A stretch of DNA of 53,885 nt, counting the filler, from an uncultured virus (IMG/VR IMGVR_UViG_2049941000_000426) (Duplodnaviria > Heunggongvirae > Uroviricota > Caudoviricetes). It is 4 parts of one record of this genome, joined end to end, with 100 filler letters (N's around TTAATTAATTAA, not from the genome) between each part and the next. Parts side by side here need not be neighbours in the genome. Positions count along the whole stretch, not along the records: positions 34,646 to 44,435 come from IMGVR_UViG_2049941000_000426; 3 more parts are not named here. One strand, given 5' to 3'. The notes beneath the pieces are model-generated. The model saw only the letters and a program-made list of their open reading frames with translations. It was not told where the DNA came from and ran no database searches. Both the position numbers and the translations under genes were made by a program. Every line of letters begins with the position of its first letter. Within the stretch, counting starts at the first letter, position 1. This document shows positions 1 to 53,885 of this stretch, piece by piece.

Positions 1-91
1 CTTCTGATTACGAAGATCAACCGGAACAAGCTGTTTGGCCTCGCCGCCGAGGAGCTGGTAGTTGATCGCGAATGGCGCCACNNNNNNNNNN

Positions 92-384
92 ACTTGTTCC
101 GGTCGACCTGCGGAACCAGAAAGTCCAGGACCTCTTGCAGGCCATGAACATCCTCGACTTCTCCCAGATGCAGGGGCAGGGCGGTCCGCCCCCTAACCTC
201 CGCTTCTTCGAAAAGGTGTGGGGTATCCATATCAACACTCTCAACCGCTGGGGCCAGTGGCTATGCGACGCGAGGACGAAGATCATCAAGTCAACCCCGG
301 TCAACTTCAGCCTTGTGAAATCCTCCATCTACGAGAACGACATGTCCCTCGAATACAAGACAAAGCTTGGCATGGGCGGCGTCA
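92..384 (+). CDS. Mis-oriented fragment of the same putative portal gene
   Basis: Starts LVPVDLRNQK, the same peptide encoded on the minus strand at 1-30 with synonymous differences; bounded by N gaps. Confidence 0.5.
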
Positions 385-483
385 NNNNNNNNNNNNNNNN
401 NNNNNNNNNNNNNNNNNNNNNNNNNNNNNNNNNNNNNNNNNNNNNNNNNNNNNNNNNNNNNNNNNNNNNNNNNNNNNNNNNNC

Positions 484-1328
484 TGGATGTAGGAGGGGTT
501 CGCCCGGTGCCTGGAGATCATCAGCTCCATCTGCTGGCGGAAGGAGCCCATGTTGACGGTCCTCAGGGGGTCGTCGGAGGGCTGGCTGTTGCCCTGAGGG
601 GAGGGGCTGATGACCGGGAAGGGGACGACATGGTCCGCGATGATGCTCTCGTCAAATTTGTCGAGAAGCATGATCTGGACACATTTCGGGAAGCAGTTCA
701 TGAAGAGCGGCATGCCCCATCCCTTCAGCAGATCCTCGCGGGTGGAGGGGCTGGGAGTCTTCGCATGGAAGAAGAAATCCTTCTTCATGTGGATGCGCAT
801 GCCGCGTTGCATGGCTGTAAGAATAACCGTCGGTGTTTCGGCGACGAAGTGGGGGTCGCCCTGGCTCCACGCCTCCTTCCATATCTCGGAAGGCGCGACG
901 TAGTATTCAGACTCCTTGGTCGTCGGGCAGTAGGCGATGCCGACAAGACGGGGGTTCCAGAACTGGACCTTCAACGGCTTGGAGGCGTCGATGACCTCGA
1001 AATGCCTGAAGCCCACGTTCTGCCCGCAGACCGGGCAGTCCCCGAAAAAGACGGGGTTGTCCGGGTTGTCGTCGGCCCTGAAAGCCAGATGGGACACCTG
1101 AAGGGCGTCCACCGTCGCATGGCAGTTCGGGCAGTAGAGCTTCCGCCTCACCACCGGCTCTATGGAGGTGAAGCAGTTGCCCCATTGGATGAACTCGTCG
1201 CCAACCCTTCCGAGAAGGTCCATGATGTCATAGTCCCGGAAGAGCTCCGTCGTGATCTTTCGTCTTTCATCCCCGTTGTTCGAGTCGTTCCTGGCCTCGA
1301 TGTCGATATCCCCGAGGAAATAGCGGAC
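484..1328 (-). CDS. Probable portal protein of a jumbo phage (middle fragment), with a CxxC...CxxC zinc-ribbon insertion
   Basis: Open frame VRYFLGDI...GDEFIQWGNCFTSIEP..RKLYCPNC...CPVC...FWNPRLV...RANPSYIQ. It appears to continue at 81->1 (VAPFAINYQLLGGEAKQLVPVDLRNQK) and then in the inverted piece 92-384 (+). The portal call is recalled resemblance only. Confidence 0.45.
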
Positions 1329-1492
1329 NNNNNNNNNNCACTTCCGTGCCGTTGCGGATAAAGGTTCCCCGTTCGGTCAGATAGGGGATGTTCATGACCG
1401 CACGTTTGGACGACTTGGATACGACATTGCCAGTCGCCTTGTCCCGCAGCACCCATGCACCCCGCATCTTCCAGACAAGGGANNNNNNNNNN

Positions 1493-1825
1493 GACCTCCG
1501 TTCCGTTGCGGATGAAGGTGCCCCGTTCCGTCAGATAGGGGATGTTCATGACCGCCCGCTTTGATGACTTGGAGACGACATTGCCGGTCGCCTTGTCCCG
1601 CAGCACCCATGCACCCCGCATCTTCCAGACAAGGGACTGGTCGTTCTGGACGGCCTTCTTCTGGTCCTTGATGGAAAACTCCTTCGGGTTCTCATAGTCG
1701 ATGTCCTCAAGGGAAAGACTGTATCGACTGTTCTCGATCGGAAAACGGTTCCGGACAGCGTTCAGGGAGTCCTCGAAAATACGCTGGCGGGTCGCCTTGA
1801 AATCACCGGGCGAGTACAAGGTTGT
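1493..1825 (-). CDS. Phage DNA-directed RNA polymerase beta-subunit-like protein, N-terminal fragment (variant duplicate at 1339-1482)
   Basis: MNIPYLTERGTFIRNGTE matches the RpoB motif IPxMTxxGTFIINGxE; the flanks are highly divergent from cellular RpoB. Confidence 0.75.
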
Positions 1826-1835
1826 NNNNNNNNNN

Positions 1836-2829
1836 AGGGCCTTCTGGAGGTTCTTGTCGTTGCCGCGGGCATTGTTCCAACCGTACAGACCGCCGCCAAG
1901 GAACGCCGCCACACCACCCATCGTCAAGGCCGGAATGATACCCCTGCTCTCGGCAAGAGTCAATAGCATCTTGGCGATCGTCGGATTGTTGGCGTACTGC
2001 TTCTTAAGAGCCTCGATCTGCACGGCCTCGGAGGTGCGGAGGGGGATCTGTTCAACGGGATCCTTGGCCTGCTTGACCGGCTGGTCCCCGAACAGGAGCT
2101 TCTTCGCCCCCGCGACGGCCCTGTCCTTCGCCTCAATGCCCTTGTCGATCGCGTAGTCGACAGGATTCTGGATACGGTCCTGAACGACCATTTCAGGAAG
2201 TCTTGCCTTCGGGTTGAGCTTCTTGGCCAGCGTCCGGTTGTAATCGGAGCGGGCTTTCGCGAGACGCGCCTTGGAATCGGAGAGATCGGTTCCCTCAATC
2301 TCCTTCTCGGCGAGTTTCTGACCGACCAGCCACGCCATGACGGCGGCGGCAGGCGGAAGGGCGTAACTGAAGGAATTGACCGTGTCCGTGCCCTGCTTGA
2401 AGGAGAACACCCGTTTCAGGGCTTCCTTCGCCTTGTCCTTGTTCGACTTGTACTCGCTCTTCTTCACCAGGCGGGACGTGTCGAGAGCCGCCGGGTCCTC
2501 TCCCTGCGGGATGTACTTGTCGATGGCCTTGAGGGCGTCCTGGGTCTCGGGGGCTACGCCACGGAGGAACTTGCGTGAGCCATAGCCGAGGGTGGAGAGA
2601 AGACCCGCGTAGACGAGGGCCTGGAAAGTCTTGGTCGCCCAAGGCTGCCGGTCGACGCTTCTGCCCGCGATGAGACGACGCCACCAGTCGGGGGCGTACA
2701 GTTCGTTCGGGTCCTTGTATAGGNNNNNNNNNNNNNNNNNNNNNNNNNNNNNNNNNNNNNNNNNNNNNNNNNNNNNNNNNNNNNNNNNNNNNNNNNNNNN
2801 NGGTTCGTGTATTCGTAGTCTCTGGCCAT
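1836..2829 (-). CDS. Hypothetical virion-associated protein with hydrophobic Gly/Ala-rich helices (gapped, 3' truncated)
   Basis: MARDYEYTN start; frame open from 2723 to 1836; segments such as LTMGGVAAFLGGGLYGW. Confidence 0.6.
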
Positions 2830-2839
2830 ATTCTCAATC

Positions 2840-3250
2840 CTATCTGGCGACTAAAACAAAATGCTGGACTTCGACAAGGACCTTCCAGGACTTCTTGTCC
2901 TCGATGTAGACCCTGTCCTGGAAGACGACCCGCGAATATTTGTCCGTTCCCACTTCGGACATGAGGGACTGGTACTCCTTCACGTCCTCCTCCTTCCACA
3001 GGTCGAACTGCTTGACCTCGTAGGTGGCGCCGGGGTAGCGGTCCTTGAACTCCTTGTCCTCCCGCTTGACGAGCTTGCCCTTCTGCTTGCTGTCCTTCGG
3101 TGTGTAGATCGGGACATCGATGTCCTCAGGGGACGGTTTCGGGGTGTCGTCCTCCTGGACGGGCGGTTCCTCCTGGAAGGTGTCCATCACCTTCGTAAGG
3201 TCCATGTCGGTCGTGGAAAGGCCCGGAAGATCTGGCTGGCGTTCGCTCAT
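2840..3250 (-). CDS. Hypothetical protein, 136 aa
   Basis: Intact ORF coupled to the upstream stop. Confidence 0.75.
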   Translation of the reverse strand: MSERQPDLPGLSTTDMDLTKVMDTFQEEPPVQEDDTPKPSPEDIDVPIYTPKDSKQKGKLVKREDKEFKDRYPGATYEVKQFDLWKEEDVKEYQSLMSEVGTDKYSRVVFQDRVYIEDKKSWKVLVEVQHFVLVAR

Positions 3251-3845
3251 CAGTACGCTTCCTCCGCGTCGAACATGCTTCTACGGGTCATCATGTCCTT
3301 GTTGCGGGCCTGCGGCGTAACGGAGGGCATTCCTTCCAACGCCTTCGTCCGTCGCATGGTCTCCTTGGCGAGAGCGTTGTTCTCGGCGGCCTCGATATCG
3401 GCCTTGCTGGGCGACGCGCTGGTGGCCAGGGAGTGGCCCATGGCGTAGCCAGCGAATGCGGGGATGGCGAGGTNNNNNNNNNNNNNNNNNNNNNNNNNNN
3501 NNNNNNNNNNNNNNNNNNNNNNNNNNNNNNNNNNNNNNNNNNNNNNNNNNNNNNNNNNNNNNNNNNNNNNNNNNNNNNNNNNNNNNNNNNNNNNNNNNNN
3601 NNNNNNNNNNNNNNNNNNNNNNNNNNNNNNNNNNNNNNNNNNNNNNNNNNNNNNNNNNNNNCGTATGCGGCCCCCGCCTTCGCCACGGACTTCAGGGCGC
3701 CTATTCCGGCGCCTGTCCCGCGTCCGGCTAGGTCGAGAGCCCCGAGGACACCGATCGTCCCGGACAGGGCGGCCTCCTTCTTCGCGTATTTCTTCTGGGC
3801 GGCCGCTGCCAGCATTCCCATGTATTCGTGTCTAACGTCGATCAT
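3250..3845 (-). CDS. Hypothetical protein with Gly/Ala-rich hydrophobic segments (spans gap)
   Basis: MIDVRHEY...GAAY[gap]LAIPAFAGYAMGHS...EEAY*. Confidence 0.6.
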
Positions 3846-3899
3846 GTCTGTTCCTGTAAGGGTAAAGGGATGTAGTTCGTCACATCCCTTAATATCGCA

Positions 3900-4265
3900 C
3901 TAGAGCTGTCCCTGGCGGGCGAGCACCTTGCCCTGCTGGCCGGCCTGCTCCTCCAGCTGCTTGAGCTGCGTGGAGACGAAGGAGTGGAGCATCGGGTTGG
4001 TCTTGGAGAGGTTGATGAGCTGGCTCTTCCGTTCCGACTCCTGCATGGTGAGAAGCTGCTGGGCCATCTGCGCGGCCTGATCCCACAAGCCGTTTATGTC
4101 AGCCGCACTGGTTCCGGGCACAGACGGAGGCGGGGCTCCCATTCCACCGGACATCGGGGCAGGACCGCCGCCTGCGGGTGCACCGCCCTGCTGGGCGGCC
4201 ATGAGCTGCTGCGTTCCGGGCTGCGGTGAGTACATGCTGGCTTCCAGTTCGTCCGCCTTCGCCAT
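3900..4265 (-). CDS. Gln/Ala/Pro-rich C-terminal fragment, probably the tail of the putative portal gene
   Basis: Begins at a gap edge; low-complexity linker followed by the helical AQQLLTMQESERKSQLINLSKTNPMLH. Confidence 0.4.
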   Translation of the reverse strand: MAKADELEASMYSPQPGTQQLMAAQQGGAPAGGGPAPMSGGMGAPPPSVPGTSAADINGLWDQAAQMAQQLLTMQESERKSQLINLSKTNPMLHSFVSTQLKQLEEQAGQQGKVLARQGQL

Positions 4266-4275
4266 NNNNNNNNNN

Positions 4276-4416
4276 GGCCCCTTTCAGGGCGTTCGTATAA
4301 GTATCGAAGTGGTACCACAGCCAGTCCGCCCAGTCCAGCATCTCGCCGACTGTCTTCGGCGTCAGCTTCCTGGAGATCGTTTCGATGAGGTCGTGTTTGG
4401 ATACGTAGTCGATCAT
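4276..4416 (-). CDS. Hypothetical protein, N-terminal fragment
   Basis: MIDYVSKHDL...; truncated by a gap. Confidence 0.45.
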
Positions 4417-4431
4417 GGGGAGAAAGGAATG

Positions 4432-5496
4432 TTATTTCGTGACCATCACCGTGAAGACGGCCCCGTTGAACCGGAAGGATATCCCGGAGAACTCGAGGTC
4501 GGCGTCCACGGCGTCGATCCGGTAGGTGGTATGGTTCGCCTCGAAGGAGACAAGCAGCGAGGCGTCCTCCTTCTGGATGATGACAATGTAGCCAACGTTC
4601 TGGACGATATCCAGAACGGGGAAGCGGTAGCGCCCGATAGGGCAGGAAAGGGTGACCGTCCGTTCCTGCATGGCGGGGGCCTTCTGGGCCTGCGGGTTCA
4701 TGAACGGGAGGTTCAGGGGCTGCGGGGCCGGCTGCGGATAGGACGGGGGCAGAGGGCAGGGGTTGATCGGAGGAGCCATGACCTGTTGCTGAGGCTGCAT
4801 CCATGCGGACCGCTGTTCGCTCGCGGCCTTCATGGCCTCCGTGGCGCTCCTGTACGCCTCGAACTGGCCCATGGGCTGCGGCAGGGGGTCGGAGACCGGG
4901 TACTGCTCGACGACCTTCTTCACCTCCGCCTCTATGTCGGGGCGCTTCGGCGGTTCGTCGACCGACGGGACGTTCTGTTCGACAGCCTTCTTCTTGTAGG
5001 CGTTCTCCATGAGCATCGGGCGGATGGCGTCCTTGTCTATGTTCTTGTCGAGACAGGCGAGGGCGTATTGCTCCTCCTCCGACATGTTCTTGCACTCCCG
5101 GCGGATGATGTTCGCCAAAGTCTGCTCGCGGGAGGGGGCATANNNNNNNNNNGATGTTCTTGTCAAGACAGGCGAGGGCGTACTGCTCCTCCTCCGACAT
5201 GTTCTTGCACTCCCGGCGGATGATGTTCGCCAAGGTCTGTTCGCGGGACGGGGCATAGGGAAGGATGTCCAGGAGGCGTCTGTTCTCGGAATCGAGAAGC
5301 AGGTCGAGCCGGTTGTTCTCCCAGCCGACATGCTGTCCTTCCCTGTTCTTCACCTCGGCGGTCCCTTCCTTCAGGGCNNNNNNNNNNCGACGACCGCGAC
5401 GAACATCGATGGATTCTTCGCTCCACGTGCGGCGTTCATGCGGCGTGTCTCTTCCTTCATCCTCTCTGCGAAATGGTCTTCTGTCTCCTGGGTCAT
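4432..5496 (-). CDS. Hypothetical protein with a Pro/Gln-rich linker (gapped, internal variant duplicate)
   Basis: Joined from MTQETEDHF..., ...LLDILPYAPSREQ... and ...TVMVTK*. Confidence 0.55.
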
Positions 5497-5521
5497 CTTG
5501 TCATCTTCCTTTCTTGTTGTT

Positions 5522-6244
5522 CTAACCGAGGTCGCCAAGGGCATTGTAGAACTCGCTGCCTTTTAACGAGTCTGCCACAGCGCCTATTCCGGCGGCCCAT
5601 TTCCTGCTCGTCGGGGAAAGCCCGAGCAATGCCTCGAACGCGCTTCCGATCAAAGCGCCCTCGACCGCCCTTGTCGTATGGCCGAGGATGCTGTTCGTAT
5701 ATGTGTCGACGGCCTGTCCGAAGCCGTCGCCAAGACCCCATAAGGTAGTGCTGGAGGTGCCGGGCGCAAACTTGATGCCCGCATTCAGGAAGCCTTTCTG
5801 GGCGTTTGTCGCGGGGAGCTCGTCCACACCCTGCATCAGCACGCCCTTGCTCATCGGATCGCTGAATGGATCCGACCAGTCGGACGCCGTCAAATTGGCG
5901 AGATCCTTCGGTGTAGCGCCCCATGTGTTGCTGCCGGGTTCTCCGAGAAGAAGATTCCCGAACTCCTTTCCATTGGCGGGGCGTCTTCCGTCAAGGCTGT
6001 TCTTTGTCAGCCAGTAGGAGCCATAGCCGAGAAGAGGCGACAGGACACCGGAAACGATAGCGGCACGCATGCCGGGCTTGTCGGCGCGATTCCTTGTCGC
6101 GACGCGTTTCGACAGCCAATAGAACAGAGGGAACGCCGTGAGAGCCGTGGCGGCGCCCATGCGTTTGGGGCCGCCGATGAACTCTACGGCGGGTCGGAGG
6201 ATGTCCTCCCGTGGTCTTATGTCTTTCCAGCTCATATCAGGCAA
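5522..6244 (-). CDS. Hypothetical membrane or virion protein, 240 aa
   Basis: Intact ORF with several hydrophobic segments. Confidence 0.75.
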   Translation of the reverse strand: MPDMSWKDIRPREDILRPAVEFIGGPKRMGAATALTAFPLFYWLSKRVATRNRADKPGMRAAIVSGVLSPLLGYGSYWLTKNSLDGRRPANGKEFGNLLLGEPGSNTWGATPKDLANLTASDWSDPFSDPMSKGVLMQGVDELPATNAQKGFLNAGIKFAPGTSSTTLWGLGDGFGQAVDTYTNSILGHTTRAVEGALIGSAFEALLGLSPTSRKWAAGIGAVADSLKGSEFYNALGDLG

Positions 6245-7251
6245 GTCCTGGCATCATCGGTTGAAGGGGTTGAGGGGGCTGTGGCGGCTTCGAAGGGTCC
6301 TGCTGGGCCACCATTCCGGTATACCAGCCCGTCGGAAGGTTCTGTCTAGGGGAGTTGTTCTGGGCGAATGGCCATCCGCCCTGCTGCTGGGGTTGCTGTT
6401 CGTTTCCGCCGCCGAAAGCCGAGGCAAGACCCCCGACAGCCAGAAGGCCGCCGGGGACCATCCACCACCAGTTGTTCCCCATGAATTTCTTGACGCCCTG
6501 CACTTTGTCGTTCCACTGCTGTTTCATCTGGGCGGACACCTGGGGTTGCGCGGTATTGAACACAGACTGCGCACGGGCGACAATATTCATCATCTGGCGA
6601 CCGTGCTCCCTGGTTTTGCTGTCACCGGAGTTCATCTCATACAGTGCGTGCTGATACATGGCATTCAGATCCTGCTGTGTCCGGGTATTGAACTTCTTGA
6701 AACCGTTCATGGCCTGCCACGTGCCTTGCTTGTCGTAAANNNNNNNNNNNNNNNNNNNNNNNNNNNNNNNNNNNNNNNNNNNNNNNAATGCCACGAACAT
6801 TCTTTCCTATCTGATCCTTGACTTGATCCTTTCCCATCGTATACCAAGGCATCGTGGCTTTCATGAAAGCCACGGTCTCCGGTGCGACATCATACTGGGC
6901 CCCGTTTCCCTCCAGCTTGAATCCGTTGTCATCCAGACCAGACAGGGTTTTCGCGAAAGCCTTCCTTCCGAACAAACCAAAATTGGCCGTGTCGTTCATT
7001 ACCCCTCCAGTCCCCATGCCTGTTCGCATCTCAACGGCGTTCGGGTCGAACAAGGCTCCGCTGTTCGTCACAGACGACATCCATCCCGACTGAGTGTGCG
7101 GGGTGTGCATATAATGCCACATGTTCGGGTCGAACATGTTGTTCACATACCGACTAGGGTCTAGTTGACGAAGGGGCTTCCCATCCGGTCCTGTCTTGGG
7201 TCTGTAAAGTTGCTCTTCAAGGTTACCCCACTTAGGACCGAATTGCGTCAT
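6237..7251 (-). CDS. Hypothetical protein with a C-terminal hydrophobic helix and Gln/Pro tail (spans gap)
   Basis: MTQFGPKW...[gap]...WWWMVPGGLLAVGGLASAF...MMPGLA*. Confidence 0.65.
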
Positions 7252-7265
7252 GTAGTCAACAGCCG

Positions 7266-7841
7266 CTACCTTGCTTGAAAAGGGCGGCTCTTCTTACCCT
7301 CCATGAGTTCATGGAGTCTTTCGCTGGCGGTCTTGGGTGCTGGCTTGGCGATATGGGCGGCGTTGGCGAACTGACCGTTAGCCCGACGTTCATCCATGCG
7401 TTTCCGGATGCGGCTGATGATATTCACATCGGATGCCGTAAGATTCGCCATGCCCTGACGGGGCTGTTGTTCAGCCTGCATGGCGCTTTCCGGCTGGGGC
7501 TGGACGTAGGGCTGCGGGGGTTGCTGGGCCTGCTGGAGCTGCTGAAGGCTCTTGTCGTATTCGTTCTGGGCTTTCGCGAGATTGGTCTGGGCCTTCATTC
7601 GGTCCGTCTCGGCGCGAAGCTGTCCCGCCTGACGGTCGAGGGAGGCCGTCTCAGTTTCTGGGACGTTGAGCGGCTTCTGCGTCAGGGCGTGACGGGCGGC
7701 CTCACGAAGGGAAGGACCTTGCGGGACAGCCTCCGGGGGAATTTCCATCGTGCCGGGGGTGTTTGCTAGGATCTGCTCTCCCGCTTCCTTCGACACCGAG
7801 ATGTATTCGTCTTTCCAAAGACCTGCTTTTCTTATGATCAT
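7266..7841 (-). CDS. Hypothetical coiled-coil, Gln-rich protein, 191 aa
   Basis: Intact ORF. Confidence 0.7.
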   Translation of the reverse strand: MIIRKAGLWKDEYISVSKEAGEQILANTPGTMEIPPEAVPQGPSLREAARHALTQKPLNVPETETASLDRQAGQLRAETDRMKAQTNLAKAQNEYDKSLQQLQQAQQPPQPYVQPQPESAMQAEQQPRQGMANLTASDVNIISRIRKRMDERRANGQFANAAHIAKPAPKTASERLHELMEGKKSRPFQAR

Positions 7842-7907
7842 GGTGAGAATCCTGCTGTTTTTCTGTTGGTCAGTATTGATTTTAAGATAATGTACGTTCT
7901 GATGGCT

Positions 7908-7953
7908 AAGAAAAAGACAGGGACAGTCCCCTTCCGGGGAAGGCCCTGTCTTT
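7908..7953 (-). terminator. Rho-independent terminator
   Basis: AGACAGGG...CCCTGTCT stem followed by a T-tract on the minus strand, just after the 7959 stop. Confidence 0.6.
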
Positions 7954-7958
7954 ATCGG

Positions 7959-8462
7959 TCAACGATGCGGCCAGTAGGCCGGATCGTTGACTTTCTTCAT
8001 TCTATCGTTGTGCGCCAGCCAGCAGGCGCACCACCTGTAGTCGGTAAGCTGTTGCCACGTGGCAAGCTTACCGGTGTAAGGATCCTCGGCGTCCGTTGGG
8101 ACGAGGGAACATATGAGAGCTTGCCTGTCTTTCAACTTGGTCAGCATCTCAAGCTCTTTCTCAAGGTCTTTTTGCGAACCAGATGTCGGCCCGTACTTGG
8201 CACCAACACATAGTGTCTTGATTGTGAAGAAAGCACCGATCACAATCAAGGCAATGACACCGATATAGAAATATCGATATCCTCCGGATGCCGAAGAGTC
8301 GAATACCCATGGCCTGCATTCAGCGTACCAGACCAAGGCGACCATCATAAGAACGAAGCCCAAGGTGATGGCCAATCCGAAGGCTTTTCCCTTGTCCACT
8401 AGCATGACAGCTAAAATGGGAACTCCAAAGAGAATAGCCCCGAGTAAAAGCACTGCAAACAT
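7959..8462 (-). CDS. Membrane protein with about 3 TM helices, 167 aa
   Basis: Hydrophobic N-terminal half; AGGAGG RBS upstream. Confidence 0.75.
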   Translation of the reverse strand: MFAVLLLGAILFGVPILAVMLVDKGKAFGLAITLGFVLMMVALVWYAECRPWVFDSSASGGYRYFYIGVIALIVIGAFFTIKTLCVGAKYGPTSGSQKDLEKELEMLTKLKDRQALICSLVPTDAEDPYTGKLATWQQLTDYRWCACWLAHNDRMKKVNDPAYWPHR

Positions 8463-8597
8463 ACGTCCTCCTAAATTTTTCGCCCTTCTATTTGAAGAGA
8501 GAAAAAACGGCTCCGGTCGAAGACAGACTGTCTTCTGTTGGAGCCAGGAGGACGGAAGGGCGATTTAACATCCTTCCAATGTATTATTACGCGGTAA

Positions 8598-9389
8598 TCA
8601 GGGACTTTCAGGCAGGGACAGGAGCCAGTCCCTTATGCTCTCTTTCGTGATGTCCCGCATGTTGATATGGACCGGGGCGTTCCGGTAGAGCCTTCTCCAC
8701 TCGCCGGCTCTGGGGCAGAGCATCAGCGTCCTTCCCGGAAGAAGCGACTGGGCGACATGGTACGCCCCTGAGATCGTCCCGATGAAGGCATGGCATCGTT
8801 CCAGTATCCCCGCCAGCTTGGAGTAGGTCCCGGGGACCTTCCGCAGATCGACCGCCATGGGGCTTCTTCGTTCGAACTTGAATCCGTTGGACACCATCGC
8901 CGTGTCCAAAGGAATGAAGCCGGCCTCGATGATTCCGTCGTTAAGCTCCTTCGCTTCATGGGTCGTCGGGGTGTTCTGACCGGGGCAGGCGATGGACGTG
9001 CAGCCGACACCGACCCAAGGGGAACGGAACCCGCCTATCGCCATGGGGGTGTCTTCTATTGAAAGAGGTATTCCAAGTTCCTGTATGCAGCAAAGGTCAT
9101 TCTTGGTCTGGCCGCAGGAAGCCGTCGCGACATAGTAGTCCAGCCAGAACACAAGGTCGTATTCCATGCCCTCCACATGGTCGTCAAACTCCGGGTAGGA
9201 GTCACGGGGCTTGAAATGGATGACCGTGTCCGGATAACAGCGTCTCAGACGGAACAACGTCGGGCGAAACATGACGACATCGCCAAGACCATGAGGGAAG
9301 GCGATGCAGATTTTCATCCCAGGACGGACAAGGGATGCGAACGTCACGTTCTCCTTCACGGGATGCCGGATTTCCTTTAGGGCGTTCAT
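8598..9389 (-). CDS. GT9-like (heptosyltransferase-fold) glycosyltransferase
   Basis: PHGLGDVVMF and LAGILERCHAFIGTISGAYHVA motifs; ATGA overlap with the upstream stop places the start at 9389. Confidence 0.75.
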   Translation of the reverse strand: MNALKEIRHPVKENVTFASLVRPGMKICIAFPHGLGDVVMFRPTLFRLRRCYPDTVIHFKPRDSYPEFDDHVEGMEYDLVFWLDYYVATASCGQTKNDLCCIQELGIPLSIEDTPMAIGGFRSPWVGVGCTSIACPGQNTPTTHEAKELNDGIIEAGFIPLDTAMVSNGFKFERRSPMAVDLRKVPGTYSKLAGILERCHAFIGTISGAYHVAQSLLPGRTLMLCPRAGEWRRLYRNAPVHINMRDITKESIRDWLLSLPESP

Positions 9390-10798
9390 TCCGCACCCTC
9401 CAGTCCAAGGGCCTTCGCCAACGCCAGCCTGACCTGACGGCCCGATATGGCCTTCGAACATTCATGCTGCCTGTCCGTGTCACGGTGTCTTGGGCAGTAG
9501 TCGTTGTCATAGTGGTCGAACTCCTCTCGTGGGTCGTTCCAGCAGCCATGGCAGACATATTCGTTGATGACACGGTAGGGCGTATGGAACTCCGTGCAGG
9601 GAAGCGTCCATCCAGATATCAGGACGACTTTCGTTCCGGAAGCCCATGCGAGCCATGCCAGCCCGGAGGACACGCCGACAAAAGCCTCCGCTCCTTTCAG
9701 GACGGCCACCCTTTCCCTAAGGTCTATGTCGCCCGTGTCGTCCATCGTCCCGTTGGGGATGTCGGACTCCCCGTGGACAAAGTCACGGTCGATATCGACA
9801 ACGGCGTACCCTTTGTCCTTCAGCCATGAGACGACTGACGCCCATCCATTCGGGTTGCACCACTCCTTGCATCTGGCCGAAGCGTTCGTGGCTATGCAGA
9901 CATACTTTCCCTCCGGAAGATCCATCGACGTTTCAATGGAGCTTGCCCTTGGCGGCATGTCCTCCTCCGGCAGCCCGAGAATATGCCCTGCCGCGTGATG
10001 AAGTCCGCCCATCCGGAAATCGACGGGTTGCCGGTCACATTCGTTGTCGGGCATGAAAATGCCCATGTGGTATACCGCATAGAAAGGGGTCGTCTTCCAT
10101 GCCTCGTCGTCCGCCCACTTGAACTGTGGGTACTCCTTCTCGAAAAGGATCCTTATCCTTTCCTCCATGCAGCATGTAAGATTGCATCCCGTCTTCTCGG
10201 CGAAGCGTTCCGCATAGGAGAACCACGCGATCGTGTCCCCTATCCCGGCGGGGGGATAATGGATGGCGACCTCCTTTCCCTTCAGGTCTAGAGTATGCTC
10301 CATAATCAGCTCCCCGTCCTTCTTGACCGTGAACCGCCACGGAACGAACCATTTCTTCCGTGACGTGACGCTGCCGCCCGGACCGAGGGACACCCGGAAA
10401 TGGGTGAACCATGTCTCGGAGTCCTCCCCGGTGATTTCATACGTCCCTTTCATGGAAGCGGGGATCATCACCCTCAGGCCTTCCCGGAAGTCGAACCGGA
10501 CGCCTGATTTGTCAGTCATGGAGAAGGAGTTGTCGAAGTCCTGCGGGTTGCCGTTGGACGGGTCCCCGTTTCCCGTCCGGCGGTAATTGATGGACGGGGG
10601 AGGAGGAAGGTTCGCGACAAGNNNNNNNNNNNNNNNNNNNNNNNNNNNNNNNNNNNNNNNNNNNNNNNNNNNNNNNNNNNNNNNNNNNNNNNNNNNNNNN
10701 NNNNNNNNNNNNNNNNNNNNNNNNNNNNNNNNNNNNNNNNNNNNNNNNNNNNNNNCTTCTTGTCTTCCATTGCTCTTCCTGTTTATAAACCTTGTCAT
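9386..10798 (-). CDS. Autotransporter strand-loop-strand O-heptosyltransferase (TibC/Aah BAHT family); 5' part gapped
   Basis: RFDFREGLRV, GIGDTIAWFSY, QPVDFR, YVCIAT..S.RCKEWCNPNGW, GVSSGLAWLAW, ISGWT.P.TEF.TPYRVIN..VCHGCWND...CPRH...HECSK.I (metal-binding Cys tetrad). Confidence 0.9.
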   Translation of the reverse strand: MTRFINRKSNGRQEXXXXXXXXXXXXXXXXXXXXXXXXXXXXXXXXXXXXXXXXXXXXXLVANLPPPPSINYRRTGNGDPSNGNPQDFDNSFSMTDKSGVRFDFREGLRVMIPASMKGTYEITGEDSETWFTHFRVSLGPGGSVTSRKKWFVPWRFTVKKDGELIMEHTLDLKGKEVAIHYPPAGIGDTIAWFSYAERFAEKTGCNLTCCMEERIRILFEKEYPQFKWADDEAWKTTPFYAVYHMGIFMPDNECDRQPVDFRMGGLHHAAGHILGLPEEDMPPRASSIETSMDLPEGKYVCIATNASARCKEWCNPNGWASVVSWLKDKGYAVVDIDRDFVHGESDIPNGTMDDTGDIDLRERVAVLKGAEAFVGVSSGLAWLAWASGTKVVLISGWTLPCTEFHTPYRVINEYVCHGCWNDPREEFDHYDNDYCPRHRDTDRQHECSKAISGRQVRLALAKALGLEGAE

Positions 10799-10889
10799 CG
10801 GAAATCGACATAAGGTAGCGACTAAAAACCCGTGTGCAAATCAGGAAGATGACAAGGCAATTCACACACGGGCCGACCCGAGGGTCTAA

Positions 10890-11261
10890 TTAATAATGGG
10901 ATTTCCCGCCAATGCGGACACCGAGCAAGGTAAGATAGGCTTTCCATCTCGGATAACCGTTCTCTATAAGACGGTCCTTATAATCTGCGTCGCACTCGGC
11001 CCGTGTGCCGATATGGTTTTCATACCGCCAGTCATGTTCTACGGAAGGGCCCAGTGTTATAGGGTCTATACAGGGGGAAAGCAATCTCCAGAAGAAGCGA
11101 GGAACACTTGCACCATCAGATATAAATCCTTCTGGCACAACATATTGCACACCTTTACCTGTCTTGAAAGACCATGGCTCTTTAAGAATAAGAACCCTTC
11201 CATGCTCCACGTCTTTCACAATCTGGACAACAGGGGAAAGAACTTTTATTTCTTCGGTCAT
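10890..11261 (-). CDS. DUF1353-family protein
   Basis: VPEGFISDGASVPRFFW...HDWRY...RAECD pattern. Confidence 0.85.
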   Translation of the reverse strand: MTEEIKVLSPVVQIVKDVEHGRVLILKEPWSFKTGKGVQYVVPEGFISDGASVPRFFWRLLSPCIDPITLGPSVEHDWRYENHIGTRAECDADYKDRLIENGYPRWKAYLTLLGVRIGGKSHY

Positions 11262-11306
11262 ATCTGGAATCCTATAAGGTTAATTGAGGGACTCCAGCTA
11301 ATATAG

Positions 11307-12263
11307 TTACCAGTCCTTCATGAAATATCGCTCCATGGCATGCATGACGTCCCCGGTGGATATGTCGTCCATGCATTTCGACACGGCCATCCCGTCCGGT
11401 AGGAGCCTGGGCCAATCGCATATGGCGTTGTCATATCTTGTCCCGTCGTTCATCTTCACCACACGGCTCTTCCAGCACCCACCCTGCCGGTTGCAGGGGT
11501 AGCATCCGCAGTTGTGGATGAACTGGTGCGTCGGATAAGCCTCCCATGTGGACGGCTCCCTTCCACCGGCGATGACGACACAAGGGCGCTTCGTTCCACC
11601 AGGAGCGTCGATAGTGGAAAGGTGCATTGGCATGGAAACACCGGTGACGACTCCGCCCGCCCAGTACATCAAGGAGCACAACTGCCGTAGATTCGTCTTC
11701 CCGACAAGGTTGACGACATTGTCCAGTTTCGGCTGGATGGAGGTGTTGGATCCGATCTGGACGAAACAGTCTATCGGAAAGTCGTGCAGAGCGTCGCTCA
11801 TCAGTCTGTTCCATCTTTTGAAGGGCCACTGTTTCGCCGTGAAATCCGTCTTGTACCCGGCGTTCACCAGCCAGTAGTTGTGCTCCTCATTGAAAGCGTC
11901 CCCCAGAAGCTCCCTCACTCTCTCCGGGTCCTTCTCATATTCTGTCAGATGGACGTCCACCTTGAAGTCGCCCTGCTCTATCGGAAGCTGAAGGACATCC
12001 TCAAGGAAAAGGCGGAAACCGTGGATGAAATGATAGGGGAGACGGTTGTTCTGCTTGTAGATAGGGTAGTCCGCGTAGATCACCTTGTCGGCGTTGTCTT
12101 CGGTGATGGAACGGTCGAGATACGGGTTGTTCTCCCAGAACTCCATCGCCGTTGTTTTGACATTGACATGGATGTCCGGATAGGAATGGACAAGGTCCCG
12201 TACCGCCGTCGTCAGCATCAGCGTGTCGCCCGGCGCCATGTTGTTCTTAAGGAAAAGTCTCAT
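11307..12263 (-). CDS. GT9 family (ADP-heptose-type) glycosyltransferase with a Cys-rich C-terminus
   Basis: PGDTLM, KQWP, NLVGKTNLRQL, VSMPMHL, C..GGCWKSR...C...C. Confidence 0.85.
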   Translation of the reverse strand: MRLFLKNNMAPGDTLMLTTAVRDLVHSYPDIHVNVKTTAMEFWENNPYLDRSITEDNADKVIYADYPIYKQNNRLPYHFIHGFRLFLEDVLQLPIEQGDFKVDVHLTEYEKDPERVRELLGDAFNEEHNYWLVNAGYKTDFTAKQWPFKRWNRLMSDALHDFPIDCFVQIGSNTSIQPKLDNVVNLVGKTNLRQLCSLMYWAGGVVTGVSMPMHLSTIDAPGGTKRPCVVIAGGREPSTWEAYPTHQFIHNCGCYPCNRQGGCWKSRVVKMNDGTRYDNAICDWPRLLPDGMAVSKCMDDISTGDVMHAMERYFMKDW

Positions 12264-12736
12264 TTAAATACCTCGACTATCTTGCTTGCCACCCTGTTGA
12301 TAAGACCGGGCTTTTTGTCCTCTTTCTTTCTGCTCCCTCGTGCAAGGGCGTGTCTCAATACATGGATCGGGATCTTGACGACACTTTCGAACCCTTCGAA
12401 TGTCAGCTTGACGACAACCGTCGGCTTGCCAAGACAGAATAGATTCAACACCCCGGCCGTGAAAAGGGAGCGGGCGGCNNNNNNNNNNATTCCTCAATTA
12501 AGGAAAGTACAATCCGTATCGGACGGTTTCTTATAGCATTTGCATTCCGATGAAGGGGAAATCGGGTCGGTCGTCGTCTTGTCGCAATAGTCGGAGAAGG
12601 AATCGTATTGCGNNNNNNNNNNGTTGTCGGCCTCGAGCCAGAAGGAATAGTAGGTCTTCTTCTCATTATTCCTTCTGGTCTCGTTGACCTCCTCTATCAG
12701 GACACCCTTGACGGGCTGATTAAGATTCGTATCCAT
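12260..12736 (-). CDS. Hypothetical protein interrupted by a misplaced duplicate (12489-12612)
   Basis: MDTNLNQP...WLEADN[gap]...AARSLFTAGVLNLF...EVFK*. Confidence 0.5.
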
Positions 12737-12745
12737 AGACGTCTC

Positions 12746-15700
12746 TCAGTTAAGGAAAGCGCAATCCGTACTGGACGGTTGCTTATAGCATTTGCATTCC
12801 GGTGACGGGGCGTTCGGGTCGGCTGTCGTCTTGTCGCAATAGTCGGAGAAGGAATCATATTGCGTATACCCGCCGCACTGTGTCTTATGGCAAAGCGGGG
12901 GCTGCGCGATATTCGGGGACGTTCCGGAAATGACGGTGTCCGTGGAGGGGTAGGCTCCATAGACGTATGTCTCATCGACCCATCNNNNNNNNNNATGTTC
13001 TGTGAACTTGGTCGGTGTCCAGTTTAGGCTAATGCAGCCCATGTGGCTGTATATCTCGGTGGGTGCGTCAGCAAACACCGTGTCGACACTGAGTTTCCTC
13101 GAATGATCCAAGCATATCGGCAGATCCCATGGTTCCGGATCGCAGGGACATTCAACAGATCCACCATGNNNNNNNNNNGGGGACGTTCCGGAAATGACGG
13201 TGTCCGTTGATGGATAGGCTCCGTAGACGTATGTCTCATCGACCCATCCGTATTGACGGACGATGGCGGCTTTCGCCTGAGTGACAAGCGACCCCGCATA
13301 TCCCGGAACGGTGAACGACGGGATATAGAAATGATGCCCGTCTGTCTGGACGATCATCAGACCGCAGGAAGTTCTCACGTAGGACGCGGAGAACAGTGCC
13401 CAGCTGTCCTTTCCGGGTTCCCATATGCACACCCCGTCGCAACGAACGGCTTCANNNNNNNNNNAGCTTTACCATGACGGCGCCGGGAGTCTCGCTGTCG
13501 GGCATGCTCGGATAGGGGTCCTGTGTCGAATAGGGAACGGTGGCCGTCTCGTCACAAATCTGGATCTGGATGTCCTGCCCTTCGACATATCCACCGGCTG
13601 GCTCGGGTGTGATGATATGAAAACCGCTGCAGCCCTCGTCGAACGACTGGACAGGGTTCCTTCTGCGGGTAGCCCACTGTCCTATCTGGGATATTCCCTC
13701 CTGTTCGTCTACTGCAACCTCACAGTCTCCGCATCCTTCCGTCCACGTCCCCTGGTCACAGGGAACACAGTAGCGGGTCGTCTGGTTCAGGAGCTTCACG
13801 ATCTCCTTCGCCACGCGTCCGCAGCAATCACCGCAGGGGCAGTCCTCGCTCATAATGGGGGCGCCGTTGTCGTCGACGACGAGCGCCCCGTCCTGAATNN
13901 NNNNNNNNCGTGGCGTAGAGATTGAAATAATTCGGCAGAATGTAATAGCCGGCAAACGTTCCGCCCGGGCAGCCATCTGCATGAGGATCTCCGCACAACT
14001 CAGGATAATCCGTCGAAACGGAACCGGTCGTTATGCCGGACATCTGTGCCCCCGCCTGGTTCAAACGGAAGTTTACGATCCCTCCCTCCTTCTGGACATG
14101 GCCGATCTCATGATTTCCCGCGACGACCCGGTGGACGACCAGCATGTTCCAGTCAATAAAAACATTGAAATACGCCATGTAGGTCGCGTTATGCGTGTGC
14201 GGTTCGCACTGCTCGCAGTATACGGATCTCAACCCGCTGTCGCTTGANNNNNNNNNNGGGATAATCCGTCGAAACGGAACCGGTCGTTATGCCAGACATC
14301 TGCGCCCCCGCCTGGTTCAAACGGAAGTTTACGATCCCGCCCTCCTTCTGGACATGGCCGATTTCATGATTTCCCACGACGACCCGGTGGACGACCAGCA
14401 TGTTCCAGTCAATAAAAACATTGAAGTACGCCATGTAGGTCGCATTATGCGTATGCGGTTCGCACTGCTCGCAGTATACGGATCTCAACCCGCTGTCGCT
14501 TGAGTTGGTGTTGTACAGCCAGTAAGGCCCTTCATAGGACTGGCTTGCCGTGGAGTGCGTCCACTCGACGATCGTATGGGATCCCCAGTTCTTCTGTGTT
14601 ACACCGAACAAGGCCGCATTGTCGTCGACGATCTCCCGCCAGTCAAGACATGTACAGGCATCCTTGTAGTAGAGGAACCGTTTGTTCCAATTCGTCACGC
14701 ANNNNNNNNNNNNNNNNNNNNNNNNNNNNNNNNNNNNNNNNNNNNNNNNNNNNNNNNNNNNNNNNNNNNNNNNNNNNNNNNNNNNNNNNNNNNNNNNNNN
14801 NNNNNNNNNNNNNNNNNNNNNNNNNNNNNNNNNNNNNNNNNNNNNNNNNNNNNNNNNNNNNNNNNNNNNNNNNNNNNNNNNNNNNNNNNNNAGATATCAT
14901 GATCGCCCTCCACTTCATACATGCCTTCGGACGGAAGGGTCAATCCGCCTCCGCTGTAGTCGGTCTCGATGTCGGACAAAGCGCAGTCGCAGTCAAAGAC
15001 CAGCCAATGGACATATTGCGTCATGACGCCCTGGCTGTTCGTGTGCTGACAAACATATCCATAAACAGTCGGAAGCAGTATATATCCCCAGAAACAGGCC
15101 GCCTGGGCTGGTGTCTCTCCCGTCCAGTCATGCCACTGCTGTGGATTGATCGTTGCACGAACAGCCCTCTTCGGAGATGTCAAGGAAATCTGGTAATGGT
15201 TCATCATCTCCCCGATGGTGTCTTGCAGGCATTCGCAGTTGGCCGCGCACTTCATGACCTTGACATAGCCACCCTGACCGTCCGGTATCGGGTTCCCTTC
15301 GGGATCCAGTTTATTCACCTTGTCGGGAATGAACGGGGCGTTCACGACGATGTAGCCGTTTCCCCCGCCACCGCATAGACGGCGGATCTTCCACTTGTCG
15401 TTGCCTTCGCAGAAGCATCCTAGAACGCCCCACACCATCGTCATGTCCGGTTCGGCGGACTGGGGCGCGTCATCGAACCAGCTTCTCGGGGCGATGACCT
15501 GGACACCGCATTTGATAAACGCCTGCGGGTTCGGGTCGAAACAGGACCGCCAGTATTTCTGCTGACATCTATTCGATCCGGTACCGAAGATATCCGGAGA
15601 ATCCGGTGCGTAGATGATCGGGTAGAGACGATCCTCGCTGCCCATCGCGTNNNNNNNNNNNNNNNNNNNNNNNNNNNNNNNNNNNNNNNNNNNNNNNNNN

Positions 15701-16168
15701 NNNNNNNNNNNNNNNNNNNNNNNNNNNNNNNNNNNNNNNNNNNNNNNNNNNNNNNNNNNNNNNNNNNNNNNNNNNNNNNNNNNNNNNNNNNNNNNNNNNN
15801 NNNNNNNNNNNNNNNNNNNNNNNNNNNNNNNNNNNNNNNNNNNNNNNNNNNNNNNNNNNNNNNNNNNNNNNNNNNNNNNNNNNNNNNNNNNNNNNNNNNN
15901 NNNNNNNNNNNNNNNNNNNNNNNNNNNNNNNNNNNNNNNNNNNNNNNNNNNNNNNNNNNNNNNNNNNNNNNNNNNNNNNNNNNNNNNNNNNNNNNNNNNN
16001 NNNNNNNNNNNNNNNNNNNNNNNNNNNNNNNNNNNNNNNNNNNNNNNNNNNNNNNNNNNNNNNNNNNNNNNNNNNNNNNNNNNNNNNNNNNNNNNNNNNN
16101 NNNNNNNNNNNNNNGTCGTCTACGACTAGCGCCCCGTCCTGAATCCATAATGTGCAGTTGGAAGGCAT
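12746..16168 (-). CDS. Large cysteine-rich protein(s), probably a virion or tail component; assembled in scrambled pieces
   Basis: MPSNCTLWIQDGALVVDD at 16168 overlaps IQDGALVVDDNGAP..CPCGDCC at 13898; all pieces are Cys/Trp/Tyr-rich; ends ...TDCAFLN*. Confidence 0.6.
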
Positions 16169-17104
16169 TTACTTATTGTCCGCGTCTGTAATATTCACAG
16201 GCCTGTCCTCAAGCTCGGCCTCCCAGAACTCCTTCATATACGGCCATCCGTTGTCGTCAACCTTGACGAACGGCGTCGTTCTAAGACGGGTCTTGATCGA
16301 ACAGCAGGGTTTCTTCGTCACATATACCAACGCCTGATCCTCGCGAATATTCGGAGGTGTCGGGGGAAGAACCGTCTTGTCCAGAATGTCAGAGGGGGAG
16401 GAGGAAGGTTCGCGACAANNNNNNNNNNNNNNNNNNNNNNNCCGCCCTTCCGACACATATGCCTGCAACGGGGCTTTCATATCGGCGTCCAAGGCGATAA
16501 AACAGTTGAACGGGATGACCCACAGGTATTTCCCTTCATAAGCCTCGATATCGGAAAAACTCATGATCTCCCCATTCTTCATGTGCTTGCCTAGAAGCTT
16601 CATGAAAAGATCATACTTCTCCTTGTTGATCCCCTCCGTCCATTCATCGGCGAGGAGGATTCCGACCTTCCCCATCTTCTCAAGGTCCGGATAGGAGTCG
16701 AAAATACGGACTCTCTCGTCCGTCTTCCTCTCGGGAGTCTCCGCCTTCGAGCCATCCTGTTTCACCCACTCGGTCTGCGCCATCGGGGCGACCATGACAG
16801 CCCCTTCCGGTACCTCGAACGCCTCCACGTCGATCCAAAGCTCCCTCAGCTGGTCTATCTCGGAGTCCGTCGGAATCATCCGTCGCATCTGGGCTGCCGT
16901 GCGAATGACCATCACCCTGTTCAGAAGCTCTACCGAGATATGCTCCAGATGATGCTCCGCGTTTGTCAGTTCGCCCAGATAATCAGGGCGATGGTCCGGC
17001 GTTCCCCCTATCCCATGACCCGCCAGAATCTCCTTCGCGTAGGACATCGCGTTGGCGATGTGCTTAAGAACACAATCCTTGCATTTCATCGACTGTTCGC
17101 TCAT
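16169..17104 (-). CDS. Hypothetical protein with an N-terminal CxxC..KH motif (gapped)
   Basis: MSEQSMKCKDCVLKH...AEHHL; ATGA overlap with the upstream gene. Confidence 0.65.
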   Translation of the reverse strand: MSEQSMKCKDCVLKHIANAMSYAKEILAGHGIGGTPDHRPDYLGELTNAEHHLEHISVELLNRVMVIRTAAQMRRMIPTDSEIDQLRELWIDVEAFEVPEGAVMVAPMAQTEWVKQDGSKAETPERKTDERVRIFDSYPDLEKMGKVGILLADEWTEGINKEKYDLFMKLLGKHMKNGEIMSFSDIEAYEGKYLWVIPFNCFIALDADMKAPLQAYVSEGRXXXXXXXXCREPSSSPSDILDKTVLPPTPPNIREDQALVYVTKKPCCSIKTRLRTTPFVKVDDNGWPYMKEFWEAELEDRPVNITDADNK

Positions 17105-18649
17105 AACGACTCCGCTTTCCTTAGCCTGTGTATCCATTCGTCTATCACCTTCATATCCGGTCTCTTGACGTCCAGCGTCAGAACCGGCTTGGACGTATAA
17201 CATGATGCCTTGAAGCCGTTCTGCAAATACAGCGTCGTGTCGGGATAGGCCGCCATGCCGTAGTGGAACGTCCCGGTGGAGGTCGAGGCGACACCCCTGA
17301 GATTCGCCAAGACGGACATCATCCGGTCGATTCCGGGTCCGACGTCCCGCATGGAGTTCCGGACGAACCAGTACTTGTCGTTCTCCTTCTTGTTGTTCTT
17401 GGGAACAAAGACTTCAATCGGCACAAACCCCGCGTCGATGACCGCCCGCCACAGCATGGAAGGGGGAAAGAACTTTTATTTCTTNNNNNNNNNNNNNNNN
17501 NNNNNNNNNNNNNNGGCAGTTGCCCTCCATCGGATACCACGAACAGCAGAAGTTCAGACCGACGAACGGGGACGACTTGCAGGACTTGGAAGGCGGGAAC
17601 AACGGGTCGGCATATTCAAGGTCCGGGTTGTACGGAATCCCCAGATCGAACTTCACGTTGCACTGCGGCTTGGTCAGACCCTTGAGAGCGGGATCCCGTT
17701 CATTGAACCGGGCGGGGAAATAGATGTCCAGATCATACCAGTCCTTCATGGGGAAACGGCTGGCCACAAGCGGCTGCAAAGCCGGTGAAAGTCTCAGCCC
17801 GAAGTCCACGTCCGGGTTCCTTCTCTTCATCTCAAGGAAGTACGGCATGAACATGATGACGTCGCCCAGGCCGTGCGGGTAGTCTATCATAACGGACTTC
17901 GCGCCCTGGTCGATATACTGCTGTACGGTCATCCCGCCGAGAAGGTCCTTCCTGACCTTGTCCTGGATGAACCGCTGCGGTTTCCCATCCAGCTTTCGGA
18001 TGACATTCTCGAAACGGAGTTCGCGATAGCCGTTCGAGTAACCGGGAATGTGGAGACACCACGACTTCCCCTCGACAAAGAGATTCGGCTTTTTCACGTG
18101 CGGGTAGATGTCGTCGTAGTTGTTCAGGCCGAAGTCGTAGCCGTCCTCCAGAATGAAATCCCTGAAGTTGTTTTCGAAAGTCCACGCCATCTCGTCCTGG
18201 TCCCGGTAGCCGTGATCGAAGGCCTTCATGTTCTTCATGTCCTCGAGCCAGTCGAGCCACTCATAGGCTCTCGGGCAGTTCGGGACGGCGAACACGCCCG
18301 AATTCCATCCCAGGGCGTCCTTCAGCATGATGACCTTCTTCGGCTTGTCCTTAAGCCATTCCCTGAGGTCGGCATCCATCGTGACAGGGGCGGCGTCGCA
18401 GTCCATCCAGACGACCCAGTCGGTGGCGTTCTTCAGGGTGTTCCGTATAGCCCAGAACTTGCTGAATACACCGTGCATCTCCGGATGGTGGTGGTAGTGG
18501 TATCTCGCGTACCCCATCAGGTGCTTCTTCGTGTACCGTTCCTTAAGCTCGTCGGTGTATTTGATATATGCCGGCTCCTCCCTGTAGACAGCGTTCGTCA
18601 CGATCCAGATGTCCTGGTTCATGTTGATGATAGGCTGTATTGTCACCAT
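17101..18649 (-). CDS. Bifunctional glycosyltransferase: GT34-like (GMA12/MNN10) domain plus GT9-like domain (gap near the C-terminus)
   Basis: FSKFW..., WVVWMDCDA, NSGVF, DQD in the N-domain; PHGLGDVIMF and STSTGTFH in the C-domain. Confidence 0.75.
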
Positions 18650-18680
18650 TCTGCGGTCCTCACTTTTTACAACGCGTTGG

Positions 18681-18721
18681 AAAATCAAAAACGGCGGAGG
18701 CTAAATGTAAGCCCCCGCCGT
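18681..18721 (-). terminator. Rho-independent terminator
   Basis: ACGGCGGAGGCT...AGCCCCCGCCGT stem followed by TTTTTGATTTT on the minus strand. Confidence 0.6.
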
Positions 18722-18745
18722 CATAATTCCAGTCAGGACAGCGTC

Positions 18746-19660
18746 TTATTCCTTGTCCTCAAGCTCCATTAGCTCGAGATCGCCTTCGCATGCGACGCAT
18801 GTAGTCTCCATGACGTTGCCGTCGAGGTCCTCCCGGAGGAACTGGATGGACACCAGCTTGTGCGTCGCCGAATCGACCTTCATCTTTCCGATCCAGACCT
18901 TCAGGGTCTTGATCTTGAGCTTCTTCAGGTTGGTCGTGCGCTCGATGAAATGCTCGACGTTCTCGGCCTTCGTGACAAGAACTTCCTCGGTCTTCTGCTC
19001 CGTGTAGTCCAGCCAACCGTCCTTCTTGAGCTCCTTGGCGAGATTCAGCTGCTTGGATGTCCCGCGCATCTTGGTGAAGTCATAGTCGCACTGGCCTTCC
19101 GTGCAGGTGATGTACTTGGCCTCCTTCTTGTTCGCCTCCTTCTCGGCCTTCTCGGCGGCCTTGGCGGCGGCTTCGTCAAGGAACTCCTGAGGAGTCTCCG
19201 CACGGGCTTCGTCAACACCTTCCTTAAGGCCTTTCAGATAAAGTTTGGCATCGGTGGAGGAGACGTTCTTGATGATCATGCGGTCGGCGATGGCGCCGCC
19301 GATCCGGACGGCCATCGTGATGCCTTCGGCTTCCAGATAGCCGTAGCGGGTCTGAAGGGCCGCACGGAGAACTTCCAGGAAGATCTGGTTGACGGAGGCT
19401 TCATCGAAATTCTCGGCGTTGTCGAGGGCGACGTAGATCTCCTCGGCCTTCTTCGTGTATTTGTCGTACTTCGGGTCGCCCTTCATGATGACGTAGGCGG
19501 TGTAGCCGGCCTTGCCGACCATTCGGCCCGCTTCCTCGTAGTCGTCGCCGATGAGGACATTCTTCACGACTCCGAAAAACCCCTTGTTCCCCGTGCCGGA
19601 GCAGCCGGTCATGACGACCGTAAGGGAAAGGGCGAACAGGACAGACAGGATCTTCTTCAT
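18746..19660 (-). CDS. Lipoprotein, 304 aa
   Basis: MKKILSVLFALSLTVVMTGC signal peptide with lipobox. Confidence 0.75.
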   Translation of the reverse strand: MKKILSVLFALSLTVVMTGCSGTGNKGFFGVVKNVLIGDDYEEAGRMVGKAGYTAYVIMKGDPKYDKYTKKAEEIYVALDNAENFDEASVNQIFLEVLRAALQTRYGYLEAEGITMAVRIGGAIADRMIIKNVSSTDAKLYLKGLKEGVDEARAETPQEFLDEAAAKAAEKAEKEANKKEAKYITCTEGQCDYDFTKMRGTSKQLNLAKELKKDGWLDYTEQKTEEVLVTKAENVEHFIERTTNLKKLKIKTLKVWIGKMKVDSATHKLVSIQFLREDLDGNVMETTCVACEGDLELMELEDKE

Positions 19661-19692
19661 GTGTCACTTCCTTTTGCTTTGATTGTTTATGC

Positions 19693-19989
19693 CTATTTGA
19701 TGAACGCGCAATAGATCGCGATTATTGCGCTTAACGCGGCTATGCCGTCAATGATAACGCCTCTCCACCAGCTCTTGTTGTTCTTCAGTAATTCGACGTC
19801 CACCTTCAGGGCGACCGCCATGTCCAATAGATCCTTGAATCCCTTTACCATACTCTGGTTGGCCTCAAGGGTGGCCACCCGGTCGATGAGTCCCGGATGA
19901 CCGTTTCCCCGGAGAATCTTGTGGTCCTCCGTAATCAGTGTTTTAAGCTCCGTAAGGGTTTCTATTACTTGCTTCTCAAAATCGTTCAT
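19693..19989 (-). CDS. Small coiled-coil protein with a C-terminal TM helix (holin-like)
   Basis: GNGHPGLIDRVATLE coiled coil and a C-terminal hydrophobic helix. Confidence 0.5.
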   Translation of the reverse strand: MNDFEKQVIETLTELKTLITEDHKILRGNGHPGLIDRVATLEANQSMVKGFKDLLDMAVALKVDVELLKNNKSWWRGVIIDGIAALSAIIAIYCAFIK

Positions 19990-20180
19990 GTACGTGGAAG
20001 GCCTGTCGGTAGTNNNNNNNNNNNNNNNNNNNNNNNNNNNNNNNNGCTGATATTCCCATTGTCGCGTCTCGTCCTGATTGTGAAAATATACTTGTTGTCA
20101 CAAACGAAACAGGAGGAACAGGTGTATTTAACCATCCTGCCCCTCCATACGAAAAAAATATATTACGTCAACGGGATCCG

Positions 20181-20897
20181 TCACTTAAGAAGGTCGTCAA
20201 GGTCGTCCATGATGCCGTTTATCTCGTCCATTTTTCCGAATATGGACTCGAAATTTCTCTTCAGGCCCATCCTGCGACGGAAGGCGCATTTCACCTTGGA
20301 GGCGATCTCTTCCTCATGTCCCTTCACCTTTTCCGGAAAAATACCCTTGAGCAGATTGTAGCAGGCCCTGGGGCCGTCGCCACGGTAGTTCCTGAGAATG
20401 TCGGACAGGAACTTCGCTTCGACTTTGCGGTCCTCGTAAGTAACAGGCGCGTCGAAGGTCTCCCAGTCGGTGGCCTTGATGCCTTCATCCGTGGGACGCC
20501 AACCCAGAATGATTCTAGGAAGACCCTTCATGCGGCTGTCATAGTCAAGATAAGCAAAACACCGGGCTTCCGGCATACGGGAATAACCGGAACGTCGAAA
20601 CGCCTCACGAAGATATGGGTCGTTCGTATCGGAGGTCAAATCCACATTGTCCCGCCACCAGACGAACGGCTCCTTTCCCCAAGCCTTCCGTCTGATGCAC
20701 TTTCCCTTCAACTGCGCGGCTTTCTTGGCGTCCTCCCATGTAAGACCCTCCGTCTTTTCATTGACGGCGTCCGCGATGGCCTTCGCATCCGGGCAGAACT
20801 CGGAGCAGACGCCTGTTGGCCCGGTATGATCGCATGCCCCGATCTTCGCGCAAAGAGCGCAGTTCAACTCAATTGTCTTCTTGCCTTCCATTGTCAT
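20181..20897 (-). CDS. Protein with an internal DUF2829/Tad2-like domain and a Cys-rich N-terminus
   Basis: WEDAKKAAQLKGKCIRRKAW...GWRPTDEGIKATDWE resembles the DUF2829 pattern. Confidence 0.55.
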   Translation of the reverse strand: MTMEGKKTIELNCALCAKIGACDHTGPTGVCSEFCPDAKAIADAVNEKTEGLTWEDAKKAAQLKGKCIRRKAWGKEPFVWWRDNVDLTSDTNDPYLREAFRRSGYSRMPEARCFAYLDYDSRMKGLPRIILGWRPTDEGIKATDWETFDAPVTYEDRKVEAKFLSDILRNYRGDGPRACYNLLKGIFPEKVKGHEEEIASKVKCAFRRRMGLKRNFESIFGKMDEINGIMDDLDDLLK

Positions 20898-21029
20898 CTT
20901 CCTATGGGCTAAAAGAAAAGAACACCACCGGAGGCCACTCGGCCCCCGGACGGCGTCCTAATCTAGCAAAGCATCACCGGATTACAAGAGGGAAATATGC
21001 GCATCCTCACTTCGGAGCTTTCCTCCTCC

Positions 21030-21221
21030 TTAAACCCTGCGCACAGCTTTAACCTTGACTTCAATCATCCCGGACACATCCGGGTGAAGGGTGATGGTGG
21101 GGTTGTTCGACATTTTTTCCATGAAGACCTCCTTCGCCTCCTCCCTGCTTGTAGCCATAATAACCGCCGATATGGGCTTCACCAACGTGTACACAATTTC
21201 ATACACTCTAGACTTCACCAT
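21030..21221 (-). CDS. Hypothetical protein, 63 aa
   Basis: GGAGG RBS; overlaps the upstream gene. Confidence 0.55.
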   Translation of the reverse strand: MVKSRVYEIVYTLVKPISAVIMATSREEAKEVFMEKMSNNPTITLHPDVSGMIEVKVKAVRRV

Positions 21222-21774
21222 CGCTGACCTCCTGTTTCCTTTTCCATTTCTCCTGCGCTTTGCGCTTCTTTTCCAGACGGCGTTCCCAGGCCGTGTACTT
21301 GTATATCTCGGCCTCCATCTCGGCGATTAGATCCTCGTCCCGCACGGTGTCGCACAGGGGCAGCGTAACACCCCTGCCACCGACCGTGTCCACGAGTCTC
21401 GTCAACAGGTCCTGCATGGACGCCGTGAACCCAGACGTGCCATAAGACGAATAATTCAAGTCCATCGCCTCGAGCAGAAGACTTTCTATAGTCTTCTGTT
21501 TGTTAAAGGTCCTTTTACGTAAGTTGGACAAGGCCCCCTTTAGTCCGGACACTTTCCATTTCAACCATGCCTTCATGTTCGGATACAACATGCTGGCGGT
21601 TTTCTCCTCCGGACGACAACCACCCTTCGGATGAACGATGAACGTCACCTTCGGCGGTTGCTGGCCGAAACGGCACACCGCATAGTCTATAACGCCCTTC
21701 ACTGGGCCATGGGGGCCATTCCAGACGACCCCCTGGCCCATGTGACTGTACAGGTTCTTGTATACCGGTATCAT
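21208..21774 (-). CDS. Hypothetical protein, 188 aa
   Basis: Intact ORF coupled to the MTase stop (TAATG). Confidence 0.7.
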   Translation of the reverse strand: MIPVYKNLYSHMGQGVVWNGPHGPVKGVIDYAVCRFGQQPPKVTFIVHPKGGCRPEEKTASMLYPNMKAWLKWKVSGLKGALSNLRKRTFNKQKTIESLLLEAMDLNYSSYGTSGFTASMQDLLTRLVDTVGGRGVTLPLCDTVRDEDLIAEMEAEIYKYTAWERRLEKKRKAQEKWKRKQEVSDGEV

Positions 21775-23333
21775 TATATCGCCTCCAATGCGGCCCTTAT
21801 CAGGGCCTCGCTCAGTTTCGGGCAGACCGCGTTCCCTATCTGCTTGATGACCTCCGATTTCTTCTTTCCCGCGAACTTGTAGCTGTCGGGGAAGCTCATG
21901 GCTTTCGCCAATTCATGTGGCTGGAGCATCCGGAACGTGATGTCCAGCTTGTAGGACCTCCCGTCAGGAAGGGTGATGACCTGTCCCTCGACTACGCCGA
22001 AACGGTCCTTCGTGGGGATCGTGTCGACAGGCTCCGAGACCGGCTTGCAGGACTTGTTGTTCCCGTAGTACGCCTGGATCATCGGCTGAACGACGCTGAT
22101 GGCGCCGGCCGTGCTGATGGTCGGCAGGGGCTCCTTCGTCGGCTTGGCCGTCCCGCAGGACTGCTGCGGGATGAACAGCGGAGTGACGACGCCCTTAGAC
22201 CCATGGTCGCAAACGACCGTTCCGAGAGGGGCGCTCAAGGGCTTTGTCTTCCCGCTGTCGCCGCTCTTGGTGTGGGACAGGTCCACGACGAAACCCTCCA
22301 CGACGCCATGCCGGTTGGCGCAGTCGACGGTCGGGACGGGGGCGTCGAGGTTCCCATTCCGCTTCTCTCCTCCATCCCCACCGTGGTAGGTGGCTAGGAA
22401 CGGCTCCNNNNNNNNNNNNNNNNNNNNNNNNNNNNNNNNNNNNNNNNNNNNNNNNNNNNNNNNNNNNNNNNNNNNNNNNNNNNNNNNNNNNNNNNNNNNN
22501 NNNNNNNNNNNNNNNNNNNNNNNNNNNNNNNNNNNNNNNNNNNNNNNNNNNNNNNNNNNNNNNNNNNNGATCCGCCGGATGGTGTTTCTGTGAAGCGGGC
22601 GTTTCCGGTTGAAAATGGACTGCCCCTTGAGACTCCAGTCGATGACGGTGCTGGCGGCCTCCCATTTCGGAAGACCGTTCGCGCCTGTCCTGGAGTGGGT
22701 CTGCTTCGGCCAGACGATGCGTTCACCCGTCCCCTGCCGGACCGCCTGTATGATGAGGCGAGTCCTGCTGGTGGGGGCTCCGTAGTCGGCCGCGTTCATC
22801 TGCCGGTACTCAACGTCGTACCCGCTGACACGGATGGAGTTCAGCCAGTCGATGAAGAACTCACCATAGTGCCTCGGGTCGGGCGTCCCGGCCTTGTGGG
22901 CCCTGCCTTCGATGAAGGTATCCTCGGGAAGGAGCGGGCCCCATTTCATGAAGTCGGGGACGTTCTCGACATAGAGGCGCTTCACGATGAGCTTGCGTAT
23001 CCACGTCAAAAGAAGCTCGGGCTGGCAACGCGACTGGTTCTGGCGCGGCATGCCGCCCTTCGCCCTTGAGTGGTTCGTGCATTCAGGCGACGCCCAGAGG
23101 ATGTCGAGGACACCCCCTGGGACGACGTCGGTGGGCTCCATCCCGTCGACGGAGGCGCAGTAGTAGTCCCCCGCGTGGTTGGAGCTGATGGTGCTGATGG
23201 CGACGTCCCAGTGGTTGACGCCGATCAGGTGGTAGGGGATTCCGGCCTTTTCGAAGGCGCTGACCATCCCCGTGGTCGTTCCGCCGGCCCCACAGAAGAG
23301 GTCGGCGACGTTAAGAACTCTATTTGTTGTCAT
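21774..23333 (-). CDS. dcm: DNA (cytosine-5) methyltransferase
   Basis: Motif I DLFCGAGG, IV WASPEC, VI ENV, VIII YGAPTSRTRL, X QIGNAV; start MTTNRVL. Confidence 0.95.
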   Translation of the reverse strand: MTTNRVLNVADLFCGAGGTTTGMVSAFEKAGIPYHLIGVNHWDVAISTISSNHAGDYYCASVDGMEPTDVVPGGVLDILWASPECTNHSRAKGGMPRQNQSRCQPELLLTWIRKLIVKRLYVENVPDFMKWGPLLPEDTFIEGRAHKAGTPDPRHYGEFFIDWLNSIRVSGYDVEYRQMNAADYGAPTSRTRLIIQAVRQGTGERIVWPKQTHSRTGANGLPKWEAASTVIDWSLKGQSIFNRKRPLHRNTIRRIXXXXXXXXXXXXXXXXXXXXXXXXXXXXXXXXXXXXXXXXXXXXXXXXXXXXXXEPFLATYHGGDGGEKRNGNLDAPVPTVDCANRHGVVEGFVVDLSHTKSGDSGKTKPLSAPLGTVVCDHGSKGVVTPLFIPQQSCGTAKPTKEPLPTISTAGAISVVQPMIQAYYGNNKSCKPVSEPVDTIPTKDRFGVVEGQVITLPDGRSYKLDITFRMLQPHELAKAMSFPDSYKFAGKKKSEVIKQIGNAVCPKLSEALIRAALEAI

Positions 23334-23530
23334 AAGTATTCGAACTGCCATCCGTCTCCGTGAATCTTGTCCCTTTTCACATCCTCCGCCGCCTTCATGA
23401 CAGCTTCGGTTATTCCTTCGAGGGCCTTCATCGGGGAGTTCCCTTCGGCCGCCTTTCCCTTGTGAATGTCCCACACAGTCTCCGGAAGGAACACCGCCTG
23501 CCATAGTTGATGATAGGCTGTATTGTCACC

Positions 23531-23630
23531 NNNNNNNNNNNNNNNNNNNNNNNNNNNNNNNNNNNNNNNNNNNNTTAATTAATTAANNNNNNNNNNNNNN
23601 NNNNNNNNNNNNNNNNNNNNNNNNNNNNNN
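23531..23630. other. Artificial scaffold linker
   Basis: 44 N + TTAATTAATTAA + 44 N. Confidence 0.95.
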
Positions 23631-23806
23631 ACCGTATGCGGCATGCTGACGGAGATGACGTTGTCGGCTCCGAAGGCCCTTACGCAAAGGGCGGCGCAGA
23701 CCGTTGAGTCCTTGCCGCCCGAGATTCCTATGACCGCCTTGCTTTTCCCAAGGCTTTCCCAGTACCGCTTCATGCGGTTGATGATCGCGTCTCTTACTTT
23801 CTCCAT
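23631..23806 (-). CDS. nadE: NAD+ synthetase, N-terminal fragment
   Basis: AVIGISGGKDSTVCAALCVRAFGADNVISVSMP (PP-loop SGGxDS in NadE context); truncated at the scaffold end. Confidence 0.85.
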
Positions 23807-24157
23807 CTAATCTCTTACCTCCTCTTCTTCGTCTTCGTAATCGTTGTAGGCCAGATGGACGCCCGCGTAGACCGTGAGCGCCCAGTCGGAGACACCTCTC
23901 CGGTGGGTCATAGGGGCGACATTCCAATCGAGTTCCTCTACCGTATGCGCATCACAAAACCTTTCCGCTACAGCCTCGGCGAGCTCCCGGACGATTTCCT
24001 CGGTGACTTCCGATTCTTTTATCTCGTTCTTGATAGGGCTGTCAGCCATGCCCGTGACCATGAACGTCAAGTCAGCGTCCGTCCGATCGTCGTTTTCCGC
24101 ATAGGTAAGACTCTTGACCCAGTAACCCAGCGTTTCGATGATTTCTTTCCTGTTCAT
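23807..24157 (-). CDS. Hypothetical protein, 116 aa (divergent copy at 24494-24742)
   Basis: Intact ORF with a clearly homologous truncated copy nearby. Confidence 0.7.
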   Translation of the reverse strand: MNRKEIIETLGYWVKSLTYAENDDRTDADLTFMVTGMADSPIKNEIKESEVTEEIVRELAEAVAERFCDAHTVEELDWNVAPMTHRRGVSDWALTVYAGVHLAYNDYEDEEEEVRD

Positions 24158-24738
24158 TTCTCAGTATCCCGTCTGCTTCGTATAGAATTCGAACCGCNNN
24201 NNNNNNNAACCTCGTAATCATTCTCTTTATACTTCCGGAAAACAGTGCAGGACCAGTCGCCGTAGATCGTCCTTCCGACAAGGGTATTGCGAAGACCGAA
24301 ACGGAACAACCCGCTGTTGTCGGTCTCGAACGTGTCGAAGTCATGGGCGCAGAAATAGTCCCAGTAGTCTTCGGCCTTCTGCGTATCCGTCATGTCGTCC
24401 CTCAGATAGCACGGGTCGGTTATGAGGATGTCTCCTTCGAAATGCTTTTCGACGCAGGCGACAGGCGTCTCCTTGTCGAGGTCNNNNNNNNNNAATATCC
24501 CAAAAAAGCTCCTCGACGGTGTGGGCATCGCAGAAACGCTCCGCGATGGACTCGGCCAGTTCTCTGACAATCTCCTCCGTTATTTCCTCCGCCTTTATCT
24601 TGTCATTTAGCGGTCCGTCGGCGAACCCCGTCACCGAGAAACTTAGGGACGCATCCGTCCGGTCGTCGTTTTCCACATAGGCAAGACGCTTGACCCAGTA
24701 GCCGAGAGTCTCGACAATCTCTTTCTTTTCCATTTTTC

Positions 24739-25467
24739 TCAATAACCCGTCTGCTTCGTGTAGAACTCGTATGGCGTCATCCCGTTCGAGACGGTCCCCT
24801 GGCCCTCAAGATGCACCGTATGGGTCAGAAAGGGGATATCATTCTCTGGCTTGTCCGCTTCATGGCGTGTCGTTATGGCCTTGACCGTCCCGTTGAATCC
24901 GGTGATGACCGCTCCGCACCACTGGTGCTTGACCAGCCACTCAATGAAGTTCGGGTTGAACTTCTTGACCTCATCAAGAAGGAAGACTCCGACAAGACCC
25001 GCGTCGGCGCAGAACTTTCCTACCTCGTAGTCTTTCCTTTCATACTTCCGGAAAACGGTGCAGGACCAGTCGCCATAGATCGTCCTTCCGACAAGGGTGT
25101 TGTAAAGACCAAAATGGAACAACCCGCTGTTATCGGTCGCAAACTCATCGAAACCGTGGGCGCAGAAATAGCCCCAGTATTCCTCTTCCTTCTGCGTATC
25201 CGTCATGTCGTCCCTCAGATAGCACGGGTCGGTGATAAGGATGTCACCTTCGAAATGCTTTTCGACGCAGGCGACAGGCGTCTCCTTGTCGAGGTCCTTC
25301 TCGGAGAGATACTCGAAACCGGAGTCACCGCATTCCATCCCGCTCTCGTCGATCTCCCCGTTCCTCTCCTTCTTTTTCAGAATCTCCTCGGCCTCTTCCA
25401 TAGTCTCCGCGACCTGGTAGAGGTTCTTTGATCGGTGCTGCCAGTAAGCGAACTCAAACTCTTTCAT
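24739..25467 (-). CDS. Conserved hypothetical protein, 242 aa (variant fragments at 24160-24483)
   Basis: GDILITDPCY, TIYGDWSC and FCADAGLVGVF motifs. Confidence 0.75.
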   Translation of the reverse strand: MKEFEFAYWQHRSKNLYQVAETMEEAEEILKKKERNGEIDESGMECGDSGFEYLSEKDLDKETPVACVEKHFEGDILITDPCYLRDDMTDTQKEEEYWGYFCAHGFDEFATDNSGLFHFGLYNTLVGRTIYGDWSCTVFRKYERKDYEVGKFCADAGLVGVFLLDEVKKFNPNFIEWLVKHQWCGAVITGFNGTVKAITTRHEADKPENDIPFLTHTVHLEGQGTVSNGMTPYEFYTKQTGY

Positions 25468-26255
25468 TCGTCAGCCTCCTTTGTCCTTTTCAAAAACATT
25501 TTCACATGAGTTGTGGCGGAGGACAGAAAAGAGAGGAGCATCGCATGGTCGCCCGCCCCGCCGAAATCGGACAGCCACCTCTTCCATAGATAGGGAAGAA
25601 GGAAATGCTTCTCAGACACGACATCGTAGCCGCTGTACCGGGCGTCCACGACGAATTTTCGAATTTCCAACGCGTTGTAATTTTCAGGGTATTCCCGCGA
25701 CCAGTTCTCCCTATGGAAGTACTTCATCAGGAAGTGGACGACGTCGTAGGGGTCGTAGCTTCCGTGGAAGCGGTCCCTGAAGTCGTTGTACTGGTCCTTC
25801 AGCCCCGGGAAGGTGTTCACGACATCACGGAACTCCGCCTCAGTCTCCTCCGTGTAGAGGTCGTGCCTCACCCGGATGTTCATGTCGCGTATGGCGATGC
25901 AGGCCGGTCGGAACGCCCGGACGTCGTACCAGAAGAAATCCGGATCGGAGTAAGAGCAGACCTCATGCAGGACGGAGTTCAGGACAAGGACAGTCCTTCC
26001 CGGCTCCGCGTCGACGTCGTCCAATCTCGGGTAGACCTCGTGGCCTTTCATACTGGCGATCGCTAGGAAATCCTGGTTGCTCTCGACCCCGATGAACCTG
26101 TAGTCGTGCTTTCTCGCCAGCCACTTCATGAACGAGCCGTCAGCGCATCCGTAGTCGACGATCGTGTCGATATTGAAGGGGAGCGTCCTAAGGAACCACG
26201 CCTTGTCGGGGAAGGTGTGGTGCAAATTGTCCAGATAGACCCGTTCATCGTTCAT
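25464..26255 (-). CDS. Class I SAM-dependent methyltransferase
   Basis: IVDYGCADG SAM-binding loop and LNSVLHEV; ATGA-coupled start MNDERV. Confidence 0.75.
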   Translation of the reverse strand: MNDERVYLDNLHHTFPDKAWFLRTLPFNIDTIVDYGCADGSFMKWLARKHDYRFIGVESNQDFLAIASMKGHEVYPRLDDVDAEPGRTVLVLNSVLHEVCSYSDPDFFWYDVRAFRPACIAIRDMNIRVRHDLYTEETEAEFRDVVNTFPGLKDQYNDFRDRFHGSYDPYDVVHFLMKYFHRENWSREYPENYNALEIRKFVVDARYSGYDVVSEKHFLLPYLWKRWLSDFGGAGDHAMLLSFLSSATTHVKMFLKRTKEADE

Positions 26256-26860
26256 CGTCTGTGCCCCCTTGCGTAAACGAATTCGCCGTGTTCCGTGTCG
26301 GTGCTTCCGTCCTTCACCGGGTAAAGAACGATGTTCTCCTCGTTGGCGGAATACTCGATCCCGAACATGTTCACGTCGATGTCGTCGTTTATGGCGTCCC
26401 AGTCGTCCTCGGACCATTCGTCGTACTCCGACATGATCTCCTGGAGACGGTCGAACACGAAGTCCGGCGTGATGTCCCTGTCCTTCCCGATGTTCTTCAG
26501 GAACCGTCTGCAGGCCTCTTCGTCGAAACACTTCCGGTCGAGAACGATGTTGCCTTTCTTCATCACAAGGACATCATGCCCGTCGATGGAGCAAGGCCAC
26601 AGACCCTCCAGCTTGTCGTTGCAGGGGTCGGAGCAGGTTAGCTGCCCCCCGTCCTTGTCGAACCAGACCATCTCGCACCAAAGATTGGTCTTTCCGGAAC
26701 AGACCTTCAGATCGGCCTCGGTCCCGTCGTCGAACTTCACCGTGTGGCAGAACAGGCAGGCGTCCTCCGGGTATTCCTCTTCCCCCAGATCGACAACGGG
26801 CCTTTTAAGAAGCTCGTCCCACTTCTCGATGTCGTGTCTGTTGATCTCAAGAATTTTCAT
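26252..26860 (-). CDS. Hypothetical acidic protein, 202 aa
   Basis: Intact ORF with AGGAGG RBS. Confidence 0.75.
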   Translation of the reverse strand: MKILEINRHDIEKWDELLKRPVVDLGEEEYPEDACLFCHTVKFDDGTEADLKVCSGKTNLWCEMVWFDKDGGQLTCSDPCNDKLEGLWPCSIDGHDVLVMKKGNIVLDRKCFDEEACRRFLKNIGKDRDITPDFVFDRLQEIMSEYDEWSEDDWDAINDDIDVNMFGIEYSANEENIVLYPVKDGSTDTEHGEFVYARGHRR

Positions 26861-26939
26861 GGTTCTTCCTCCTTTTCTCTAAATGCTAAAAAACAANNNN
26901 NNNNNNNNNNNNNNNNNNNNNNNNNNNNNNNNNNNNNNN

Positions 26940-27327
26940 GTGGAAGCTTGGCCTCGATGTCGGTCTTCAGCATCACGACCTGCGTGACGATGCCGGTAAG
27001 CTCCGCGTCGCCGACGCCCTTCGCATGGGCCAGGGCGAACAGGCTGGCGATGTTGATCTCGGGAAGATTCCGGAGGTCGTCGAGGGCGTCGTGGTTCACG
27101 GCCGTCGTGACGATCAAGTCAACCACGCTGTCGAAGACTTCCTTCACCTCTTCTGGAAGGGTGTCGACGGGAATTTCCTCATAGTGGACACTGTCCGCAT
27201 CCTCATACCGCCAGACATGCTTCACGTCCGTCACGACCTCGGAGTATTCCCTGAGATTCTGCTTGTCGCGGATCATGCCGCCCGTCGGTGTAAGACGGGC
27301 CTTCTTTCCTTTTATGACTACATTCAT
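26940..27327 (-). CDS. Hypothetical protein (3' end in gap)
   Basis: ATGA-coupled start MNVVIKG. Confidence 0.65.
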
Positions 27328-27773
27328 TTTTGATTGATGACTTTAATGGTTTCTTTGACGACTTCCTTGACCAGAGACTCGTCGTCTTCCTTCTTCTCTT
27401 TCTTCGGCTCGGACGGGGCGAACATGATATCGCCTTTCAGATATTCCCTGACGGCATCCGGATTGTTCTTGGAGAGGTCTTCCAGATAACCCGTGACCTG
27501 CTTTCCGATACGGCGATGGATCCGTTTGACGCCCTTGAGCGTCTTGGTCGTCGGGTCGAACGAGAGTCCTGCATTATCATCTATTTCGATCTCCCACTCG
27601 CTGTTCTCACGGGAGCAGTCGACAAGGGAGAATCCATTGAGATACAGGATCTCACCGTACTCGACGCTCCCGATCTTCGCCTTCTTGCCGAAGGCGATGA
27701 CCGAGACGTTGTGGGAGAACCGGGCGCATGAGCAGAGCATGAATGGAATTAACAAAAGCAGCAGTTTTTTCAT
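27324..27773 (-). CDS. Lipoprotein, 149 aa
   Basis: MKKLLLLLIPFMLCSC lipobox. Confidence 0.7.
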   Translation of the reverse strand: MKKLLLLLIPFMLCSCARFSHNVSVIAFGKKAKIGSVEYGEILYLNGFSLVDCSRENSEWEIEIDDNAGLSFDPTTKTLKGVKRIHRRIGKQVTGYLEDLSKNNPDAVREYLKGDIMFAPSEPKKEKKEDDESLVKEVVKETIKVINQK

Positions 27774-27788
27774 AGTTCATCTTCCTTC

Positions 27789-30700
27789 TTAATTTGCTGT
27801 GTAGTTGAATGTATACTGACCAGTTGACTGGTTGTACGTCATGGTGACTTCGCCGTTCAGCAAAGGCCCGACCATCGTGAGGAACGCCTCGAAGGACTCC
27901 TTGCTTATGTAGTTCTCAGGAAGTTTGGTGATTGTACGGGCATAATCAGCCGCATAGAGAACAACACCTCTGAAAGGAGCTGTTGTAGGAACATAACCAT
28001 TTGCAGGCAATGATTCCTCAGTGCCGTAGTCGCTAATCTGCGCGGTGAGGTTGGGGGCCTCGTCGTAGGTCGTGGTTACAGGCGTGGCGAGTTCATAGAC
28101 CAGCCATCCCGTGGGGGACTCGGTGGCGGAGCCGTTGTTGACACGGATGTTGCCAGACGTGGCACGTACACCNNNNNNNNNNGCCTAAGCTGACATTGTT
28201 GCTACTGGTAGCGACATACAAGGAGCTTACCATCGGAGCGACAGTGGCATGGTCTGCGGGCCTCATAATGGAAGACGCTATCCCTGTGCTTTCCCAGTAC
28301 CCATATGTTCCTCCGTTGATGTGATTCCACTCCAACGTCCCCAGATCGACCTTTCCGAACCGCCTGACGTAGTTCCGCTCGTTCATCTCGTCATATACGG
28401 AGCCACGTCCATTCATACCATCTGGGAAATATGTAAGAGTGGGAACAGGTCTTGTATAGCTCCAGTAGGGTTCATAATCACCATTTCTAGTACCAGACCA
28501 CTGCAGATAGAAACATGCTTCGGTTTCTCTAGGAAGATAAACAGATAGTCTAACCCAATAAGCATTTGCTGGGGCCGTGAAGGAGTCCTCCTGCCATACT
28601 CCAGCATGTCCATAGTTTGTTCCACTTATGAAAGTCTTATCATAAGTATACCAACAAAGTGATGGGGCATTACCTTGAGCAGTAAATCTATATACCTGTC
28701 CAGGAATAACTCGGAGATATTCTGAAACACTGTAGTTAGTACTGTCATAATATCCTCCAGTAACTGTGAGATACTTACCTATTACAGAGTACTCACCAGT
28801 AAATTGATTGAACCCCACGCGCTTGAGTCCTGTACCCTTGTAATTCAACAAGCTACCTTTGTTATAAGGCAGTTTGTACCCATTCCAAGCAGGGAACAGT
28901 TGGTAGAAGTCAGCAAGTGTTCCAGGCTCAAGTGTAGCACCAAACATCCTTGTAAGGTCAATGAGGTTGTCCCTGCCGCCTCTGACATCAACGGAAGAGA
29001 CGCCTGTTACAAGCTCTGTAGTACCATAAATAGTCTTGATATACTTTCTGGCAGACTTGGTGGCAATGGTATAGTCAGTGCCTGTGTACTCCATGTTAAT
29101 AGGAGTAGAGGTGATGTTCACGTCTTCTTCATGAACATTGTTCAGACCTGCTGAGAAGGTCAGGGGCTGGGGAGTTTCAGAAGTGGTGGAAGGAGTAGCA
29201 AGCTCATAGTAAAGCATGACGCCAGACATGGCAGCTTTGAACGTAGATGCTGTAGTGTAGGTGGAATCTCTCACAATCAGTTGACCCGTACTCAGACCAG
29301 AAGATGAGTATGTGGATATGCTTTTATCTTGTATACCCTCTTGACCAGCTGTCGCTTTGGTCAAATACCTACCACATATGATAGGATTGTAGGACAGACC
29401 AGTTCTTATATCTACATACAAATATGCTGTATANNNNNNNNNNTGTATAGCTATTTTCTGCGACAGATGAAGACGTAGCCCACGTCAACGTCCCCATATC
29501 CACACTTCCAAACTTCACATCTTTTTCACCTGTAATGATGTTCTGTGTCTCAACAACACTACCAACACCTTGCAGGTTACTAAAGGTTGCGCTACCACCC
29601 ATCGGCGTGCCAGCATCATAAGCTTGATACTGTGTAAGATCCTTGCCCCACTTCAAGCAATCTGCTTCAAACTCTTCAACGGTTGAAGGTTCATGACCAG
29701 CACCATAGATAGCTGTGAGGTCGAAGAGCTGGGCGTTGCGGACAGAGAATGTATCACCAATCTGGATGTAGTTTTTAGTAGATCCAGTAGCACTGGTATT
29801 CTGATTAGAGAAATAAACTGTAGCAACACGCTTTTTGCTGGCAGGCGGTATAGCTATATAGGAGCACGTTCCCCAAGTATCCACCGCTGTTAGTGTTGTC
29901 GGAAAATCATTGTCTGTANNNNNNNNNNNNNNNNNNNNNNNNNNNNNNNNNNNNNNNNNNNNNNNNNNNNNNNNNNNNNNNNNNNNNNNNNNNNNNNNNN
30001 NNNNNNNNNACCTTTAGTAAATCAGAATTTGATGATTTTGCCTCAAATCGAGCGTAGTATTTGTGCCCAGCGATAACATCATATCTAGTTTTCAGGTTAA
30101 AGCCCCAAACCCAGTCAGAGCCTGTAGTAGTACTAATGACAGTAACTGTGATGGTATTCGTTGAAAATGCTATACTCGTACGTGATGTATCGTAGGCTTT
30201 CCAATAATCACTAGAAGCCTCCCTTATCAGCTGGTTCCACCTAGCAGTAGTCACACCACCTGTTCTGCCAACAACCTCGCCTTCATTGTAAGCAACTGTG
30301 GAGTTGTACTCAGGCATGACAGCAGCCATGTCATTCCAAGATGTAATAGCTGTTATAGCAGTGCTGTCACCATTGAACATCCTGGTAACATCCACCAGCA
30401 TGTCTTCATCACCATTGACAGCCTGTGTGGAGGATGATGTTATGATTGACTTTGTACCATTGTCACTGAAGGCATACTTGTGTGTAGAGTCCAGAGCAAT
30501 GTCATACAGTGTACCGTCATAAGTAAGGTTGAAAGGTATTGTCATACCACCATCAGTTTGAAGAGCTACATTGTTGCCCTTCTGGAATGAGAGAGTTGCT
30601 GGGGTGAGGAGTTCTTCTGTGGGGGTGGCGAGCTCGTAGTAAAGATAGACACCTGACATGGCGGTTTTAAAAGCTGTCTTATCCCCATTATAGGAGTCGT

Positions 30701-33700
30701 CTCTAAAGAATACAGCCTTGCCTTGGCCACCTTTTCCGGTATACATTTTATCCGNNNNNNNNNNTCACACCGCCTGTTCTGCCAACAACCTCACCTTCAT
30801 TGTAAGCAACTGTGGAGTTGTACTCAGGCATGACAGCGGCCATGTCATTCCAAGATGTAATAGCTGTTATAGCAGTGCTGTCACCATTGAACATTCTGGT
30901 AACATCCACCAGCATGTCTTCATCACCATTGACAGCCTGTTCGGTGGACGAAGTGATGATGGACTTGGTCCCGTTGTCGCTGAAGGCATACTTGTGTGTA
31001 GAGTCCAGAGCAATGTCATACAATGTGCCGTCATAAGTAAGGTTGAATGGGATGGTGCGTCCACCATCAGACTGGAGTGCTACATTGTTGCCCTTCTGGA
31101 GTGAGAGAGTTGCTGGAGTGAGAAGCTCCTCGGTGGGGGTGGCTAACTTATAGTAGAAGTAGACACCTGACAATGCTGTTTTAAGTAAATCTTTGTCAGT
31201 ATAATGACTATCATATAAATAAATCCGTTTTTCCCCACTCCCTATTGCTGTAAAATAATGATNNNNNNNNNNATAAGAATTACTGGTAAATAAAGTATAC
31301 CGACTGCATACCAAAGATATATCATTATTGTTTGTTTTCTTACCGGAAGGGGAACAATAGAATATACCATAAGTAGTTTCATATCCCCAATCCATCGTCC
31401 CCAAGTCCACACTTGCCATCCTATGCGTCAACTTCCCTGTAACTGCCTCAAAGCTATCAGCAGCAGTACCTACAGCAAAGAGTTCCTGCGGTGAGGTGGC
31501 CATGCCGCCGTCATGGTAGGGCTCGTAGGAGGTGGGGGTAGAGCCGAGTTCGAGCTGGACATCCTTGAATGAGAAGCCACCAACAGTAGACGGGTCAACT
31601 CCCAGAATATTGATGGATATAGTGTACGTTCCTGCGGGCAATACTCCGGCTGGAGCACGCAACCAGCAGTTTGTGGTTCCGCCGCTATGCCCTATGCGCA
31701 AATCCGTATAGGAAATAGACTCAGCGAAGGTGAAAGTAATACTTTGGACACCTGGCTGAGTAACTTGTCTCGATAAGCTCATTAGCGACTGAGTTTTGTT
31801 GAAAAACGCCAAAGTCAGTGCGACANNNNNNNNNNTTGGAGTAAACCCCGTCGCTGACAGTCGTATTATTGTCCAGTGGGGTTTTCACTTTGAACAAGTT
31901 CTTCCCCGTCGCCTTCACCTGCGGCTGCACCCCTTCAACCGTCCCAGTGTTGTACTCCACGTAGCTAGCGAAGCGCGGGTCATAAGCAACCAGGTCATCC
32001 CACGAGGTGATACTGTCGATGAGCGTCTGGTCGCCGTTGAAGTACTGGGTGAGGTCGACTATCATAGCATTCTTGAGTGAGTACACAGTGCCAACAGGTA
32101 AGTTAGCGGTTGTGTCACTTCCATCTTTCTTATAAGGCCCGAAGTACAAGAACCTGTCGGTGCCGCTTTTAGTATTCAAAGTTCTTTTTACTACAGTTGT
32201 TGTCCACGGAACACTATCCTGTATAGACATATCGCCAAACCATTGAGTAGGGCCACCTATGTAACCAAGATAATAACTGTGTGCCTCATCAAAACTCTGG
32301 GGTAAATCTAGCTTCCATGTGAAAGCAACAAGAATACTATGACCGTTTTTGTCATCAGAAAACACTGATGTTGGCTGCCTAATACAGCTAGATGCTGAAC
32401 TCACGGCACAAGTTGCACTTGCCACTTGATTTTCTACGGTTAATGACCAATTCCCACTACCTCCTGTAGTACTCCACCCAGTTGTTCCATCACTGAAGTT
32501 CCCATTCTGCACCAACTGATTCACCACCACACTTCTGGCAGCATTCAGCACCAAACCTTTAGGTGTCTCAACAATACCATCATTAACAGCAATAACACCA
32601 TCACTGCTGTTGACTGTTCTTTCTGTTGTAGGTGAAACCAACTGGTTCTTCACCAGACTTCTACCACTGACAACAAGTGAAGCAACATCTGAAACAACCG
32701 CATCCTCAACTTCGACCTGTCCATCACCTGTAACAGTGTTCTGGTTCGTGTCATGGACAAGCTGGTTGAGGTTGAGTGTAGTGCCTTTGATCTTCTTGGC
32801 AATGGCAGTACCATCTGCAAGGTCAACATCACCGCCTGATGTTCTATAGGTGAACTCAGCAGGTGTACCTTCGGCATTCTTGTCAATAAGGTTGTCNNNN
32901 NNNNNNCATCATATAGTTCCATTCCAGCAAACGAAATATTTACAGCGTCAGAACCAAAAGATACTATAATTGTCTGACCAGCAGGAATATCAAACATAGA
33001 GCTAGAATACACAGAGTAATTAGTTGGCATACCACTAACAGTGACAGAACCATCAGCGTTAGGTTGCCATTTTACACCATTTAAATCTTGTNNNNNNNNN
33101 NTAAATCTTGTGTTGTTGTGAATTTAGGTTGGAAATTCTTCCCCGTCACCTTCACTTGCGGCTGAACTCCTGCAACTTCTCCCGTGTTGTACTCCACATA
33201 GCTTGCAAAGCGCTGGTCGTAGGCGACCAAATCATCCCAAGAGGTGATGGAGTCGATGAGAGTCGTGTCACCGTTGAAGTACTGAGTGATGTCAACAAGC
33301 ATTACATTACTAATCTGCATTGTATCACCAATGGAGTAACTATCTGTCCTATCGACTATATTATAATAAATACCAATATGGCATTTTGAATACGATGGAG
33401 TGACATTTGCGTTGCTTGTTCCTGTAAAAGAAATTGTTTGTGCTACATTGGCTGATAGTGTTATATAGCTTTTACGTATATTTGTCCCCAGAAGCTGTAT
33501 GCTCGTACCTGTTGTATTTCTACTGGCTTTTACCGTTGCCGTGATAAGATATTTATGCCCATTTATTATACCAACATCTGGGACTGGAGAACTTGCGAAA
33601 GCATTGTTATTACTTTCTACCGCGTTTTCAGAGATAGTAAAAGTAAGTACATTGGAGTCAACAGAGTTAGTACCTTTCCACGCTCCCCAACCTGATGGAG

Positions 33701-34545
33701 TTGTACTCAAGTCACCATTGACCAAGCTGGTTCACCACCACACTTCTGGCAGCATTCAGCACCAAACCTTTAGGTGTCTCNNNNNNNNNNACCAAAGTCG
33801 TTGACGGGGTAGGCCAGGTTGAGCGGCTGGTCTATCTGGGTGACTACTGGAGTGGCGAGTTCGTAGTAGATCAGGCAACCAGTGAGAGCTGTCGCAAGCT
33901 CCGTGTCGGAGAGGGACAGGAGGGAGGAGTCAACGAGATAAATACCCGCAGTTGATGCATTGCCAAACAAAACACCGTCATTGGTAAAAAATGGATCTGG
34001 AGTCGGGTAACGTGTAGATGCCACATTAGTTGCTCCAGTTTTCCTCGTGCCTGGAACCGCTGTAAAAAAGCCATATGGATACGTGCTGTTCGGCTGCTGT
34101 CTTGTCCACGTAAGCGTACCAGCGTCGACTACACCCCATCTGACAATCTTCTGCTCAGCAGTCAGTTCATCGGCAGTATCACCGATACCGTTCATCCCCT
34201 CAGGGAAGTACGTGCTGATGGGAAATTCCTTCACGTTGCTGATGAAGGGCTCCCACTTGTACTCCGGCTCCCCGTAGTTCTTGTAGCCCGACCATACAAG
34301 GTGGACGCAGGTGTCCGTGTTGTTGCCACCCACCACCGTCAGGACTCCATTGTTGACGGGCGTGAAGATGCCGGCTGAATCAGGCGTAATCGTCTCGGTC
34401 TGGCCGAAGACGTCCACATAGCTGACACTGGTGTACGTCCCGCATATCTGGTACTTGTTGCCGCCGAGAAGAGCCGCCGTCCCCGTCGCATGATTGTAGG
34501 CGTTGAAGCCGATGGTCTGGACCCCAGTGCCCTTGTAGTTCAAAA
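27789..34545 (-). CDS. Giant modular tail-fibre/adhesin gene 2, middle and C-terminus (fragmented, includes alternative alleles)
   Basis: Recurrent motifs VDLGTLxW, YELATP, DLTQYFNG..WDDLVAYD, NYKGTG..GFN; ends ...YISKESFEAFL...FNYTAN*. Confidence 0.7.
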
Positions 34546-34645
34546 NNNNNNNNNNNNNNNNNNNNNNNNNNNNNNNNNNNNNNNNNNNNTTAATTAATTA
34601 ANNNNNNNNNNNNNNNNNNNNNNNNNNNNNNNNNNNNNNNNNNNN
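34546..34645. other. Artificial scaffold linker
   Basis: 44 N + TTAATTAATTAA + 44 N. Confidence 0.95.
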
Positions 34646-34832
34646 AAGGAACCGCAGATGGGCGTAGGAATCTGCAGCGTTACGATTGATGTATTGCCAT
34701 TCGCCAAAGCAAGTGACTGGCCCATAGTCTGGTGCGATGCCTTACGCGTCTCGATGCGATAATTGCCAACAGGCAAACGGCCATGCCAACGCCCCACCCC
34801 TTTATACTCATCGTTAATCCATNNNNNNNNNN

Positions 34833-35577
34833 ACTCGTTGCCCTCACCGTCCCTATAGATGTACTTGCAGTTGCGGATGAGCGGGATGGAGTAATCGGTG
34901 CCCTCATAGACCGTGTCGAAGGAGCCGCCCGAGAGGGTGTCGTCGCCCGTCGTCAAGGAGAGAGACTGAGGAGTCTCCGTGGAGGTCGTGGGCTCTGCTA
35001 ATTCGTAGTAGAGGATAGCTCCTGAAACGTACGCCTTGAACTCCACGGCTTGCGTGTTAGTAAAGGACATGCACTTGACATACAGGATTTTGTTCCCGCT
35101 TGACTTGGCGATACTGTTGTCTGGGTAGGAGTTGAAATCAGAGGAAGCCCAGTTAATAGTCAGCGCCTCCAGCTTGGACGACACGACTATTCCGCAGACA
35201 CCAGACTTGATGTCAGTCAATGTATCACAGTAGAAGTAGCCCTGCGTGCTGCCTGTCTTCCACGTCAGCGTCCCCAGGTCCACGCTCCCCATCCTGACGG
35301 TCTTGTCACCTGCAACAGCTTCTACACTGTCATAAGCAGTTCCCGCGCCGTACAACGGGGCGGTGTTCACGGCGTTCGTCAGCTCGCTGTCGTAGGTCAT
35401 AGCTCCAACAGGCGCGACAGTGTTGGTCACGCTGACCGTCCTTCCCGATACGGTGGCGGTGTAACCATTGGCGAACGTGACGGAGGAATTAGGCGTCATG
35501 TCCTTGACAAGCGCCTTCCAAACACCTTTGTTGTTGCCTCTCCAGTCGAGGGTCGATGCGATCTGAGTGATGTTCAT
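34833..35577 (-). CDS. N-terminus of giant fibre gene 2
   Basis: MNITQIAST... with VDLGTLTW, YELAEP and RNCKYIYRD modules shared with fibre 1. Confidence 0.7.
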
Positions 35578-35617
35578 TATGCTGTTCCTGTAGTAAGGAG
35601 TGTATCCGTGTTTCTAT

Positions 35618-35647
35618 ATTATAATAAGGTATAGTTGCAAATTTCAA
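35618..35647 (-). promoter_or_regulatory. Putative sigma70 promoter of fibre gene 2
   Basis: TTGAAA-18 nt-TATAAT, with the -10 box ending 40 nt upstream of the ATG at 35577. Confidence 0.45.
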
Positions 35648-35663
35648 TGAAAACCATTGAAAA

Positions 35664-36851
35664 TCACTTTGACGGTGTCACCACCGCTGGCGTACTATAC
35701 ACCTCTATCGAGTAGTCAAGCGTTCCGTTTTTCGGGAACGCCTTTTCCCCGACTTCTTTTCTCATGATGTTGAGACTGCCGTTCAGGTCGGCGTTTATCA
35801 GTCGTCCAGATTTGCTTCTGAACAGACCACGCTTGACACGCCGTCCCATATATTCATCATGGTGGCATATCGGTTCGTCGTCCAGAAAACTGCATTTGGA
35901 CGTGTGAGACTCGTTGACCTGGATAACGGTTATGCCGGCCATGCGGCATTTGTACTCCATCATGCCGATGAACTTCTCAAATGGAATTGATACAAAGGTC
36001 TGGTTATTCTTCCTGCCCATGTTCGCCTCTTGCTTCCATCCGTCGTTCTTGCCTATGACAAGTGTGTTGACGTCCCTGGAAACTAACCGATTGACGACCA
36101 TACGGCTCGCCTTGTGGAGATAGTCCTTGACCTTATTGTCTCGCTTCCGGTTCATGCTTTTCGCTTTCCGTGATTTAAGGTCCCTGCATTTGCTTTTCCT
36201 CTTGTTGTAGTATTGGTTAATGGATTTCAGCGGTCTTCCGTTAACGATGAACGGCTTCCCGCAGTTGAACGACACTGTCGCCAGATTGGAGACTCCAAGG
36301 TCGATGGCGGCATAGCGGCCGTTGTCCGGTTTCATCTCCGCATCTGGAGTGTTGTAAACGACTTCCACGTCATAGCAGTTGAACGTTGGTCTTGGCACGA
36401 CCCTGACGCACGCAACATTTTGGATGTCATCTCGGATCTTGAATCTCGACTCAATTCCCGCCAGTTTTATATAGCCTTGTTTCAACGCCGGCTTGGAAAT
36501 AGCCTGCATCGTGAACATCAATACCTGCCGTCCATTCTTCGGAAGATATTTCGGTATCCTCGCCTTGATGCCTTTCTTAACAAGCGCAAAGAACGACTTG
36601 AAACTACTATCAACAAGTTTCAAGACCATCTGGCTGACCTTCGTGTTCATGGCGTAGTAGTCGGAATTCTTTGTCGCGATGAACTCATGGCCAATCGTGA
36701 AGTTGCTCTTATATTTCCCTGTCTGGAAAAAATGCTGTCTGACGGCATACAGCGCGGCGTTGTACAGGTTCTTGGACAGAAAACACGCCCTGTCCAGCTC
36801 CACGTACTCCGCCGTGCCTTTTTTGACTCGTATGCGCTCAGTCAGCTGCAT
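35664..36851 (-). CDS. tnpB: TnpB RNA-guided endonuclease (IS200/IS605/IS607 superfamily; solo, no tnpA), 395 aa
   Basis: SKNLYNAA; RuvC-I AIDLGV; RuvC-II VIG with alternative E in VNESHTSK; RuvC-III NADLNGSLNI. Confidence 0.93.
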   Translation of the reverse strand: MQLTERIRVKKGTAEYVELDRACFLSKNLYNAALYAVRQHFFQTGKYKSNFTIGHEFIATKNSDYYAMNTKVSQMVLKLVDSSFKSFFALVKKGIKARIPKYLPKNGRQVLMFTMQAISKPALKQGYIKLAGIESRFKIRDDIQNVACVRVVPRPTFNCYDVEVVYNTPDAEMKPDNGRYAAIDLGVSNLATVSFNCGKPFIVNGRPLKSINQYYNKRKSKCRDLKSRKAKSMNRKRDNKVKDYLHKASRMVVNRLVSRDVNTLVIGKNDGWKQEANMGRKNNQTFVSIPFEKFIGMMEYKCRMAGITVIQVNESHTSKCSFLDDEPICHHDEYMGRRVKRGLFRSKSGRLINADLNGSLNIMRKEVGEKAFPKNGTLDYSIEVYSTPAVVTPSK

Positions 36852-36885
36852 TGTCCTTTTAAAGTTCCCTTATCAATTTTTCCTG

Positions 36886-37188
36886 TCACCGGAAGACGTA
36901 GGCCGTCTTGCCGTCCTCCGTCTCCACTTCTGTCACAACCGCCGTGAAGGGTTCCTTCCCCTTCTCCCTCTCCCATTCCAGCGCGTCGTCCTCCAGACAT
37001 TTGGAATGCGTAATGAAGACAAAAGGCCTTCCGTTCTCCCAGAACTGGAAAAGAAACCCCTTTCCATACTTGTTCTTGAACGGCCCCCAGTCGGTGAACT
37101 CAAGTTCCTTGTCCTTCACCTGCGTCTTGTAGTCCGCCTTGTCGCCCTCTATCCTGCGTTTGGGCCTGACAACTTCCCTGAGCCTCAT
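36886..37188 (-). CDS. 100-aa putative DGR accessory protein, translationally coupled to the RT
   Basis: ATGA overlap with the RT stop and GGAGG RBS; MRLREVVRPKRRIEGDK...FVFITHSKCL...PFTAVV; beta-rich, unlike helical Avd. Confidence 0.65.
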   Translation of the reverse strand: MRLREVVRPKRRIEGDKADYKTQVKDKELEFTDWGPFKNKYGKGFLFQFWENGRPFVFITHSKCLEDDALEWEREKGKEPFTAVVTEVETEDGKTAYVFR

Positions 37189-38207
37189 GCGACTTCCTCC
37201 AGGCATTGTTTCAACGGCCTTCCCACGACTCTCTTCCAGAATCTCCTGCCATCGGTGAGTTCTGTGGTCCATCCATAGTAGGATGCCAGCGACCTGTAGG
37301 ACTTTTCATCCTTGCATGTCTCAAAGCGGAGGGTTGCACTCCTAAGCCTCCGCTCTATCCGCTTCCTCAAAGTGATCGAATACCTATGAAACACCAGTCC
37401 CATGAAATCAAGCCCGTGCTCGTCTATTGACTTCACCTGTGCGGAATTCTTCACCCGCAGTCCAAGTGCGTCCATATAGGCTCTGACTTTCTTCAACGCG
37501 TTCCACAATGCCTCCTTCGACAGGGCAATCAGGATGATGTCGTCACAGTACCGGAAGCAGCCTACAATGCCTGGCAGTCTGACCACCCAGTGGTCGAAGT
37601 CATTCAGATAGAGGTTGGCGAGAAGCTGGGATATATAGTTGCCTATTGGAAGACCGTTCAGGTGACTGTCGATGATGGTGTCGAAGAACTTCAGGACAAG
37701 GGGGTCCTTGACGACCTTCCTGACCTTCGTCTTCAGGATGCCGTTGTCGATGGACGGATAGTATTTCCTGACATCCAGCTGGATGTAGTATACCGGAAGG
37801 TGCTGCAAGCCACGCAGGAGCTTCACGATGCGCTTCTTCCCATACGTCCTGCCCCTTCCCTCTATACCGCTGTAGGTGTCGGGGATGAACTTCGAGACGA
37901 TCCTCCTTCCGACAACGTTGAACACGGCATGCTGCATGACATTGTCGGCAAAGGAAGGGTTCCAGTCTATCTTCCTCCGCTTGCCATGCTCCGTTCTGGT
38001 GAAGCTCCTGTACTGTGGAACAGGGATGTCGCCGGAGAGGAGCCGGTAGCGTATTTTCAGTGCGTTGGCGTCCAGGCTCCTCATGAACACTTCGGCATCC
38101 TTGGCAAGGGCGTTGTCCTTGCTCCTATGATGCAGAGCGTCATGGATGGCGCGTTCGATGTTGTCCATCGACGCTATCTGTTCCATGACGTTACCTATGC
38201 GCTTCAT
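37185..38207 (-). CDS. Diversity-generating retroelement reverse transcriptase, 340 aa
   Basis: MKRIGN start, E.GKRRKI, LDVRKYYPSID, GLPIGNYISQLLANLYL (DGR SQ motif), RYCDD, GLDFMG; no maturase or endonuclease domain. Confidence 0.95.
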   Translation of the reverse strand: MKRIGNVMEQIASMDNIERAIHDALHHRSKDNALAKDAEVFMRSLDANALKIRYRLLSGDIPVPQYRSFTRTEHGKRRKIDWNPSFADNVMQHAVFNVVGRRIVSKFIPDTYSGIEGRGRTYGKKRIVKLLRGLQHLPVYYIQLDVRKYYPSIDNGILKTKVRKVVKDPLVLKFFDTIIDSHLNGLPIGNYISQLLANLYLNDFDHWVVRLPGIVGCFRYCDDIILIALSKEALWNALKKVRAYMDALGLRVKNSAQVKSIDEHGLDFMGLVFHRYSITLRKRIERRLRSATLRFETCKDEKSYRSLASYYGWTTELTDGRRFWKRVVGRPLKQCLEEVA

Positions 38208-38420
38208 TTCCGATATTCCAAGATTAGCTTATGCTGTCGATTTTTTCGGCTCCTTGCTGGCCGCGTTCGGAGAGACTCCTACCAGCGGTCCTGGGGTTGC
38301 TTTCCTTTGACCAGTTCATTGAATACCCTTACGGGTGGCGAACCCACCTTCGCCCCTGAGTGTCGTCGGGGCGTTTCCACGGTCATGAAGTCGGCTTCGA
38401 GAATTTTGTCTAAAGGGAGT
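38208..38420 (-). ncRNA. TR-RT spacer, probable structured 3' part of the DGR template RNA
   Basis: About 210 nt between TR and RT with no minus-strand ORF; short stems such as CGCCCC...GGGGCG at 38351-38373; same position as the BPP-1 Sp region. Confidence 0.5.
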
Positions 38421-38540
38421 CTAAGGGCGACCGCTGATGTTCACGTTCGTATTCGCGAGCCCGTTGTTGACATTGCGATTCGCGAGCCCGTCATTGGACC
38501 CGTTGTTACAGTTGCCACCGACGTAGGCGACACGGCGGTC
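38421..38540 (-). repeat. DGR template repeat (TR)
   Basis: Not part of any minus-strand gene, yet reads DRRVAYVGGNCNNGSNDGLANRNVNNGLANTNVNISGRP* with 11 AAC/AAT codons, a typical CLec-VR template. Confidence 0.92.
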
Positions 38541-38671
38541 TTAAGCCGACTCCATACGCCCGGCCGATCGACATAACGGCCTTTTTATACAGGGGCGTGC
38601 TGTTCAGGTTGTCTTGCTTCCTATGTCTTCATGATGGATTCCACGTTCAATATACTCTTCATAAACGGCTC

Positions 38672-38745
38672 GGGGCTCTGGCGAGCCCCTCGCTTTCGTC
38701 CTCGCTCCGCTCGGACGCGTTTCCCGCTCGCCGCCTCACGGCGGC
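38672..38745 (-). promoter_or_regulatory. Two GC-rich hairpins downstream of the target gene (DGR target-recognition elements)
   Basis: Minus strand GCCGCC-GTGA-GGCGGC (38730-38745) and GGGGCTC-GCCA-GAGCCCC (38672-38689). Confidence 0.7.
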
Positions 38746-38759
38746 TCGCATTCCGTTCC

Positions 38760-41700
38760 CTATGAGCCCTGCGNNNNNNNNNNNNNNNNNNNNNNNNNNN
38801 NNNNNNNNNNNNNNNNNNNNNNNNNNNNNNNNNNNNNNNNNNNNNNNNNNNNNNNNNNNNNNNNNNNNNNNNNNNNNNNNNNNNNNNNNNNNNNNNNNNN
38901 NNNNNNNNNNNNNNNNNNNNNNNNNNNNNNNNNNNNNNNNNNNNNNNNNNNNNNGGCCGTCGTTGTACCAGTAATCGGGCAGATATCTGCCGCTCGCTCC
39001 TGGACTGCCCGTCTTCCGCATGAAGAAGGTAGCTGGATCGAACTTGGAGTCCCATCCGGACAGCGGCCAGTGGTTGTGTCTGACCGTATAAACAGGGTTC
39101 GCAGCGGTCCGCTGAGCCGTCATGGTGTAGTCATTCGTGGCCAGGGTCTCCCAGTAGCCCTCGGATGAATAGCGGTAAATGGGCTGATCCTTGTACTTCG
39201 TCGTCACGGACGTCGTGAGGGTGGCGTCGCTGTACATCGTCGTGGAGGTTCCGGGAGCCGCCGTGTTCGTCCACAGGACCGTGTCGCTCGTGTTCTTCCA
39301 TGCGTAGGAGGAGGGACCGTCGCTCAGAAGATCGCGTGTGTACGTCAGGTTGTCCGTTCCACGGAAGGAGCGGAGGGATCCCGTCTGGAACTTCTGGATT
39401 CCATGCTCGAACTCCCAGACCTCGCCGAAGGGGTTCTCGATCCCCCTGTACTGGAACTGGATGACGCGGTTGGACTGGAGCGTGTAGGAGGCTACCGTTC
39501 CCGCGGTCGTCGTCCCCGTGGAGGCGCTGTAGACCACGTCGCCGTTGGCAGGCGTGGGGGAATTCGTGAAGTACCGCGTGGAGGAGGCCGTCCTGTTGTA
39601 GACGCTCCAGGCGTAACGCCCGTCGGCGTCTGCGTTGGTGTCCCTCTGCACCTGTGTCGAGCCGATCGTGAACCGCTGGAAGTTGTCCATGTCCTGCGTA
39701 TTCTCGACAGCAGTAATGGAGGCCGTCCCGTTGCCGGCGTTGACCCGGCCCGACTTCCGCCAGAAGCAGAAGGCGTTCTGGATGCCGCTCGCATATCCGT
39801 AGGAAATGACCTGGTTGTCCAGCGATCCCTGCTCGATCGCCATCAGGAGGAACAGCCACTGATGGAACTTGACGTTCACGGTAGAGCCCCCGTTCCTTCC
39901 GGAGCGGGTAGTGAGATCGGCCAGGGAGACACTCACGTATGGCAGTGCCCCTGCAATGCTTCTCGCCTTGTTGGTGCCGCTTGTACCGGTGGACTGGCTC
40001 AGCGCCCCCTCCGTGGTGTTGATGGGGGTGCCGTCGGCATTGCAGATCGATGCACGATACGCTCCAACGTACTGCTTCCTTGGCGTATCTCCATTCGGGC
40101 TAACATAGAAGAAATCGTGGATCTCGGCGGGGTAGTATGAGCCCATGAACGGCTGGTCCGAGATCAGCCACAGCACCTTGCCGGTGCCCTGGTAGTCCTC
40201 GTCGACGTCCCAGTAGCCGATGGGCATCTCAACCATGACGTCGCCGTCAGCGCCTGTAAGGACGGAGGCGGAGCCGTCTGAGGCGATGCCGTTTCTTGTC
40301 CCGTTGTACTTCTTGTCCGAGTCTTCGTCGTCGAGGTAGTAGGCGATGGTTCTGTTGGCCAGGTCGCTCATGACGCAGCGGTACAGCTCATGGCAGGGAT
40401 GCGACTTGAAGGCGTCGAACGAGGCGACCTCGGAAAGGACGCCGTTGTTCAGCTCCACCCACTGGCAGGCGGGGGGATTCTNNNNNNNNNNATGATTCCG
40501 TAGGCGTGCTCGTTCGGGAACACGCGGACGGTCGGGCAGTATGGCTCGACGGTGCCTGGGTTGTACGGCTGGAGGTCGCGGTAGCGGTGGAAGCGCGTTG
40601 AAAGAGACGCCCAGGAGTGGATGTTGGCTATCTTCGTGGCGTCTCCGTTGTAGAGCTGCGTGATGTCGACGAGCTGATCCTCGCCGCCCACCGCCTCGAT
40701 GGAGGACTGGCCGGTTATGAGGGAGTCGTCCTCCTGGTTGTCGTTGAAGACGTAGGTGTGGGAGGGGTTGAGGGCGATGGTCTGGTCCTTGCCGTCGTAA
40801 GTCAGGGAGAGTCCGCACTGGCGTGTTCCGGCAGTCTGGAGGGCCGTGTTGTAGATGTCAACAGTGGGAATTGTGGTGGGGTTGTACTGGGAGGTGGTGG
40901 GGGTGGCTTTCACAAAGTAGGCAATTCTACCAGATAACGCTGTCTTTATTTGATCCGCTGTTTTACCCTCCAAAGAGGAATCTGTTAGATAACATGTACT
41001 GTTACTGGATGTTCCCATTATAGTTTTGTCTGTTGAGAAGCCATTAGAATAAGGCATATATCCAGGACAAATAATGCCAGCATAATTACCTATTTTTCCA
41101 GACACACCAAATCTCGTATAACCATAGGGGTAGGATGAATCAGGCGCGTGATAGTCTATGTATGTCAATGTTCCTAGATCAACACTATCTGTATACTTAG
41201 TCAATATTCCAGAAACACTCTCATACGTATCTGGGTTAAGATCTCCCCACTTAACTGTACTGTTTATCCACATAGGAACAGACATCAGCTCCACGGGGCA
41301 CGCTACGTCGGTCGTGTGGTTCACCTTGACCGTGGGCTGTACGCCCTTCACAGTACCAGTGTCATAGGGTACGTAGGAAGCAAAGGAACTGTCATAAGCT
41401 ACAAGATCATCCCATGAGTTAATGGAGTTGATGAGAGTTGAGTTACCGTTGAAGTACTGGGTAAGATCTACGATTTGTAATCCTACGGATATTACCCAAT
41501 TGGGATGGAATACACACCCACTCGAGTTGTACACAGTTACCGTGTAGTCTCCAGAAGCCAATGAAAATGGCATTTTCAATGAAGCGTTGACAAAACCTGT
41601 TGGGAAAATCTTGTTTTGTTCGTCCAAATATAACCTGAAATACACGCTACCTTCAATGTTGTTCAAGTTGAAAGGTCTGTTTAGGAGATATGTATGTCCG

Positions 41701-44435
41701 TTAATCATCGGCATAGTTAACATTGTAAGCCAAAACGATGATGTAAAGTCTTCGGTATTTGTTCCATTGTATATAACGACATGATTGGATACCGAGCGTA
41801 CAGCGTTATTTGTTACCGTTGATGTTGTAATGCTGAAACCATCAGCATCTTGTGCCAGCTGGTTCATCACCACGCTTCTTGGAGCCGTCATGACCAAACT
41901 ATGAGCGTTCCCAGCCACTCCGTCCTCGACTCCCAATCTGCCAGTACCTGTAGCAGTCTTCTCTACAGACTCTTTGACCAACTGGTTATGAACAACACAA
42001 CCACCCTTCAGCAACAGTTTGGTAACATCACCACCAACAGCATCTGTCACCACCAGCTTCCCATCCGTGGATGACTTCTCGTTCATGTTGGTGTCGTGTA
42101 CCAACTGGTTCTGTATCTGGGTGGTGCCCTGCAGGGAGGTCACGTCCGCCGTGCCGTTGTCGGCTATGGAGACATCGCCCGCAGCCGTCCTGTTGCCGTA
42201 GGAGGCCTCGGTAGGAGGGGCGTTGGGGTCGAGGAGCTGGGTGGCGTAGTTGAACACGCCGCCCTTGTCGCCGTAGTTGCCGTCCTGGCGTGCGAGGTTG
42301 TCCTTCTCCTCGACGAGCTGTTTGACATCGTTTTCAATTTCGCTGTAATGGGCGACGGTGCGCGTGAAATCGAGGGAGTAGCGGATCTCGGCGTCGAGGT
42401 CGGTGGTGAGAAGCGTCAATGTGTTGACGGGGAGGGACTGCTCCGTGCCGAAGTCGTTGACGGGGTAGGAGAAGTTCTGGGTGGGAGTCACAGGAGTCGT
42501 ATATGTGTCGTCTGTGTGATTGTCGTTCAACGCATAAACAATCTCAATCGGGTTGGCTTGTAGATACTCCTTGAATGCATCCACATCAAGAGTGTCAGTC
42601 TCCTTGTCCCAACAAGTCTGTGGAATACCGGAGTTGTCTTCAGTAATGGAATATTCCCATACCACATATAGATTGGAACTTCCGTTATCCGCTCCAAGCC
42701 ATACAGTAGAGCCGTATGCGTCGCCTAACGTCATCCTGTATTGAAGTTTAATAGAACTGGCACATGCAGGTTTGTACCATGCTCTGGCTCCAATAAGACC
42801 CGATACGGAGAAACCTCTCCAATTTGTACCACTAGCATAAGCAGACCAATTTTCACTACCGTTTATTACAAGTCTTCCAGTAGTGGTAGTGGCATTGTCG
42901 GCAGTGATCAAATCCCTCATGGGTTCTACGGAGTCCTGCCTGTCATACAGCCCATTCATCCCGTTGGGGAAGTACTGGCTAAGATCCCATGTAACACCTT
43001 TCTCTTCATAGGGCAGATACTCATAGTCCTCTTTACCGAAGTTCTTATAACCACTCCAGGTAAGGTGTACACATGTGTCTGTATCATTACCGCCTACAAC
43101 AGTAAGTGTACCATTGTTAAGAGGTGTGAAGAGTCCATCAGCATCAGGTGTAATCTCTTCAGCATTACCCCACTGATCAACATACGAAACAGAGGTAAAG
43201 GTACCACAGATCTGATACTGGTTACCACCAAGCAGAACAGCAGTACCTGTGGCATGATTGTAGGCATTGAAGCCTATTGTTCTTACACCTGTACCCTTGT
43301 AGTTGAGGACGGTGCCTCTATCATAAGGAATATCAGCATCTTTCCAAGTCGGGAAGAGCTTGTAGAAGTCTGCAATGGAGGGTTCCCTGTTACGACCAAA
43401 CCACTGTGTAAGATTGATGAGCTTGTGTTGCCCACCAACTACATGCTTGTAGGTGACTGTTGTAGAACCTGTCACAAGGGAGTCTTCACCATTGTCACGG
43501 AAGATGTACTTGCAGTTACGGACAATAGGTTCATCCCACTCAGAAACAGCATGACGGATGTCAAGAGAGACAGGAAGTGTACCAGCCGTCTGGAGGACTG
43601 TAAGATTACCTGTTGACTGGGTAAGAGGTTGAGCAGTTGTAGTGGAGGAGGTGTAGGTCGCAAGGCGGTAGTAGACGGTCTTACCAGCAAGTTTAGCCTT
43701 CAATTGGTCAACAGTGGTGCACGACGTGTCGCGGATTCGGAACGCGTTGGCGGNNNNNNNNNNTTGATATGTAAGAGCCAAGGAGCATTGTCTTGTACCT
43801 GCTGTTTGAAGAGCAGTGTTGTAGATGTCAACAGTGGGGACTGTTGTTGGAGTGTAGGTAGAGGTGGTGGGGGTGGCGAGAGGATAATAGAAAANNNNNN
43901 NNNNTGGTATTTGAGCAAAGAAAACACGGTTAGTCCACTTCCCGCCATTATTGCCATAACGCCAACTCAATGTTCCCAAGTCCACACTTGTAACTTGTCT
44001 TCCAACTATACCACTGACGCCATCAAACGTATCCACAGTATCATTACTCACCCAGAACAGCTCCACAGGGCAAGCAACATCTGTAGTGTGATTGACTTTA
44101 ACTGTAGGTTGAACACCTTGAACAGTGCCTGTGTTGTATCCAACATAGGAAGCAAAGGAACTGTCATAAGCTACAAGATCATCCCATGTGTTGATGGAGT
44201 TGATGAGAGTTGAGTTACCGTTGAAGTACTGGGTTAAGTCGACGCACATCATGTTGCGGAACTCAGCGTATTCACCCGAAGCAGCTGCGTTGTTGATAAT
44301 CAGACCCAACGCCGTTGTCCCTGTTCCAGAATAAGCCGAACCGTCGCCTACTACAGTGCAGACTTTCCACGAGGACGACGAGGACTCGGGTGTAGTCGTG
44401 GCGAGAATGCTGACATTGGATGTTTGAATCTCGAC
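38760..44435 (-). CDS. Giant modular tail-fibre/receptor-binding protein 1 with a C-terminal CLec-type domain; DGR target (5' incomplete, VR in gap 38774-38954, stop tentative)
   Basis: Repeated fibre modules, then YGI..NPPAC...GADGDVMVEMP...YVGAY...YRGIENPFGEVWEF...YLPDYWYNDG[gap]; these motifs typically precede a GG.....G..G VR. Confidence 0.8.
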
Positions 44436-44535
44436 NNNNNNNNNNNNNNNNNNNNNNNNNNNNNNNNNNNNNNNNNNNNTTAATTAATTAANNNNNNNNN
44501 NNNNNNNNNNNNNNNNNNNNNNNNNNNNNNNNNNN
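44436..44535. other. Artificial scaffold linker
   Basis: 44 N + TTAATTAATTAA + 44 N. Confidence 0.95.
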
Positions 44536-44834
44536 ACGAACTTGTTCTCCGCCTCCGGTTTGATGATACCGACGTTCTTAAGAATCTCGAAGTCCTTTTC
44601 CGGAAGGGACGTCTCGCCATAGGCATTAAGCCAGTTGTCGATATCAATGTGCAAAGCGTTTTTGCAGTCGTCCGCGAAGTCTCGGTCGACATAGTTCACG
44701 ATGTCCCATTTCCGGCTCTTGCTGTGGATATAGATCGGAATACGCCAGCTCGGTCCGTTTCCGTCTTTTCCAGGATTCCCGCATGTCCACAGGATCGTCG
44801 CCACTCTGTTCTTTTCCTCGTTTCTCATTTTCAT
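44536..44834 (-). CDS. Hypothetical protein, N-terminal part; continues at 48090-47924
   Basis: EILKNVGIIKPEAENKF occurs at both contig ends. Confidence 0.65.
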
Positions 44835-44849
44835 CTTCCTTCTCTGTTG

Positions 44850-45044
44850 TCAATCCAGTATCACTACTAGACGGTCCGGCTGGACTGATATGACCGGGCT
44901 GTCCGCCGACGCTGTCGTCGGAACTTTATTCACTTTCACGGAGTTCACACGGACGATGAACAAGCCCCTTTTTGTAAAGACCTGTTCGCCCATATAGGAT
45001 TCCGGAAGCGCTTGTAACTGATTTATAAATTCTTTCAGCGTCAT
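44850..45044 (-). CDS. Hypothetical protein, 64 aa
   Basis: MTLKEFINQLQALP, a typical small phage ORF. Confidence 0.6.
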   Translation of the reverse strand: MTLKEFINQLQALPESYMGEQVFTKRGLFIVRVNSVKVNKVPTTASADSPVISVQPDRLVVILD

Positions 45045-45172
45045 AATCAGCGTTTAACGCCTTTTCCTTTCTTTCCTTTGTGAAATTAAATGAAACTTGC
45101 CGGAATGAGTACCTTTATTCATACATATTACGAAAACAATAGATACAACATCTTTTCCGATTTTCGGGAGGT

Positions 45173-45232
45173 TTTTTATTTTATAATAATAACTTTCCAT
45201 CGTACTGGAAAGTTATTATTATAAAATAAAAA
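45173..45232. repeat. Perfect 27-bp AT-rich inverted repeat with a 6-nt spacer
   Basis: TTTTTATTTTATAATAATAACTTTCCA-TCGTAC-TGGAAAGTTATTATTATAAAATAAAAA. Confidence 0.95.
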
Positions 45233-45679
45233 TTCACGCGCATGTACGCGCCGGGGTGTATGAGGCGATTTTCGCTATCTACTGGTCGGTCATCTTACTG
45301 ACCGAGGGGCGTCTTTTCTAGTATAAGCGAAAACCCTTTCGGAAAAGACCCGAAAAAGCCCTTTCAGAAACGGCCCTCTGAGACGTTTTTCGAAGTCAGG
45401 GGGTATCGATGTAGGGGTAAACCCCCGAAATCGCGTTCCAGGGCCCTTTCTTTTCGCGCTAGGGGCATCCTAGACCTTCTCCGGTGAAGACGGTTGTCGG
45501 AAAAGTCTCGCCCATTACGCGTGCGTATGACGCGCAGGAAAACCCGCCTGACCAGTGAAAGATTGCTTAATGTTACGTTAGCCTAAAATCGCAAGAAACC
45601 GACTAGTGTATAAACGTAAGTACCTCATTCGCAGAATTGTGCAATTAACTTGAAAAACCGTTACCCTTTNNNNNNNNNN

Positions 45680-46026
45680 CGGTCCTCGGGTAGATCCTCG
45701 TCGACGATCTCGCCCATGATCGGTGGGACAAGCTCCGTGAAGGTGTAGTCCTCCTGCAGGATCTTAGCCTCGATGAGGGGCGCCCCGTCCTCGCCCTGCG
45801 TCAGTTTCACGCACAGCGACTTCGGCTTGGCGTCACCACGGTAGGGTTCGTCGAAGCTGTCGACAAGATGGAACACGTCGAACAGCCGCGTCGTCCCGAG
45901 GTAGGCGTTGTTCGTGTCCTGCATCAGGTACAGCTGGTAGGGGCTGACATTATCCTTGACGGCGTCGTAGATGCCCTGGGTCATCCAGTTGACTTGGAAA
46001 TATCCGGTGTAGAAGGGGGTCGGCAT
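45680..46026 (-). CDS. N-terminal fragment of a probable structural protein
   Basis: MPTPFYTG...DLPED, truncated by a gap. Confidence 0.55.
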
Positions 46027-46044
46027 TATGTATCTTCCTTTTAT

Positions 46045-46764
46045 TTAAATGGTAAAATCAATCTTCGTCGTGACGTCCGGCAGGACGGTGACACGACCTT
46101 CGGTCCAGCCGGCCGGAAGGGTGTCGGCGCTAATCTCGGCGTCGGGGCAGACGATGTTCAGGGAGTCGGGCGCCTTCACGAGGATCCGGTTGCAGCTGTA
46201 GTAATGGTCCAGGACCAGACTGCCGAAGTCCAGACGGATCGTCCAGCCCGTCACGCCGTCGTTGATGTCGTCGACGATGAACAGGGAGGCGTCCCGCTGG
46301 AGACGGATGAAGCGGTTCATCGGCTGTCTTATGATACGTTCTCCCTCGTCCTTGATCCGGACGCTTGTCGGGTTCGAGAAGATCGTCGGTATCTCGGCTG
46401 GGTTCTCGGGGATCGAGTCGATGCACATCGTATCGAACTGCAGGATGACATTGTCCAGGCCGTCCCGCAATTCCACTCTCAAGGGACCCGGGGTGACGGC
46501 AAGTGACGGGACGACGAACCAGGGGTTCTGGCCGCTAATCGCCCACAGGTCGCAGTATTTCGTCGTGCCCCTCGTAAGGGACACCTTGATGGGCTGCTGG
46601 CCGACGATCGCCGGGTAGCCCTTGCTGATGGCCTGCAGGGTCACCTTGACGGGGTAGCGTGTCGAGAACCACGGGACCTCCTCGTCCGGCAGGGGGCTGT
46701 CGACGTCCCGGCTGTTCACGAGGATCTTGCGGTCCATGTCGAAGAATAAAGGCGAGTCGCTCAT
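46045..46764 (-). CDS. Hypothetical beta-rich protein, possibly baseplate or tail, 239 aa
   Basis: Intact ORF; N-terminus resembles that of its neighbour. Confidence 0.65.
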   Translation of the reverse strand: MSDSPLFFDMDRKILVNSRDVDSPLPDEEVPWFSTRYPVKVTLQAISKGYPAIVGQQPIKVSLTRGTTKYCDLWAISGQNPWFVVPSLAVTPGPLRVELRDGLDNVILQFDTMCIDSIPENPAEIPTIFSNPTSVRIKDEGERIIRQPMNRFIRLQRDASLFIVDDINDGVTGWTIRLDFGSLVLDHYYSCNRILVKAPDSLNIVCPDAEISADTLPAGWTEGRVTVLPDVTTKIDFTI

Positions 46765-46796
46765 GTCGTTTCCGTTCTACTGGCTAAAGAAAAGGG

Positions 46797-47417
46797 TCAG
46801 GGCTGCCATTCGATCAGGCGGAGGTTGTCGTCGGCCGGGTCCGTCTTCGGGACCCATGCGTACGAACCGTCGACAAGGTCGCACTTGTAGATGCAGCCGC
46901 GTATAAGCTGGCCGGTCGCCCCGAGGTACAGGACGTACTGCCCCGTCATCTCCTCGGATGGCTCGACGTACTGCTCGATGACCCCGAGATTCGTCATCCT
47001 CGGGTACTCCGGGCATCCGCATCCGACCGGGTTCGGGACAGGGGCGCCGACAAGGCTGACGGAGTCGTTCAGGACGAACACGCCGTCGACGAGGACGGAC
47101 ATCTGGGCCGTCCCAGTATTCATTACGACGCCCTTGACGGGATTCAGGCTGAAGACGATCGCTCCGTCCAGTCCTTCCCGGATGTCCTGCGAGATGGACG
47201 TGAAAATCAAGACACCGTCCATCGTGACGCCGAGCGACGCCGACGACCGGTCGGACATCGGATAGGGCTGGCCGTTCGGCAGAAGAAGTTTCATCGCCAG
47301 GGTCGCCTCTCCGGTGATCGGGATGCAGGGATGCTCCGACGACGGGATCTCGCAGTCGAGCGGGTTGACGAAGAGCCGTGTCTCCGTATTTACATAATGG
47401 TATGTGGGGCTTGGCAT
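46797..47417 (-). CDS. Hypothetical baseplate-upper-like protein
   Basis: Likely start MPSPTYHYVN; Ig-like pattern with a YVLYLGATG..GCIYKC tail. Confidence 0.55.
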   Translation of the reverse strand: MPSPTYHYVNTETRLFVNPLDCEIPSSEHPCIPITGEATLAMKLLLPNGQPYPMSDRSSASLGVTMDGVLIFTSISQDIREGLDGAIVFSLNPVKGVVMNTGTAQMSVLVDGVFVLNDSVSLVGAPVPNPVGCGCPEYPRMTNLGVIEQYVEPSEEMTGQYVLYLGATGQLIRGCIYKCDLVDGSYAWVPKTDPADDNLRLIEWQP

Positions 47418-47463
47418 GTCGGTATGTCCTGGGGATGTTGAAATGTCAAGCCCTAACATATCA

Positions 47464-47694
47464 CTAATCATGGGCTTTTCGAAGCTCTCGTTCGGCGACG
47501 ACAAGATCCAGTTCGGGCTTTCCGTCTGGGTCCATCGTCGCGACGGTGTATTCGAACCAGTGGGCGTCGCACCTTCCCATGCACCACTCCGGCGGCTTGA
47601 CGGCCCTTGCGGACAGCACCACCAACGTGTCGTTGAAGAAGGGGCACCTGTCAAAGGAATAGAGAAGACGGACATGTTCGCCCTTTTTGAACAA
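47464..47694 (-). CDS. Hypothetical protein, 76 aa
   Basis: MFKKGEHVRL, small SH3-like pattern. Confidence 0.55.
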   Translation of the reverse strand: MFKKGEHVRLLYSFDRCPFFNDTLVVLSARAVKPPEWCMGRCDAHWFEYTVATMDPDGKPELDLVVAERELRKAHD

Positions 47695-47713
47695 AGGCTC
47701 GCCGCCCCGTCTC

Positions 47714-47914
47714 TCACAGGCTTCGGCCTCCTCTTCGGTGTCGTACCGGGTCCCGCAGTAGTCGCAGGACCATTTCGTCTTCGGNNNNNNNNNNGCAGGC
47801 CTCGGCCTCCTCCTCGGTGTCGTACCGGGTCCCGCAGTAGTCGCAGGACCATTTCGTCTTCGGGACCATCCGTTTCTTGCGGTCCTTCTCCCATACGATG
47901 AGAATGTCTGTCAT
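47714..47914 (-). CDS. Small CxxC protein (internal variant duplicate)
   Basis: KWSCDYCGTRYDTEEEAEAC. Confidence 0.55.
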   Translation of the reverse strand: MTDILIVWEKDRKKRMVPKTKWSCDYCGTRYDTEEEAEACXXXXEDEMVLRLLRDPVRHRRGGRSL

Positions 47915-48734
47915 AGTCGTCTCCTACCAAGGGAACAGTCCTTTTCCGAAACGCGGGCGTATCTCCGGCATCTTCCGGACCTCCACCATCACATCCGGAC
48001 GGATATAGGACAGGACAGCACACCAAAGCTTGAACAATGTCATCGGCGCAAACTTGTTCTCCGCCTCCGGTTTGATGATACCGACGTTCTTAAGAATCTC
48101 NNNNNNNNNNNNNNNNNNNNNNNNNNNNNNNNNNNNNNNNNNNNNNNNNNNNNNNNNNNNNNNNNNNNNNNNNNNNNNNNNNNNNNNNNNNNNNNNNNNN
48201 NNNNNNNNNNNNNNNNNNNNNNNNNNNNNNNNNNNNNNNNNNNNNNNNNNNNNNNNNNNNNNNNNNNNNNNNNNNNNNNNNNNNNNNNNNNNNNNNNNNN
48301 NNNNNNNNNNNNNNNNNNNNNNNNNNNNNNNNNNNNNNNNNNNNNNNNNNNNNNNNNNNNNNNNNNNNNNNNNNNNNNNNNNNNNNNNNNNNNNNNNNNN
48401 NNNNNNNNNNNNNNNNNNNNNNNNNNNNNNNNNNNNNNNNNNNNNNNNNNNNNNNNNNNNNNNNNNNNNNNNNNNNNNNNNNNNNNNNNNNNNNNNNNNN
48501 NNNNNNNNNNNNNNNNNNNNNNNNNNNNNNNNNNNNNNNNNNNNNNNNNNNNNNNNNNNNNNNNNNNNNNNNNNNNNNNNNNNNNNNNNNAGTATAGCGC
48601 ACCGGAATAGCACCGGTTAGGCGGCTCCGACGGTAGCAATCAATTAACGCGGTTGAGACGAGTTTTTACCTGTCTTTTGACCATTTCCGGAGAAAGGAAA
48701 AAGAATCATATGAATGAAATCTTTCATTCCTTTT

Positions 48735-48981
48735 TCACTCTTCTATCCCTTCTACGTACTCTTCCAACCAGTCGTCCAGATTCTTGTCTGTCTCATCCGG
48801 GTCTTCCCCGGAAGGGACCTTCCGGCTGTCCCTTACCGGTCTCGGCAACGACACGGTCCCCAGTCTAAGCGTCCTCAGAAGGTTTACCGCCGGATCAGGG
48901 TTCTCCCATGTCCACGCCCCGTTGCTCTTGAAGGGGTTCAGATACTTCTTCAAGCCGCTCGCCTTGTCCGACGAGTAGTGG
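48735..48981 (-). CDS. Hypothetical protein, C-terminal fragment
   Basis: Open frame from the gap to the stop. Confidence 0.5.
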
Positions 48982-49972
48982 NNNNNNNNNNNNNNNNNNN
49001 NNNNNNNNNNNNNNNNNNNNNNNNNNNNNNNNNNNNNNNNNNNNNNNNNNNNNNNNNNNNNNNNNNNNNNNNNNNNNNNNNNNNNNNNNNNNNNNNNNNN
49101 NNNNNNNNNNNNNNNNNNNNNNNNNNNNNNNNNNNNNNNNNNNNNNNNNNNNNNNNNNNNNNNNNNNNNNNNNNNNNNNNNNNNNNNNNNNNNNNNNNNN
49201 NNNNNNNNNNNNNNNNNNNNNNNNNNNNNNNNNNNNNNNNNNNNNNNNNNNNNNNNNNNNNNNNNNNNNNNNNNNNNNNNNNNNNNNNNNNNNNNNNNNN
49301 NNNNNNNNNNNNNNNNNNNNNNNNNNNNNNNNNNNNNNNNNNNNNNNNNNNNNNNNNNNNNNNNNNNNNNNNNNNNNNNNNNNNNNNNNNNNNNNNNNNN
49401 NNNNNNNNNNNNNNNNNNNNNNNNNNNNNNNNNNNNNNNNNNNNNNNNNNNNNNNNNNNNNNNNNNNNNNNNNNNNNNNNNNNNNNNNNNNNNNNNNNNN
49501 NNNNNNNNNNNNNNNNNNNNNNNNNNNNNNNNNNNNNNNNNNNNNNNNNNNNNNNNNNNNNNNNNNNNNNNNNNNNNNNNNNNNNNNNNNNNNNNNNNNN
49601 NNNNNNNNNNNNNNNNNNNNNNNNNNNNNNNNNNNNNNNNNNNNNNNNNNNNNNNNNNNNNNNNNNNNNNNNNNNNNNNNNNNNNNNNNNNNNNNNNNNN
49701 NNNNNNNNNNNNNNNNNNNNNNNNNNNNNNNNNNNNNNNNNNNNNNNNNNNNNNNNNNNNNNNNNNNNNNNNNNNNNNNNNNNNNNNNNNNNNNNNNNNN
49801 NNNNNNNNNNNNNNNNNNNNNNNNNNNNNNNNNNNNNNNNNNNNNNNNNNNNNNNNNNNNNNNNNNNNNNNNNNNNNNNNNNNNNNNNNNNNNNNNNNNN
49901 NNNNNNNNNNNNNNNNNNNNNNNNNNNNNNNNNNNNNNNNNNNNNNNNNNNNNNNNNNNNNNNNNNNNNNNN

Positions 49973-50372
49973 TACGACCGCCGACGGGATACGGATCGTG
50001 ATTCTCCTGAAGGAACGGGACGGAATCGTTCCGGACGAGCTTCTGGACGCCGACGCGGGCCGGGCTTCGGCCTGCGGAAGGATTGTCCTGACAAAGGCCG
50101 GAAAGGATTCGAGGGGGCGGTTCGCCGTTCTCTACGACCCGCGAGAATGGTTCCTCGACAGCTCCTCCGGTGAAGACGGATTCATCGTCCACCGGAGCAG
50201 GACGGGGTTCATCGCGGTCTCAAGGGGGAAGGCGTTCACCATGAAAAGCGCCGACGGCTCGCTGAAACTGGGGGTCGGAAAGGGAAGCGCACCCGTGATA
50301 ACCAAGACGGGCTCCATTCCCATGAAGATCCCGCAGCCCGGGGAGGGATGGTTCCTGGCTACCATGGAATGA
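49973..50372 (+). CDS. Hypothetical protein, C-terminal fragment
   Basis: Open frame from the gap to the stop, 4 nt before the next gene. Confidence 0.55.
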
Positions 50373-50376
50373 CCAG

Positions 50377-50907
50377 ATGAAATGCTATACCTGCTACATG
50401 CGCCCTGACACACGAATCATGTGTGTTCAGGGCGTTTCACTTTACAGGATCAGCCGGAACCCCGAGTCGTATGTGCTGCGGCTTGGGCGGAACGGCTTCC
50501 TGTCGAACGAGTGCTCACTCGCGATGTGCGAGACCGGGAAGACGCCGGACATACAGGACCACAGGGGTACGAAGGTCGTCTACGACGTGTTCCCCGTGGA
50601 GACAGGGACAAGCGAGGGGCTTCATTGCTACAAGCTGGCGAAGCCCGTCAGGGACGATCGGGGTGTCGCGTTCGTCCGTTTCTGTTTCGGCGGACAGGTT
50701 CCGGAAAAGTGCCGCGCCGACGTATGGCCCGAGGCCGGTTCTCCCGCCCCCGTGGCCATCGCCATGTGCGCGATGCAACGGAAACCCTGGCCCAGGTTCG
50801 CCATAGACGGTGTCTGGGTTGTCAACATCGGGGATGTGTTCTCGATTGAGTCTGAAAGAGTAAGGGAAAAACTAATATTAACGGAAAACGGTATGGATAA
50901 TGTATGA
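50377..50907 (+). CDS. Hypothetical protein, 176 aa
   Basis: Intact ORF in an operon-like arrangement. Confidence 0.65.
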   Translation: MKCYTCYMRPDTRIMCVQGVSLYRISRNPESYVLRLGRNGFLSNECSLAMCETGKTPDIQDHRGTKVVYDVFPVETGTSEGLHCYKLAKPVRDDRGVAFVRFCFGGQVPEKCRADVWPEAGSPAPVAIAMCAMQRKPWPRFAIDGVWVVNIGDVFSIESERVREKLILTENGMDNV

Positions 50908-52019
50908 TGAAATTAATATCAAACTACTTCCCGGTATATATGAACGACGACAGGGAAATCTGTCTTGACCACAATATCTCCTCCGGGCTGAACGAGATTA
51001 TGGGGTCGAACCTTGTCGAGTACATGGTCAGCCAGGCGTCGTCCAATATCCGGACGATGGACATAGACTACATAAAGGCGTTGAACGGGAACGAAAGGAT
51101 CCATTCACCGGGGATGTGCGGGATTCTCGAGGCGATCGCCCGGACGAAAAACGGGAAGACACCTGATCTGACACGGTCCAATATCGGCATGACGACCATC
51201 ATCGCGATGCACCGGTCGGGTTGTAATGACCTTGTCAAGGAGCTTGTAAAGACGAATCTAGTCCCTAACAGGTTCTCGCCCGGGGTGCTGGCGGGGTTCT
51301 GCAACATCCGGAAGAAGTGCCCTTCCGGGGATCTCATAACGGCGTTCGACACAGTCCTCCGAGTGAACGACTATAGCATCGACCGTGATCTTCCTTACCA
51401 GAAGCGAGGTGTCGCCAGAAGCCTTATCGCCGATTGGCGCCGATACCTTTTCAGCGACACGGATCTGGACAAGACGGAAGCCGGAAGCAGGACGCACAAC
51501 ACCCGGACATCGATCATGTGGATGCTCGCGGATCCCTACAAGCGGCTCCAGATGTTCGACCGGCAGGATCTCAAGAAGACCATCGCTAAGATCAAGGAGC
51601 GGTTCCCCTTCGCCCTTCCTCCGCAGCTCGACCTGCACACGAGGACAAGGGACGAGATTCTCCACGGGCTCAAGACCCTTCTGTTCCAGAGAAGCGAGGA
51701 CAACACCTTGATGGACCCGTACGCCGTAGGCAGCATGTTTCATGCCCATCAGCGCATGATGGACATGGGGCCGGTCAGCGAACGGGAGCTCGACATGGAG
51801 ATCAACGAGCATATGCTCGAGCTATGCCTCTACCTGAAGGATCCTCTTCCCTATGTGAAACGGGTTGAAAAACGGCTTCCCAAGGGAAACCGTGTCTTCC
51901 GTTTCTACATTCCATCCTGTTCAGACGTTGAGAAAATCAAGCCGGTCGTCATGTACCTGGCGTCAAAGAACAGGATCATGTCGATGGAGATCAGGAACGT
52001 GACGACCTACGAACTGTAA
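50904..52019 (+). CDS. Hypothetical protein, 371 aa
   Basis: Long intact ORF, ATGA-coupled. Confidence 0.8.
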   Translation: MMKLISNYFPVYMNDDREICLDHNISSGLNEIMGSNLVEYMVSQASSNIRTMDIDYIKALNGNERIHSPGMCGILEAIARTKNGKTPDLTRSNIGMTTIIAMHRSGCNDLVKELVKTNLVPNRFSPGVLAGFCNIRKKCPSGDLITAFDTVLRVNDYSIDRDLPYQKRGVARSLIADWRRYLFSDTDLDKTEAGSRTHNTRTSIMWMLADPYKRLQMFDRQDLKKTIAKIKERFPFALPPQLDLHTRTRDEILHGLKTLLFQRSEDNTLMDPYAVGSMFHAHQRMMDMGPVSERELDMEINEHMLELCLYLKDPLPYVKRVEKRLPKGNRVFRFYIPSCSDVEKIKPVVMYLASKNRIMSMEIRNVTTYEL

Positions 52020-52139
52020 AAAAATCTTTCAACTTTTCTTGAAAACGGGTTTCATCGGTCTATTGTAGTTATTCCGTTCCGCAATATCGTGGAACGGCGT
52101 TGTTAAGGGCTGTTGACAAGTTGTTCAAGGGGTGTTGAA

Positions 52140-52679
52140 ATGAATGTGACAGTAGGCGTTACAATCGACGCCGAAGGGACAAGCTGCGGGCTGGACTGTC
52201 CATGGCTGGACCTTTTCGGCGTGAAACCGGATTCGGAAGATCCACAGCCGCGTTGCTCATTGTGCGACCGGTTCCTCAATGAAGGGGAAGACGGGCCATT
52301 GCGCTGCGGTGACTGCATCGACAAGGAGATGGACTTCAAAGAGCAGGCAAGGCGATACGCCATGCGGAACGCCGTTCAGAACAAGACGAACGGCGTAAGG
52401 CTTCTCGAGGCCACGAACTACAAGATCGACATCACGACGTTCGAGTCGGTTAGCGAGCTGTTCAAATATCTGATCGAGCGGAAGCATGCCGACCGGAAGA
52501 CGGTGATGTCCCTTACGGGCCTTGGCCCGAAGGAGATCGACACGATCATGGAAGGGCATGAGTACCCCTTCCTCATCAGCAAGGTGCAGGCCGCCATCGG
52601 GGTGCCCGCGCCGAAGCACATGACATCGGACGAGGAGCTGGCGATGGCCACCCAGCGTCTGAGAGGGTCTGAAATCTAA
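52140..52679 (+). CDS. Cys-rich protein with a possible C-terminal HTH
   Basis: C.LDC...CSLC...CGDC, then RKTVMSLTGLGPKEIDTIMEG. Confidence 0.55.
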   Translation: MNVTVGVTIDAEGTSCGLDCPWLDLFGVKPDSEDPQPRCSLCDRFLNEGEDGPLRCGDCIDKEMDFKEQARRYAMRNAVQNKTNGVRLLEATNYKIDITTFESVSELFKYLIERKHADRKTVMSLTGLGPKEIDTIMEGHEYPFLISKVQAAIGVPAPKHMTSDEELAMATQRLRGSEI

Positions 52680-52704
52680 TCGGAGTAGACAAGGTGTTTT
52701 ACCC

Positions 52705-52743
52705 GGGGGCGGTTCCATGAAAAGGAGCCGCCCCTTTCTTTTT
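52705..52743 (+). terminator. Rho-independent terminator
   Basis: GGGGCGGTTCC...GGAGCCGCCCC followed by TTTCTTTTT. Confidence 0.75.
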
Positions 52744-52761
52744 AGTTGAAAGGAGAAATTC

Positions 52762-53070
52762 ATGGACGGACAGGAATTCTACGAAAAGCTGCTTGTGATG
52801 ACAAGGGACGAGAGAAGAAGGCTGGTCAATATCGTGTTCGACGATCTGGCCGAGGTCGGGAGGAAGAGGGACCTCATGGCGTCGAGGCTCACCATGGACG
52901 ACGAGGCTCGTAAAAGGCTGGAGGCCATGACCGACGACGACTTCCGAGACATTGTCATGAAGGCGAGGAACGGAATGACGGAGCCTGCCGGATGGGTCGC
53001 GGAGGGCTTTATGGATAAAGTCGGGAAAATCATGTGGAGCAGGGCGAAAGGAACGGAGGAGGATGAGTAA
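52762..53070 (+). CDS. Hypothetical protein, 102 aa
   Basis: AGGAG RBS; intact ORF. Confidence 0.7.
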   Translation: MDGQEFYEKLLVMTRDERRRLVNIVFDDLAEVGRKRDLMASRLTMDDEARKRLEAMTDDDFRDIVMKARNGMTEPAGWVAEGFMDKVGKIMWSRAKGTEEDE

Positions 53071-53457
53071 TGTCTGTGCTGGTATACCTGAAGGATGAAA
53101 AGCTCCTCCTGAAGATCCAGGAGGGAACGGGGGACAACCTCGACAGAGAGGACCTGGAGAACGGGATGGTGGATTACGTCCTGTTCTCCTTCTTCCGGCC
53201 GAAATGCCTGGACATAGACCAGGAGCTCGAGATGGAGGAAGTCGATGAAGGCGGCATGCTGATGTTCGACCGGGAGGTCAGGGCGGACGANNNNNNNNNN
53301 GGTCGATGAAGGCGGCATGCTGATGTTCGACCGGGAGGTCAGGGCGGACGAGGTCGTACTCGACGTATACGAGTTCCATTTCGGAAGAAAGATGAAGAAA
53401 GACGGCATGATCGTCCTGTTCAGGGACGAGGACACGACGGAGGCTATGGAAAAATGA
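53070..53457 (+). CDS. Hypothetical protein (duplicate overlap across a 10-N gap)
   Basis: EGTGDNL..ED...GMVDYV...DEGGMLM. Confidence 0.65.
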
Positions 53458-53702
53458 AGGACATCTATCTTGAGAAAATCATGAACGCGTCCGTTTCGGA
53501 CGGCATTGTCACGGTCGTCTGCGGTGTCACAGGAAACGACGACGCCGACGAGGAGACCGTAAGGATCAGAATCCCGTTATCCCGCTTCCAGCGGTTCTCT
53601 GCGACGATGAGGGACATCCTCATCGGGGCGATGAACGATGGCTGGTTCGGCGAGGAAGGGAAGAAGGCGGTAGACGAGATGAAGGGGGTGAAAGGCCAAT
53701 GA
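53454..53702 (+). CDS. Hypothetical protein, 82 aa
   Basis: ATGA-coupled at both ends. Confidence 0.65.
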   Translation: MKDIYLEKIMNASVSDGIVTVVCGVTGNDDADEETVRIRIPLSRFQRFSATMRDILIGAMNDGWFGEEGKKAVDEMKGVKGQ

Positions 53703-53885
53703 GATCCTTTGTCCTTCCATTCCCGGTGGAGGCTTTCGTCGGGTCGGGGAAGATCTGCGAACCGATAGAATCCGTCCGGGAAGGTGCCGGCAGCCAGAAC
53801 ATCGAGGTCCTGTCGGAGCAGATAAGCGGGGCGTTCCTTAGATCGGAAGAGCGGTTCAGCAGGAATGCCGAGACCGATATGGTAT

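Follow-up and report, generated by a model that had tools for sequence, protein, structure and literature searches.

Several groups of TnpB nucleases carry a rearranged RuvC-II site. The available text of PMC10691335 describes a major clade, RIIr-5, in which the catalytic Glu has become Gly together with a compensating Glu, and gives 89% of TnpB clusters as immobile. The part of PMC10530073 at hand places an alternative Glu ~45 residues away in Fanzors and in 'TnpB2' proteins, and reports that members of the rearranged class, TvTnpB and ApmFNuc, cleave in vitro. Fanzor-like prokaryotic TnpBs are defined, in the available sections of PMC10711439, by a DPG motif with the alternative Glu before CxxC pairs. 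Among the papers listed on both subjects, no mention of a coupling between a diversity-generating retroelement (DGR) and TnpB was found. An earlier note had pointed to such a coupling in an uncultured caudoviricete phage (IMG/VR IMGVR_UViG_2049941000_000426), where a tnpB with a rearranged RuvC-II appeared to be in an operon with a DGR.

The DGR cassette and its assembly

The window analysed here is the whole stretch of 53,885 nucleotides from this genome, filler included. It contains linkers of 100 nt (44 N + TTAATTAATTAA + 44 N) at three places (23531, 34546 and 44436) and ~50 more N runs, and is thus a gapped scaffold chain and not one clean contig. Both tnpB and the DGR lie on a single piece (34646-44435), where the minus strand reads, in order, fibre gene, tail-protein gene, template repeat (TR), reverse transcriptase (RT), small ORF, tnpB and fibre-like gene (Table 1). 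Megablast of 34500-38700 against a phage GenBank collection returned no match, and the sequencing runs found to contain the stretch were labelled bovine gut metagenome.

Table 1. Positions of the features in the window.
Feature	Positions	Strand	Details
Fibre-like gene	34646-35577	minus	directly downstream of tnpB; cut by scaffold linker
Guide-equivalent flank (ACCTTATTATAATATAGAAA)	35611-35630	minus	differs in every copy
Promoter-like site	35618-35647	minus	11/12 consensus match only; -35 TTGAAA in right-end hairpin, -10 TATAAT in flank
Candidate omegaRNA/reRNA scaffold	35631-35800	minus	overlaps tnpB 3' end; 5' limit provisional; terminal hairpin 35638-35658, then ...GCAACTAT at 35631
Stretch common to mobile tnpB element	35631-36860	minus	~9 nt before ATG, tnpB and 33-nt right end
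tnpB ORF	35664-36851	minus	395 aa; RuvC-I D184, canonical RuvC-II position G267, alternative Glu E314, RuvC-III D355
Spacer, accessory-gene stop to tnpB ATG	36852-36885	minus	34 nt; no similarity to the L043/L044 left end
DGR-linked accessory gene	36886-37188	minus	100 aa; stop 36886-36888; ATG overlaps RT stop (ATGA)
DGR-type RT	37185-38207	minus	340 aa; RVT_1 7.4e-9; phrog_1423 2e-79; IGNYISQ and YCDD motifs
Template repeat, at least this part	38423-38535	minus	AAC-rich
181-N scaffold gap, expected place of target-gene VR	38774-38954	minus	
DGR target gene (tail protein), part upstream of gap	38955-40818	minus	phrog_5302 1.3e-17; 59% identical to L124 homologue
Large fibre gene	40449-44309	minus	

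The cassette has the parts that define a DGR, namely a DGR-type RT, a TR/VR pair and a target gene. The VR itself is an N gap in the window, and the TR is repeated within the target gene's 3' end in run contigs (X1 and X2), which pass 38770, add 82 letters and then repeat 38423-38535. As to an Avd, no ORF lies between target and TR; downstream of the RT there is instead a beta-rich protein, encoded by the small ORF. This accessory protein has eight homologous clusters (100-101 aa, 63-95% identity) and no Pfam or PHROG match, and its fold matches were weak (best Z 5.6, OB-fold/SSB-like rows).

Separately assembled X1 and X2 contigs covered 36773-38770 and 35306-35695 with 0 mismatches, tiling both tnpB junctions; they come from the probable source sample and are therefore not independent of that sample. 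An X5 contig from another study (~90% identity) bridged 36544-37065, which is the same junction without a left end; the X5 and X6 runs yielded short pieces only, so that gaps in their cover carry no weight, also as regards an empty site in X6. A minor, single X2 contig linked 35331 with 36883 across opposite strands, the kind of joint expected if the tnpB segment were inverted.

The TnpB protein, its element and its right end

The gene does encode a TnpB, of a variant type that had been described before. Its product matched Pfam OrfB_IS605 (3e-19, 69.8 bits, cut-off 30.5) and Cas12f1-like_TNB (1.8e-12, 47.7 bits, cut-off 26.3), within a family so large that 7,993 of 8,000 scored candidates had E<=1e-10 and 5,805 representatives E<=0.001. 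In alignments with 18 and with 43 relatives (identity down to 36%), D184 (IDLG), G267 (LVIGKND), E314 (VNESHTSK) and D355 (NADLNG) were each invariant. In a profile alignment built from the 43 sequences, G267 aligned with the catalytic Glu of solved Cas12f chains, E314 fell 47 aa past it, just ahead of a YTSQ-like motif, and D355 fell on the RuvC-III Asp; a PDB search with the single TnpB sequence gave rows at E 0.3 only, the Cas12f alignment coming with the profile. The canonical RuvC-II Glu is thus absent, replaced by an invariant Gly with an alternative Glu downstream, as the earlier note had read it. That note had also called the zinc finger degenerate. Between RuvC-II and RuvC-III there was no CxxC pair, and no Cys column reached 90% conservation in the 18 or the 43 relatives, so the C4 zinc finger is absent clade-wide. 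In an AlphaFold2 model (pLDDT 90.4), G267 ends the strand 263-268 and E314 follows directly after the strand 308-313. Foldseek with this model matched Cas12f, TnpB and Fanzor2 at TM 0.6-0.66 (8h1j, a TnpB; 8iaz; 9b0l; Cas12f chains; E 1e-12 to 1e-18). Judged from the alignments, the G267/E314 rearrangement and the zinc-finger loss extend through the clade, which is of a published class (TnpB2 / RIIr), and neither is a local oddity; the protein is probably still an active RNA-guided nuclease.

The limits of the element were given by two metagenome contigs, L043 and L044, with tnpB copies 92% and 90% identical to that of the window in nucleotides. Homology (blastn; L043 119-1351, L044 1239-2470) ended in the window at 35631 and at 36860/36859, and the flanks of both contigs were unrelated to the window on both sides. 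On the right it stopped after ...GCAACTAT in window, L043 and L044, with three different flanks beyond. Both copies lie in other regions of phage DNA, that of L043 next to genes for Lar, a sigma factor, a helicase and methyltransferases, and that of L044 next to a Tad3 homologue. Further copies were seen as contigs from X1, X2 and X6 with other right flanks, starting at 35630/35631; several copies of tnpB are present in the sample, and contigs end within the gene. On the left, L043 and L044 have ~90 nt upstream of the ATG in common before their flanks diverge. No remnant of this left end was found in the 120 nt upstream of the window tnpB, where the local alignment scored 14, a value that 282 and 273 of 500 shuffles attained. 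No TAM could be derived from the two left-end flanks.

That tnpB comes without tnpA, as the earlier note had stated, held up in every search of the window: no transposase or recombinase match was found among 63 window ORFs (Pfam, E<=1e-5), no serine-TnpA by tblastn with four queries (E<=0.01), and no Y1_Tnp match for a Y1 (HUH) TnpA among 5 + 63 window ORFs. Among the 61 relatives at loci with >600 nt upstream, 38 had a serine-recombinase tnpA-like gene ending <=300 nt upstream of tnpB, and 6 of the 7 upstream genes tested matched Pfam Resolvase. The clade is therefore IS607-type, not IS200/IS605, the family presumed by the remark that there was no room for a normal left-end hairpin. With neither left end nor tnpA, and with the right end present, the window copy consists of tnpB and right end only.

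The right end may encode a guide RNA. The last 230 nt folded with z = -4.67, and 0 of 200 shuffles folded as well. Of 66 distinct relatives, 30 had a common terminus, (G/C/A)(G/C)AACTAT, <=150 nt past the stop, compared with 0 of 66 in-gene controls, and a hairpin of varying sequence preceded it in 25 of 29 cases, as judged by inspection without shuffled controls. Three close copies had the same fold with 0 of 51 compensatory pairs (RNAalifold), so that the argument for an RNA structure comes from the hairpin variation at family level. For 17 right ends no consensus came from RNAalifold, the hairpins having been set out of register by MAFFT, and hairpins were therefore folded singly. Rfam gave no family for the whole window at gathering score, and for 35500-36100 at E<=1 a chance lncRNA row only. 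The putative 20-nt guide occurred nowhere else in the window when <=3 mismatches were allowed, and no target allele for it came to light; matches of its 12-nt seed in the window were of chance kind, in coding sequence and mismatched at TAM-proximal bases.

Origin and maintenance of the insertion

A site without tnpB was found in two IMG/VR contigs, L123 and L124, which are 99.9% identical and were treated as two records of a single phage. They were retrieved by a scan of IMG/VR with the accessory-protein alignment. The single accessory sequence found nothing in IMG/VR, the accessory alignment found nothing in genome contigs, and a scan with the RT alignment returned the same two contigs only. 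L123 has, in order, the target (59%), TR (79% nt), RT (54%), accessory gene (68%) and then a homologue of the fibre-like gene (43% over 259 aa from residue 1, tblastn), with no tnpB. Its accessory-fibre spacer is 32 nt (TGA CAGG CATACAACACATAGGAACATCCCG ATG); L124 ends 59 nt beyond the accessory gene with the same junction, and the TR homologue in both comes with an internal TR-like repeat. Protein searches of both whole records, a weak negative, found no TnpB, and with the synteny and short spacer preserved the site is empty in this phage. The match between window and L123 runs to TGACAGG (36882) and resumes at ~35589 (blastn 35589-35473 against L123 3075-3191, 78%), which makes ~1.29 kb an insertion relative to the L123 phage. 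Some ~21 nt to the left and ~32 nt to the right of the shared element have no counterpart in L123 or in L043/L044; with an empty-site relative this distant, the original spacer cannot be reconstructed exactly.

The linkage of RT, small ORF and tnpB, whose recurrence in related phages the earlier note had proposed as a check, was not a recurrent one. A TnpB relative was found near none of 38 loci with RT relatives (RT <=37% identity, within the DNA examined), an RT near none of 84 loci with TnpB relatives (43 of them with at least 5 kb examined), and the accessory gene at none of 122 loci. The sole recurrence of the DGR-tnpB junction was the X5 relative. The same note had held that a DGR with an empty site in close relatives, together with near-identical tnpB copies at unrelated loci, would speak against coupling. 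Both were largely what we found, in the L123/L124 phage and in the copies of 90-92% identity, although the relative is not close, with RT at 54% and accessory gene at 68%. A functional coupling of tnpB and DGR is not supported by these comparisons.

The gene nevertheless appears to be maintained. Its dN/dS was 0.16 against L043 and 0.14 against L044, with 35 synonymous and 22 non-synonymous window-specific codon changes, and by this codon-level measure tnpB is under purifying selection. The ORF coordinates bear out the spacing given in the earlier note, with the tnpB ATG (36851-36849) 34 nt from the accessory-gene stop and on the same strand as the RT. From RT to tnpB, the minus strand contained no promoter-like or terminator-like sites, making read-through expression likely, with transcription probably running on from the DGR into tnpB. 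With no left end, no such sites and the short gap, an operon with the DGR is physically plausible, in an arrangement that is not conserved. As the X5 contig bridges the junction at ~90% identity, the junction without a left end is older than ~10% divergence. A useful gene would likewise be expected to persist over that divergence, and selection, read-through and the X5 junction together fit a retained selfish nuclease and a recruited one alike.

We consider it likely that tnpB is a stray IS607-type insertion next to the DGR, its left end lost and its nuclease functional, possibly as a homing passenger. A tnpA-less IS607-family TnpB element would circulate among rumen phages, and one copy would have landed in the short spacer between accessory gene and fibre gene, afterwards losing its ~90-nt left end and with it the capacity for further transposition. 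The copy keeps a nuclease gene whose reading frame is intact and whose active site has the known rearrangement (D184 / E314 / D355), along with the intact right end, from which a guide RNA may be made with the adjoining flank, ACCTTATTATAATATAG..., as its guide, while tnpB is probably read through from the operon of RT and accessory gene. The nuclease would then cut DNA with its TAM beside the flank sequence, that is, the insertion-free alleles of related co-infecting phages, and such cutting would favour inheritance of tnpB by recombination (homing). Adjacency to the DGR would be an accident of insertion. An immobilised but functional passenger is the most likely state of the window tnpB, and we infer that its most plausible role is homing from one co-infecting phage to another.

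Other accounts of the locus differ in what they make of the same observations. Misplacement of a multi-copy tnpB beside the DGR during scaffolding could be suspected in a window built from gapped scaffolds and artificial linkers, in a sample whose contigs break within tnpB, but the X1 and X2 contigs match across both sides and the X5 contig from another study bridges the junction, and we regard such an artefact as highly improbable. A relic decaying after loss of left end and transposase, its protein or RNA no longer made or active, would suit the missing tnpA and left end and the frequent immobility of TnpB elements (PMC10691335, in the part available). It sits poorly with a full-length ORF in which all residues invariant in the 43 relatives are retained, with a right end and terminal hairpin unchanged but for single bases, and with the excess of synonymous changes (dN/dS ~0.15), much of which divergence may predate the loss of the left end; a dead element is in our view improbable.

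Two further readings give tnpB a use. It might be a homing or exclusion nuclease, RNA-guided and independent of a transposase, that has been kept under selection, is expressed from the DGR operon and is guided against the accessory/fibre junction of tnpB-less co-infecting siblings, where repair would copy tnpB together with DGR/fibre receptor-binding alleles and so act as a gene drive for the host-range module; we hold this to be unlikely. Alternatively, a left-end-less tnpB could have been fixed behind the DGR and co-expressed as a domesticated nuclease, its breaks helping cDNA homing into the VR or recombination among fibre genes. The same strand, the 34-nt gap, the lack of an own left end or promoter, the purifying selection, the recurrence of the junction in X5 and the inversion-like X2 contig would all be in keeping with domestication. 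Against it are the empty site in L123/L124 despite preserved DGR synteny, the lack of recurrence at the 38 and 84 loci, the ~90% identical copies in non-DGR contexts, and a guide with no second match in the window at that tolerance, the seed matches being off at TAM-proximal bases. BPP-1-type DGR homing, moreover, is not known to need a double-strand break, and we judge domestication to be quite unlikely. Of the two origins offered in the earlier note, the homing-like passenger is thus the one favoured, and a nuclease domesticated for DGR or fibre exchange is not.

Read as a stray insertion, the apparent partnership of retroelement and nuclease would be corrected to the unremarkable arrival of an IS607-type element that moves among phages and belongs to a described catalytic class. 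The locus adds a clear case of IS607-type TnpB elements spreading between phage genomes, and a copy that, left-end-less and intact under purifying selection, makes transposase-independent phage-to-phage homing a testable idea.

Comparison with described systems

In crAssE-Sib phages, as far as the available text of PMC11054128 goes, a complete DGR is found with TnpB-family genes in only some relatives, as here; that text claims neither adjacency nor coupling, and none is supported in the window phage either. The IS605 TnpBs that serve as transposon homing endonucleases take their guide from the right flank, with the vacant site as the expected target (PMC10055086 and PMC10690162, in the parts available), and the same would be expected here. 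The window copy differs in that it would be unable to excise, and any homing would take place between co-infecting phage genomes.

The earlier note had taken the rearranged active site as a marker of Fanzor-related clades, and this stands in part. The alternative RuvC-II Glu is common to Fanzors and a subset of TnpBs (PMC10530073, available part), the IS607 association of the clade is likewise a Fanzor and pro-Fanzor trait (PMC10711439, available part), and the TnpB model matches ApmFanzor2 (9b0l, TMq 0.65). Set against the pro-Fanzor signature in the available sections of PMC10711439, however, the window RuvC-I reads DLG, not DPG, and the alternative Glu stands five, not six, residues before the first Cys (ESHTSKC, then SFL), with no CxxC; having DLG and lacking CxxC, the protein does not carry that signature.

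With the IS607 family (ISXfa1, PMC10711439; ISFba1, PMC11061315 / PDB 8iaz; both from the parts available), the window TnpB shares through its relatives a Resolvase-type tnpA upstream, and in itself a candidate guide-RNA region with a fixed terminus, in overlap with the 3' end of tnpB, whereas the window copy is without tnpA and left end. ISFba1 differs further in its canonical Glu (D194/E290/D371) and RAGATH-18-derived RNA, the window region having no Rfam match. In catalytic residues the window TnpB resembles TnpB2 (PMC10530073, for example TvTnpB) and RIIr (PMC10691335, notably RIIr-5) as described in the available parts of both papers, an assignment made by residues against the published descriptions. 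Like them it has Gly for the RuvC-II Glu, a conserved alternative Glu that follows the next beta strand, ~45 aa downstream, NADxN at RuvC-III and a length of ~400 aa. It differs in its loss of the C4 zinc finger, on which the available text of PMC10691335 says only that some large branches lack it, with RIIIr-4 named.

Copies and flanks of the tnpB element

Copies of the tnpB element about 90% identical to that of the window lie at unrelated phage loci. The copy in metagenome contig L044 adjoins a homologue of Tad3 (anti-Thoeris; L044 184-858), and that in contig L043 adjoins genes for Lar, a sigma factor, a helicase and two methyltransferases (L043 2119-7223), with window positions 21774-23504 being approximately 70% identical to the C5 methyltransferase of L043. 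In X5, a sequencing run of another study, pieces of the tnpB 3' region (window 35686-35836 and 35938-36087; ~150 nt each) have 0 and 3 mismatches, with the phage genes neighbouring tnpB differing from the window by 7-18%. The low divergence could mean that the element has spread recently or that the candidate guide-RNA region is strongly constrained.

In X2, a run of the probable source sample, a single minor contig links 35331 to 36883 on opposite strands (depth 10 vs ~70), and 36883 is the exact end of homology to L123, a syntenic DGR phage with an empty site. An inverted tnpB segment, a different gene order in a relative, or a chimera could each account for this joint. The near-consensus promoter-like site is split, its -35 lying in the right-end hairpin of the element and its -10 in the flank; a comparable -10, judged by eye, was absent from the L043 and L044 flanks. 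Positions 4-17 (TTATTATAATATAG) of the candidate guide, the flank directly past 35631, have a 14-nt exact copy within a fibre ORF (33358-33371, - strand), which was rejected as a predicted target because the three TAM-proximal bases are mismatched.

Features located in the window
Feature	Position	Strand	Remark
Promoter-like site, near-consensus (11/12)	35618-35647	-	just upstream of fibre gene
Conserved 100-aa protein gene	36886-37188	-	translational coupling to DGR RT via ATGA overlap
Artificial linkers, three identical (44 N + TTAATTAATTAA + 44 N)	23531-23630, 34546-34645, 44436-44535

Accessory gene and repeats of the DGR

The ATGA overlap is apparently also present in L123, and no Avd gene was found at the window DGR. 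The predicted model of the accessory protein is beta-rich (pLDDT 84.8), and its resemblance to ssDNA-binding proteins with an OB fold is only weak, with a best Z of 5.6 and Foldseek E values of at least 0.057; this protein may represent a novel type of accessory factor for DGRs. A scaffold gap (38774-38954) falls exactly at the expected variable repeat position, as would be expected if repeat diversity had broken the assembly, and run contigs place template repeat sequence (38423-38535) in this gap, with 82 letters followed by 113 nt identical to the template repeat.

Assembly and the downstream fibre genes

From the three identical linkers and ~50 further N runs, many of them gaps of 10 N, the window is seen to consist of gapped scaffolds strung together, and the four pieces need not have their genomic order and orientation here. 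Positions 28093-35577 appear as an array of separate fibre 'cassettes', the ORF limits of which coincide with one linker and with eleven N gaps between 28173 and 34832, one of which is 91 N long and the others 10 N each. The assembly may have split a single long repetitive fibre gene, or a few such genes, into these cassettes. In L123 the gene following the accessory gene is one ORF of 1273 aa (3051-6872).
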